Source of the DNA: a virus
Lineage: Duplodnaviria > Caudoviricetes
Length of the DNA: 43,371 nucleotides
Virus record (IMG/VR): IMGVR_UViG_3300017747_002445
Location: 1 to 43,371 of that record
Direction: 5' to 3' (one strand)
Of this stretch, positions 1 to 43,371 are shown piece by piece. Position numbers and translations under genes: made by a program. The notes under the pieces are model-generated. The model saw only the letters and a list, made by a program, of their open reading frames with translations. It was not told the origin of the DNA and ran no database searches. Positions within the stretch are counted from its first letter, which is position 1. Every line of letters starts with the position of its first letter.

Positions 1-17
1 ATTTGTCCTGTATTCAT
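1..17 (-). CDS. 5' end of an ORF running off the window (MNTGQ...)
   Basis: ATG at 17-15 on the - strand, just after the T-run of the 23-57 hairpin. Only 5 codons are visible. Confidence 0.4.
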
Positions 18-22
18 AAGAT

Positions 23-57
23 AAAAAAAGCTCGCAAGAACCACTTTGCGAGCTTTT
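23..57 (-). terminator. Intrinsic terminator or attenuator hairpin
   Basis: Perfect 12-bp inverted repeat (26-37 / 46-57), 8-nt loop, ending in T7 on the - strand. Confidence 0.8.
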
Positions 58-132
58 GAGTTGGTTAGTATTTGTAACCACCTTCCAACCCCCGGTTGCT
101 GTGGTTCTTTAGCAAACGGGGGGCGGAATATT
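23..132 (-). ncRNA. Candidate structured leader or small RNA (three hairpins, loop-loop complementarity)
   Basis: Lies between the promoter at 137-168 and the terminator at 23-57. Hairpin 1 TTCC..CCCCC..TTGCT/AGCAA..GGGGG..GGAA, hairpin 2 TGGTTA/TAACCA, then the terminator. Confidence 0.6.
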
Positions 133-136
133 TTAG

Positions 137-168
137 CAAACATAAAACAACCACGCGAGGTTGTCAAG
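137..168 (-). promoter_or_regulatory. Bacteroidota primary-sigma promoter with a palindrome in the spacer
   Basis: CTTG(168-165)-N20-TATGTTTG(144-137). The spacer contains ACAACC-N6-GGTTGT (147-164). Confidence 0.7.
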
Positions 169-355
169 GATTTTCTTCATTATTTTTTATGTGCCATGTT
201 TCGCACTCCCAACACATATACACCTGCTGGTCGTAATCACAGTTCTCCTGGGCCTCTTTACGAGTCTTGTAACACCTTTTGCCACAGCCATATATGGAGT
301 TTTTAATCATAAACCCAAGCGATAAGAGTACCAGTATAATTGAGCAGATAAACAT
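164..355 (-). CDS. Small membrane-anchored Cys/His (probable Zn-binding) protein
   Basis: Hydrophobic N-terminus, then CGKRCYKTRKEA...YMCWECETWHI. Has its own promoter directly upstream. Confidence 0.7.
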   Translation of the reverse strand: MFICSIILVLLSLGFMIKNSIYGCGKRCYKTRKEAQENCDYDQQVYMCWECETWHIKNNEENP

Positions 356-359
356 AGCG

Positions 360-390
360 CAAATTTACGCAAAATAGGCCTGTTTACAAG
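360..390 (-). promoter_or_regulatory. Bacteroidota-type promoter (leftward)
   Basis: CTTG(390-387)-N19-TAAATTTG(367-360), with ATG 4 nt downstream. Confidence 0.75.
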
Positions 391-396
391 CAAGAA

Positions 397-427
397 CTTG
401 ACACTGTGTGATTTGTTTGTATATTTG
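397..427 (+). promoter_or_regulatory. Bacteroidota-type promoter (rightward, head of the packaging operon)
   Basis: CTTG(397-400)-N19-TATATTTG(420-427), with ATG at 432, 4 nt downstream. Confidence 0.75.
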
Positions 428-431
428 CAAT

Positions 432-647
432 ATGACAAAGTTGAGACCACCAGACGGACGTGTTTTTGTATCGCTTGATAAAAAGCACAAATACCAAATG
501 GACGTAACGATAACTGCCGTTGGAAACGGGGTAGACCTTGAGGTTGGAAAAAAGGTTTGCGTTGTCGGTAAAATGCAGAGAGTTGAACTTCAAGACATTG
601 AGATTTATTCTGTCAGTGTTGACAATATTGCTTTTTTATATGAATAA
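432..647 (+). CDS. Minimal GroES/Cpn10-like protein (71 aa)
   Basis: KLRPPDGRVFV...ITAVGNGVDLEVGKKV...YSVSVDNIAFLYE follows the GroES pattern. Start moved to ATG 432. Confidence 0.7.
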   Translation: MTKLRPPDGRVFVSLDKKHKYQMDVTITAVGNGVDLEVGKKVCVVGKMQRVELQDIEIYSVSVDNIAFLYE

Positions 648-942
648 TACACAGAACTGGAACAGGGCGATACTGCTTGTAAATCAAATGATTGAGCAGA
701 AGATTGAGATTTACGAAGTGATGAAAATATTCACACCTATGTCTGCTCGCGCTCGCAGAAGTTTGCTGTACTGCAACCCCAACATAACAAGCGATCAATT
801 GGACGAGGTGGAACTGGCAATAAAAAGATATAAGTCAACGCTTGAAGAGATGGGGAAAACCCAGGTCGAGACTCGCATAAAGCGTTCTACGTATTTTCAA
901 AAACTGAAAGAACATTATGATAAGGACAAAAACCAAAAATAA
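640..942 (+). CDS. Hypothetical protein (100 aa)
   Basis: ATG 640 overlaps the end of the upstream gene. No motif recognised. Confidence 0.65.
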   Translation: MNNTQNWNRAILLVNQMIEQKIEIYEVMKIFTPMSARARRSLLYCNPNITSDQLDEVELAIKRYKSTLEEMGKTQVETRIKRSTYFQKLKEHYDKDKNQK

Positions 943-1168
943 CTACCTGAAAATCATAGAGGTATACGAGTATTATATCGATAGGGAGAGCACGGATATG
1001 GGGCGTATAGAATCCCTCATGAGCAATTGGGATGCAATTAACCTATTTGGTACTTACTCATCACTCAGAAGAGGCGTGAATAAGATAAAGAAGAAGATGC
1101 CGGTTGGAAAGAAGAACTTTGAAACTCAAAAGCGACTCTTTGAAATTTATAAACTTTTATCGAAATGA
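917..1168 (+). CDS. Hypothetical basic protein (83 aa)
   Basis: Fills the operon, with an ATGA overlap with the next gene. Confidence 0.6.
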   Translation: MIRTKTKNNYLKIIEVYEYYIDRESTDMGRIESLMSNWDAINLFGTYSSLRRGVNKIKKKMPVGKKNFETQKRLFEIYKLLSK

Positions 1169-1965
1169 ACTTTAACGACATAGACATAGACCGCCTCAGG
1201 CTTGTAAATGGACAATGCCTAGTTGAGATTCATTCAATGGTTGAAGATGAGATTGATTTTAACGGAGGCAAGTTAAAGCTTGTGAACAAGGTAAAGAACA
1301 ATATAGAAGAGCCTCATCATTCGGACATCATGAGTCTTGTGAAGTCAATGAAGAAAAGCCATTACAAAGATGCTGATGCCACCAAAGAGTACACAAGGAT
1401 GATGGCTGAGATTAATCGTGTGGCTGAAGACAACAAGGAAGACCACGAGGCAAAGCAAGCTGTAAGAAGAGGAGTGATAGTGAAGGTGTCTGAAAAAGAA
1501 TTAGGATGGGAAGGCTGGGATTTTGATTGCGAGTTTGACGGTGTAGTAGGGGATGAAATATGGTTTGACTCTATTAATACAAGACAAAGAATTGAAGACG
1601 GTGTAGGCGGGTTTATAGAGAATGGCAAAACCTACATACTTGTTCCTTCAAGAGCTATATACGCAGCAAGGAGAAATGGAGAGGTTGTAAGCCTAAATGG
1701 TTATATCATTGGTAAAGAACTACCTAACGATAGAAAGTATGGATCTTTGTTCTTGCCTGAGTCTCAGATAAGCAAGGTTGAAGTCGTTGTCCCCGCCGCA
1801 AGAACACCCAGATATGTCCATGAGGGATGGTCAAACACTGATCTTAAAAAGGGAGATATCGTTTACATGAAACAACAACACTGTATAAAACTAGACTCTA
1901 CATTGGCCGAGACCACTGATATGGTTCGTTTTCAATCAAGAATTGTATTAGCGATCGAAGAATGA
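1165..1965 (+). CDS. Tandem two-domain GroES-like (Cpn20-like) protein
   Basis: Domain 1: LRLVNGQCLVEI...RGVIVKV...VGDEIWF...GKTYILVPSRAIYA. Domain 2: SLNGYIIGK...GSLFLPES...LKKGDIVY...RIVLAIEE. Confidence 0.75.
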   Translation: MNFNDIDIDRLRLVNGQCLVEIHSMVEDEIDFNGGKLKLVNKVKNNIEEPHHSDIMSLVKSMKKSHYKDADATKEYTRMMAEINRVAEDNKEDHEAKQAVRRGVIVKVSEKELGWEGWDFDCEFDGVVGDEIWFDSINTRQRIEDGVGGFIENGKTYILVPSRAIYAARRNGEVVSLNGYIIGKELPNDRKYGSLFLPESQISKVEVVVPAARTPRYVHEGWSNTDLKKGDIVYMKQQHCIKLDSTLAETTDMVRFQSRIVLAIEE

Positions 1966-2615
1966 TAAAATTAGATTTTAGTAAAATATCATACAACATT
2001 GAAGGCGTGCCTGATGACGAGTCGGTAATATATCGCTTTTCAGATTTGGCTAGTCAAGCTCACATTCTTGACAGATCTGACGACCTTCCCGAAGGCGTTA
2101 GTGCTGATAAGGTTGTGCGCTACCTCATATATATGTTCGCTCCAGGAACGCCTGTTAAAGATGCGTATCCGGACATCAACCAGCGCAAACGATATACGCT
2201 TAACAAACTGAACATAATGGTTGATGACACGGATCCAGAGAACGGGTACGCTCAGCTCTGCATGATGAATGTGGACTGGGCGGTGGAGCGGTACATTGTG
2301 TTCACGCGATTACAATGCTCGGAGGACTACTCAATCATGAGTACAGCGGATATCCGAATAGCTGCGTTGCAGAGGGCGCTTTTGACTCAGCCTGTGGACA
2401 GGTCTAATGACGATAAGAACTTCCAAGCGGGACTTGAGAGTTGGCGCCAAACCCTAGTAGATGCGCGTACTCGAATCATGAATGACGAGGTAAGTATAAC
2501 CTTGCAGAAGGCGATTACCTTCTCAGTTCGTGCAGAGAACTTGGGCATACAGCCCGAACACTACTCCCGCATATGGCGTGAGAAGAAAGAAATATTCCCG
2601 GAGGTAATACCATGA
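1962..2615 (+). CDS. Hypothetical protein, possible terminase small subunit
   Basis: Coupled by ATGA directly upstream of TerL. Function inferred from position only. Confidence 0.45.
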   Translation: MIKLDFSKISYNIEGVPDDESVIYRFSDLASQAHILDRSDDLPEGVSADKVVRYLIYMFAPGTPVKDAYPDINQRKRYTLNKLNIMVDDTDPENGYAQLCMMNVDWAVERYIVFTRLQCSEDYSIMSTADIRIAALQRALLTQPVDRSNDDKNFQAGLESWRQTLVDARTRIMNDEVSITLQKAITFSVRAENLGIQPEHYSRIWREKKEIFPEVIP

Positions 2616-5074
2616 AGTACGAATACGATGAGGAGGATAAATATGTTTCGTTCCATGAGGACGACGATGAATTGGACACGATTCGCATTCCGCTGCCGCG
2701 TCTGGAAGAATGGTATTCTCACCATCTAAATCGAGAGGTAACAAGAGAAGAGGCTCTCACGTATGTGGACGGGTATGGATTAAACCCAAAAGACCAAAAG
2801 TTTCAATATCAGGAAACACCTGAGAAGATAAAGCTTATCTATGAGGTTGTGTTCAATAAGAAGCACGAAACCAACAAATCCAAATACAAGGAAGTAGGCG
2901 ACGTAAGGCTTGAGGACATCTACGAAGAGATTGAATCAAACCAAAAGTACTACTCGATGGAGATTGAGTGGATCAAGCTCCAGATAAAACGCAGATACGT
3001 TGGGTACTGGTGTTTCATTAAAGGGAAACCCACATACATAAACGGCGCAAACTATTTCTTCCTAAACTTCTGGACGGTAAAGAACTTTGGTAAAAACAAC
3101 AACCGTCCAGACTACCGTGATTATCAGAGAAAGATGTTTCATCTGTTCATGTATGCTTATACGACAGAAGATGCATTTTACAAGCATAGGGTTTTCTACA
3201 GACAAGACGGTGTCGTGAAGACAAGACACTCCAATCAAGACACCAAGAATGTTGTAGAGGACATGAATGAGATGAACGTGGAGTATTACATCGAGCCGAA
3301 TGTAAACGTCACGGTTTCAAAAGGAAAGAGGACTGTTCACGGTATCAACTTTGTCTCCGGGCGACGTATCGCCAAGACAGCAATTGCTTGCTGTTTCTGT
3401 ACGTGGGGAACACTCAATATGCCTGACCAAACCTTTATCATCCAGGCGATGAATGAAGACCAGGCGGTAAACAAGATATTTATAAAGCAAATTCAAACAC
3501 CAGTAAGCAAGCTCCCCTTCTTCTTCCGTCCGCATTACCGTGGTCGAATCGAGGCGAAGGAGGGCTTGCGTTTTCAGTATGAAGGAGCAATCGCATCAGC
3601 AGCAAGAGCAGGAATTATCCCTGAGCAAATGGAGTGCTTCATCACGCCGCTCCCATCGACGGAGAAAGCGGCGGATGGAGAAGCGGAAATCGCATTTGTC
3701 TACCGCGACGAGCCAGCGAAGAAAACGGATGCGAAGGCGGCAGACCAAAACATCCCGACGTGGTGGTACAACACGATGAAGCCAGCCATCGAGCGAGGTG
3801 AGAACATTCGTGGGTTCTGCATCATGCCGTCTACGGTGGGTGACATGGACACAGGTGGTGGAGCGCAGTTCTTTGACATTGCCAACGACTCGCACTTCTC
3901 TGACCGAAATGAGAACGGGACAACCCCGTCAGGACTCATCAACTTCTTCCTTCCCGGTTACTATGCGGTAGAGGGTTACATTGACGAGTACGGGGCAAGC
4001 ATCATCGACGACCCCAAAGAGCCAGTAATGTCCAACGAGGGTAAGTGGATCACCAAGGGCGCTAAGTCATACCTACTAAACCAGGCGGACTACTTCGAAC
4101 GCAAGCGTGAGTGGCAGAAGCTGATCAAGTTGCAGCAAAACTTCCCAATGACGTGGAAACAAGCGTTTGCCGTAATCCCCAAAGATATGGGTATGCCCAT
4201 CGAGAAGATGCGTGACCGTATATCCGAGTTGAAGTTTTCTCGAACTCCAATCAGTACCAAGATAAATTTCAAATGGGCTGGAGATAAGTTTGGAGGGGAT
4301 GTGTACGTGGAGAACGACCCGAAGGGAAGTTGGACAATGAGTTATCTTCCACCAAACGAAATGAGGAATAGAAGAACGGTTGTAACGATGGAGGAGGGTT
4401 ATATACCACCCAAGGAGAAAGGACCAATATATGCTCCCGACCCTTCCGTGATGAACAAGTTCTTCCTTTGTTGTGACCCGGTAAAGTTCCACAAGAGAAA
4501 CACTGTAGGTAAGAAGAAGTCGAATGCAGCAGCAGCGGTTTTCTACAAACGAGATAGTCAAGTAGACCCAGATAACAAGCCTAGAAACGAATGGGTTAGT
4601 AATGACTGGGTACTGATTTACAACAGACAAACTGAAGACAAGGCTGAATATCACGAGGAGTGGTTAAAGGCTGCTGTGTTTCTTGGGGCATACGTCTACC
4701 CTGAATGGCCCGATGGAGAAGCCCTTGTCGAATATTTCAGAGATAACGGGTTTGATGGTTATCTATTGAAAGACTTAGGTTCCGACGGAAAGCAAGATGT
4801 AAGACCAGGTGTTTGGGCTGGGGAGGCTGAGAAAAACGAAATGGCTGGAGACATCATGACCTTCTTTAACAACAATGTTAAGTACGTGAAAATGTGGGAG
4901 ATAATTGAGGAATGGAGTCAGATGAGGGGACTTGACGACTTGACGAACCATGACTTGTGCGCCGCTACAGGTTGGTGCATGAGAGCCATAAAAAGCAGAA
5001 TGCCAGACATTTACAAGGAGGTGTATCAGCCAATAGAGATAACAGGAGGCTTTACAATGTTTGATGTAGAGTGA
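2612..5074 (+). CDS. terL: Terminase large subunit (crAss-like type)
   Basis: YINGANYFFLNF, Walker A-like GRRIAKT, Walker B FVYRDE, motif III PST, FFLPGY, nuclease CCDP...HDLCAA. Precedes the portal gene. Confidence 0.92.
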   Translation: MKYEYDEEDKYVSFHEDDDELDTIRIPLPRLEEWYSHHLNREVTREEALTYVDGYGLNPKDQKFQYQETPEKIKLIYEVVFNKKHETNKSKYKEVGDVRLEDIYEEIESNQKYYSMEIEWIKLQIKRRYVGYWCFIKGKPTYINGANYFFLNFWTVKNFGKNNNRPDYRDYQRKMFHLFMYAYTTEDAFYKHRVFYRQDGVVKTRHSNQDTKNVVEDMNEMNVEYYIEPNVNVTVSKGKRTVHGINFVSGRRIAKTAIACCFCTWGTLNMPDQTFIIQAMNEDQAVNKIFIKQIQTPVSKLPFFFRPHYRGRIEAKEGLRFQYEGAIASAARAGIIPEQMECFITPLPSTEKAADGEAEIAFVYRDEPAKKTDAKAADQNIPTWWYNTMKPAIERGENIRGFCIMPSTVGDMDTGGGAQFFDIANDSHFSDRNENGTTPSGLINFFLPGYYAVEGYIDEYGASIIDDPKEPVMSNEGKWITKGAKSYLLNQADYFERKREWQKLIKLQQNFPMTWKQAFAVIPKDMGMPIEKMRDRISELKFSRTPISTKINFKWAGDKFGGDVYVENDPKGSWTMSYLPPNEMRNRRTVVTMEEGYIPPKEKGPIYAPDPSVMNKFFLCCDPVKFHKRNTVGKKKSNAAAAVFYKRDSQVDPDNKPRNEWVSNDWVLIYNRQTEDKAEYHEEWLKAAVFLGAYVYPEWPDGEALVEYFRDNGFDGYLLKDLGSDGKQDVRPGVWAGEAEKNEMAGDIMTFFNNNVKYVKMWEIIEEWSQMRGLDDLTNHDLCAATGWCMRAIKSRMPDIYKEVYQPIEITGGFTMFDVE

Positions 5075-5099
5075 TTGTTTTCAACTAATTAATCAAAAA

Positions 5100-5131
5100 T
5101 TTATTACATTTGTCGTGGTTAACTAAATTTG
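5100..5131 (+). promoter_or_regulatory. Tandem -7 boxes upstream of the portal gene
   Basis: TACATTTG 5105-5112 and TAAATTTG 5124-5131, ATG at 5138. The -33 match is weak. Confidence 0.55.
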
Positions 5132-5137
5132 TAAGAT

Positions 5138-7534
5138 ATGATATTGCCACAGTTGGTCGGTAGCGTGTTGTTCCCTAGCGACAACATACCCGAAAGCGAG
5201 AAGTCGAAGCCTGAGTTTGGTTTACGTTGCGCCAGAGCGCTGTATACTCGTTTTTGCGCCGGTGGAACTTATTTTACATACACGCAGCTCCCAGAGATGC
5301 AAGAGACCCGAAACTACGGGGCCGGCAATCAGTCTCAGGAAAAATACAAGAACTGGTTTACCAATGGGTCTCCAATCGGCTCCAAGGGCATAACACAGGG
5401 AGAGGCTTCCTCAACCACCAAGGGAATGAGCAAAGCTCAGAGAAAGGCGATGGCTAATATTAGCTATGATATTTTCTCACCTATGAGAAAGCTATCTAAC
5501 GTGTTGCTTTCTGTTTTGTCTGACAACGATTATAAGGTTCAGTGTCAATCACTTGACCAAAGAATAGTAAAGAAAAAAGCAGACTCTAAATACGATACGT
5601 ATTCTAAGTCAAAATACATAAATCCACTGCTGTCAAAAATAGGCAGACCAACACACAGCTTGCCTTTTGAGGTCACGGACCCCACAATGTTGGACATGGC
5701 TGATCGACTTGGTTTTTTCAAAACAAAATACGAGGTTGCTTTAGAGAAACTGGCGGAGGCTGGTTTTAGAGCGTCAAACTGGGCTGGCCAAAGAATGGAC
5801 TTCAACAGGGACGCTATTGACTTTCATTTTCGCGCAGCTAAAATATACAACGACCCAATTACAGGGCAAGTAAAGGTTCAGTACGTTGATCCAGCCAGAA
5901 TGGTTATGCTTTGGAACGAAGACAACCAAGAGGAGCCTGTAGCAATTGGTCACATTGAAGCGGAGACTATTCAGTCGATGTATAGCAAGCTAATAGAGGC
6001 CGGATTTAGTGACGACCAAATTCAGGCGATGGCTAAGTCTTACGTGCCTTATCAAACTAACATCTCTACCATTCCTCAGTGGGCATTTGAACGCAAGGAT
6101 TCGACCACCAACCGTTGGGTGTGGATGGACTTCAAGGTTTACGTGCTGAAGTTTGAGTATTTATCTACAGACTATAAGCAGTACGTAGAGCGCACTAACA
6201 AGCAAGGATACACAACTTATCTACGCAATAATAAGCCGGTAGAAGAAAAGAAAAAGAATCCAAACGAAAACTACGACGAGGTAAGTTGTAACTACTGGTA
6301 TGAGGGTTCTTACATCATCTCAGGTACAGGCCAGGATCGCATCTACGAATGGAAGAAGAAGCCAAACCAGATGCAGAAGGGCTTATCTCCAATGAGTTCG
6401 TATGTAATCCACCGAATCAACGGTCAATCTCCTACACGCAGCGTGAAGGGGTTGCTTGATGATTTGATGTTTGCGGTATTGAAGTTGCGTGCGGCGGTAT
6501 GGGCTGCTGCTCCAAAAGGATATAGAATTGATGTGGGCGAAGCCGCCAACATCAAGATTGGAGGTGTAGAGTACGACCTGTTCGACCTCATGCACATCCA
6601 CCGTCAAAACGGTATTCAGATTGTCGCCACCAAGTTTAACGCGGCAACCGGTAAGTACGTATCTCAGCCATTGGCTGAAATGGACAACGGTTTAGGTCCA
6701 CAGGGTCAAGAGTGGCTTGCTCAAATTGCAAACCTACAAATGATGATTAAGGATTTGATGGGCATCCCAGACGCGATGGCCGCTAGTCCGGATCAGTCAG
6801 CTGAAAGATTGGTTGGTGTAATAGAGCAGGACTTTGTTGCGGGAAACCACGCGAACTGGCCTCTTCGAGAATCTGAGCGTCAGTTCAAGCAGAAAATAGG
6901 TGAGCGTATCATCCATCAGGCCCGAATAGACATAGAGTTTGACCCTAAGATTAAAGAGTTTTACAAAAGCATCATAGGTCAGCACATGATAAATGCGCTA
7001 GACGAAATAGAGGGCTTGTCACTTGACCAGCTGGCTATTTCTTGCAAGGTGTTGCCGAACGAAAAAGAAAAGGGATCCATTCTCCAGCGTGCAATACAAA
7101 TGTCTCAGATACCAACAAAAGATGGTTCTGTTCTCTTGAGTCCTTCAAGCGTAGAGCGTGTAGCCCAATTGTTGCGTAACGGAGATGTCGATGAAGCATT
7201 GTGGTTTATGGCTACAGAAGAAACGATTGCCCGTAAGCGCGAACAGGAGAATGCTCAGATGATGATGCAGCAAACCATCCAGGGTCAGCAGCAATCCGCT
7301 CTTATGACCGAGGAGGCTAAACGCAAGACCATGATGCAGAAAATGCAGATGGATATAGCCAAGCATAGAGAAATGGCCAATATGGACATGGTTAAGGAGC
7401 AAGAGATTCAAAGAATTAAGGCAGACTCAAACTACCAGGTTCAGTTATTGAAAGGAAAACAAGTTCTGGATCAGATAACGCTTGAGGCTACTTTAGAGGC
7501 GGAAATGGGAAATGAAATAACAGGAATAGTATAA
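5138..7534 (+). CDS. Portal protein
   Basis: 798 aa after TerL. FPSDNIPESEK start, VQYVDPARMV, DLMGIPDAM, and a Q/M-rich coiled-coil C-terminus typical of podovirus and crAss-like portals. Confidence 0.88.
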   Translation: MILPQLVGSVLFPSDNIPESEKSKPEFGLRCARALYTRFCAGGTYFTYTQLPEMQETRNYGAGNQSQEKYKNWFTNGSPIGSKGITQGEASSTTKGMSKAQRKAMANISYDIFSPMRKLSNVLLSVLSDNDYKVQCQSLDQRIVKKKADSKYDTYSKSKYINPLLSKIGRPTHSLPFEVTDPTMLDMADRLGFFKTKYEVALEKLAEAGFRASNWAGQRMDFNRDAIDFHFRAAKIYNDPITGQVKVQYVDPARMVMLWNEDNQEEPVAIGHIEAETIQSMYSKLIEAGFSDDQIQAMAKSYVPYQTNISTIPQWAFERKDSTTNRWVWMDFKVYVLKFEYLSTDYKQYVERTNKQGYTTYLRNNKPVEEKKKNPNENYDEVSCNYWYEGSYIISGTGQDRIYEWKKKPNQMQKGLSPMSSYVIHRINGQSPTRSVKGLLDDLMFAVLKLRAAVWAAAPKGYRIDVGEAANIKIGGVEYDLFDLMHIHRQNGIQIVATKFNAATGKYVSQPLAEMDNGLGPQGQEWLAQIANLQMMIKDLMGIPDAMAASPDQSAERLVGVIEQDFVAGNHANWPLRESERQFKQKIGERIIHQARIDIEFDPKIKEFYKSIIGQHMINALDEIEGLSLDQLAISCKVLPNEKEKGSILQRAIQMSQIPTKDGSVLLSPSSVERVAQLLRNGDVDEALWFMATEETIARKREQENAQMMMQQTIQGQQQSALMTEEAKRKTMMQKMQMDIAKHREMANMDMVKEQEIQRIKADSNYQVQLLKGKQVLDQITLEATLEAEMGNEITGIV

Positions 7535-7539
7535 AACAT

Positions 7540-8601
7540 ATGGAAAACAACGAATTGAACAATCAAGAAGAATTGGTGAACGATCAAGTAACTGAACAAG
7601 TAACCGAACAAGTTAATCAAGAAGCGGCCCCACAGGATGTTCCGTGGTTCGCCGCGTTTGGCTACGAGAATGAGGATTCATTTAAAAACGAATTCGAGCA
7701 GCTGAAGTCATACAAGAGTTTAGCAAGCGAGCTTGAGGACCGCAAAAGAGATCTGGACGAAGGTTTTGCTATCCTACAAGACGCAGATGATCCGTTTGCC
7801 GGTATAGAAGAGGCAAGGACCCTGGTTGCTTTTGGCAAGAAGGGGATTGACTCAAGTATCGCAAATCAAATTGCATCTTCCGACGAGCAGGGACTGATGC
7901 AGGATCCACTTAAAGCGTTGATTCTGGCTGAGGCGGTAAAAAACCCATCTAAATTTAAACAGTTGGGAAAGCAAACTATCGAAGAAGCGATTCGTGAAAA
8001 ATACAACTTGGGCGAAGGCGATTATTACGCTACAGCCCTTATGAAATCAGATGCAATCGACGCGATTGAACTGATAAATAAAACTAAAAAAGAAGTAGAG
8101 GATGTTAAAAATCCTTTTACATTTGCAAAAGAGCTAAAGAGCCAGACTCAAAAACAGATTGCGGAAAGACAGACAATAGCATTTAGCGAGGCAGAGTCCT
8201 ACGCTAAACAGCTAAAAGAGGTCCCCTACAAATTCGGCGATGCGGAAGTTTCGTTAAAAGTTTCAAACGAAGAGGTCGAATCGATTTTGAAGTCGCAATA
8301 TGCTGGTTATTTAGGTCAAGCCTTTGATGCCAACACAAAGGAGGGTAAACAAGCAGTGCGTGATTGGATTACGAACCAAGTTCTCATTCATAAGGTTCAG
8401 TCTGGGGACATCGGAGTTCAAATTGCCAAATCACTTTCTGCTCAAACCGAAAAAAAGGTGGTACGCGAAGTTTACAATGGACAGCCTAAAACGGTGAACC
8501 GAGTAGACAAAAGCACAATAGACTCAAAGAATCTCAGTCCAGCGCAAAGAGATTTGCTAGAGAGAGGGATTCCTTTGCCGTCGCAACAGTTAAAAAGTTA
8601 A
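7540..8601 (+). CDS. Scaffold-like head assembly protein
   Basis: Acidic helical 353-aa protein between portal and major capsid genes. Confidence 0.65.
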   Translation: MENNELNNQEELVNDQVTEQVTEQVNQEAAPQDVPWFAAFGYENEDSFKNEFEQLKSYKSLASELEDRKRDLDEGFAILQDADDPFAGIEEARTLVAFGKKGIDSSIANQIASSDEQGLMQDPLKALILAEAVKNPSKFKQLGKQTIEEAIREKYNLGEGDYYATALMKSDAIDAIELINKTKKEVEDVKNPFTFAKELKSQTQKQIAERQTIAFSEAESYAKQLKEVPYKFGDAEVSLKVSNEEVESILKSQYAGYLGQAFDANTKEGKQAVRDWITNQVLIHKVQSGDIGVQIAKSLSAQTEKKVVREVYNGQPKTVNRVDKSTIDSKNLSPAQRDLLERGIPLPSQQLKS

Positions 8602-8624
8602 TAACGGTTTAAAAACTTAAGAAA

Positions 8625-10040
8625 ATGGCAGATATTAAAAATATTGCCGTCCAGGCGGGGATGACCTATGGTGGCATCCAAAACAACTGGGACGCTTTAA
8701 AAGACGATTTCGATGCGGTAGCATACCTCCCATTCGGTGACGAATACTGGGACGCTATGAACCAAATCATGAACGGTATTGGTAACCGTGAAATTGCCAA
8801 GCAGCCTTCTGTGAAGTGGTTTGAAATGAATCGTATGGAAGTTCCGATGACCAGCAGTGGTGCGGTTACTTCTACTCTGGCTCAGTTCAACATCACCCTT
8901 CCTAGTGGTGAAATTCAGACACTTGGAAGCAACACTTACACTTGGCCTGCAAAGAATGAAATTTGGCGCCACGCTAAGAGCGGTCAATTGTTCCAAATCA
9001 CCAACAAGAGCGAGTCAGCTCCACAGACCATTGGTCTTACTCCGTTGACTTCTGCTGGTTCAGGAATTTCAATTGTTGCTAACGACAAGTTCTTCTATGT
9101 GGGTGTTTCTGTTCCAGAAAACTCTACATCACAAGCATCTAAGTATGTGTTTGATACTTTGTTCACTGCAAAGCTTCAAACATTCCGTCACGATGCTAAC
9201 TCAAGTTCTGAGGCGCTTTACAACCAACTTTGGTATTCACAATTGGAGAACGGAGTTCAAACTCCATATTCTAACTCACGCGACATCATCTACTTGCAGC
9301 GTGAACACCAAGTTGCTATTGTAAACACCTTCTTGGCTGGTCAGGAAACTACAAACACCGCCAACATCGGTGCTACACAGTCTTTCCAGACTACGAATGG
9401 TTTGTTGCCAACCATCATTGCTCAGGGTCAAAAAGTAGACTACGGAAACCAAGCTTCTGACATTGCAGTTGCAGACTTCTATGATCTAGAGGCTCTTTTG
9501 ACTAAGCAAGATGCTTCTGTAAAGAACTACATGGTATGGACAACTGCTTTGACTTCTCAATACATTGAGAAAGCTCTTGGCGGCGGTAGCACTACTACTA
9601 ACTACTTTGCTAACCAGAACGTACAGATCAACAAAGTTGAGATGAACAAGACTTTCTGGGGCGAAGGAGCGTATGCTGATTTGATGGATCGTACCTACTC
9701 ATTTAACAACGTAGTTTTCAATGGTAAAAACTTTGGACTCGTTCGTATGGGTATTTTCGACAATCCTCAGACCTTCAATACAACTGATTCTGATTGGGCT
9801 AACTATGCTATCTTCCTTCCAATGACCTCACGCGGTATTGATGATGGACTGGGTAACATGGGTAAGTATATCCGTATGTGTCACAAGCCAGGAGCCTTCA
9901 TGAATATGTGGCAAACTGGTGGTCGTGCAGCGGCTAACAAAACCGATCAGTGGAACTTGGGAGTTCACATCGTATCTGAAATTGGCTTTAAATTTATTAA
10001 CGCTAACAAATACGGTCTCCTTTGGCAGACTACTTTGTAA
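8625..10040 (+). CDS. Major capsid protein
   Basis: 471 aa. VKWFE motif, KLQTFRHD, TTNGLLPTI, C-terminal VHIVSEIGFKFINAN. Strong codon bias and a downstream terminator. Confidence 0.88.
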   Translation: MADIKNIAVQAGMTYGGIQNNWDALKDDFDAVAYLPFGDEYWDAMNQIMNGIGNREIAKQPSVKWFEMNRMEVPMTSSGAVTSTLAQFNITLPSGEIQTLGSNTYTWPAKNEIWRHAKSGQLFQITNKSESAPQTIGLTPLTSAGSGISIVANDKFFYVGVSVPENSTSQASKYVFDTLFTAKLQTFRHDANSSSEALYNQLWYSQLENGVQTPYSNSRDIIYLQREHQVAIVNTFLAGQETTNTANIGATQSFQTTNGLLPTIIAQGQKVDYGNQASDIAVADFYDLEALLTKQDASVKNYMVWTTALTSQYIEKALGGGSTTTNYFANQNVQINKVEMNKTFWGEGAYADLMDRTYSFNNVVFNGKNFGLVRMGIFDNPQTFNTTDSDWANYAIFLPMTSRGIDDGLGNMGKYIRMCHKPGAFMNMWQTGGRAAANKTDQWNLGVHIVSEIGFKFINANKYGLLWQTTL

Positions 10041-10055
10041 TTAAAATTAAATCTA

Positions 10056-10086
10056 GAAACATGGGGGCCAAAAGCCCCCTTGTTTC
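10056..10086 (+). terminator. Terminator-like hairpin after the capsid gene
   Basis: GAAACATGGGGGC-CAAAA-GCCCCCTTGTTTC, with one mismatch. Confidence 0.7.
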
Positions 10087-10104
10087 CATAAAACAAACAG
10101 AAAT

Positions 10105-11013
10105 ATGTTATACGATCTGAGTACAAACCAACTTATTGGAATTCCTGAATGGGCTGAAGAAGAAATGAAACAAGATTTTCCTGATTTTTTTAAAGGAAAA
10201 CCGGTTCAACTTTGCGCTAACCCAGACTTTATGATTACATCAATGAAAGTTCCGTCTCATGACTACAATCAAGAGCCGAAACTATTTGTCGAGCCTCCTG
10301 CTGATTATTCAATTAAGCCAAGAGGAATTATGTTCGATAAAGAGGATGGATATCAAATGCATATACAGTATTCTGAAGGTGCAATCAATACTTCGTCTCA
10401 AGAAGTTAGAAAGATTACTATTCGCCACAACATGACTGTTCAGCCCTATGAAAAAGAGTTTCTTTTTTATTTGCAATATCTGTGTCCGATCATAAAGGAC
10501 AATAAATCACATCGAAAGTCAAGCCGACCAATTTTCAAGTTTGACAAACCTGAGGTTGAAGCTAAAAACAAGATTGATGCAGCAAGAGCGGCCCGTGATT
10601 TGGAGAATTTGATTTACTTCGATGCTCCATACACAATTGTTATGAAGGCAATAAACGGATTGGCTCTAACTCCTAAGGATAGCGAGGAAGAGAACCGCGT
10701 AATGCTTCATGACTCAATTAAGGCTGGAAGCGAGACATTCCGTAAAAATGCGTTTGAAATTCTGAACTCATATCAGAAAAAACAAGAGGTAAGCAGCGAG
10801 GAGACTATCCATGAGCTAGTTAATCGACTTTCTTCTGAAGGTTTTATCAAAAATGAGGACGGAATTTGGTATCTTCGCGACCGTAGAGGCGATGGAACTA
10901 AGTGGCTCAAGAATCCGTTTTTTGAATCTATCGAGGAAAAAAATGCGTTTGCCCTTATTGACCACCTCAAGGTAAATGAAGAATTGTTAGATAAATTAAG
11001 AAAATTAAAGTAA
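10105..11013 (+). CDS. Post-capsid virion or cargo protein (hypothetical)
   Basis: 302 aa, in the slot that follows the MCP in crAss-like phages. Confidence 0.55.
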   Translation: MLYDLSTNQLIGIPEWAEEEMKQDFPDFFKGKPVQLCANPDFMITSMKVPSHDYNQEPKLFVEPPADYSIKPRGIMFDKEDGYQMHIQYSEGAINTSSQEVRKITIRHNMTVQPYEKEFLFYLQYLCPIIKDNKSHRKSSRPIFKFDKPEVEAKNKIDAARAARDLENLIYFDAPYTIVMKAINGLALTPKDSEEENRVMLHDSIKAGSETFRKNAFEILNSYQKKQEVSSEETIHELVNRLSSEGFIKNEDGIWYLRDRRGDGTKWLKNPFFESIEEKNAFALIDHLKVNEELLDKLRKLK

Positions 11014-11014
11014 A

Positions 11015-13093
11015 ATGATAAGTACTGTAACCCTTACGCTAGACCTAACTACTAAAAAGGGGCGCGTAACAGATACAACGAATTACACCTCCCTTGGTAT
11101 AAGCGTAGCGACATATGAAGCGAAAGGGTTAGGTACTATTTATTTTCAAGGACAACAGATAGAACAAAGACTTACGGTAGGGACCCCCCTGATTGATCTA
11201 CAAGCAGGGGATACCTACTTTGAGTTTGACCTCGAATTAGATGTCAATGGCGAGGTTGCCAACGGTGTTTACACGGTTGATTACTTGTTGCGACTCAACA
11301 CGTATCCGGTAAGCACGAATAGCTTAGGTGTAATAACCGCTCCTAGCACAATCACTTTCAGTGCCACAAACTTTGAGTGGCTCCCTGATTTTTTGGTACA
11401 GGGGAACACCATGAATATTTTTGGTCCAGGCACGGTGTTAGGTCAGCAGTCTTTGACTATTGATACGTGTGAGTTAATTGAAACAGATATACAGATTGTT
11501 TTTAACGAGGTTATTAATGATGCGTATTCATTCTGGAGATTCAATGTAACAAACCAACAGTCTGAACAGTCGTTCACTTACTCTGGATGCACCAGGGCGA
11601 CTGCCGCGATTACATTTACCTACGATTGCGATTACGCTCCAAATGGAACATTTTCGGTTGCAAGCGCAACCAGACTGGTTGATCAAACCGTTTCTTCGAC
11701 TAACGCCCTGATTAACTTCCCATCATGGACGTCTGCAAACCCCAATTTTAATCCTAGGATTGTAACTAGCACTTTGCCTTATACGCAAAACACGCTTGCT
11801 ACGGGTACTTTCTCTGTAAGCTTGACTCAAGTTATACAGCAGGTACAGGATGATGGTTTGATAATGCAGTATACTACCTCAACTACGGAAGAGTTTTTGG
11901 TTAGTTGTACGGGTTCGCTTTGCGGTCTTAATACTTGTATTGAAAACCTAAGAAGAGCGCACGTAGCTGAGTTGAGATCAAACAGGATATCTAAGTACCA
12001 GCAATATGTAGACAGCATATTGATGTACTACATTGAAGCTCAAACATATAGAATCTGTGGCGAATTTGACAAATACAAAGAAGCGCTTAATAACATTCAA
12101 GCACAGCTTGATTCTAGCGGCTGCGACTGTTCTTGTTGTAATGATGAGGTTTTTGAATGGATCCAGGTAAATACAAACGCTACCATTGAGAGCCTTATAA
12201 ATGAGATTCAGTATAGATTAAAAAATGGTATTCCTGATGATACTGATGACTCGGCTGCTGGTGTTCAAGTAGGTGCTATTTGGCAAGATACCAATACTGG
12301 AATCCTGTATCGTTGTAGCGTCAACACGCCAGGAAACGCTGAATGGGATGTGTATTATGACCCAGGTTCAATTATCGTTACTGCTTCTGGAGTTATATCT
12401 AATGCACAGGCGGGAGGCATTGTTTTAGGAACAAACGTACAGGCTAACATAGATTCTATAAATGTTGCACTGATAAACAACGATGCAAGCATAACCGGTC
12501 TTGTTAACGACGTAACCGACCTTGGTATTGAAATTGGTGGTCTTGTAGAAAGTGTAACGGGTACTTTAGTTGACAATACAGACCCTAACAATCCAGTGGT
12601 TGACAATCCGTTGGTTACTGATATTTTGTGGGCAGGAAATATTAATGGAACTACTGTAGCCAATGTAAGCGAGGCGTTAACCGCAATTAACTCAAACAGT
12701 CTTTACATCAATACTGGAAATGCAACTCAATTAGTGTACACAAGCACATTTGTGCCTGCGTGGACTAATGTTGATAAGGCTTTAGATGGAATTGCGGTAA
12801 AGAGATATATAGCCAGAATAGGTGGCCCTACCTCCATTACTGCTTTGTATGATAACTTTGAATACACCGGAAACGTATCAATAGCGGCAGGAGTCCCCGC
12901 TGGTACATACACTATAACCTTTACTGTTCAGTGGTTAGATACTACAAAGTCTTATGTAAGCATAGTAAGCGATACAACCTCTGCTTCTGTTCAGACATTT
13001 AAGGCGAAGGTTACGGCTACAAATCAGGTAACAATCTTCTCTAGTACAGTGCCTGTAGACGCTGCGATTATTAAAATTGAAGTATATCAATAA
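11015..13093 (+). CDS. Virion structural protein: beta-rich N-terminus, Cys cluster, short fibre-like C-terminus
   Basis: CTGSLCGLNTC...CDCSCC cluster, DDSAAGVQVGAIWQDT...YRC fibre motif, three NVxxAL-like repeats. Confidence 0.65.
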   Translation: MISTVTLTLDLTTKKGRVTDTTNYTSLGISVATYEAKGLGTIYFQGQQIEQRLTVGTPLIDLQAGDTYFEFDLELDVNGEVANGVYTVDYLLRLNTYPVSTNSLGVITAPSTITFSATNFEWLPDFLVQGNTMNIFGPGTVLGQQSLTIDTCELIETDIQIVFNEVINDAYSFWRFNVTNQQSEQSFTYSGCTRATAAITFTYDCDYAPNGTFSVASATRLVDQTVSSTNALINFPSWTSANPNFNPRIVTSTLPYTQNTLATGTFSVSLTQVIQQVQDDGLIMQYTTSTTEEFLVSCTGSLCGLNTCIENLRRAHVAELRSNRISKYQQYVDSILMYYIEAQTYRICGEFDKYKEALNNIQAQLDSSGCDCSCCNDEVFEWIQVNTNATIESLINEIQYRLKNGIPDDTDDSAAGVQVGAIWQDTNTGILYRCSVNTPGNAEWDVYYDPGSIIVTASGVISNAQAGGIVLGTNVQANIDSINVALINNDASITGLVNDVTDLGIEIGGLVESVTGTLVDNTDPNNPVVDNPLVTDILWAGNINGTTVANVSEALTAINSNSLYINTGNATQLVYTSTFVPAWTNVDKALDGIAVKRYIARIGGPTSITALYDNFEYTGNVSIAAGVPAGTYTITFTVQWLDTTKSYVSIVSDTTSASVQTFKAKVTATNQVTIFSSTVPVDAAIIKIEVYQ

Positions 13094-13848
13094 TGATTAC
13101 TAACCTGGGTCAAATATATGATGAGCTTCTCTTCAGGACCGGTAAGGACCTGCGGGGCGGCTACATTACTCCTGACACTTTCAATAAGTCTATAAAGACT
13201 GTAAACCAGCGGTACTTGAACACCCTGGTTGACAACTTTGAAAAGAACAGGGAAGTAACCAGTGACTTGCAGACTTTTATAAAAACACTTGGTAGCCCAC
13301 AGTACCCCCCACTATCATTTACTCCAGTAGTTCCTGGCGACCCCAAAAAGGGCGGCTATGCAACAATCCCGGAGGACATTTGGTATGAGGCTTCGTCAAG
13401 CTACCTAGAGCTTCTTAACGTCAATTGCGTTTCTGAGTCAAACTATAGAAGTGTAGAGTTTGTTAGCCAGCATCAGTTTGATGCTAGGATGAGAAGCTCT
13501 ATTATCAGCCCGATTGATAACCCGGAGGAGAATGACCCTATCCTGGTTACCAGAAACGACAAGTATTTTATATATCCATTCCTAAACAGGATCAACTTTA
13601 CTTACATAAGAAGACCTGAAAATCCTTACTTTGACTACGACATTATTAACGGAATTCCCGTATATTTACCTCCGGGTTCAGTTCACGTTAATAACACGGT
13701 AGCCCTCGCTGGCGACCCAAGTCAAAGCGTTGAATTTGAATACCCAGAAAGCTGTTTGGATCATCTTATAGAGATGATGAAGACTTATGTTGGAGTTGGT
13801 AATCAGGATCAATGGGATATTCAAACTCAAATGCCAAGTAAAGTATGA
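13093..13848 (+). CDS. Tail ring / head-tail adaptor protein
   Basis: GGYITPDTFN, YIRRPENP and FEYPE motifs typical of crAss-like ring proteins. TAATG coupling. Confidence 0.7.
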   Translation: MITNLGQIYDELLFRTGKDLRGGYITPDTFNKSIKTVNQRYLNTLVDNFEKNREVTSDLQTFIKTLGSPQYPPLSFTPVVPGDPKKGGYATIPEDIWYEASSSYLELLNVNCVSESNYRSVEFVSQHQFDARMRSSIISPIDNPEENDPILVTRNDKYFIYPFLNRINFTYIRRPENPYFDYDIINGIPVYLPPGSVHVNNTVALAGDPSQSVEFEYPESCLDHLIEMMKTYVGVGNQDQWDIQTQMPSKV

Positions 13849-14435
13849 TAACCAAGCGTCAAGCAATAGAGTTAATACAGCATCGCTTAACTGGCGGGGA
13901 CACCCCGGAGGATTTGCGTAGACTGTATCCTCGTTCTGTTATCTCAAGGGTATTGAATTTTGCTATAGCGGACGTCGTTAGTAAGGATCCGTACTCAGCA
14001 TCCGACATGGCTTTTCCTTATACGTTTACGCCAGGGTCTGATTCCAGGGGTTATTACATCACCATGAGTCCTCGTCCAATCGCGGGTACTATGGCCATTT
14101 ATACTGTGGAGGACGAAGGTCCTAATCAATACATTGTTCAGACACAGGCTGAGGCTAACGCCATGAAGATACTGCGTGGGTCTAATAGGCTCGCTGCTAT
14201 AATGTTTAACGACAAGATTCGATTCAACTCAAAGCCAGAGGGTGACGTTACCGTGGTAATGGTTCCTAATGTCTACGAGATGGGAGATGATGATATTATT
14301 GTGGTACAGGCAGACGAAACTGGAAAGGGGGAAATGATGCTGTTTCAGATGTGCTTACAAGCATTGTCTACTCAAGCATTCCAAGACGACCTGAACAATG
14401 ACTCAATAGACGCTCAATTAGCTCCTAGCGCATGA
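13845..14435 (+). CDS. Tail ring protein (putative)
   Basis: 196 aa, coupled between ring-like genes. Confidence 0.55.
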   Translation: MITKRQAIELIQHRLTGGDTPEDLRRLYPRSVISRVLNFAIADVVSKDPYSASDMAFPYTFTPGSDSRGYYITMSPRPIAGTMAIYTVEDEGPNQYIVQTQAEANAMKILRGSNRLAAIMFNDKIRFNSKPEGDVTVVMVPNVYEMGDDDIIVVQADETGKGEMMLFQMCLQALSTQAFQDDLNNDSIDAQLAPSA

Positions 14436-15163
14436 CAATTAAGAATGTAAGATATATCGCAACATCCGCCCTGTATCGATTGGGTAAAAGCCCGGTTGGT
14501 AGAGAGCTTAACTGGATGATTCAGGTTGCCATTGACTATTTCAGTGAGAAGTCTCCTTTGGATGGTAACGTGAGCCTGAGGACAATATACGGCAAGATAG
14601 ATACTGGGGCTAGAGTTTTTACCATGCCTTCTGACTGTGTTAGAATATCAAAGATAGGTTTGAGGTCAGGCAGAAGAATATGGACGCTAACAGCCGACAA
14701 CTCACTAACTTATCCCGAAAACTTTTTCAATTGCGAATCCGACCAGCAGGACGAGCTGATTATTGATGGTTTTTTCCCGACTGGATACTTTGGATATTTT
14801 TACAATTACCCAAACTATACGGTGGGTGGCGGTCGTAATGAAAACTACTACCGTGTTGATGGAAACAACATCATCTTTGATCACAACATACCAGACGGTC
14901 AGCTAGTAATCGAATATTTCTCAAACGGGACTGAGGTTAACGAAAACACCTTGATTGACGTTGCCTACGCAGAGCCTTTCCGTTTGTATTTGATGAGCGA
15001 GTACTGTTTTCATAAAGGAAACTCTTACGACAAGTCAAAATACAAGGAATTACAGATGCAGTACGAGGCGGCTCAATGGAGTGCAAACCTTTTGGTTAAG
15101 GCTCCTCGTTTGACGGAAATGATTGACGCTCTTGCACAAAGCTCAGAATTTAATTTGGGATAA
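14432..15163 (+). CDS. Tail tubular / ring protein
   Basis: MPSDCVRISKIG and LVIEYFSNG motifs, directly upstream of the muzzle gene. Confidence 0.65.
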   Translation: MTIKNVRYIATSALYRLGKSPVGRELNWMIQVAIDYFSEKSPLDGNVSLRTIYGKIDTGARVFTMPSDCVRISKIGLRSGRRIWTLTADNSLTYPENFFNCESDQQDELIIDGFFPTGYFGYFYNYPNYTVGGGRNENYYRVDGNNIIFDHNIPDGQLVIEYFSNGTEVNENTLIDVAYAEPFRLYLMSEYCFHKGNSYDKSKYKELQMQYEAAQWSANLLVKAPRLTEMIDALAQSSEFNLG

Positions 15164-18100
15164 TGAATTTTAATGATCAAATATTATTCTCTGGCGGTAT
15201 CAATGTAGATGACGAAGATCGTGCTATTCCCAAGGGAGATTACCGTGATTTTTCGTACTGTAGGCTTGGAAATACTTCTGAGCAGGGGTTTACCGTGGTG
15301 ACTTCGCAAGGGACTTTATTGATCAATAATTCATCGATAACCCAATACGACACGATTGTTGGGGCGGTTGTATGGCTCAAGAAGAACGCTATTGTGTACT
15401 TTGTGTACAATATAGATTCAGACCATCAGATATGGATGTATAACATATCGAGTCAAACTCATCAACTTATACTTACCAGCTCAGAACTTAATCTAAGTAC
15501 TCAGTATCCAATATATCACGCAAACATAATTGACGATATACTCAAATGGACTGACGGAAGATGGGATCCTGATATGTACGACGCGGACGGTAACAGGCTT
15601 TTTAATCCTCCGTTTCAAATCAATCTTCAAAAGGCCATCGACGGGGATTACAGTTCGTATTCACTTCAGACTATTGACGCTGTAAAATGGCCATTAGACC
15701 CTCCTCGCGTATCTTATTTTACTGACTCAAGCAGGAACGACAATAAGCTTCGCAACAAGTTGTTCAAGTTTATTATTCAGCCTATTTATGAAAACGGTGA
15801 GGTTGGTGTTTGGTCAATGTATTCTAACCTAGAGCTTCCACAACAGTCGGAATTGGTTTCTGGAACAAACTGGATATTTCCAAACAACAGTAACGGGATA
15901 AACATACAGTTTGAAACAGGACCTAGCATAATACGCAAGTTCAATATTGCTGTACAGCAATTTGATAAAGACTCTTTAGGCATAGAACCTCCTTTTGGTA
16001 TATTTATTCAACTGGATAAAGATCAGGACAATATACCAAGCAATTCAATTCATGTTGTGCCATTTTATGGAGGTGTTTCTACTGTTCCTGCCACAGATGT
16101 TTTCAAGAATTATGACCGTTTACCAGTAATTGCTAATTGTCAGGAGTATCTACCTACAAATCAGTTAGTGTACACTAATTTCAGAGAAGGGTACAATAAA
16201 CCTACAGAAGCGCCGTTTATTCTTGATGTTGAGGTTGATTATCAACTTAATGAAATAAACTGGAAGCCATTACCTGACTCGATTAGGGGTGTTTTAGAAA
16301 CGGATCCTACAATATTTGCCCCCGGAACACCAATGGCATTTTATGTTCAAGACGTTTTGTATGAATATCAATGGAATTTGAGTTTTGGTTTTGCTGAAGG
16401 AGACACGTTTTCGGCAACAGTGTCAACATTTGGTACATGGACATACGTTTTAACGTATCAGGACATATATAATGCGTTATTGAATGTCACTGAAGCTGAC
16501 CAAAACGCATACATAATACAGTTGCTTGGGGATAATATGACTGATTTTTTCGGTATCCCAAATGGATTTATATCCTATTTTTTCGCAAGTGGAGATAATC
16601 TCATTTATTATGCGTGTAGCAATCCGTTGTTTTTTCCTGCAAATACTGTTTTTGGACCCCCATCGGGAAACGTGCAGACCAATGCTGCTCCATCTTTAAA
16701 AGCTGGAGCCACACATGAATTTGGAATTGTGTATGGTGACAGGGCATATAGGGATAGCACAGTTTACACTATAGATTCAATGAACTTGTTTGTCCCTTGG
16801 TTTTATGATATACCAAGAGACACGCTGTTGTCTAATCAAGATAATCCGTTTACAATAAACCCTAGGTTTACTATAAACCATATCCCCCCTGTATGGGCTA
16901 CCAAGTATTGGATTGTTGCTAAACCGGCCACCGAAATACAAAGTTTTGGTCAGTATACCACAAACAATAATCAATTGGACGCTCCTGATGGAGCGGCCTA
17001 TGTTTCTTCTATTAAGCTAGACGATGTAAGCACAAATAGATACATAATATACTTAGATAGGTATTACACTACAAAAAACATAGGAGCAACTATTAGGCAT
17101 GAAATCAAAGTCGGCGATAAATTAAGGTTTGTTAGAAAAAGACCAGGCGGAGACCTGACAAGTCCCAATAGCGTACCATATTGCCCCTATGTGGAGCTGG
17201 ATGTAATAGGGTATGATCCGGTTGGTGGTAATGACGAAAGGCAGGCTGTTTATGTAAACATTTTTGATTATCAGTTAATAGAAACGGATATAAACTCCGT
17301 GTTTGGTGAGTTGTTTGGTCAACTTTTAGAGGTGTATACGCCAAGACCATCTACTGATGATACGGGAAATATTTTCGTAAGCACCTGGAGGGATGTGAGC
17401 GAGGCGATTGACATAAGAAACCCTCACACGGACGACAGAGCGCATGGAGCGCCGCCTCTTTACTATGTGTATGTGTTTGGAAGCGGACCGTATAAGTACG
17501 CCATGAATGGAGATTACACGTTTTTGGAGGGTAATTTTTACGAAATTACAATACACAATTTAGACGGAACCACGACTTCCGCAGGCTCGTTGGTTACTTT
17601 TGCAAGCTATGACCAAAACTCAAACCAGACCACTCTTGGGTTTGGTTTTTTACCCACGTCTAATGTAGCTTATCTAACAATAGACACAGATCCGTCTGCC
17701 GCCCAAACTAACCTATATCAAGTGTCAAATGATTTAAATTCATCAAGGGCAGCAGCTTTTTCTTTGGGATATGGCGATGTATATGTTAGAAGAAGAAATT
17801 ATCAGACCGGATTGAATGCAGAAAGTTCTAGCATTTATTATTACATAGAAGACTCAAACTACTCCGATTATTGGCCAAGTAATATTCACGAGATAGGCAG
17901 AACAAGAATAGAGGATCAGAATGCAAAAATGACTCACCGTCAAGCAACTGCTATTCATTCAGATTCATTCATTGTAGGCACTCAGATAAACGGATTATCA
18001 TCTTTCTCCTTGCTGAATGACAACATTGAGGATATGAATCCATTTTACGGACCCGTTGTTAGAACATATATGTCGGGTCGTGAAGGTAAAACCCTCAAAT

Positions 18101-19521
18101 GTATTCAACCAAGAAAAGAGAATTCAATATACATTCAGTTCTACCCCAACGAGGTAGGTTCCGACTCTACTGTTCGGGTTTCCAATAGAACGTTTGCGTC
18201 ATGGTTTGACTACAAATCGCTGTACGGCTGTCAGGAGCCTGGAGCTACCGCACAGCTGCCAACAGGAGACTCTGTTTATTTTGATTCAATAAACGGCGCA
18301 TTCATATTGTCTGGAGGTAACGGTCAACGCGTGATAAGCGAGGCCGATCCGGACACTGGTACTAATTATAAGTTCAGAACAAAGACTAAGCAGCTTGCAA
18401 ACCAGTATAATGAAACTCTTAATCCTCTCGTAAGAACATACGTAAACGAGAAGATGGGTGAGGTTGGCTTTGCTTTTAGATTTGGCAATCAGTACATATA
18501 CAACACCATAAGCGTATTTAATCCTTTGTCAGGGTTTAATTATTGGACAATAGCCGGTGACGTATCGTTTTTGCTTGGCTACGAGGTACAGATACTTCAG
18601 CCTAATCAAAATTATTTTTCACAGGTAACTGAGGCTAGTTACGATCCTGAAAGGGACTCGACTATAATAGAGCTTTTTGGGATTCCAGGCCCATTGGTTA
18701 ACGGTATAGAGGGAGTCCTCACTACTGTAAGCGGATTTACATACGAACACGTTGTATTTGATTACATAAACGACAGGTGGCGTTCAACGTATAATTACAA
18801 CTTCTCGAACTTTGCTAACCTAGGACAAACGCTCGTTGGATTCGGTGCTAATAATCAGTTATACCTTCATAACCAAAACAGTATAACTTTTCACGGCGAA
18901 AACTTTTTGCAGAAAATAAAGTTCGTATCAAACGAGCAGCCGATCAGTGTTAAGAGGTATCAGGCAATAACTCAGTTTGCAAACAAAACCTTTGATGTTT
19001 TAGCGTATTCTGACCCTAACCAAAGTTACATCAAGGGTATGCAGACATATATGCCTACCAATATTATCACGGTTTACGAGGGGTATTCAAGGGTTAATTA
19101 TAGAAAGAATGTCTACGACCCAAGATACCTCAACGACACTCAAACCTGCGAGTCAAGTTATGATCCGCCTACAGACAACGTAAACGGGTGGACATTCCCC
19201 GGCGACGAGTCGATACTTGGTCCAACTGTAGACCTTGAGTATACCACTATAACCATTATTCAGTCGGACGGGAAGGCGTACACGGGACGAGTTGGTGCAG
19301 CTGTATACGATTCTATTTCAGATACTACCAAGGTTACTATTATTGGCCAGGCCCCGAATAGCAATGGAGTTTCGGGTGAATGGTATTATAGCGATATTGC
19401 GATGTGGAATGGTGAGGATGTGAGAGCTGATGCTTTAACTCATGAAATAACGTATGACCCAACCATAGACCAAGAAGGTTCTGTCTTGTTTAGCGTTGGA
19501 ATACAAGGTGTTTTATCTTAA
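15163..19521 (+). CDS. Tail muzzle / stabilization (nozzle) protein
   Basis: 1452 aa beta-rich. FSGGINVDDEDRAIPKGDYRD start, LKWTDG...NPP, LVYTNFREGY, SLKAGATHEFGIVYGD, INGLSSF. Confidence 0.82.
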   Translation: MNFNDQILFSGGINVDDEDRAIPKGDYRDFSYCRLGNTSEQGFTVVTSQGTLLINNSSITQYDTIVGAVVWLKKNAIVYFVYNIDSDHQIWMYNISSQTHQLILTSSELNLSTQYPIYHANIIDDILKWTDGRWDPDMYDADGNRLFNPPFQINLQKAIDGDYSSYSLQTIDAVKWPLDPPRVSYFTDSSRNDNKLRNKLFKFIIQPIYENGEVGVWSMYSNLELPQQSELVSGTNWIFPNNSNGINIQFETGPSIIRKFNIAVQQFDKDSLGIEPPFGIFIQLDKDQDNIPSNSIHVVPFYGGVSTVPATDVFKNYDRLPVIANCQEYLPTNQLVYTNFREGYNKPTEAPFILDVEVDYQLNEINWKPLPDSIRGVLETDPTIFAPGTPMAFYVQDVLYEYQWNLSFGFAEGDTFSATVSTFGTWTYVLTYQDIYNALLNVTEADQNAYIIQLLGDNMTDFFGIPNGFISYFFASGDNLIYYACSNPLFFPANTVFGPPSGNVQTNAAPSLKAGATHEFGIVYGDRAYRDSTVYTIDSMNLFVPWFYDIPRDTLLSNQDNPFTINPRFTINHIPPVWATKYWIVAKPATEIQSFGQYTTNNNQLDAPDGAAYVSSIKLDDVSTNRYIIYLDRYYTTKNIGATIRHEIKVGDKLRFVRKRPGGDLTSPNSVPYCPYVELDVIGYDPVGGNDERQAVYVNIFDYQLIETDINSVFGELFGQLLEVYTPRPSTDDTGNIFVSTWRDVSEAIDIRNPHTDDRAHGAPPLYYVYVFGSGPYKYAMNGDYTFLEGNFYEITIHNLDGTTTSAGSLVTFASYDQNSNQTTLGFGFLPTSNVAYLTIDTDPSAAQTNLYQVSNDLNSSRAAAFSLGYGDVYVRRRNYQTGLNAESSSIYYYIEDSNYSDYWPSNIHEIGRTRIEDQNAKMTHRQATAIHSDSFIVGTQINGLSSFSLLNDNIEDMNPFYGPVVRTYMSGREGKTLKCIQPRKENSIYIQFYPNEVGSDSTVRVSNRTFASWFDYKSLYGCQEPGATAQLPTGDSVYFDSINGAFILSGGNGQRVISEADPDTGTNYKFRTKTKQLANQYNETLNPLVRTYVNEKMGEVGFAFRFGNQYIYNTISVFNPLSGFNYWTIAGDVSFLLGYEVQILQPNQNYFSQVTEASYDPERDSTIIELFGIPGPLVNGIEGVLTTVSGFTYEHVVFDYINDRWRSTYNYNFSNFANLGQTLVGFGANNQLYLHNQNSITFHGENFLQKIKFVSNEQPISVKRYQAITQFANKTFDVLAYSDPNQSYIKGMQTYMPTNIITVYEGYSRVNYRKNVYDPRYLNDTQTCESSYDPPTDNVNGWTFPGDESILGPTVDLEYTTITIIQSDGKAYTGRVGAAVYDSISDTTKVTIIGQAPNSNGVSGEWYYSDIAMWNGEDVRADALTHEITYDPTIDQEGSVLFSVGIQGVLS

Positions 19522-19526
19522 ATTTG
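19495..19526 (+). promoter_or_regulatory. Bacteroidota-type promoter for the ejection-protein cluster
   Basis: GTTG(19495-19498)-N20-TAAATTTG(19519-19526). The -7 box overlaps the muzzle stop codon. ATG at 19533. Confidence 0.65.
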
Positions 19527-19532
19527 CGAACT

Positions 19533-20171
19533 ATGCCATTAGGACCATTAGGATTAGGATTGATTACAGGCGGTATAGGTGTTGGCCTTTCTGCTGTAGA
19601 TATCATTCGTGGTAATCGAATGAGAAAACGTGCTGAAGAAAATCTTCGCAATTTGAAGCGCCCAATGATGACTGTTCCTGAAGCTCAGGCGCAGCAAGTT
19701 GCGCTGGCTAAAATGGGAGCCATGCAGGATATGCCGGGGTATAACTTGGCTATGCAGCAACAGCAATTGGGAATGCAACAATCGCTTGGAAATGCGTCAA
19801 GGGCCGCAACTTCTTCACAGGACTTGCTTTCAGTCGCTACGGGAGGCATGGCTGGCCAGCAGGATGCTCTTGCTCAATTAGCGATTCAAAACGCCCAGTT
19901 TAAACAAGAGGGTATGCAAAACTACCAAACAGCTCTTAGCGGGCTGGCTCAGACACAACAAACTATGTTTGATGTCAATCAGATGCAGCCATATGCGCTG
20001 AAATATCAGACATATTCGAACAACATTCAGCAAGGCAGGGATTTGGTAAATTCCGGAATGCAAGGTTTGGGGTCGTCAGTAGGTTCCGCAATGCCTTTTG
20101 TAGCATCAGGCGCAGGCGCTCAGGGTTGGTTGAACTTTAAAAATTTTGGTTTCGGAGGCGGAACCGTATGA
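19533..20171 (+). CDS. Small ejection / pilot-type internal virion protein
   Basis: Gly-rich hydrophobic termini with a Q/M/A-rich core, first gene after the nozzle. Start moved to ATG 19533. Confidence 0.65.
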   Translation: MPLGPLGLGLITGGIGVGLSAVDIIRGNRMRKRAEENLRNLKRPMMTVPEAQAQQVALAKMGAMQDMPGYNLAMQQQQLGMQQSLGNASRAATSSQDLLSVATGGMAGQQDALAQLAIQNAQFKQEGMQNYQTALSGLAQTQQTMFDVNQMQPYALKYQTYSNNIQQGRDLVNSGMQGLGSSVGSAMPFVASGAGAQGWLNFKNFGFGGGTV

Positions 20172-20175
20172 TAAA

Positions 20176-21396
20176 ATGGAAGAAAACGTAAACGACTTTA
20201 CTCAGTCACCTATTCCCGAATTCGGGTCTAGTATGCAGCCTGTCGTTCAGGGTGTACTGTCTGGTCTTTCTACCATAGGCGCAGGAGTGGCTAATGCGGC
20301 TCAAAAAGAGGAACAAAGAAAAAGAGAGCTTCGTCAAAGACTCGAAACAAGCCCCGATGTGTATGATTTGGAGCAGAGTTATATAGACACTGCTGTTAAA
20401 GATTTAAATGATACCATTACAAAAAGAATTGCAGACAATACTTTTGATATGACCAAGTCTTTGGAAGAAGATTTGGAGCTTAGACAGAAAAGTCAATCTA
20501 TTCAAAATTCGGCTAAGATATCTCAGGCAAATCAAGCATACTACGAGAAAAAAAAAGCTGAATATCTAGAGAGTCCTGAAAAATGGGTTGCCGCTGATTT
20601 TGATGCATGGGAAAAGGAATACACAGATCCTACACTTACAATTGAAGAGCGTCAGAAGTTAAGAATAGGCAAGGATCCATTGACTGAAAAGGAAGATGTA
20701 TACGACCTTGTTCAAAGACCTATATTCCCTGGATTTAGCGAGGAAAGAGACGAGAAGGGTGATTACGTTAAGTATGTAGATGAAGAAAACCACGCAGCCA
20801 GTATAGAGCGTTATATCCAGTCTGGCAAAGGAGCCAAACTGTACGATCAATACAAGGAGGGGAATGAGACAAAGGCTGATTTCGCTAAGAGAATGGCGGA
20901 TGATTTCCAAGAGAACTATTGGCCAGACATTACTAAGCACCATATTCCTCGCGCACGCAGACAGGGTGGGGAGACAAAAACAACCCAATGGGTTCCAACT
21001 CCAGCCAGAGAAGATCAGTATGGAGGAGATCCTAGTAGATATAACGCGGTTACATTTAAGCCTGGAAGATCTGCTGTTACTTTGAAGGATGATGATGGAA
21101 AGATTTGGACAGTTAAATCTATGTATGCCCACTACGATTCCGCAACTAACGCTTATGTGTTAAAGGCTGAAGTAAAAGATACGGAGCTTGAGGCTGTTGA
21201 GACAAGGATGTTCAAGTTGAGTCCAAATCCGGGAGAATTAGGAAACGTAAACTATCAAGCAATTCAAGGCGTTCTTCCTCCAGGAGTTAGTTTGAAAGAT
21301 TTGTTCAATAAGCCAATAAATTCACCAGCTCCAAAGGGTAAAACCCCAGCCGCCAAGACTACTGGCGGATTCCCTTCACAAGCACCTAATGATTAA
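20176..21396 (+). CDS. Internal virion / ejection protein (putative)
   Basis: 406 aa from ATG 20176. Amphipathic N-terminal segment, charged helical body, no Cys. Confidence 0.55.
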   Translation: MEENVNDFTQSPIPEFGSSMQPVVQGVLSGLSTIGAGVANAAQKEEQRKRELRQRLETSPDVYDLEQSYIDTAVKDLNDTITKRIADNTFDMTKSLEEDLELRQKSQSIQNSAKISQANQAYYEKKKAEYLESPEKWVAADFDAWEKEYTDPTLTIEERQKLRIGKDPLTEKEDVYDLVQRPIFPGFSEERDEKGDYVKYVDEENHAASIERYIQSGKGAKLYDQYKEGNETKADFAKRMADDFQENYWPDITKHHIPRARRQGGETKTTQWVPTPAREDQYGGDPSRYNAVTFKPGRSAVTLKDDDGKIWTVKSMYAHYDSATNAYVLKAEVKDTELEAVETRMFKLSPNPGELGNVNYQAIQGVLPPGVSLKDLFNKPINSPAPKGKTPAAKTTGGFPSQAPND

Positions 21397-21398
21397 AT

Positions 21399-24300
21399 AT
21401 GCCAAAAGGAACACCATACTCTAATAAACTGCATGGCATCTTGAAGGAAGCCTATGGAGAATCATTTGTTTTGACTGAAGACCAGTTCTTTGATAAGATC
21501 ACAAATGATCCTGCGTATCAGGAAAAGATATACGGTATCTTCAAGGATGTTTATAAGGATGATTTCATTCTTAACCCCAAGCAGTTTTATGATAAGTTAA
21601 AAAAAAAAGAGTCTGGTACAGAAAATTTGCAAGTGCCTGCACAGCTGGGTGGAAAAGCTTTTACGCTGAGTACAGAGGAGGTTGAGCCTCCCAAGAAAAA
21701 GCCTTATCAAGACATTTCTTATAAAAAGGAAGCGCTGCAAACAGATGCGGTTTCTAACCTGGTTCCCAATAAGATACAGCAAACCGTAAAGGCCACAGGC
21801 AAGGTTGCTGCTGTAACTAATCCTCGCGTCATTCAAGATAAGGCTACAGAGGCTGTTTTCGATATAGTCACAAAGTCTGACCCTGTTCAAAAAAGTCTTT
21901 TTGATTACGAGGTTCAGTCAGGAGAATACGAGAGACTCAACAAGTTGAATGGGGCTTCGGAAAGGGAAGTTATTGATAATATTCGAAGATATGACCCAGA
22001 CCTATGGAAAGAGCTTTCTCAAGGCATTACTGACAACATGGTTGGTAGCGGTGGTCTTGGTGAAAATCTTAGCATTAATGATTTTCGTACAGCGTCTAAA
22101 GCTGTATATGAGAGATACAAAGCTTTGTTGGAATCAACGAAAGATAAACTTTCGGACTCCACCAATAAAGCAAACGTCCAGATAGACGAAATTGTTAAAT
22201 CCAGCATTAATGAAAACAATTTCAAGGACTATATCAAGTCTGCTGTTAAGGTAAACCAAGAGGTTGCGACAATAGACGGCAGGAGCGTTAGCGCTCCCAA
22301 GACCTTAGATATAGGCGAGTATACTGTTGATATCGATAAGATAGACGACCTTGCTACAGAAATTGTTAAATCGTATGACTTCGTTGACGACGGGGGCAAG
22401 GCTTGGCAAAACATTTTCAACAAATTAAAGATTGAGGCAGAGCATTACATCATCGATGAAAAGGCTAATGCAAAACTCCAGAAAGACGAGCCAGAGCTTT
22501 ACGCTAAGTGGAATCAGTTAAGAGAGGAATCCGCAAAGATTTCAGGCATGACCCCAGAGCAGTTTGCTGACTACTGGAAGGATGACGACATGATTGCTGC
22601 TCGCTATGAGAATCTCGCAAAGAGTCTTGGCGATCAATACATAAAGGACGCTCAGATGGAGGTGGCTGCTTTCATGAGTGATTACACCTACAATAGCGAC
22701 AAACTAAAAGCTGAGTACGATAATAAGAAAAACGATGTAAGCGCCAAGGCGGACAAGCTCGCTGAGATGTACAGACTTGGCAACATCGATCAACTCACGT
22801 ATACCGCCGCAATAGATCAGCTCGACATAGAGATGGCCGAGGCGTATGATAAGTACGAGAAGGCATTTCAGGGTTTAGAGCCATATATCAAGTCAGCCAA
22901 CGAAGTCTACTCAAGGTACAACAGCAAAATTAGAATGGAGTTGGAGATGTTGCAGGAGAAGGCTGACAAAGAAATGTCCCAGGCTCTTGATCAATATTTA
23001 CTATCATTCGAAGATCCTCAGTTGATTGCGGACATCAAGAGTAAGTACAACACAGCTTACAAAGAGGCGGCGTTCGAAAGGAAGGAAGCGATTGGTGATT
23101 CCGTTTATAATTATTCAGGGCCTTTGGGTACGTTCTTGCGTTCAACCAAGGGAGCCTTGGGCGGCGTAATAGGCGGTTATGGTGGTTATTTCAATAGCAA
23201 GCTTTTGAAGGTTCTTGGCGAAACAGTTGCCTCGGATAATATAATGCCGGAAGCACGGTCCAAAGAGTTTTCTGACTTGCTTGATATGCAGAACTTCACC
23301 AACCTCAGTGGTCAACTAGCAGGTTCTATGGCGCCAGGAATGGTTGCTACGGGTATTGTAACTGCCGCTACAGGGGCAGCAGGAGCGCCAGCAGCTGTTC
23401 AACTTGTCGTGGGTGGATTTACCGGTTGGTTGACCGAGTCTATGGATATAGCTGGCCGAGCATACAATGATATGTTTGAGAAGACTGGCGGTGATGTTCA
23501 AAAGGCTTCGGAGGCGTTTAGGGCTTCATTCAATTCGCAATACGACTTGATGGGACTCTATGCGTTTGACGCATTGCCGTTTGTTGGTGATGCTTTGTCA
23601 AAGATTGCCAGCAAAGCCAAGCGTGTTGCAGTAGGGGCGGGAGCGGAATACGTAACGGAAGGAGCGCAGGAATTCCATCAAAACATAGCAGAAGAAAATA
23701 TCTCAGAGGGCAGAGATGCGTGGGAAGGATACGGCAAAAAGCTTTTTGACCCCAACCGTCACAAGGAGAACGCAATTATGCTTGCTCCAACGCTCATTAT
23801 GGGTGGTATTGGTCAGCTTAGGTCAAAAGGCCCTACAGAGACGGCTGCTGCTGCGTATGATGCGATAGAACAAAAGACCAAGCTCAACCCCGCGTTCAAG
23901 GATCAGGAGCGTCAATATATTCAGAACCTTGTATTCGAAAAAAACACGGATTTTGCTAAGGGCGTAATCTCATCTTTGTTTGCGTCAGGCAAAATCAACG
24001 AAGAGAAGGCAACCGATATGATTATCGAAGTTGAGAGAGCGCAGCGTATAAAAGATAGTTCTGATGCGGCAAAACTCAAGGGAGATCAGCGACTTGTTTA
24101 TTCGTTCTTTACTGCTCGCGCAGAGGATGCAAGTAGAAACGCTCGCATCTTCCACGAAGACCCCATCATGTCAAAGGTATTCGAGCAACAGGCTAAGGAT
24201 TACCAACAGGCGGGTATCGACTTCCTCAACGGCAAGAAGCCAGAGTTGTATTCAATAACCTACGCTGACGGAAGTCAGAATCTCATGACTCAGTCTGATA

Positions 24301-27300
24301 TGGCTGACATCATGGACAATGAAGAAGCTCTTGACGTTATCAGCAGTGGCAATATCCAAATCTCTTCTTACGGAAGCCAGACTGGATCAAACTCACTCGA
24401 CTTATTGCGTGAGAAGGTTGCCACTTACCAAGAGAATAAGAAGGTAACTGAAGAGAAGAAGGTATCCGGCGGCAATTATAACAACACGATTGATGTGCTT
24501 GAGGCCATCAAGAATGACCAGGATTACAAGGGCAAGATTACAGACCATCCTGCTTGGGAGACATTGACCGCAGAGGAGAAGGATCAAGTTGTTCTTTTGT
24601 CTGAGAAATTGTCGAGATACGAAAGAGAGATGAAGGCCGTTACTTCCGTTGGTGTTGAAAGCACTAGCCTGGAAGAGAAAATCAAAACGGCACAACAAGA
24701 TATTTCTAACATATTAAACCAAGAGCCAAATGATAACAAAAACATCCCAGGGGTATCAAGTGAAATCGGAGAAGGGAAAAAACCTGTCGAAGAAAAACCT
24801 GTCGAAGGCGCAGGCACAGAAACGGCTGAAGCAGGTGGAGTTCTTCAAACACAAGAAGAAATAGAGGCCAAAAAGGCTGCGGTAGAAAAAGCTCAAAAAC
24901 AATTAGATGGATTAAACTCTAGAAGAAATCCAAAGGCTAATCATCCATTTTTCAATGTTGGACAAAAGCATAATGACGGCAACAAATACATAGTAAAAAA
25001 TTCTGAAGATAATCGAACCGACACGACTAAAGACGGCGTAGAGGTCATAACTAAAATACTTTCCCCAGCCGAAGTGGATGAGAGCGGCAAAATGACTAAG
25101 GCCGCTGAGGTGGAGATAGGTATATTTGATTCGTATGAACAGGCACAGGAATATGTAAATAGCCAGTACAATAAATACAAGGCTATAGCGGATGAAAAAT
25201 TAGCTAAAGCTAAAGCAGAGCTACCCACCGTAGAAGCCCCTCAAACAGAAGCCGCCCCAGAAGTAACTACCGAAACCGCCCCTGCCGAGAAAAAGAAAAC
25301 AACCAAACCAAAGGCTGAGAAGAAAGCTGAAAAGCCAAAGAGACAACAAGTAGAGGAAAGCCTCAAAAAGCTCCGCGACCAAGGACTGCTCGTAACTGCC
25401 GACACATCACTACTGGCAAAGGCAAAGAAGCTCGTAGGCAAGAAGCCTAAGTTGGTCCCAATGTCCGATAAGGAAATTGCGGCGCAGATGAAATTGCTTG
25501 ATGCAATGGCGAAGGTGTGGAAGGGCGTTACGGGGCAAGACAACTACTACGAGGAGTTCATCAACGAAGTGAAGAAGGGCGATCTGAAGAAACTTCAGGA
25601 CATGGGTGGCGTGTTGTATCAAGAGACTGAAGAGATCCCAGAAACAGGGGCTGTAGAGGCTATTCCCGTTATGTTTAAACCTCGTGTAAGTCTTGCGATT
25701 TTTAATCTACCTCCATTTAAAGCAATGGAAGGTAAGATAATTTCCGCCCAAAACTTGAAGGACATGATTAAGACCAAGGCTAAACCACGAGGTGAAAAGC
25801 CTGTTCTTGAAGACGTTTTAAATTATCCAAAATACAGAGACGAGAAAAAGTTTTCATATGACGATTTCAAAAAAGATGTTGAAATTGCCGTAATGAACTT
25901 TGAAAGGATTTACACTCCTAAATGGAATGACTATGGAATGCCTAATCTGGGTCCTAATAGAGACATATATGGACAGGACATAAGAACCGTAGTCCTCAAT
26001 GCTCCTGTAAGTCATGGTTATATGGGACACTGGGACAACATCTATAATCCATCTTTTTTTAGTAATAGAAAATGGGTAGTCAGAGAGATTCCGAACACAC
26101 CTGGGAACTTTGTTGCTTGGGATGAAAATACTCCGGGAACAGTTAATCAAGACAACCTCATGAATTACGTGGGAACAGCTGGTTCAAGAGAAGCGGTTGA
26201 AGCGTGGATAGAGGACCAGAAAAATATGTCAACAGGAAAGGCGCCACTAAAAGTGGGTATGTTTGGCCATATTCGAACATGGTACAATGATGACACTAAG
26301 CAATTCTATGTTGCTGAACTTCAAAGTGACGCGCATCAGAAGTATAAAAAGCAAATGAAGCGTCCATTGGATGAAAAGGCTATGGCATCAACTATGGGCC
26401 GAGAGGATCTTGTAAATTACATTAAAAATACTTATTACAAAAACGTATTGGCTAAGGTTGAACCATACAGAAATGCTATGAAGGAAATCTTAGACCATAT
26501 AGGAGTAAGAGAAAACGATGGTGTTTATGAACTTTCAATAGGATATGGAGTAGATACAAGATATGTTCCGCTTATTTCAGCTGAGGCGCTAAATAATATT
26601 GCGGAAGATTCGATGAAGGCTTTTTTCGAAAATACTAATGATTATTACCTAAGACAAGACTACGGCGGTTTAGGATCAGACTCTCCTCTTCGGGATCAAT
26701 TTCAAGAACTTATTTTAGCAAACTTCATAGGCCGATATTCTAGATATGTTGAGCCTGGAAATGAATACGAGGACAAACAATATCCAAATGGAGCATTCAT
26801 ATTTTTGGGTCGTCCTAGAATATACACTGATTATGCTTTTGATTACAAATCCGTTACAACCCCCCGTATTATTGAGTTTAGAAGTGTAGAAGAAGCCACG
26901 GATTTTTATACTACGACATACGATCAAGCAAAAGAGACGATTGAAGGATTAGCATCTATTGTTAGAATAGGCACTAGGTTCGCGCAAGATGTCAAGCCGT
27001 TACAAACCTGGATCGAAGAAGAGGCTTCCGTAAAAGTAGAAATGCTAAAAAAACTTGGCAAGTTTACTTTTGAAAAACAGTTTTTGGATTTGGACAAAAA
27101 CTATATGACGCGACTTACTCGTGAAGCAATAAGATTAGCTGCTGAATCTGGAGCAGAAACAATGCGTATACCGACACCAAGAACCATATCTTACATAGAG
27201 CAATATGTTAACTATTCTAGTACTACGCCGTTGAACGCAAGGGCTAGTAATAGAAGTATACCATATGAAACTCCAGACGGGACAGATGCTGATTTGAAAC

Positions 27301-28826
27301 CAGGAGACATCATAAAAATAGAAGATGAAGAATACATTGTTTTAGAGGCAGACGCTACTGACATTAAGGTGGCTGAAAAGAGTCGAGTAAATACAATGAG
27401 TATTTATGAAGAAGCCAACGAAATGGCTTGGAATGACGTTGAAGAACTCAAGTATCAATTCCGTAGAGCTTTAGAAAGAGCTGGCAGAACATTCGACTGG
27501 AAACGAATAACACAAGAAGATATAGACGCTGTTGAGGATGATGAGTTCGACTATTACCCCAGTCTGCAAGAAACTATGCAGAATGAGATGGATAGAAGCG
27601 CACGAACTTATGATATTTTAGATGAAGATGGGGAGGTTATCGAAGCAGATGTGTCTTATATAACGTGGTCTGACTTTGATGATGAAATAGTTCAAGATTT
27701 AAGGGAGGAAAATTTAAGTAGAGGTTCGGATTTGTTTGCCAATACAGCTTATCAAGTTGCAACAAACAGTGACGATTACCTTGTTTTAGATGACTGGGGT
27801 GTTGATGAAATCGATTATAAACAACCCGATCAATATGACGAGATTGAACCCGAAGAACAGCCAGAATCAGAAACAAAAACAAAAACGCCAGATGGTATAG
27901 ATCTTTCTAGGGAAAAATATTTTGAAGAAAAATACCCCGAAATCATTGCAAAAAAACTTAGTGATGATGATTTTGAAAATGCGATGGTTGTTGTAAAAAA
28001 ATACTTTGATTACCGAAATGATTTCAAGAAACTTCGTCCAGATACCAAAGAGGTTATGGACGAGAACGGGAATGTATGGCTTGAAACGAAAATTACCCCA
28101 GAAGACTTAGATAATCCAATCATCGCGTTCCAGAAAGAAGGTGACAAGGCAAAGGCAGCCGTTGATTTCTTAGATGAGGGAAGAGCTACTGTACACATTT
28201 TCAAAGGAGCCGACATCTCGTCTCTCGCACACGAAATGACTGGTCACATAGGTCGCCGGGTTTTGGAAAGACTTGCTGGTCTGAATGCAGACTTCGCCAA
28301 GGATTACGAAGCAACTAAGAAGTGGGCTGGAGTAACAGGGGATTTGTGGAACTCTATCGCTGAAGAAAAGTTTGCACGTGGATTTGAACGATATCTTCGT
28401 TCGGGTAAGGCCCCAGACAAATCTTTGCAGTCAGTATTCAACAAGCTGCGTGAATGGTTATCGAACATCTACGAACAAATCAAGGGAGGAAGCATTGATG
28501 TAAATATCACACCTCGTATGAAGAAGGTGTTTGACAACCTGCTTGCATACAAGCCTGAACCAGCGGCGGAGACTCAGAAAACAAAGAAAGAGACGAAGAC
28601 GAAGGAGTCCAAGCCTAAGCCTAAACAGGAGATTCTTGACAAGGCAAAGAGACTCGCCGATTTGTACCGCGAGATAAAGTCAGGCAATGTATCTGTACGA
28701 CCTGAACTTAATGACCTTTTGGAACAAAACCCAAAATTGAATTACCTTTACAAAAATCTTCCAAGCATCAATTCCAAGTTGGAAAAGGATGGATTAATAA
28801 CCAAAAAAACTGACGGTTGTCCGTAA
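21399..28826 (+). CDS. Giant polyvalent-type ejected protein with membrane-like segment, GNAT-like region and zincin-like metallopeptidase
   Basis: Gly/Ala hydrophobic helices at about 23120-23820, GHIR...AELQSD (26256-26330), REAIRLAAESG (about 27120), HEMTGH (28230-28247) followed by EEKFARGFERY. Confidence 0.7.
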   Translation: MPKGTPYSNKLHGILKEAYGESFVLTEDQFFDKITNDPAYQEKIYGIFKDVYKDDFILNPKQFYDKLKKKESGTENLQVPAQLGGKAFTLSTEEVEPPKKKPYQDISYKKEALQTDAVSNLVPNKIQQTVKATGKVAAVTNPRVIQDKATEAVFDIVTKSDPVQKSLFDYEVQSGEYERLNKLNGASEREVIDNIRRYDPDLWKELSQGITDNMVGSGGLGENLSINDFRTASKAVYERYKALLESTKDKLSDSTNKANVQIDEIVKSSINENNFKDYIKSAVKVNQEVATIDGRSVSAPKTLDIGEYTVDIDKIDDLATEIVKSYDFVDDGGKAWQNIFNKLKIEAEHYIIDEKANAKLQKDEPELYAKWNQLREESAKISGMTPEQFADYWKDDDMIAARYENLAKSLGDQYIKDAQMEVAAFMSDYTYNSDKLKAEYDNKKNDVSAKADKLAEMYRLGNIDQLTYTAAIDQLDIEMAEAYDKYEKAFQGLEPYIKSANEVYSRYNSKIRMELEMLQEKADKEMSQALDQYLLSFEDPQLIADIKSKYNTAYKEAAFERKEAIGDSVYNYSGPLGTFLRSTKGALGGVIGGYGGYFNSKLLKVLGETVASDNIMPEARSKEFSDLLDMQNFTNLSGQLAGSMAPGMVATGIVTAATGAAGAPAAVQLVVGGFTGWLTESMDIAGRAYNDMFEKTGGDVQKASEAFRASFNSQYDLMGLYAFDALPFVGDALSKIASKAKRVAVGAGAEYVTEGAQEFHQNIAEENISEGRDAWEGYGKKLFDPNRHKENAIMLAPTLIMGGIGQLRSKGPTETAAAAYDAIEQKTKLNPAFKDQERQYIQNLVFEKNTDFAKGVISSLFASGKINEEKATDMIIEVERAQRIKDSSDAAKLKGDQRLVYSFFTARAEDASRNARIFHEDPIMSKVFEQQAKDYQQAGIDFLNGKKPELYSITYADGSQNLMTQSDMADIMDNEEALDVISSGNIQISSYGSQTGSNSLDLLREKVATYQENKKVTEEKKVSGGNYNNTIDVLEAIKNDQDYKGKITDHPAWETLTAEEKDQVVLLSEKLSRYEREMKAVTSVGVESTSLEEKIKTAQQDISNILNQEPNDNKNIPGVSSEIGEGKKPVEEKPVEGAGTETAEAGGVLQTQEEIEAKKAAVEKAQKQLDGLNSRRNPKANHPFFNVGQKHNDGNKYIVKNSEDNRTDTTKDGVEVITKILSPAEVDESGKMTKAAEVEIGIFDSYEQAQEYVNSQYNKYKAIADEKLAKAKAELPTVEAPQTEAAPEVTTETAPAEKKKTTKPKAEKKAEKPKRQQVEESLKKLRDQGLLVTADTSLLAKAKKLVGKKPKLVPMSDKEIAAQMKLLDAMAKVWKGVTGQDNYYEEFINEVKKGDLKKLQDMGGVLYQETEEIPETGAVEAIPVMFKPRVSLAIFNLPPFKAMEGKIISAQNLKDMIKTKAKPRGEKPVLEDVLNYPKYRDEKKFSYDDFKKDVEIAVMNFERIYTPKWNDYGMPNLGPNRDIYGQDIRTVVLNAPVSHGYMGHWDNIYNPSFFSNRKWVVREIPNTPGNFVAWDENTPGTVNQDNLMNYVGTAGSREAVEAWIEDQKNMSTGKAPLKVGMFGHIRTWYNDDTKQFYVAELQSDAHQKYKKQMKRPLDEKAMASTMGREDLVNYIKNTYYKNVLAKVEPYRNAMKEILDHIGVRENDGVYELSIGYGVDTRYVPLISAEALNNIAEDSMKAFFENTNDYYLRQDYGGLGSDSPLRDQFQELILANFIGRYSRYVEPGNEYEDKQYPNGAFIFLGRPRIYTDYAFDYKSVTTPRIIEFRSVEEATDFYTTTYDQAKETIEGLASIVRIGTRFAQDVKPLQTWIEEEASVKVEMLKKLGKFTFEKQFLDLDKNYMTRLTREAIRLAAESGAETMRIPTPRTISYIEQYVNYSSTTPLNARASNRSIPYETPDGTDADLKPGDIIKIEDEEYIVLEADATDIKVAEKSRVNTMSIYEEANEMAWNDVEELKYQFRRALERAGRTFDWKRITQEDIDAVEDDEFDYYPSLQETMQNEMDRSARTYDILDEDGEVIEADVSYITWSDFDDEIVQDLREENLSRGSDLFANTAYQVATNSDDYLVLDDWGVDEIDYKQPDQYDEIEPEEQPESETKTKTPDGIDLSREKYFEEKYPEIIAKKLSDDDFENAMVVVKKYFDYRNDFKKLRPDTKEVMDENGNVWLETKITPEDLDNPIIAFQKEGDKAKAAVDFLDEGRATVHIFKGADISSLAHEMTGHIGRRVLERLAGLNADFAKDYEATKKWAGVTGDLWNSIAEEKFARGFERYLRSGKAPDKSLQSVFNKLREWLSNIYEQIKGGSIDVNITPRMKKVFDNLLAYKPEPAAETQKTKKETKTKESKPKPKQEILDKAKRLADLYREIKSGNVSVRPELNDLLEQNPKLNYLYKNLPSINSKLEKDGLITKKTDGCP

Positions 28827-28832
28827 TAAAAT

Positions 28833-29324
28833 ATGAAACCAAATACGTTAGATCAAGCAGTAGTCAATTTGATGTTGCCTCGTCTTGAGGATGAGTTAAA
28901 CGCCTTTTATTTTTATCGAGCCGCCAGCAACTGGTGTCAAGGCGTTGGTTTCTTCAAGGCGGGTGAATTTTTCGCTAATGAGTCTAATGACGAGCTGGAA
29001 CACGCCAAGAAGATTGAGAAGTACTTGGTAGACTGGAACGTGGATCCGGCATTGCCATCAATACCAAAGCCACCCATCAAGTTCACTGGTCTGCTTGATG
29101 TTATCGAAAAGGCGTACAGAATCGAATACGAATTGTACGAAGCATACGAAGACACGTCAATGGCTCTGTTCAACATGGATCTGTGCGTGTTTGATTTTTT
29201 CCAAGAGTTCAGAACTTTGCAAAAGAATGCTGTTGCTGAGTATAGCGACAAGTTGAATATGCTTGAGGGTGTAACACCCGCTGGCAAGTTGGAAATGCTT
29301 CTGTTGGAGAAAAAATTGTTCTAA
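28833..29324 (+). CDS. Ferritin-family protein
   Basis: E21, Y28, E54, H57, E98 and Q130 match the ferroxidase-centre spacing of non-haem ferritin. Has the LPSIPKP loop. 163 aa. Confidence 0.9.
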   Translation: MKPNTLDQAVVNLMLPRLEDELNAFYFYRAASNWCQGVGFFKAGEFFANESNDELEHAKKIEKYLVDWNVDPALPSIPKPPIKFTGLLDVIEKAYRIEYELYEAYEDTSMALFNMDLCVFDFFQEFRTLQKNAVAEYSDKLNMLEGVTPAGKLEMLLLEKKLF

Positions 29325-32300
29325 TGGCCAAAAAGAAAGGACCTTGTAAACTTACCGTAAAAGGTAAAGGAGATACTAAACCTCGTGAGATGACTTTCGA
29401 GGAATACATCGCCATGCTTCATGATGGCGGGTTTGAGGATTTAGTTAATCAAGGGGCCATCGATCCTGATGAATTGCGCGGGGATAATCCATTTGGGCCA
29501 GAAGCTAAGGCAGAAACCGCTGAACCACCCATGCCGCCGGACGTCCCTCAATCCCCTGAAGACAAGCAGCAGTCAAACGAAGAGGAGAGAAGCACAAGGA
29601 CGCTGATTAAACGTGCTACTGACGATCGCGAGGCTTTAAAGGCCAAGGTAGAACAATACGGTTTAGATCGTAAAGTTGAGAATAGAAATGATGCCAAGGA
29701 ATTGGCACAGGCATTTATAGAGGATGTAGGGTTTAATGATGCGGAATACGCCGCAGCTACTATGCTTACTGGTGCGGCAAAAAGCTATGTGTATGCTGAG
29801 TTGATTGACGCTCTTGAGGTTGGCTTGTCAAACGCCAAGACTCCTGAAGAGATAGACTCCATACTGAGCAAGCAGGCCGAGCTTCTTCATATTTGGGATA
29901 CTCAAATTGCAGATGCCGCAAGAGAGATTGGCGCCCTGGCAAGCATTTATCGTGATTCTTTATTTGGCTATAAGGCTGATGTAAAAATCAGAGAATACAA
30001 GAAGGCATCAGGCGGATATATCAGCCCAGAGATGGAGGCTAAATTCCGTGCTTACGAGCAACAAATTAAAGACCTTAATGCTAAACTCAAGGAAGCAGAA
30101 CGCAAGGCCGCACAGGAGCGTGAGGATAAACTCATGGCCAACATTGCCACGTCTGTATCGACTGAGAAGAAGAAGGCCAAAACATTTACCGACAAGGCAA
30201 AGCAAGTTGCTGACAACTTCAGAAAGCTAAAGGGCAAGCCTATCCAATTTCGTGATGCGAATGGTAATCCGATAGATATACAAAGAATGGGTCTTTCGTT
30301 CGATGACATCATCGAGCTTGGAGCCAAGGCTATTGAAGCAACAGGAAAGATAGCGGACGGTATAGCCGCAGTCATGGAGAAGCTGGCCGAGCAGGAATGG
30401 TTTTCCTCTTTGTCTACCGTTGACCAGGAGGCTGTTCGGTCGCAGGTAGAGGGGATGTTGTCCGAAACTACAACCGGAGACATCAAGATCCCCAAGGGCA
30501 TGATTAAGGTAATGGTTGAGATGGGCAACAATACCATCGACAGCCTTACGGACGCGATCATGGCTCAGTTGCAGGAACAATACCCTAATGCTACCAGAAG
30601 AGATTTCCGTGACGCCATAACAGGTTACGGCAAAGAGGTAAGCAAAACCAGAAGCGACATCGACCGTGAGATCGCGGTAATGAAGCGTATCGGTGCAAAG
30701 ATGTCTCAACTTGAGGATCTCAAGCTTGGCATTATAACCGAAACCAATCCTGTTACCAAGACGCAAAAGCAGGAAGAGGAGAAGAACTTGGACAGAGAGA
30801 TAAAAGACCTGTTCAAAGAACTGGGCGTGACTGGAGAGAAGAAACTTGACCAGGCCAAGAAGAATGTAAACCGCACCATACAAGACCTTCAGAAAAGGAT
30901 TGATGACGGCCAATATGCTCCCAATCCAAAAGAAAAGCAATACACCTCAGACGCCGAGCTTGATGCGCTTAACGATGAGAAGAAGGCCCTACAAGATCAG
31001 CTGAAGGAATTGCAAGACCAGGTTGGATACACTGAAGAAAAGAAACTCAACCAGGCCAAGAAAAATATTGAGAAGCGGATAAAGGAGCTTGAGGAAAAGC
31101 TTGCAAGTCGCGACTTTACGAAGAAGGAAAAGCAACCTGCATACACAGCTGATGACGAGATCCGGGATCTCAGAGCAAGACGCCAGGAATTGCAGGATGA
31201 AGTTGATATTGAGATATTCAAAGAGAAGCTCAAGCAGCGTGGATGGAAGGGGACTTTTGCTGATTATGCAAAGGACATCTTCAACGTAACCCGTAACGCG
31301 ATGGCTACACTCGACTTGTCGTTTGTGCTTGTTCAGGGTAAACTTATTTCCGGAGGTATTCTGCATCCTGTTACCGCGTTTAGATCGGCGTTACAAGCTG
31401 CCAAGCAAATGTTCAGTGAAAGCAATGCTCGTCAATGGAATACGTTCATCCGTTCACAGGAGTATTATGACGAGATGAAGAAGGCTGGTCTTTCTTTGAC
31501 TGAGTACGATGCTAAGGTAGAGGCTCAGGAAGAATTGATGTTGACTGGTCCTATCTTAAATGCTTTATGGGCAATGGCTGTATCTCCTTCAAGAATTGTC
31601 AGCAAGGAGGCTTACGAGGCGGCCAAGAGACTCAATCCAATGAACGCATTCTCACGGGCGCAAGTAGCGTACTTGAATACGTTCCGCATTTTGCGATATA
31701 GGGAATTGGCAGACAAACTGAAAGCCGAAGGAAAGAGTATTAACACGGATCTGCAATCTTATAAAAACGTAGCAGACGTAATCAACACGTTTTCCGGACG
31801 CTCTGGGCTTGGTAAGATTGACCAAAACCCAATGTTGTCTAAGGCTCTTGCTTACTCGTTTTTCTCTCCGCGCAACTGGGCTAGTATATTGAAAACATCT
31901 TCCCCAATCGCATTGTTTTGGGCTTACAAACTGCGTGATACAGGCTCTTCAAGAACAAAGATGTTTTCGGTAGCTCAAAAGACTGCGCTATTCGATTTCA
32001 TGGGAGCAATGGGAAGTACCGCAGCTATCGTGGCAATGGCTGCAATGAGGTTGAATGACGATGATGACGATGATTCAGAAGTAGTATTTGATCCACTCAG
32101 TTCATACTTCGGGCAAATCCGATTGGGTAATACTTACGTAGACCCGTGGGCGGGTCGTATGCAAACGATTGTATTTACAAGTCGCTTTATAACGGAAGCA
32201 ATGTATAGGGGTGGTACAACGGGTCCTCTTGGTGTTGATAATCGACCAACAAGAGCTGTGTTGTTGTGGGAGTATATGTCTCGCAAGCTTCACCCAAGCT

Positions 32301-33031
32301 TGTCAATGCTTTACGATTACGGCATGACCTCTCAGGCTGAGGGACAACCTCGCATGACTCCTTACGGTGAAGAATGGTCATGGATGGAAAGAGCAAAGGA
32401 GTCGGTTACTCCTATGGTTTACAATATGCTTAGTGAGGTTCATGAGGAGCAACCTGGTCATATAGAAGCCTTCCTTATGCCACTTGGTTATTTGGGTATG
32501 GGTGTTCAAACATACCAACCAAAAAGACGAGATGTTAACCGATACAAGAATGTGGAGACCAAGGAATTCATGAAGATGTTCAAGCCTTCAGGGGTTTCTA
32601 TGATCAAGTCGGAAGAGTTCATGGGTGTACTGGACAAAGAGCAGATGCTTGAGATGAATACGCTGTATCAAGACAAAGCGGAGATGTTGCTTGATCAATA
32701 CGCTAAGATAGTTCCTGATGACTTGAGTGAAATCAGGGTAAGCGCTGAACGTCGCAGGATAACTTACCCTGAACGTCAAGAGGCCATCGCCCTTTTGCGT
32801 GATCAAAAGATGCCAGAGACTGAGGAGAATATCAAGAAGATTGCCCTAGAGCTAGAACGCAAGAGTAAGATTGGTTTTAAGATAGATGAGTTCGCCAGCA
32901 AAGCAAAAGATGCAGCCATAGAAGAATACCTTATGTCAAAAGGTAAAGAAGTGCCTAAACCATACATAGGTGCTATGAAAAGGTACGAAAAAAGGCTGAA
33001 ATACTACACAGACAAAGCCCTTGAAAAGTAA
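29324..33031 (+). CDS. Large ejected protein: coiled coils plus a C-terminal helical/hydrophobic domain (LPD38-like, tentative)
   Basis: 1235 aa. INTFSGR...FFSPR...DPLSSYFGQIRLGNT...KLHP...TPYGE pattern seen at the C-termini of large phage virion proteins. Confidence 0.6.
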   Translation: MAKKKGPCKLTVKGKGDTKPREMTFEEYIAMLHDGGFEDLVNQGAIDPDELRGDNPFGPEAKAETAEPPMPPDVPQSPEDKQQSNEEERSTRTLIKRATDDREALKAKVEQYGLDRKVENRNDAKELAQAFIEDVGFNDAEYAAATMLTGAAKSYVYAELIDALEVGLSNAKTPEEIDSILSKQAELLHIWDTQIADAAREIGALASIYRDSLFGYKADVKIREYKKASGGYISPEMEAKFRAYEQQIKDLNAKLKEAERKAAQEREDKLMANIATSVSTEKKKAKTFTDKAKQVADNFRKLKGKPIQFRDANGNPIDIQRMGLSFDDIIELGAKAIEATGKIADGIAAVMEKLAEQEWFSSLSTVDQEAVRSQVEGMLSETTTGDIKIPKGMIKVMVEMGNNTIDSLTDAIMAQLQEQYPNATRRDFRDAITGYGKEVSKTRSDIDREIAVMKRIGAKMSQLEDLKLGIITETNPVTKTQKQEEEKNLDREIKDLFKELGVTGEKKLDQAKKNVNRTIQDLQKRIDDGQYAPNPKEKQYTSDAELDALNDEKKALQDQLKELQDQVGYTEEKKLNQAKKNIEKRIKELEEKLASRDFTKKEKQPAYTADDEIRDLRARRQELQDEVDIEIFKEKLKQRGWKGTFADYAKDIFNVTRNAMATLDLSFVLVQGKLISGGILHPVTAFRSALQAAKQMFSESNARQWNTFIRSQEYYDEMKKAGLSLTEYDAKVEAQEELMLTGPILNALWAMAVSPSRIVSKEAYEAAKRLNPMNAFSRAQVAYLNTFRILRYRELADKLKAEGKSINTDLQSYKNVADVINTFSGRSGLGKIDQNPMLSKALAYSFFSPRNWASILKTSSPIALFWAYKLRDTGSSRTKMFSVAQKTALFDFMGAMGSTAAIVAMAAMRLNDDDDDDSEVVFDPLSSYFGQIRLGNTYVDPWAGRMQTIVFTSRFITEAMYRGGTTGPLGVDNRPTRAVLLWEYMSRKLHPSLSMLYDYGMTSQAEGQPRMTPYGEEWSWMERAKESVTPMVYNMLSEVHEEQPGHIEAFLMPLGYLGMGVQTYQPKRRDVNRYKNVETKEFMKMFKPSGVSMIKSEEFMGVLDKEQMLEMNTLYQDKAEMLLDQYAKIVPDDLSEIRVSAERRRITYPERQEAIALLRDQKMPETEENIKKIALELERKSKIGFKIDEFASKAKDAAIEEYLMSKGKEVPKPYIGAMKRYEKRLKYYTDKALEK
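30823..31215 (+). repeat. Two-copy 67-aa coiled-coil repeat within the 1235-aa protein
   Basis: GVTGEKKLDQAKKN...YTSDAEL versus GYTEEKKLNQAKKN...YTADDEI, with a 201-nt period. Confidence 0.8.
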
Positions 33032-33044
33032 ATTTGTGACTCTA

Positions 33045-33260
33045 ATGCAACACGATATCAATCATACAGAGATGACGGATCAGGGTTACGTAGACGGAGC
33101 GGCTTCAGTTTTATTGACAACATTTGCCGCAGTGTTGTCCTGGCAGGAACAAGCCGAATGGTTTTTCCGAATCTCTTCTCTGCTGCTTGCTTGCACGGTA
33201 TCTATCGTTGTCCTTTACGGTCACCATAGAAAGTCCAAGTCAAAGAAGTCAACTAAGTAA
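33045..33260 (+). CDS. Small two-TM membrane protein (holin-like)
   Basis: Two hydrophobic segments and a basic tail RKSKSKKSTK. TAAATTTG at 33029-33036 upstream. Confidence 0.6.
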   Translation: MQHDINHTEMTDQGYVDGAASVLLTTFAAVLSWQEQAEWFFRISSLLLACTVSIVVLYGHHRKSKSKKSTK

Positions 33261-33289
33261 TTTCTCCCTTCTGTAATTGTATACCTTCT

Positions 33290-33365
33290 AAAAACACAGA
33301 GGGCGGTGATCAGGCCGCCCTCAAAGTTCTCGTCTCCCGACTGCACTTGGTGTGCGCGAACTTGC
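33290..33365 (-). ncRNA. Candidate small RNA: three-way junction plus terminator
   Basis: AAGTTC/GAACTT closes GCAC-ACCAA-GTGC and GTC-GGGA-GAC, followed by a GAGGGCGG/CCGCCCTC hairpin and TGTGTTTTT. No ATG. Confidence 0.65.
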
Positions 33366-33369
33366 GGTG

Positions 33370-33400
33370 CAAATATATGACATTTATTATTTAATGCAAA
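33370..33400 (-). promoter_or_regulatory. Consensus Bacteroidota promoter (leftward)
   Basis: TTTG(33400-33397)-N19-TATATTTG(33377-33370). Confidence 0.8.
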
Positions 33401-33404
33401 ATAA

Positions 33405-33436
33405 TTTGCACAATCCAATGTGCAATTGTAAATTTG
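33405..33436 (+). promoter_or_regulatory. Consensus Bacteroidota promoter (rightward) with an operator-like palindrome
   Basis: TTTG(33405-33408)-N20-TAAATTTG(33429-33436). TTGCACA-N6-TGTGCAA at 33406-33425. Confidence 0.8.
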
Positions 33437-33440
33437 CTCC

Positions 33441-33512
33441 GGTTACTGGTAATACATAGTGTTTAAGTGTGTAGTTTTCCCTGGGCAAAGGCCTGGGGAT
33501 TTTTTTATATTT
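33441..33512 (+). ncRNA. Candidate ~70-nt GU-rich small RNA or attenuated leader
   Basis: Runs from the promoter to the TCCCTGGGC-AAAG-GCCTGGGGA hairpin (two G-U pairs) followed by T7. Confidence 0.55.
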
Positions 33513-33530
33513 GCAGGAGAAAACGAAGTT

Positions 33531-34181
33531 ATGATTGAATTGAAACTAGCGGATCCAACCCCGCATGAATTAAGTGAATATAGAGTGCTAATTAACGAAC
33601 TGAAAGAGAAGTTTCCTGATGCCTCTATATTGGTTGAAAGGGGTGTTGGAGACTACGCTATAAGCAATACGTCAATATTTATAGACGATGATAAAAGGAC
33701 TAACTGGCATTCCGCGATTTACCCATCAGTTCCCAACCGGGGGACAGCCCAAATCAAGGCGGATATTCTGTCCCTTACCTTCGCTATGCGTGAACTTGGG
33801 TTTGATGTCAAGTTTCTGGACAGCGATCCAATCATTCGTGAAAAGGTTTCGATAACTCGTGGTAAGCTCAATTCTTGTGTATCTCTTCGTCAAATGGTGG
33901 AACTCCTGGAGGAGGCGAATCACGAAAAAATCGACGAAGTAAAAGTAATGATAGAGAACAAACGCAAGAACGGCGGTCGTCCTAGCAAGAAGTCTGTGAT
34001 TGAATTTATCTTTTCTGGCGTACGTGAAGAGAAGCGGATGCAGCCTGTTCGGACCGGACCAGAGTGGGCGCGTGTGAAGATGGAATGGCGTGATAGATTT
34101 ACCTCTTCTAAGTATGCGAAAATGTACAAAAGTCTCGATGAATTTTGTACCTTCGCCACAGAAGAAGAGTGTAAATTATGA
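33531..34181 (+). CDS. Hypothetical protein (216 aa)
   Basis: ATG 33531 preferred over GTG 33459, which lies inside the RNA/terminator. TATATTTG at 33506-33513. ATGA overlap with the fibre gene. Confidence 0.7.
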   Translation: MIELKLADPTPHELSEYRVLINELKEKFPDASILVERGVGDYAISNTSIFIDDDKRTNWHSAIYPSVPNRGTAQIKADILSLTFAMRELGFDVKFLDSDPIIREKVSITRGKLNSCVSLRQMVELLEEANHEKIDEVKVMIENKRKNGGRPSKKSVIEFIFSGVREEKRMQPVRTGPEWARVKMEWRDRFTSSKYAKMYKSLDEFCTFATEEECKL

Positions 34182-37100
34182 ACTTTATAATATCGAATAT
34201 TCAAGTAAACGGAAACGATACCGTTTCCTTTCTGAATACAAGTGGTCTTGTAAGGACCATGAGTCGCATTTTGCCGACCAGTCCAAACTTTATATCGTAC
34301 AGATATGACACTATAACGATTAGCGAGTCCAATGGGGAATCGTTTTCGTTTCCCGTCTATCAGATAGAACTGATTGGGACTGTAGCTTATACCGTTCTAA
34401 ATTTCACAGATGCTCCTTCTACGGTTGAGGCCAAAACGGTTTCCATTTACAATCAACTAACTACGTTTGTTTTCCAGGCTTGCTGCGATTGCGAGGGCGG
34501 TGGTAGCGGAGGCGGTGGTTGCTTTTCTGTTTTCTCCTTGGCTGACGGACCAGTGGCTCCGACTGGTAGTTTTACGTTGAAAAACGTAACAAACCCAGGT
34601 TCAACGGTTTTTCCTCCTGGTCAAATAGCTCAAATTTCCATTAGCAACTTTACATTTGGCTCGGTGCAGGACTTGACGAACCTGTTCCCGGCAATACCTG
34701 AAGGTTCTTGGATATTTGTTTACAATGTAGACGATCCGTCTAACTTTATAATACTCAGCATAACAGCATACTCTGCGTCACAATTGCCTAATGGTTTTTA
34801 TGACTGTGTCGTAATTGATTCTTCTGGAGGATTTAGTAGTTACAACAACAAGTACTGCATAGACTTTTCTATTTCAGGGGAAATCGGGAGTATCCCAAAA
34901 TGGCAGCAGACATTGGACTCTGACTCCACTTTGAATAAGGACAACTTCATTTACGCAGACATCAACGCCACGCACACGTTCTCAATGAACGAGTTCCTCA
35001 ATATAAACTTCAACACTAATGAAGAGTTTGCGGGGGGGTCAAATGCGGGGCTTGGGATTTCAAATTATGTTAGATCAAACGGCACGTCGGATTTTATTAG
35101 GCTGGAGTCATACCAAACCAACGCAGGCCCAGGAACGGGTCTTTATGTTCAAGTCGGCTCAGACCAAGGTGGTACACCTGGCATTATAATTCAAACCCTT
35201 AACGCCAAAAACTCGGTAGCACAGCCTGGCGACGTGCTTGTTTATCAAGGCGATGGAACTGTTGAATACCAAACTATAACCACCGTTGGTACGGTAACTT
35301 CTGTGGGTCTTGTAATGCCAAACGCCTTCACGGTAACCAATTCCCCAATCATTGATTCGGGAGACTTGACTGTAGAGGGTGCAGGGGACGCAACCGAGTA
35401 CATCAATGGTCTTGGTGAGTTAGCCACGCTTCCTGTCTACACCGCTAACAATGGATTGAATAACACAGCGTCTCCTACGGTAATACAACTGGGAGGAACA
35501 CTGCTTGACGATACTGCAATAAGCACAGACGGAAACACGCTTTCTATTGAAGGATCTATAGGTCAAAGCACTAGCCGTCCATTTACTGTGTTCAACTTGG
35601 GAACCGCTGGGGTAGCTAACTTTTTTGCATACGGAAACTCTTCTTCAAGCTCCGTGTTGATCTCGAACGAGATTGAGAACACTTACTCCCCATTAACTGT
35701 CAGAAACAAGTACGACTCTACAGGTAATAAGACCATATTGACTTTGTCTCAGGAGTCGTTATCTGACCCAGTTAACTCTACTCTTTCTGTAGACATGAAC
35801 CTTTCCGGGTCTTCTGCTCGCCCATCTGCCGCGAGGTTGACTGCTGGGGTATCAAGTGCTGCTGCCGCTCCTAACTTCAGGTCTAACTTCAGCATCGAGA
35901 CTGTTTGGAATTCTTCTGGCCCATCTGCGGCCCTTAGCATTCTTTCAGATGGTAAGATGAAGTTTAACGCCTACACGCCTGGTCAGTTCTCGTCGGCCTA
36001 TCAGTCTCTTTTGGCGGTAAATAGTTCAGGAGAGGTTGTAACAACAACTGGTTCGGGCTTCATTGTTTCTATAACAGGAACGGCCCCAATAAATGTGACT
36101 TCGGGTGTTAACCCTGTGATCTCTATGCCAGCCGCTACGGTTGGTCAGGATGGCTACTTGACCTCTGTTGCGTATAATTTATTCAACAACAAGCAAAACC
36201 CAATAACATTAACCACCACTGGCACAAGTGGCCCTGCTACTTTCGTTGGGTCCACCTTGAACATCCCTCAATACGTGGGCAACTTGGTTCAGGCAGGCAG
36301 CGGTTTGAGTGAGTCGTCAAGCATCATCAGTTTGGGACACCCTTCTCAGGCCCTAGCTTTATCCAGTCCTCTTACGCAGGATTCATACATAGCAAATAAT
36401 GGTTTTGATTTTGTAGTATTAGGAACGAAGGCTGAAGAGATTTTAAAAGTTCAAAACACCTTATTAAACTCAAACTTAGGAACGGGATTTTCTGCTGTAT
36501 CTAATGGAGGTAATGCTATTGTTGCTTCTCAGAATTTTACCGGAACAATAACTGGCTCATACACAGGAAAAACGGCGGGAGTTAATTCGTTTTCGAATGT
36601 TGGTTTTGGAGTATATGCTGAGTCTAGAATATATACTTGCGGGTACTTTGAGCTTTACAACCTAGTGCCAATTGACTTCCCTGCATTACACGCTAAAAAG
36701 AATACAAGGGAGAAATCAAACGATTATGATGAGGTTCTAAGGATAGAAAGAGCTGGCCCTGGAGATGGCAATAGAACACCCGGCATAGGGTTTGGTGCTG
36801 TTTCAACCTATTGGTTGCGGTATGGCTCTTCTGTTGCTAACGTTTCAAAGGCGGGTAGCATTGGATTTTCATGGATCAGCCCTACTACTCAGGATTCTGA
36901 GTTCATTGTCGCCCCGACAACTGCTGGAGTTGAAAACACAAGATTAAAATTAAAAAACACAGGACAGTTACAACTAACCGCCTACACTCCGTCTGCATTT
37001 CCAGGGACTGTAGCTTCATACCTTGGTGTTGATTCTCAAGGAAATGTCATTCAAGGTCCTGGCGGGGGTGGCGGTGGCGGTGGCCTTACTGGAGCCTATA

Positions 37101-40100
37101 ATGGTTTATCTGTAGTATCAAATAGCGCAGTATTGGGAGGCCCTCTCACGGGACTCACTTTGATAAGCAGCTCTGGATATGGATTGCAGATTTCAGGCAA
37201 CGTTCCGTCTTCTCAGACCGCTTCTCTGTACGTTCAAAATACTAATACCGGCACTAATCCTATCGCCATTAGAGGCGACGCAACAGGTTCTGTAAGCTCT
37301 GTGGGTGTTTTTGGATCTTCCGATACAGGGCGAGGCGTGACTGCAATATCCTCTTCAGGAACTGGCATAATCGCCACATCTTTAAGTGGCATTGGCGCTG
37401 TAGTAACCTCCAATAGTATTTTTGCTATTCAGGCCGAAACCAACAACAGCAGCGCGAATACAGTGCAGCCAATAATGTGGCTGAACAGGAACTCCTCTAG
37501 TGCGGCTCAAGACAACATTGGTGGCTCGATTAATTTTGCTATTAAGACCACTAGCGGATCGTTGGGGGTCTCAAACTTGATTGTAAGTAAATGGACTAAT
37601 GCTACTGAGGCCTCAAGGACTAGCCAGTTTGAAATACACGGAGTAAACAGCGCTGTAAATCCTTCTGCTTATTTTACATTGAAGGGAACTGGCCAGGCTC
37701 AATTTAACCAGTACACCAACTCTTCTTTATTTAATGGTACTGTATCGGCATATCTTGCTGTAGACGCTCAAGGAAATGTTATTCAAACAACCGGGGGTAC
37801 GGGCGGCGGGTCTCTTGCTTCGTTGAGTGACGTACAATTAGGAACCCTTTCTAACGGTCAGGTTCTTCAATATGATTCAATTTCATCTAAATGGGTGAAC
37901 GCATCCGTGTCTCCTTTGACCGATGGCAACAAGGGTGATATTACGGTGTCTGGCGGCGGCGCTACATGGACGATAAACAATAATACCGTAACGTATAGCA
38001 AGCTGCAAGCAGCGTCTTCGTCAAGTCGTATTATCGGATCGCCAAGCACGGGTACTGCTTATCAAGAGTTGACGGTTGGTAACGGGTTAAGCATATCAAC
38101 CGCACAGATTGGTCTGGGCGGGACAATGAATACTGGTCAGACCACTATAACTCATGCTGCTTCTAATTTGGCATTTAGTGGGACGGGTGCTGTAGCTACA
38201 GGTACGGGAACTGTTTCTTCTCTTGTACAAATAAGAAACACATCAACAGCGTCTTTTTCTTACGGGCTAGAGGTCTTGGGGGGAACGCGAGGAACCGCTT
38301 ATTTTGAAACAGGTAACGCAGGTGGCACATCTGCGATTGATACTGGTTTTGCTGTTTACGCATCAAACAATACTACTCATACCAATTACCCAATAATATT
38401 TGAATCCGAAAAAAAGAAAACATTTAGAATATTAGCGGGTACAGCAAACGGGTCTGTTGGTGATGAAGTTTTTCTAATAGAAAATCAGGTTTCCGGGGCG
38501 CCATCTGGAGGTAGCACTCTGTTGTCCTTATTCTCTAGACCGTCTTCCGGAGCAGCGTCAAGCGCAACTCAGGGGATATCGTCTATAGTTTTTACCGGAA
38601 GGGACTCAGCTAGTTCAACCGTAGCTTATAGGTATTCCCAAATAGAGGCGGGATCTCAAAATCACCTAAACGCAAGCAAGGCTGGTTATTTTGACTTTAA
38701 AGTAATAAGAACTGGTGGGTTAAATCCAACAAGCACTTTAAAGGTAAACGGAACGGGACAGATTCAGTTTGCAGCATATACCTCATTGAGTGCGTTTCCT
38801 GGGACCTCGGTAGCCTCCTTGGGTGTGGACAACGCCGGTAACATCATAACTATTACAGGTGGACCAGGATCCTCTCCGTTGACTACCAAAGGCGACTTAT
38901 ATACGTTTGACACCACCAACGCTAGACTCCCGGTCGGCACGAATGGACAAGTTCTATTGGCTGACAGCACAGCAGTTACAGGATTGCGTTGGTCCACCAT
39001 TGGGGCATTGACAGATGGCAACAAGGGTGACATAACTGTATCTGGAGGTGGCACAACATGGACTATTAATAACGACGCTGTCACCTATGATAAAATTCAA
39101 AATTCCTCAGTTGGCGTTGGTTATAGCGGTTCTGTTTTGGGTTCTTTTTTAAGCGGAGCTTCTTACGGCCCATTAGATGTAGCTAATGGCTTGAGTGTTA
39201 CCACGTCTGGTAAATTGATTTTGGGAGGTACGTTAGAAAGTAACGCATCGATTGTAGTTCCAGTAAGCACTGGATTTCAGGTGCAGGGTGAAGGAGTCTT
39301 AGTCAGCGTTATTGGTCTTTATTCAACCAAGGGCATGGTTAACATCGTCGACGAGGGGGTGTTAGATATTGCTAAGTCTGCATTAGACCTTTACAGTGAA
39401 AGCAACATAGGACTAACCGTAGGTAACAGCGCAATGCTGCCTACTTTAAGGGTCAATAAATCAGGTGCGTTTGCGTTAAGTTCTGTTATCGAAAATAATT
39501 ATGCGATATCCGTAGTACCTAATCAATGGGGGGTTCTGTTTGCGAATAATCAAGCTAATGATGTTATTTCTTCTGTTAGAATTCAAAAGGGTGCGTTTAC
39601 CGGAAGTATTAGACCCGATGGAACTAATATTCCCGTTTCTCAATATGAAAGCCTTTCGTCTGTATTTACAAACAACGCTTTAGACATACTTGAAATAAAC
39701 AGAAATCTTTATGGTGACGTCTTTGGGGGTGTTCCATCAGATGGATACGGAGCAAGTATTTTGTATAGGCTTTCTCCAACAACTGGAGGGGTTACCAGTA
39801 CTGGTGTTCCTGTTTTTAGATTGACTTCTTTTTGGCAAAATACGTCGTCTAATGTTGCTGCGTTTACTGTGTCTGCAAAAACAAGCACCTCCGCAAGTTC
39901 TTGGGAAAATATATTTACGGTGGTAAACTCAGGTCAGGTAAGACTAAATGCATACACTTCGTCTTCTGCATTCCCCGGCACTTCGGTGGCTAGTTTGGCT
40001 GTCGATAGCAATGGTAACATTATAACTCTATCGGGAGGCGGAGGTCTTAGTTCTGTTGGACTTAGTATGCCTTCCGCGTTTACTGTAGCCAACTCCCCTC

Positions 40101-41503
40101 TTACTGCTAATGGAACCATCGCGGTAACGGGCGCGGGTAACACAGGACAATATGTTCGAGGCGATGGTACTCTTGCAAACTTCCCTTCAACAGGTGGTGG
40201 AGGTGGACAGATATTCTACTTCAATGGCAACACATCGCAACCATCAATAGGCGGCAATGCTTACTACGAATTAGGTACAGCGGCAGGCACAGGCCCGGCG
40301 GCCAATTTCACAGCCAACACCACAGGCCCGATCGCTAGGTTTATAACTGATGTCAATTCACCAAACCACTTGGTCATTCCGTCGGGTGTATGGACGATTG
40401 ACGTTTACTTGAGCGAGGCGGGAGGTGGATCGAATAGTGCTGAGGTGGTTGCCAAACTTTATAAGTACGACGGTAGCGCGTTTACCTTAATAGCAACCTC
40501 ACCGCTTGAGCAGATAACAAACGGCAGCACTCCTGACTTGTATACGTTTGCTATCTCAGTGCCGAATACGACAACAACCGCTACCGATCGAATAGCTATT
40601 GAGTTTGATATTCAAAACACAAACGGCAAGACGGTTACTCTGTACACCGAGAGCGACAAGATTGGCGAGGTGCATTCGACTTACGCTATCGGAATCAGCT
40701 CGCTTAACGGCTTGACTGACAACACGCAAACCTTTGCCACAGGCACAGCCGGAACCGACTTTGGAATAAGTAGCACAGGAAGCGTACACACCTTCAACCT
40801 ACCTACTGCCAGCGCATCTAATCGTGGTGCGTTGAGCAGCGGGGATTGGACGACGTTTAATAATAAACAAGAAGCCATAACGGGTGCAGCTACTACGATA
40901 ACAACATCAAATTTAACCGCATCAAGGGTACTTGTGTCTAACACAAGCGGCAAGGTTGCGGTAAGTAGTTCGTTGGTGGGTCATAACCTAGCGACATTGA
41001 CCGATCCGTCTCAAACTAGTTACTTAAAAATAAATTCAGACAATACTGTTTCGGCTATTACGGCGGCTCAATTAAAGATTGATTTGGGTATAGTAACGAA
41101 CAGGGTGGTTTTGGCAAGTAACTTTACTACTACTGCTGCAAATACTTACCAAACAGTAACAGCATTTGAATTCCCCGTTACATCTGGAAAGACATATATC
41201 TTCCGTGTGGTTGCGGGTATAACCCAGACCGGGCAAGGAAACGTAAGTGTTACAGGGCCTACCGCTAGTGTGATTAGATATGGTTTTACTTTAGCCAACA
41301 CCGTTGATGCTAACGTAAGAAATAACCAGACAGCATACGACCTACCAGCGGCCAACAAAACCCTCATCAACGGTATGATGACGGGTGAAGGCTTGATAGC
41401 GGCTACTGCAACTGGAACGGTAAGCATCCGACTCAGGTCTGCCGCTACGGGAGGCGTTACGTTACTTGCGGGTTCAATCATCGAGTGGCAAGAAGTTTTA
41501 TAA
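34178..41503 (+). CDS. Long modular tail fibre protein (2441 aa)
   Basis: G/S/T-rich with recurrent fibre motifs: GTVTSVGL, FNNKQ, DGNKGDITVS, LTTKGDLYT...RLPVGTNGQVL, LSDV..LSNGQVLQYD. Confidence 0.88.
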   Translation: MNFIISNIQVNGNDTVSFLNTSGLVRTMSRILPTSPNFISYRYDTITISESNGESFSFPVYQIELIGTVAYTVLNFTDAPSTVEAKTVSIYNQLTTFVFQACCDCEGGGSGGGGCFSVFSLADGPVAPTGSFTLKNVTNPGSTVFPPGQIAQISISNFTFGSVQDLTNLFPAIPEGSWIFVYNVDDPSNFIILSITAYSASQLPNGFYDCVVIDSSGGFSSYNNKYCIDFSISGEIGSIPKWQQTLDSDSTLNKDNFIYADINATHTFSMNEFLNINFNTNEEFAGGSNAGLGISNYVRSNGTSDFIRLESYQTNAGPGTGLYVQVGSDQGGTPGIIIQTLNAKNSVAQPGDVLVYQGDGTVEYQTITTVGTVTSVGLVMPNAFTVTNSPIIDSGDLTVEGAGDATEYINGLGELATLPVYTANNGLNNTASPTVIQLGGTLLDDTAISTDGNTLSIEGSIGQSTSRPFTVFNLGTAGVANFFAYGNSSSSSVLISNEIENTYSPLTVRNKYDSTGNKTILTLSQESLSDPVNSTLSVDMNLSGSSARPSAARLTAGVSSAAAAPNFRSNFSIETVWNSSGPSAALSILSDGKMKFNAYTPGQFSSAYQSLLAVNSSGEVVTTTGSGFIVSITGTAPINVTSGVNPVISMPAATVGQDGYLTSVAYNLFNNKQNPITLTTTGTSGPATFVGSTLNIPQYVGNLVQAGSGLSESSSIISLGHPSQALALSSPLTQDSYIANNGFDFVVLGTKAEEILKVQNTLLNSNLGTGFSAVSNGGNAIVASQNFTGTITGSYTGKTAGVNSFSNVGFGVYAESRIYTCGYFELYNLVPIDFPALHAKKNTREKSNDYDEVLRIERAGPGDGNRTPGIGFGAVSTYWLRYGSSVANVSKAGSIGFSWISPTTQDSEFIVAPTTAGVENTRLKLKNTGQLQLTAYTPSAFPGTVASYLGVDSQGNVIQGPGGGGGGGGLTGAYNGLSVVSNSAVLGGPLTGLTLISSSGYGLQISGNVPSSQTASLYVQNTNTGTNPIAIRGDATGSVSSVGVFGSSDTGRGVTAISSSGTGIIATSLSGIGAVVTSNSIFAIQAETNNSSANTVQPIMWLNRNSSSAAQDNIGGSINFAIKTTSGSLGVSNLIVSKWTNATEASRTSQFEIHGVNSAVNPSAYFTLKGTGQAQFNQYTNSSLFNGTVSAYLAVDAQGNVIQTTGGTGGGSLASLSDVQLGTLSNGQVLQYDSISSKWVNASVSPLTDGNKGDITVSGGGATWTINNNTVTYSKLQAASSSSRIIGSPSTGTAYQELTVGNGLSISTAQIGLGGTMNTGQTTITHAASNLAFSGTGAVATGTGTVSSLVQIRNTSTASFSYGLEVLGGTRGTAYFETGNAGGTSAIDTGFAVYASNNTTHTNYPIIFESEKKKTFRILAGTANGSVGDEVFLIENQVSGAPSGGSTLLSLFSRPSSGAASSATQGISSIVFTGRDSASSTVAYRYSQIEAGSQNHLNASKAGYFDFKVIRTGGLNPTSTLKVNGTGQIQFAAYTSLSAFPGTSVASLGVDNAGNIITITGGPGSSPLTTKGDLYTFDTTNARLPVGTNGQVLLADSTAVTGLRWSTIGALTDGNKGDITVSGGGTTWTINNDAVTYDKIQNSSVGVGYSGSVLGSFLSGASYGPLDVANGLSVTTSGKLILGGTLESNASIVVPVSTGFQVQGEGVLVSVIGLYSTKGMVNIVDEGVLDIAKSALDLYSESNIGLTVGNSAMLPTLRVNKSGAFALSSVIENNYAISVVPNQWGVLFANNQANDVISSVRIQKGAFTGSIRPDGTNIPVSQYESLSSVFTNNALDILEINRNLYGDVFGGVPSDGYGASILYRLSPTTGGVTSTGVPVFRLTSFWQNTSSNVAAFTVSAKTSTSASSWENIFTVVNSGQVRLNAYTSSSAFPGTSVASLAVDSNGNIITLSGGGGLSSVGLSMPSAFTVANSPLTANGTIAVTGAGNTGQYVRGDGTLANFPSTGGGGGQIFYFNGNTSQPSIGGNAYYELGTAAGTGPAANFTANTTGPIARFITDVNSPNHLVIPSGVWTIDVYLSEAGGGSNSAEVVAKLYKYDGSAFTLIATSPLEQITNGSTPDLYTFAISVPNTTTTATDRIAIEFDIQNTNGKTVTLYTESDKIGEVHSTYAIGISSLNGLTDNTQTFATGTAGTDFGISSTGSVHTFNLPTASASNRGALSSGDWTTFNNKQEAITGAATTITTSNLTASRVLVSNTSGKVAVSSSLVGHNLATLTDPSQTSYLKINSDNTVSAITAAQLKIDLGIVTNRVVLASNFTTTAANTYQTVTAFEFPVTSGKTYIFRVVAGITQTGQGNVSVTGPTASVIRYGFTLANTVDANVRNNQTAYDLPAANKTLINGMMTGEGLIAATATGTVSIRLRSAATGGVTLLAGSIIEWQEVL

Positions 41504-41534
41504 ATAAGTACATATTAATTCAGGTTCAATAAGC

Positions 41535-41831
41535 ATGAAAACAATTCAATCAATCAATCTTTGGAAAGACGGAACATCACGAACCGCATCAATTCTTAAA
41601 ATGTTTATCAGCTACGACGACTTGAGTGAGCAAGCTGTAGTTCAGTACCAATTGCTCGAAGATTCATTCGTTGTTCTCGCTAGTGGCGCAATAACAATTG
41701 CTGGCCAAGACTATATCGATTGGGGTTCTACGGGTGATCCAAATGCGGAGATTTATGCCTATGGAGCAAACTCTTTGGGTTTAACGATTACTGGCGATTA
41801 CGTAGCTCCACAGGAAGAACAGCAACCATAA
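41535..41831 (+). CDS. Small fibre-associated protein (possible fibre chaperone or tip protein)
   Basis: 98 aa acidic protein directly after the fibre gene. Confidence 0.6.
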   Translation: MKTIQSINLWKDGTSRTASILKMFISYDDLSEQAVVQYQLLEDSFVVLASGAITIAGQDYIDWGSTGDPNAEIYAYGANSLGLTITGDYVAPQEEQQP

Positions 41832-41838
41832 AAGATTA

Positions 41839-41870
41839 GTTGTTATTAATCACACTGTGGTGTATATTTG
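41839..41870 (+). promoter_or_regulatory. Bacteroidota-type promoter
   Basis: GTTG(41839-41842)-N20-TATATTTG(41863-41870). Confidence 0.7.
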
Positions 41871-41887
41871 CATCAAACATTCAACTT

Positions 41888-42994
41888 ATGCAGGACATAA
41901 ATAAAACACTTCGATTACTGAACCTCCCATCAGAAATGGGAGCAATGAACGGTCAGATTAACAAGCGCACCGTTAAGACGCTTGTAGAGAATCGTATTCA
42001 CGATTTCACCAAGATGGTAAAGAACCCCACTACAGGGAAGATGGAAGCCACCAAGACCTCTACGTTTACTATTGAGACCACCATGTCTTTGTTCGGGGCA
42101 TACAGCCTGAACATGGCGGCGAACCACATCCATTGGGGTGGGTTTGACGTAGTGGATATGTCTGACGGAGCGTTCACCATGTACAGACCATCAAAAGAAA
42201 TCGACCTCCCTTACGAGGCTGACGCTTCTGGCAACATCGTGAAGCGTGAGACCCCGCTGAAAGGATGGGTTGGATGGGCTGAAATCCGTGTTATCCCTAC
42301 AGCAAAAGGTCATGACTATAACTTCTATTGGGAGCAGGGTGACAACGTAACTCGCACCGGCTTGCCTATTGAGCATGACGTTAATGTGATGACTCGTTCT
42401 ATTCTTCGTCGTGAATACATCAAGACAGCCACATTTGATGGTGTTGCTTCTAAGAAATTCAACAAGTCTTATCCAGTATACACCGTGGCTCAGTTGCTGG
42501 CAGCAACCGGAATGAACGAGCATCAACTCGCGGAGGCGTTCGGTCACGTATGGCACGTAGAACCAAAGAGCAGCGAGACACACTGCCTGAACATCGCCAG
42601 CGACATCATCATGGTTGATGACAACACCGTGAAGGGCGAGGCTTACATCAATGGTGTATTGTCTTCTGAGATCGACTACACAAGTCTTATCAGTTCATAT
42701 GGCAAGAACCTTCCTGACTTTGTTTGTCGCTATAAGTTGTACAACGAAAAGTTCACCAAGGCAGGAGACAACGTGTTTGGAACTGCTTGGTACAAGTACT
42801 TCGCTCCAGGCCAGGACACTTCTTTGAACATCGTATTGGGCGAAGAGGTTAACTACAACGAGGAAACCAATACATTGACTTACCCTGTGGATAGCAAGTT
42901 GGTATTCGACTTCGAGTTCCTTCCTGCTCAGGGTAAGAACGAGACTGTTGGTGCTTGCCTCGATCTTGACACAATGGAAAAATCTCTTTGGTAA
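41888..42994 (+). CDS. Hypothetical protein (368 aa)
   Basis: ATG 41888 follows the promoter. Beta-rich, no family recognised. Confidence 0.75.
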   Translation: MQDINKTLRLLNLPSEMGAMNGQINKRTVKTLVENRIHDFTKMVKNPTTGKMEATKTSTFTIETTMSLFGAYSLNMAANHIHWGGFDVVDMSDGAFTMYRPSKEIDLPYEADASGNIVKRETPLKGWVGWAEIRVIPTAKGHDYNFYWEQGDNVTRTGLPIEHDVNVMTRSILRREYIKTATFDGVASKKFNKSYPVYTVAQLLAATGMNEHQLAEAFGHVWHVEPKSSETHCLNIASDIIMVDDNTVKGEAYINGVLSSEIDYTSLISSYGKNLPDFVCRYKLYNEKFTKAGDNVFGTAWYKYFAPGQDTSLNIVLGEEVNYNEETNTLTYPVDSKLVFDFEFLPAQGKNETVGACLDLDTMEKSLW

Positions 42995-43371
42995 TGAAGA
43001 AGATTCTAAGAAAGTTGCAAATGTTTGATGGCGTCTGGTCTATACCAGTCGCCTTCTTTTTGTTTCTCCTTGCCGGATCCTACAGCGCGGAGTATTTTGG
43101 CGACGGACTCATCTCGATAGAGTACATACAGCAGGTGATTCTTGCTGCCCTTATCATGATTTTCGCTAACTTTGTGGTGTTCCTTGGTGGGTTCTTTAAC
43201 TTCCGTGGTTTACAGAACTACTTCTACTCGAAGAATGCCAAGTTGGACTTAGAATACTCATCCACGCCATGGCAAAGAATTACATTATACGTCTGTGTTT
43301 ACTTTGGGTTGTTCTTATGCTTCCTGTTCATACTGTGGCTGATAATGACGGCTACTGTGTCCGCGCCACTG
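42994..43371 (+). CDS. Multi-pass membrane protein, probable holin (3' truncated, not in the ORF track)
   Basis: TAATG coupling. 126 open codons MKKILRKLQMFDGVWSIPVAFFLFLL... with three hydrophobic segments. Confidence 0.7.
   Translation, partial: MKKILRKLQMFDGVWSIPVAFFLFLLAGSYSAEYFGDGLISIEYIQQVILAALIMIFANFVVFLGGFFNFRGLQNYFYSKNAKLDLEYSSTPWQRITLYVCVYFGLFLCFLFILWLIMTATVSAPL
43269..43371 (+). CDS. Overlapping ORF with a signal peptide, possible secreted endolysin (truncated)
   Basis: MAKNYIIRLCLLWVVLMLPVHTVA-DNDGYCVRAT in a different frame inside the holin-like gene. Confidence 0.5.
   Translation, partial: MAKNYIIRLCLLWVVLMLPVHTVADNDGYCVRAT

What the first reader, a model, noticed from the sequence alone, without database searches (positions are those of the whole stretch)
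15..168. Candidate RNA switch: leader hairpin loop complementary to its own terminator loop
Seen: a - strand promoter (168-137) would give a ~110-nt RNA with hairpin 1 (loop AAAGAACCAC), hairpin 2 and a 12-bp terminator, then an ATG. The loop AAGAACCAC (109-101) is a perfect 9-nt complement of GTGGTTCTT (44-36), which covers the terminator loop and the start of its 3' arm. A second GTGGTT just after hairpin 1 and a second AACCA in hairpin 2 allow mutually exclusive pairings. Inference: a kissing-loop or pseudoknot attenuator controlling the leftward gene, conceptually like P4 CI or P1 c4 RNA control. I do not recognise it as a named family.
Basis: partly seen in the sequence, partly recalled or inferred. 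Interest (0 to 1): 0.8.

Follow-up and report, generated by a model that had tools for sequence, protein, structure and literature searches.

The report
Self-addressed RNA gate on phage replication
In a family of uncultured phages the DNA-replication genes are preceded by a ~110-base leader whose first hairpin loop is complementary to the loop of a predicted transcription terminator; the two loops stay matched through five different versions, so the pairing is real, and it likely acts as an RNA gate that the phage's own terminated leaders would close in a version-specific way.

Summary
Window 144-15 (minus strand) is the leader of the replication operon (initiator, primase-helicase in relatives) of an uncultured, probably Bacteroidetes-infecting tailed phage. 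It folds into three hairpins, the last a terminator 8 nt before the ATG. In 56 of 56 unique relatives' leaders, the hairpin-1 loop and terminator loop keep a 7-bp complement through five alleles of equal strength that barely cross-pair; identical middle segments occur with different alleles, never with a mismatched pair. A second copy elsewhere in these genomes keeps 8-10 bp in 22 of 22 leaders, with ten words. No Rfam match, no conserved antisense promoter, nothing in nine paper searches. Most likely an attenuator: cis capture favours read-through and released leaders block it in trans, allele-specifically. Direction, trans action and transcription itself are untested. It works like plasmid rep attenuators and P4 CI but belongs to neither. 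The scan noted the same architecture earlier on other phage DNA (unchecked notes).

The parts
137..167 (-). Predicted promoter of the leader: TTGACA (167-162) and TATGTTTG (144-137), fitting the Bacteroidetes TAnnTTTG element (consensus recalled); start expected near 133-132
   Evidence: Sequence. All 56 leaders have a TAnnTTT(G/A) at this spacing, but that was a selection criterion; TTGACA lies upstream in 50 of 56. Start site not mapped.
83..128 (-). Hairpin 1, a long interrupted stem (16 bp here; median 16 in relatives)
   Evidence: Fold. In alignment A2, 9 of its 17 pairs change on both sides and 92-94% of cells pair; stem length.
101..107 (-). Recognition word GAACCAC in the hairpin-1 loop (loop 110-101)
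   Evidence: Five alleles in 56 unique leaders, each matched to its own terminator loop.
59..82 (-). Hairpin 2, a spacer hairpin highly variable in sequence
   Evidence: Predicted in the individual folds; 30 different middle segments among 56 leaders. The consensus fold of A2 did not recover it; its rows are poorly aligned there.
23..57 (-). Predicted intrinsic terminator: 12-bp stem 57-46/37-26, loop 45-38, U7 tract 29-23
   Evidence: 4 of 8 core pairs change on both sides, 98.5% of cells pair.
38..44 (-). Complementary word GTGGTTC in the terminator loop
   Evidence: Exact complement of the hairpin-1 word in 56 of 56 leaders.
1..17 (-). Start (MNTGQ) of the replication-initiator gene, cut by the contig end
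   Evidence: Relatives continue into 213-270-aa proteins; three tested match PHROG 270 replication initiation protein (E 4e-16 to 6e-27); a primase-helicase follows.
164..355 (-). Upstream 63-aa ORF whose stop codon overlaps the -35 hexamer; not required for the element
   Evidence: No Pfam or PHROG hit; present before 45 of 56 leaders and absent in the divergent ones.

Best explanation
This is a conserved leader RNA in front of the phage replication operon whose hairpin-1 loop and terminator loop are a covarying complementary pair, and it likely works as a product-feedback attenuator: pairing within the growing RNA would favour read-through, while released terminated leaders would block that pairing in trans. 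Shown: three-hairpin anatomy, position 8-15 nt before the initiator ATG, covariation of both flanking stems and of the loop pair, and matched alleles. Inferred step 1: most transcripts stop at the U tract and release a ~110-nt RNA. Inferred step 2: as GUGGUUC leaves RNA polymerase it can be captured by the hairpin-1 loop before the terminator closes (a pseudoknot or a nested rod), which allows transcription of initiator and primase-helicase. Inferred step 3: the released RNA exposes the same word in its terminator loop and pairs with the hairpin-1 loop of new transcripts of the same allele, so termination rises as leader RNA accumulates. That would limit or time replication-gene output and act only on phages sharing the allele.
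For: Loop words match in 56 of 56 unique rep leaders: GAGCAAC 28, GAACCAC 24, GTGGAGT 2, GTAAGGC 1, GAGTCAC 1. Four identical middle segments occur with two different alleles and no mismatched hybrid was seen. Cognate duplexes are -9.0 to -9.7 kcal/mol; non-cognate ones are no better than -3.4. The terminator separates the promoter from essential replication genes. In the nascent RNA, a fold that pairs the two words and opens hairpin 1 lies a median 3.6 kcal/mol above the minimum, within 3 in 19 of 56. Stem lengths (hairpin 1 median 16 bp, terminator median 12 bp, 4 unpaired linker nt) suggest by hand arithmetic that both stems and an intramolecular kiss cannot easily coexist. A second copy of the element in the same phage family keeps 8-10 bp in 22 of 22 leaders with 10 words; its word barely pairs with the rep-leader word of the same genome in the 7 genomes compared (matrix). 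A sister clade has a ~65-aa helix-turn-helix ORF in the same slot (3 of 5 tested hit repressor or HTH families) and no model hit. Precedents for parts: P4 CI and IsrK, leader-derived RNAs acting in trans (PMC4825925); plasmid rep attenuation and the ColIb-P9 pseudoknot (PMC8383071).
Against: Nothing shows transcription from this promoter, termination or trans action; the RNA runs were low-depth contigs without strand. In the full-length RNA the terminator is favoured by 10-17 kcal/mol, so read-through must be kinetic. A dedicated antiterminator stem beyond the loop helix beats shuffled arms in only 23 of 56 rep leaders (not in the window's own allele class) and 1 of 22 second copies. Two alleles account for 52 of 56 rep leaders, which is weak diversification. 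Several second-copy words cross-pair with each other down to -10 kcal/mol. No tyrosine integrase was found in 5 complete relatives, and no partition or repressor hit among 43 ORFs of one genome, so a resident prophage needing copy control is not evident. The geometry argument was not modelled, and ViennaRNA does not score pseudoknots.
Confidence: 0.5

Rival explanations
1. Cis-only kinetic attenuator: the loop pairing sets a fixed or elongation-rate-dependent leak through the terminator, and released leaders play no part; alleles are compensatory drift.
For: Needs only the covarying pair. Equal duplex strength across alleles fits a tuned threshold. Two alleles dominate.
Against: Does not explain why alleles barely cross-pair, or why the second copy carries ten words in 22 leaders while most of its stems stay similar.
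Confidence: 0.2
2. The kiss forms with both hairpins intact and stabilises the terminator (default off); a phage protein or another RNA breaks it to switch replication genes on, in the way the corrinoid-riboswitch kissing loop stabilises a hairpin.
For: The loops look like kissing loops: 7 pairing nt plus 1-3 unpaired 5' nt, confined to the loops in the rep leader. Kissing loops steer terminators in corrinoid riboswitches (PMC10327014 passages).
Against: Stem and linker lengths look too unequal for an intramolecular kiss (rough). The second copy pairs 8-10 bp and invades stem ends. No conserved ligand- or protein-binding core is apparent across both copies, and no activator was identified.
Confidence: 0.15
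4. A countertranscript from the opposite strand controls the leader, as in pT181/pIP501 attenuation or ColIb-P9, competing with the terminator-loop word for the hairpin-1 loop.
For: An antisense RNA would present the same word as the terminator loop. The opposite strand folds well, and the window's terminator is A-flanked and so potentially bidirectional.
Against: An opposite-strand TAnnTTTG was found in only 16 of 56 leaders, all 96-157 nt inside rep, and not at one shared place. Divergent leaders lack the A flank. Other promoter types were not tested.
Confidence: 0.07

Closest known systems
Antisense-driven transcription attenuation of plasmid rep genes (pT181, pIP501), as reviewed in PMC8383071 (passages)
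   Same: A leader with a terminator in front of a replication-initiator gene; an RNA-RNA pairing is thought to decide termination.
   Different: There the regulator is a countertranscript. Here both partners lie in one strand, so alleles need double changes, and no conserved antisense promoter was found.
ColIb-P9 / IncI repZ pseudoknot blocked by Inc RNA (PMC8383071 passages)
   Same: A hairpin loop pairs in cis with a downstream word to switch on the initiator, and a competing RNA blocks it.
   Different: That system controls translation through an antisense RNA. Here the downstream word is the loop of a terminator, and the competitor would be the terminated leader itself.
Phage P4 CI immunity RNA (seqA/seqC) and P1/P7 c4 in ImmI (PMC4825925, PMC10111431, PMC6906374 passages; Rfam C4, isrK)
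   Same: A sense-derived RNA from the leader of a phage replication operon causes premature termination; small sequence differences in ImmI give P1/P7 heteroimmunity.
   Different: No Rfam C4 or isrK match. There is one target word rather than sites on both sides, no Bro/eta-type frame runs through it, and no integrase was found in relatives.
Gifsy-1 IsrK (PMC4825925 abstract and passages)
   Same: A terminated leader acts in trans on its own read-through transcript.
   Different: IsrK activates translation of a Q-like antiterminator locus. There is no sequence match and no allele series of loop-terminator pairs was described in what was read.
Corrinoid riboswitch L5-L13 kissing loop (PMC10327014 passages)
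   Same: An intramolecular loop-loop pair steers terminator formation.
   Different: It needs a conserved aptamer and ligand, and L13 belongs to P13 rather than to the terminator hairpin. No riboswitch model matches here.

Membership tests
P4 CI / P1 c4 immunity RNA | Match to Rfam C4, c4-2, c4-a1b1 or isrK models | tested here: not met
   No hit at gathering threshold in the window, and none of these families among weak hits in the window or in 14 relatives' loci.
P4 CI / P1 c4 immunity RNA | Complementary targets both upstream and downstream of the regulator (seqA, seqC) | tested here: not met
   Extra copies of the word are not conserved and do not follow the allele.
P4 CI / P1 c4 immunity RNA | Regulator derived from the sense leader of a replication operon | tested here: inconclusive
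   Position before initiator and primase-helicase is met; the existence of the short RNA is not shown.
P4 CI / P1 c4 immunity RNA | Processed stable RNA that causes termination and immunity in trans | not testable with these tools
   Needs RNA mapping and infection assays.
Plasmid antisense attenuators (pT181, pIP501) | Terminator in the leader of a rep gene | tested here: met
Plasmid antisense attenuators (pT181, pIP501) | Countertranscript with its own promoter across the leader | tested here: not met
   Opposite-strand TAnnTTTG in 16 of 56, only inside rep and at three places; only this promoter type was tested.
Plasmid antisense attenuators (pT181, pIP501) | Conserved alternative antiterminator stem | tested here: inconclusive
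   Better than shuffled arms in 23 of 56 rep leaders; clear in the divergent alleles, absent in the GAACCAC class.
ColIb-P9 / IncI repZ pseudoknot | Covarying pairing of a hairpin loop with a downstream word near the rep start | tested here: met
   56 of 56 matched, 5 alleles.
ColIb-P9 / IncI repZ pseudoknot | Translational control by antisense Inc RNA | tested here: not met
   The downstream word sits in a terminator loop and no conserved antisense promoter was found.
Corrinoid riboswitch | Conserved aptamer matching Rfam cobalamin models | tested here: not met
phi29-type packaging RNA | Three-way junction with paired ends and a phi29-type motor (recalled) | tested here: not met
   Three successive hairpins; terminase large subunit and portal in the window.
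phi29-type packaging RNA | Intermolecular loop-loop rings | not testable with these tools
   Needs native gels or structure work.

The most novel reading that the evidence does not exclude
A self-addressed attenuator: one short sense RNA is both target and regulator, its terminator loop is the address, and matched alleles define RNA-encoded exclusion groups among phages that show no integrase or repressor. Each genome would use two insulated copies, one on the initiator/primase-helicase operon and one on an exchangeable second cassette that may be another replicon.
Probability: 0.35. Interest if true: 0.88.

Novelty: new variant of a known kind. Interest (0 to 1): 0.74.

Why it matters
RNA control of replication with allele specificity is known from plasmids (antisense RNAs) and a few temperate phages (P4, P1). 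Here the same logic appears to be packed into one ~110-nt sense leader, with the terminator loop as the recognition word, in phages with no integrase found. If released leaders act in trans, this is a new route to replication feedback and phage-phage exclusion. The natural series of 15 matched words (5 in the rep leader, 10 in the second copy) gives ready-made compensatory and specificity controls for a direct test, and a possible set of independent transcription switches for Bacteroidetes.

Tried and rejected
Rfam: no hit at gathering threshold in the window. Weak sub-threshold hits (Phe/Trp/Thr leaders, trpB, Arrc14) reflect the terminator; none for the second copy. blastn of 1-450 against annotated phages and of the second copy against plasmids found nothing. 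A terminator-stem-only pattern mostly returned unrelated hairpins; part of that script's output was cut. A hairpin-1 pattern with the loop left free gave 68 loci and no new rep-leader allele; 15 loci were chance hits, so the intermediate word one change from three alleles was not found. Sister-clade phages (helicase ~51% identical): no element before rep, and 0 of 5 records matched model R1, only 1 of them rated complete. Bacteroidota genomes: 0 of 5 MAGs with related helicases; in 151 genomes only weak hits, with 22 candidates scored per genome; the 30 inspected were ordinary terminators, one with a 7-nt match overlapping a stem. Locus L422 has a related rep start but a different leader and was left out of the 56; loci with under 125 nt upstream were skipped. 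RNA runs X1-X3 are contigs only: one ends just past the U tract, one bridges the terminator, depth 2-4.5, no strand; treated as uninformative. Two structure predictions of the 239-aa protein behind the second copy had not finished at submission, so its fold is open. The alignments of Fremin et al. 2023 (PMC10690425) could not be searched (two zip files, three oversized files); motif and contig-name searches in four readable files found nothing, so the motif could be among those unannotated candidates.

Full report
Setting. The window is a 43-kb fragment (G000) of a tailed phage with a large terminase at 2612-5074 and a portal at 5138-7534. Its nearest annotated terminases, about 25% identical, are mostly from Flavobacterium and Cellulophaga phages. 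Together with the TAnnTTTG promoter motif (consensus recalled) this points to a Bacteroidetes host; that is an inference. The finding lies at the left contig end, reading away from the virion genes.

Observation. The 9-mer at 109-101 is the complement of 44-36. On the single sequence, a 7-nt or longer complement of the terminator loop inside a hairpin loop arose in 601 of 200,000 shuffles. Rfam gives no match at gathering threshold and only terminator-driven weak hits.

What follows the leader. Relatives fetched by pattern and by protein show that MNTGQ begins a 213-270-aa replication initiator; the three tested match PHROG 270 at E 4e-16 or better. A primase-helicase, a 211-aa protein and a DnaA-C-type helix-turn-helix protein follow. 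The initiator's N-terminal half is exchangeable: at least three types occur, each with both common alleles, and the window's own leader sequence stands before two of them. The leader therefore separates a promoter from essential replication genes.

Covariation. I collected leaders by the rep start codons and promoter motif, not by loop sequence: 56 unique sequences from 196 instances, which include repeated fetches of the same contigs. Some loci had been fetched with loop-containing patterns, which inflates the GAACCAC count. L422 has a different leader and was excluded. In 56 of 56 the hairpin-1 loop holds a 7-nt word whose exact complement is the terminator loop: GAGCAAC 28, GAACCAC 24, GTGGAGT 2, GTAAGGC 1, GAGTCAC 1. 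L410 and L322 share an identical middle segment and differ by two compensated positions in the word. Four identical middle segments occur with two alleles, and no mismatched pair was seen, although the region is visibly mosaic. On alignment A2 (35 rows) 95.2% of cells pair and 16 of 32 pairs change on both sides; 0 of 500 shuffles reach this, and slid controls pair at 40-48%. Two divergent rows are misaligned at the terminator loop there, so the loop helix is undercounted, and related sequences make the shuffle test optimistic. All five cognate duplexes have 4 G-C and 3 A-U pairs (-9.0 to -9.7 kcal/mol); non-cognate pairs reach at most -3.4.

What did not hold. The extension to 9 bp is not conserved (0 extra nt in 18 of 56). 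The second GTGGTT occurs in 9 of 24 GAACCAC leaders and in 6 of 28 GAGCAAC leaders, where it has no partner. Hairpin 2 is a variable spacer. The 63-aa upstream ORF is missing before 11 of 56 leaders.

A second copy. Covariance model R1 found a weaker hit elsewhere in complete relatives, beyond the right end of the window. A terminator-stem pattern with the loop left free returned 36 loci; with L535, 32 of 37 are members and 5 are chance. All 22 unique leaders have the same plan and an 8-10-bp complement, with 10 words; one word uses a G-U pair that works only on that strand as RNA. It was found in 9 of 12 records examined. Behind its terminator lie three exchangeable cassettes. One is a 239-aa protein with two weak winged-helix stretches and only borderline initiator hits. 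The second is an 82-84-aa ORF. The third is a non-coding stretch, with a run of six or more G 116-120 nt downstream in 16 of 16 cases. A second replicon is a possibility, not a result. In the 7 genomes where both words were compared they barely pair with each other, but several second-copy words cross-pair among themselves.

Range. Phages with a ~51% identical helicase have a ~65-aa helix-turn-helix ORF directly before rep instead, and no model hit. Five complete relatives (66-70 kb, two with direct terminal repeats) gave no tyrosine integrase; serine recombinases were not searched separately. In 151 Bacteroidota genomes only ordinary terminators scored; this also shows that the loop complement is not a general property of such terminators.

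Mechanism. In full-length RNA the terminator wins by 10-17 kcal/mol, so any read-through is decided during transcription. When the RNA is cut at the end of the terminator loop, a fold pairing the two words lies a median 3.6 kcal/mol above the minimum in rep leaders and 3.8 in second copies; a pseudoknot that keeps hairpin 1, which ViennaRNA cannot score, could be more stable. Pairing of the terminator's 5' arm itself is better than shuffled in 23 of 56 and 1 of 22 leaders, so the selected feature is the loop helix rather than a classical antiterminator stem. With a 16-bp hairpin 1, an 8-12-bp terminator and about 4 free linker bases, a straight kiss would need roughly 9 nm between stem bases against about 4 nm of reach (hand arithmetic with recalled helix dimensions). 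I therefore favour capture of the single-stranded word before the terminator closes as the 'on' route. The released RNA would then keep both loops free, and its terminator loop could occupy the hairpin-1 loop of new transcripts, which is exposed for about 60 nt of transcription. That gives negative feedback limited to the same allele. I put this at 0.5; a cis-only leak (0.2), a terminator-stabilising kiss (0.15), a structural RNA (0.08) and a countertranscript (0.07) remain. An opposite-strand promoter motif was not conserved. RNA contigs were uninformative.

Comparison with known systems. It works like antisense attenuation of pT181/pIP501 rep and the ColIb-P9 pseudoknot (PMC8383071, passages), like P4 CI and IsrK (PMC4825925 abstract and passages; PMC10111431 passages), and recalls P1/P7 heteroimmunity (PMC6906374 passages) and corrinoid kissing loops (PMC10327014 passages). 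Terminator loops as functional sRNA elements are described in PMC11979758 (passages). It fails membership tests for each. Nine literature searches and passages of the motif surveys PMC2864571, PMC5737381 and PMC10690425 showed no description of this element. The library lacks most subscription papers, and the alignments in the PMC10690425 supplements could not be read. Earlier unchecked notes of this scan describe the same architecture on other phage and mobile-element DNA; none shares sequence with this stretch, and I did not test them.

Verdict. A real, covarying, apparently undescribed phage leader RNA with an allele series and a paralogue. It is a new variant of RNA-controlled replication attenuators; its direction and trans action await a simple experiment.

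Noticed in passing
L445:17007-17126 (+; G001), L448:5014-5128, L523, L526, L528, L535, L541, L543-L578; beyond the window's right end: A second copy of the element with 10 matched loop words, followed by one of three exchangeable cassettes: a 239-aa winged-helix protein, an 82-84-aa ORF, or a non-coding stretch.
   Followed up: partly
L574 and 15 other second-copy leaders, 116-120 nt after the terminator: The non-coding cassette holds a run of six or more G followed by a long pyrimidine tract in 16 of 16 cases. It recalls the G tract of the ColE1 primer RNA (recalled) and might be an RNA-primed origin.
   Followed up: no
L526:1611-2330: A 239-aa protein with 52 relatives at E up to 0.001, two weak winged-helix stretches and borderline replication-initiator hits; an RNase H gene converges on it. 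Fold prediction did not finish.
   Followed up: partly
window 164-147 (-): An inverted repeat ACAACC-N6-GGTTGT fills the promoter spacer; three relatives have the compensated ACAAAC/GTTTGT, others break it. A possible operator.
   Followed up: partly
window 367-355 (-) and 398-434 (+): Back-to-back TAnnTTTG motifs end 4 nt before the ATGs of the 63-aa ORF and of the first rightward ORF, suggesting leaderless mRNAs from a divergent promoter pair.
   Followed up: no
L155-L195, rep genes: The initiator's N-terminal half comes in at least four unrelated versions joined to one conserved C-terminal domain, independent of the leader allele.
   Followed up: partly
L422, 170 nt before position 1501: A related rep gene has a different leader: a long stem enclosing inner hairpins and ending in a T run, without the loop-word plan.
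   Followed up: no
window 33430-33510 (+): A TAAATTTG motif followed about 45 nt later by a GC-rich hairpin and T run inside the virion gene block: a small promoter-terminator pair before the next ORF.
   Followed up: no
window 28833-29324 and 34178-41503: A ferritin-like gene (PF00210) among virion genes, and a 2441-aa protein with a DUF5907 repeat.
   Followed up: no

Follow-up and report, generated by a model that had tools for sequence, protein, structure and literature searches.

Facing terminal cysteines in two giant phage cargo proteins suggest a split end domain that a disulfide may lock

The window is the whole stretch of DNA that was analysed, 43,371 nucleotides from a virus of the Caudoviricetes (Duplodnaviria), positions 1 to 43,371 of IMG/VR record IMGVR_UViG_3300017747_002445. 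It is a virion module, with genes for terminase, portal and tail- or nozzle-like proteins, two small Cys-free proteins, a giant protein (A), a ferritin and a second giant protein (B), and the phage is podovirus-like. The relevant features are as follows.

2612..7534, + strand: terminase large subunit and portal (context)
15163..19521, + strand: virion structural protein, likely the tail nozzle (phrog_14478, E 5e-31)
19533..20171, + strand: small Cys-free protein of 212 aa, likely the first ejection protein from its gene position
20146..21396, + strand: Cys-free protein of 416 aa, likely the second ejection protein from its gene position (start codon uncertain)
21399..28826, + strand: giant cargo protein A of 2475 aa, polyvalent-type (ORF list; zincin-like HExxxH motif)
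28653..28823, + strand: C-terminal clasp module of A, with helices, one strand, then x-C-P-stop (alignment A1; profile match at residues 2419-2475)
28818..28820, + strand: codon TGT of Cys2474, the sole Cys of A (...KKTDGCP-stop)
28833..29324, + strand: ferritin of 163 aa (PF00210, E 2.9e-17, 63 bits against a cut-off of 24.5)
29324..33031, + strand: giant cargo protein B of 1235 aa (ORF list; start codon overlapping the stop codon of the ferritin gene, TAATG)
29324..29509, + strand: N-terminal clasp module of B, M-A-x(0-5)-C, beta-hairpin, then helices (alignment A2; profile match at residues 1-62)
29345..29347, + strand: codon TGT of Cys8, the sole Cys of B (MAKKKGPC)

The first-pass annotation had noticed that A has a single, penultimate Cys, that B has a single Cys at residue 8 and that both smaller upstream proteins (212 and 416 aa) have none, and all three observations are correct. 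The 15 other proteins of the window contain 63 Cys in 9,126 aa, a frequency that predicts about 26 for 3,710 aa. By chance, both lone Cys would lie no more than 10 residues from the facing ends with a probability of about 3e-5; chance placement was rejected. Cys depletion is already known for ejected proteins, as described in the available text of PMC11445570; the non-trivial part is the terminal placement of the Cys, which is conserved.

Protein A contains the zincin-like motif HEMTGH at residues 2278-2283, with a phrog_9880 match at residues 2236-2383, and this region matches giants of BPP-1 (bbp10), Carin1 and Lbo-JY46. Gene position and family suggest that A and B are packaged and ejected. 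The closest cultured relatives of the portal are Bacteroidota phages (elemoF, phi13:2, phi38:1, Panino and Gundel, 21-24% identity); its matches comprise 20 records, from elemoF, phi13:2-like, phi38:1-like, Panino and Gundel phages, none of which belongs to the Crassvirales. No match was found among cultured phages for the putative capsid protein, the ferritin or the junction DNA, nor among viral contigs for protein B or the 216-aa gene downstream. The 212-aa protein matches no family; its ORF occupies the position of phi13:2 gp124 and phi38:1 gp99, which are annotated as virion proteins.

With the ferritin, the N-module or a DNA motif as seed, scans gathered 91 distinct ferritin loci, comprising 49 with two giants, 11 with a single giant, 7 cut on one side and 24 other ferritin contexts; the DNA motif scan itself gave four loci, two of them real (L067 and L069) and two due to chance. 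All 49 two-giant loci, which are mutually related like the rest of the loci counted, show the facing Cys pair, in the last 3 residues of the upstream protein and the first 8 of the downstream one. Terminal Cys are thus conserved in the adjacent giants of relatives: over a total of 141,412 aa, the 98 giants of these loci contain 108 terminal Cys and only 2 internal ones. In locus L106, the downstream partner lies one gene further along. The upstream giant bears a Cys at each end in 10 of the 49 loci, where its N-module is of another type (beginning MAKGC in nine), and these proteins look like the middle links of a chain. These sequence counts support the head-to-tail coupling through terminal Cys that the first-pass annotation proposed. 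Against a strict rule, the Cys of the first giant in most three-part loci is found 73-315 residues before the end, and so does not lie at the terminus of the primary product.

The 11 single-giant loci show no Cys in the visible part of the giant and no giant after the ferritin. Since they form only two lineages on the ferritin tree, one of them nested among split forms, and since 9 of the 11 are 5'-truncated, this contrast counts as two cases rather than eleven. The single giants of elemoF, phi38:1, Panino, phi13:2, Carin1, L173 and L175 also contain no Cys, and that of BPP-1 (bbp10) contains one, which is internal.

Each of the two Cys sits at the tip of a conserved end module of about 55 aa, and these modules persist while the protein bodies differ, L011, L013 and L016 matching the window at the module only. 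The C-module profile gave 148 matches, 120 of them listed, all in proteins of 106-2000 aa. Every one of the 120 listed matches ends in C-P (65 NCP, 39 GCP, 8 DCP, 5 ECP, 2 LCP and 1 SCP; GCP in the window), and the 144 Cys present in the 111,536 aa of these proteins are found at position -2 (120) or at position 5-6 (24). For the N-module, 157 matches were obtained and 150 listed; after setting aside P0254, six repeat-like proteins and one with a wrong start, 142 of the 150 have the module at their N-terminus with one Cys within the first 12 residues, and 19 of these 142 have a further non-terminal Cys. Because the profiles include the Cys, the proportions 120/120 and 142/150 are biased toward it; the scarcity of internal Cys does not share this bias. 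Against PDB sequences, the N-module profile reached a best E of only 0.25. A lipoprotein signal was rejected as an explanation of the N-terminal Cys, as MAKKKGPC and its relatives have their Cys at position 3-8 without a hydrophobic stretch.

The two Cys might share a metal ion (Zn or Fe) instead of forming a disulfide, which would function in the reducing cytoplasm and could recruit the His found in 68% of the 142 N-module sequences, including that of the window. We nevertheless judge this highly improbable, since neither module has a second invariant Cys or His, since the His of the window is replaced by Tyr, Lys or Gln in many relatives, and since the solved analogue, in cyanophage A4, is a disulfide according to the available text of PMC12002296. 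The first-pass annotation had proposed a disulfide or a metal bridge; the former is favoured by the A4 precedent and the latter is disfavoured by the lack of any other invariant Cys or His. A Cys2474-Cys8 disulfide is likely in the phage of the window.

Natural fusions indicate what these modules are. In P0254, which contains no Cys, an internal N-module match comes straight after a C-module match. A search with its junction returned 18 matches, namely P0271-P0274 (2614-3180 aa, no Cys), in which the C-module match runs directly into the N-module match, and 14 split N-termini. P0274 runs colinear with the two giants found in L012 and in L023, and the module halves abut without a gap in the fusions (alignment A7; the mixed alignments A3 and A6, in which the halves were mis-aligned, were left out). 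Fused homologues lacking both Cys therefore exist, and they support the view of the first-pass annotation that A and B resemble a single split polyvalent protein. Two junction sequences occur among the fusions, and the split forms closest to them differ, so that fusion may have taken place twice, independently. They are known from gene calls made by others, and no DNA for the fused junction was found among viral and metagenome contigs.

AlphaFold2 models the fused junctions as one domain, with a mean pLDDT of 84 and 90. In these models, which we read as secondary structure only, a strand from the C-module (44-47) is followed by a turn (K48-D49) and by two strands from the N-module (50-53 and 56-59). 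As the Cys of the split forms, at columns 49-50, map to this two-residue beta-turn, the disulfide would stand in for the beta-turn of the fused domain. Co-folding of the window's own ends gave 0.32, compared to 0.02 for the best control, with a run agreement of at least 93% of contacts and a partner pLDDT of at least 65, which lends slight support to the pairing of the facing ends. Among solved pairs, 116 of 157 attained the mark used, as did 2 of 215 mismatched pairs, those at 0.60 or below comprising only 18 of the 157 solved pairs and both of the mismatches, and the halves of a split gene can pass it through likeness to solved structures. No solved structure resembling the module halves turned up in the searches made, and one may still exist. 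Fold searches with the fused domain gave no BFVD match at E 0.001 and no PDB chain with Z of at least 5, which indicates neither a new fold nor an absence of kin. The ESM Atlas gave no usable match.

Since the fusions are viable, one might ask whether split-intein-like or thioester chemistry joins the two ends into a single polypeptide chain. Asn/Cys is an intein junction motif, and N-C-P terminates 65 of the 120 listed C-modules. Nevertheless, the Asn is not conserved (GCP in the window), the Cys of the N-module occupies position 3-8 and not position 1, and no Hint or intein family match was found in Pfam, all of which makes ligation extremely unlikely. In our view, the ends of A and B are very probably the two halves of one small domain, locked together by a disulfide.

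The ferritin encoded between the two giants looks like an ordinary bacterial non-heme ferritin. The alignment shows that E21, E54, H57, E98 and Q130, which we take to be the ferroxidase-centre positions, are kept, that the site-C positions are changed, and that C35 aligns with a Cys of ordinary bacterial ferritin. The first-pass annotation had suggested that the ferritin supplies the redox or metal chemistry of the link, and a role as dedicated oxidant or iron source would fit its position, as it sits between both genes in 49 of 49 split loci and overlaps the start of B, as well as its presence in loci gathered without a ferritin seed (L045, L047, L048, L049, L054, L058, L065 and L069) and the two Cys kept in the ferritin of 43 of the 49 split loci. 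This idea is not supported, however. The entire records of Lbo-JY46, crAss001, phi14:2 and A-4L contain no PF00210 match (14 of 14 controls were positive), although these four phages keep the Cys pattern, and a ferritin with both Cys follows the Cys-free single giants in 11 of 11 cases. In addition, the first junctions of three-part loci contain other genes or none, and no ferritin; five of the 49 split loci have a single ferritin Cys, one of them possibly through shortening at the contig end or in the ORF call; and C35 has its counterpart in ordinary bacterial ferritin. The clasp thus does not require the ferritin, which may still act as a local helper, and a dedicated part in forming the A-B link is very unlikely. 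Most likely, the ferritin gene is an auxiliary one that is located in the junction and transcribed along with its neighbours. On the evidence given above against each, we rejected the metal site, the intein and the ferritin as a required partner.

A role of the clasp in ejection is fairly probable. We hypothesize, with the same degree of confidence, that the ends of A and B reassemble in the virion, lock through Cys2474-Cys8 and tether the cargo head to tail while it is unfolded and ejected. The modules would pair non-covalently, by fold complementation, while the head is assembled under the reducing conditions of the cytoplasm, and the disulfide would form on oxidation, probably after lysis. 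Cargo must partly unfold in the tail, according to the available text of PMC10172136. The bond would survive this unfolding and the oxidising periplasm, so that A would draw B behind it, N to C, until host thiol reductases in the cytoplasm could open it. Such a clasp would allow effector cassettes to be exchanged as separate genes, the cargo still travelling like one polyprotein.

The main rival to this proposal is a purely structural staple, where the split domain and its disulfide ensure that the two giants are packaged 1:1 and keep the core of cargo stable inside the head, with no pulling or ordering during ejection. The whole evidence of our analysis is equally compatible with such a staple. 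Indeed, the A4 paper, in its available text, states that the bond stabilises the outer layer of the pre-ejectosome and merely suggests a chain reaction (PMC12002296), and crAss001 is described, in the portion of the source available, as using disulfides to stabilise tail parts. A staple, however, would not have to follow the gene order strictly, C-terminus to N-terminus, as the link does in 49 of 49 loci, and the link is replaced by a peptide bond in the fusions. Packaging would also be satisfied by non-covalent pairing, and the near-invariance of the Cys in otherwise Cys-purged giants suggests that they are needed under unfolding. For these reasons, we regard the staple as unlikely and prefer the tether acting in ejection.

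More broadly, we propose that podoviruses with hosts in several phyla deliver their injected cargo as a reversible covalent train, in which split mini-domains serve as orthogonal, self-sorting couplers and one disulfide per link replaces a beta-turn. Cassettes could then be shuffled, split or fused while ejection order and stoichiometry are kept, and the train would be uncoupled in the host cytoplasm. We consider the chances of this general scheme to be about even.

How several giant proteins leave in order through one narrow capsid channel is an open question, according to the available text of PMC10172136, and a covalent head-to-tail link would be a concrete answer to it. The fusions reveal what the disulfide link replaces, and the ferritin can be separated from the clasp mechanism. 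A pair of modules of about 55 aa that pair and lock by themselves would constitute a compact, redox-reversible protein coupler. One bond of such a layout has already been published, that between gp27 and gp26 of A4 (PMC12002296). We found no statement of a general terminal-Cys rule in the literature searched, a set that excluded most subscription papers and supplements. The new elements are a clasp lineage whose giants have no RNA-polymerase motif, fusions through which the clasp can be recognised as a split domain, the exclusion of the ferritin as a requirement, and a cultured phage (Lbo-JY46) with a homologous N-module.

Several known systems share part of this layout. The virion RNA polymerase of the Schitoviridae (N4, DEV) is also giant, ejected and Cys-purged, and the available text of PMC11445570 attributes the purge to passage through the periplasm; it differs in being one polypeptide with no terminal Cys. 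Polyvalent proteins (Iyer et al. 2017, PMC5512222), which are injected and composed of several domains, share with A their giant size and a zincin HExxxH peptidase. As in polyvalent proteins, ART-PolyVal, LPD23, ddrB-ParB and GNAT domains are found in relatives of the window's giants; no ART-PolyVal, LPD or ddrB-ParB Pfam domain was found in A and B themselves, whereas orthologous giants have them. In the available part of PMC5512222, polyvalent proteins are described as single polypeptides, whereas here the polyvalent protein is divided over two or three genes and has a clasp; the words 'cysteine' and 'disulfide' are absent from the main text of that paper.

The cargo block of the Crassvirales is arranged like that of the window, with giants after two smaller proteins and Cys at the facing ends. 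In phi14:2, the Cys of gp078, gp077 and gp076 are at positions -1 / 3 and -2 / 3, and in crAss001 those of gp47, gp50 and gp49 are at -3 / 5, 1334, -9 / 5, where 1334 (gp50) is an internal exception. Fused polyprotein forms are mentioned for this order in the available text of bioRxiv 2020.03.07.982082, and the available Crassvirales literature makes no mention of the cargo Cys. Unlike the window's giants, gp77 of phi14:2 and gp50 of crAss001 carry the RNA-polymerase motif DFDxD. D[FY]DxD is absent from the four proteins of the window over 1000 aa (the record being about 66% complete), and [DG]xD[FY]DxD from 227 (redundant) Cys-poor ORFs of at least 800 aa. As its giants have no RNA-polymerase motif, we did not file the phage of the window under Crassvirales.

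The Leptolyngbya phage Lbo-JY46 (PP438436), for which our literature search returned no paper naming it, encodes XAI97382 (1552 aa), whose only Cys is at position -1, next to XAI97381 (2748 aa), whose only Cys is Cys4 in a homologous N-module (iE 1.8e-9 with the wider profile and 0.028 with the first profile). Its C-module gave no score with the C-module profile, and it differs from the window in its cyanobacterial host and in having no ferritin match in its record.

The closest parallel in layout is Anabaena phage A-4L (A4), whose adjacent large ejection proteins also have lone Cys at their facing ends. Cys1715 of gp27 (1717 aa) and Cys5 of gp26 (1114 aa) are the only Cys of these two proteins, which are encoded by adjacent genes, and the cryo-EM structure shows the disulfide between them, in a paper whose available text reports this one bond and no general rule (PMC12002296). 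A4 differs from the window by a long C-terminal helix inserted in a cleft, as given in the available text of PMC12002296, and by the absence of any gene between gp27 and gp26, where the window has a ferritin. Against the module profiles, the termini of gp27 and gp26 gave nothing over 5 bits, the modules being short and possibly too diverged, and those of phi14:2 and crAss001 gave no score; gp27 and gp26 were also not among the fold-search matches of the fused domain. On sequence comparison, the A4, phi14:2 and crAss001 termini would thus be analogues of the window's modules rather than demonstrated homologues. As the A4 and Crassvirales termini are not matched by the module profiles, the Cys clasp may have arisen more than once.

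Both clasp modules, the conserved Cys-tipped ends that close giant A (window 28653-28823) and open giant B (window 29324-29509), finish with a helix and L-x-x-x-G-x-I, and the C-module and N-module were mistaken for each other by the aligner. The clasp domain may be an internal duplication. Small middle pieces of 186-685 aa among the module-search matches (P0011, P0012, P0136, P0205, P0213, P0255, P0286) have Cys at both ends, which suggests short cassettes in trains of at least three links.

In seven loci with a first, middle and last giant (L001, L002, L004, L005, L006, L094, L152), the first giant has a single Cys, within KVEVK-C-PP, followed by 73-315 further residues that begin K-A-x-x-G and include G-x-S-H-x-x-G-G, with a second, similar A-x-x-G nearby. 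The Cys would be near-terminal if a putative head protease cut at that site.

Genes also lie inside the junctions:
L001:1173-2126, MEKKL(L/V)EVEG gene, with orthologues, in the first junction (between first and middle giant)
L080:4026-8056, five unrelated genes separating first and middle giant
L106/L151:10584-11921, 445-aa gene downstream of ferritin

Most three-part loci carry in their first junction the MEKKL(L/V)EVEG gene, named for its start and with CxxC at 41-44; the L005 copy of this gene gave no match in a Pfam search, and the L152 first junction has no ORF of at least 110 aa. Insertions are tolerated at giant-giant junctions, as in L080 and L106/L151. In other phages, ferritin relatives occur away from any giant (L107, L114-L123, L127, L128, L156, L161, L166, L167), preceded by a ~446-aa gene or by a 142-aa gene with a dUTPase-like end.

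Three other window genes were considered:
1165-1965, 266-aa gene, two ORFs upstream of terminase
33459-34181, gene after giant B, conserved in close relatives, with C-terminal F-C-x-F-A-x(4)-C
34178-41503, 2441-aa protein rich in Gly/Ser/Thr, with a DUF5907 match

The last, whose length differs among relatives, is likely a fibre; the products of 1165-1965 and 33459-34181 matched no family.

Among the cultured Bacteroidota phages, the phi13:2 giant gp127 (gp126-gp127, L040:26119-32366) has Leu as first residue, and the annotated 87-aa gp126 resembles its start; a frameshift in that record is possible. Near the place matching window 1165-1965, phi13:2, elemoF and phi38:1 carry an annotated GroES-like co-chaperonin.

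Follow-up and report, generated by a model that had tools for sequence, protein, structure and literature searches.

The window, an entire virus record of 43,371 bases, carries on its minus strand a predicted gene for a small structured RNA. Comparison with related phages indicates that the core of this RNA is under purifying selection, and the RNA apparently belongs to an undescribed, new family of small RNAs, found in one phage clade and of a kind already known. We tentatively favor, at slightly less than an even chance, the reading that it is an accessory trans-acting RNA which presents a GGGA hairpin to a protein.

A stand-alone structured phage RNA gene had been proposed at this place in an earlier note, and our analysis supports it, as the gene has promoter and terminator signals of its own, a conserved core and no Rfam match. 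The promoter, stems, GGGA loop and terminator described there are all present on the minus strand where the note had placed them. The RNA had been called a three-way junction of about 75 nt; 75 nt is the length of the whole predicted RNA with its terminator, whereas the junction itself covers 40 nt. A divergent promoter, the 216-aa neighbor and a 12-bp complementarity to the mRNA of this neighbor were missing from that description. The parts of the RNA gene are as follows.

33370-33400, minus strand: Bacteroidota sigma-A-type promoter, with TTTG at -33, a 19-nt spacer and the -7 box TATATTTG
33291-33365, minus strand: predicted small RNA of 75 nt, +1 at 33365, with a jump in conservation at +1
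33324-33363, minus strand: folded core of 40 nt, made of the P1 closing stem, an optional P2 and P3
33363-33358/33329-33324, minus strand: P1 closing stem
33343-33355, minus strand: P2 hairpin of 3-8 bp with a variable loop, missing from two distant types
33332-33341, minus strand: P3 hairpin with a GGGA tetraloop, invariant family-wide
33290-33322, minus strand: intrinsic terminator, an 8-bp G+C hairpin (33322-33299) and a T-rich tail (33298-33290)

On the minus strand, TTTG occupies 33400-33397 and is followed by 19 nt and by TATATTTG at 33377-33370. The TAnnTTTG box lies at -12 to -5 relative to +1 (PMC9723704), which places +1 at 33365 and gives an RNA of 75 nt; the predicted 3' end, at about 33291, falls within the T run. 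The pattern TTTG-N18-22-TAnnTTTG has 4 copies in the window, where 1.24 are expected, and at least 4 copies occurred in 4 of 100 shuffles. Two of the 4 copies stand back to back, at 33400-33370 (minus strand) and 33405-33436 (plus strand).

The late gene block of the window encodes a terminase, a portal, virion proteins and three very large proteins; a 2441-aa protein of this block is one that we infer to be a tail fiber. A Ferritin/Dps-like gene (28833-29324, plus strand; Pfam PF00210, E 3e-17) lies between two very large virion-type genes. Searched against phage records, the window terminase gave 87 matches, all below 60% identity (23-26% among the matches listed), of which 68 belong to phages of Flavobacterium, 15 of Cellulophaga, 2 of Tenacibaculum and 1 of Maribacter, with 1 unassigned. 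Because these are mostly Flavobacterium and Cellulophaga phages, the host is presumably a member of the Bacteroidota, and the RNA-bearing phages likely infect freshwater Bacteroidota. The habitat evidence consists of only two lake metatranscriptome runs from one study, whose contigs match the genes flanking the RNA. These contigs span 32900-33017 and 33024-33269; the RNA lies outside both, and they are uninformative on its transcription.

Conservation and loss of the RNA gene

An initial pattern scan gave 17 viral loci, in all of which the genes are in the same order. Loci were refetched through the 216-aa neighbor, which avoids selection on the RNA, and 23 viral and 38 metagenome loci were obtained. 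The window's own record and L069, L075, L076 and L077, whose upstream DNA was not usable, were left out; the 56 remaining loci and the window make 44 distinct alleles, of which 38 are close and 6 distant. The RNA is present in 32 of the 38 close alleles and in 5 of the 6 distant ones.

Among the 32 RNA-bearing close alleles, pairwise identity is 1.000 in the -7 box, 0.543 in the 4 bases before +1, 1.000 and 0.997 in the two halves of the core, 0.987 in the terminator and 0.618 in the 20 bases past the tail. The rise from 54% to 100% falls exactly at the predicted +1, and high identity ends at the terminator tail. Four-fold sites of the neighbor gene show 0.659 identity, against 0.997-1.000 in the RNA core. 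The P2 loop has 13 different sequences among the 32 alleles. Stem and loop sequences, beyond the pairing itself, are also kept among L071-L073, whose neighbor proteins are about 47% identical. A single copy is present in G003 and in each of 5 further records. In most of the alleles that were inspected, the spacer behind the terminator (33262-33290, minus strand) also keeps a second GGGA-containing motif.

The 6 remaining close alleles lack the -7 box, the RNA, the terminator and the spacer. A remnant of the -33 element and the membrane gene are still present in them, a pattern that suggests deletion. They form two supported groups on the tree of the neighbor gene, and one of them sits in a 100% complete record of 66.8 kb in which no match to the model was found. 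In L070 the deletion junction lies on a 6-base repeat flanking the unit (window 33258-33395), which suggests that the unit was lost there by short-homology recombination. In total, the 216-aa gene is kept without the RNA in 7 of the 44 alleles. These natural RNA-less phages provide a ready comparison.

Fold of the RNA and search for known families

Folded as a single sequence, the 46-nt core is no more stable than shuffles (z -0.83). In the minimum-energy fold of the full RNA, P1 is open and its 3' strand is paired with the tail instead; the pairing probability of P1 is 0.34 in the full RNA and 0.00-0.67 across 10 variants. It is the comparison with relatives, not single-sequence folding, that sets this RNA apart from chance.

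The homologue search with covariation analysis suggested in the earlier note found both a conserved core and compensatory changes. In a MAFFT alignment of 18 chosen variants, where kinship inflates the counts and P1 is misregistered in the distant rows, 91.1% of cells are paired against 40-57% in slid controls, and both-sided changes occur in 7 of 21 pairs (0 of 500 shuffles). Three of these changes fall in P2 (3/4 of its pairs), 1 in P3 and 3 in the terminator, and the covariation comes from only four independent clades. In P3, 100% of cells are paired, with a single compensatory change from U-A to C-G. Parsed in register, P1 has 6, 5, 5 and 4 pairs across the four clades, with differing sequences. 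P3 closes GGGA in every clade and the G-Y-C/GGGA/G-R-C hairpin is kept in distant phages, an invariance that rests partly on searches requiring GGGA; the protein-led searches did not require it.

P2 is missing in L066 and L068, two distant phage types, and the three-way junction is therefore optional. The idea of the junction as the conserved unit was thus not borne out: P1 and P3 are kept with compensatory changes, but P2 is lost in these two types. As the alignments stand, the conserved unit is the closing stem plus the GGGA hairpin, and the third helix is an add-on. The terminator is swapped for unrelated hairpins in L066, L068 and L071, so that the four clades carry four unrelated terminators.

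The RNA falls outside the families described in Rfam 15, which was the check proposed for its novelty. At the gathering threshold there were 0 matches in the window and 0 in 10 related loci, and at E up to 10 only weak unrelated matches were obtained. The Rfam models include CRISPR repeat and tracrRNA families. ARAGORN did not detect the RNA as a tRNA or tmRNA. Hammerhead, sarcin-ricin loop, cobalamin and glutamine riboswitches, CsrA sites and CRISPR repeats were considered and dropped, as they had no Rfam support.

Loose viral scans gave 17, 23 and 82 matches, of which the real ones all belong to this phage family and the rest lie mostly in reading frames. L083 and L087 fit the regular expression but are antisense within an ORF. 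No DNA match to the RNA was found in annotated phage records, and no copy outside this phage family in the sampled viral scans and bacterial genomes, where sensitivity is imperfect. A pattern scan of genome contigs gave 13 matches, none with the core, P2-less types being outside the reach of the pattern. A model search of 151 Bacteroidota genomes, with 28 candidates scored per genome, gave matches in 2 genomes at E<=0.05, neither convincing. The promoter-plus-core pattern was found in 0 of 401 genomes and the 216-aa profile in 0 of 61. The sampled bacterial genomes yielded no host RNA for this RNA to mimic, and the ESM Atlas gave no usable match.

Our literature search found no paper on this RNA and none on small RNAs of Bacteroidota phages; the sections consulted of one review (PMC12197685) do not mention Bacteroidota hosts. 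The RNA motifs are absent from 4 supplements of Fremin et al. 2023 (PMC10690425), 5 other files of which may list them.

Candidate partners and rival explanations

The plus strand around the RNA contains the following features.

33045-33260, plus strand: gene of a 71-aa small membrane protein, convergent with the RNA
33405-33436, plus strand: divergent sigma-A-type promoter (promoter-pattern match)
33441-33505, plus strand: predicted leader or short RNA with a terminator-like hairpin at its end, ahead of the 216-aa gene
33531-34181, plus strand: gene of the 216-aa protein, divergent from the RNA, candidate partner or target
33688-33855, plus strand: 55-codon ORF with a net charge of +8, overprinted on the 216-aa gene in its +1 frame
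33787-33798, plus strand: 12-nt site complementary to RNA nt 2-13, inside both frames, with one G-U

The core sequence and fold are selected, the terminator is exchangeable, P2 is optional and there is no family-wide target, which argues for a protein reading the GGGA hairpin. The freedom of the terminator and P2 to vary fits a protein-read surface better than a pairing seed, and distant kin have kept the hairpin but not the 5' pairing site. In our favored reading, the host sigma-A polymerase would transcribe the dispensable phage gene into the 75-nt RNA, probably from infection onward given the host-type promoter. The RNA would act in trans as a folded ligand, an invariant GGGA-capped hairpin on its closing stem, and a putative partner protein would bind this hairpin. 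We give about equal weight to a host RNA-binding or defense protein titrated by the RNA and to the 216-aa protein. A protein-decoy or anti-defense role, as put forward in the earlier note, may apply. The partner could prove to be a host protein of defense or regulation, or else a novel RNA-binding protein of the phage. The RNA itself is compact, strongly selected and naturally deletable, and its invariant surface is defined.

The 216-aa protein has no Pfam match; it has 123 database relatives at E<=0.001, and the relatives listed are also without Pfam domains. Its structural model has a mean pLDDT of 85.9, a pTM of 0.45 and a helical C-terminal part. The predicted N-terminal domain (residues 9-94) aligns with RAD52 over 78 residues (Z 8.4, rmsd 2.4) and with dsRBDs (Z 7.5), families marked by an alpha-beta-beta-beta-alpha fold. 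Foldseek returned no PDB match to the model at E<=0.001, and its viral matches were mostly weak ones of Erf/Sak/Rad52 type. The modeled N-terminal match is middling and speaks to fold, not function; the arrangement is common, and DNA annealing would be as likely as RNA binding.

Ahead of this gene, the leader hairpin is possibly an attenuator. The hairpin keeps a similar loop in the distant L066, L071 and L075. Pairing of the RNA with the plus-strand leader was not conserved on inspection.

In all 36 full-length close alleles the overprinted ORF begins with ATG or GTG and runs on without a stop, while the host-frame residue at its start varies. Silent changes that would make a +1-frame stop are used at 0 of 8 sites inside the ORF versus 28 of 38 outside (Fisher p 1.7e-4, for a region picked after looking), and the ORF is apparently selected within the close clade. 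Distant kin lack it, and a database search gave no homologue. At the C-terminus of the peptide the hydrophobic moment is 0.48, no higher than in N-terminal windows. The 12-nt site lies about 100 nt inside this ORF. The 7-mer TACCTTC has 3 of its 5 plus-strand copies in the window (33282, 33776 and 34148) within 870 bases. The copy at 34148 is a -7-box variant at the 3' end of the 216-aa gene and 30 bases ahead of the next one; even distant kin keep it.

That the RNA instead base-pairs with the 216-aa mRNA, through nt 2-13 at 33787-33798, and damps expression of the neighbor is unlikely, though it is the main rival reading. The RNA could act on the 216-aa gene, on the cationic peptide of the overprinted ORF or on an internal transcript whose predicted start is 33788. 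The duplex is the best of 4318 windows on both strands, and also the best in G003, G409 and G410; with shuffled sequences, a helix this long in the flanking genes arose for 10 of 2000 seeds and 43 of 4000 cores. The sole variable target base alternates between C and U opposite G, the 5' end of the RNA is often free in folding models, and a -7-box variant (33776-33783, plus strand) precedes the site by 4 nt, a spacing identical to that of the RNA's own promoter. Divergent antitoxin layouts are known as well, in tisB/istR-1 and shoB/ohsC (PMC4147584). However, the close genomes count as one evolutionary event and the test is post hoc, and with opening costs the site ranks only about tenth against 863 background windows. 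It falls outside the top four in G408, and no such site exists in the distant G406 and G407; in L071 the site is elsewhere and is not kept in L072, L075 and L077. The divergent antitoxins described in PMC4147584 pair in 5' UTRs, not in coding regions. All 6 RNA-less alleles have an intact site and one RNA-bearing allele has a broken one, so the overprinted ORF explains the conservation of the site. Pairing also cannot explain the hairpin kept by distant clades. The 12-bp complementarity nevertheless looks like a real lead and may represent a second, clade-specific role. We set aside a pairing between the GGGAGA loop and a further site that lies upstream of the seed site, since it is perfect in only 18 of 38 alleles.

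We consider improbable a scheme in which the dsRBD/Rad52-fold neighbor would bind the GGGA RNA and anneal its 5' end to the neighbor's own mRNA, controlling the overprinted cationic peptide. If true, the phage would encode an RNA chaperone and sRNA pair, a three-part module without a described counterpart.

There is likewise only a small chance that the RNA acts in cis as an antisense RNA of the lambda OOP or RatA type, overlapping the 3' end of the 71-aa membrane-gene transcript and triggering its decay. The layout is convergent and the 71-aa product, which has no Pfam or PHROG match, is small and hydrophobic with a basic tail. The plus-strand hairpin lacks a U tract, which makes read-through overlap plausible, and the TxpA/RatA overlap is about 75 nt (PMC4147584). 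Yet a cis overlap needs no conserved sequence or structure, and the core is invariant. L071-L073 keep the RNA beside unrelated small genes, and the membrane gene is kept in the 6 of 38 close alleles, one a complete genome, that lack the RNA. This last result also argues against an antitoxin role, one of the functions put forward in the earlier note, toward the 71-aa gene; we regard such a role as unlikely.

Slightly less probable still is base pairing with a host transcript. The near-invariant sequence would suit a conserved target and the promoter is of host type, but most of the invariant bases belong to stems that show compensatory changes. Of 301 Bacteroidota genomes, which may not include the host, 86 contain the P3 14-mer with at most 1 mismatch; by inspection, its reversed control is about as frequent. 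It is very improbable that no RNA is made and that the region between the two operons is a conserved operator or hairpin at the DNA level: the lake metatranscriptome contigs do not cover the RNA and the junction alone folds like shuffles, but conservation begins exactly at the predicted +1 and stops at the terminator tail, G-U-tolerant and compensatory changes are present, and four unrelated terminators follow the core.

Comparison with known systems

The same phages appear to carry a second undescribed RNA. In L217, from the relative G003, a second stand-alone RNA gene (6982-7120, plus strand) has a promoter, a long hairpin and a terminator; homologues occur in G406, G408 and G410, and it is not present in the window. 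The hairpin loop and the terminator loop are complementary over about 9 nt although the sequences differ in all four genomes, and a covarying loop-loop pseudoknot is a strong lead. This second RNA had no Rfam match at the gathering score.

Like the RNA described here, lambda OOP RNA and TxpA/RatA involve a short stand-alone RNA that converges on the 3' end of its neighbor (PMC12197685, PMC4147584). Unlike them, the phage RNA does not overlap the coding region, its folded core is conserved whatever the neighbor, and the neighbor outlives loss of the RNA. IstR-1/tisB, OhsC/shoB, Orz/zor and AgrB/dinQ likewise combine a divergent sRNA with short complementarity to a neighbor mRNA carrying a small basic ORF. 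As in the tisB/istR-1 layout, the sRNA is here complementary to the divergent neighbor mRNA, over 12 bp in the close clade. The tisB site is in the toxin 5' UTR (PMC4147584), whereas here the site lies within a coding region and is clade-limited. In contrast to divergent type I antitoxins, the predicted peptide is overprinted and the RNA is dispensable.

The candidate viral RNAs of Fremin et al. 2023 (PMC10690425) also come from IMG/VR data with covariation evidence. The RNA anti-CRISPRs Racr (PMC10651486) and rAcrIIA1 (bioRxiv 10.64898/2026.06.03.729762) are accessory intergenic phage RNAs with their own promoter. Unlike them, our RNA has no Rfam match, and no array or RNA matched the model in the genomes searched, among which the host is perhaps not included. 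RNA anti-CRISPRs act on a protein through their fold, as we propose for the lake-phage RNA.
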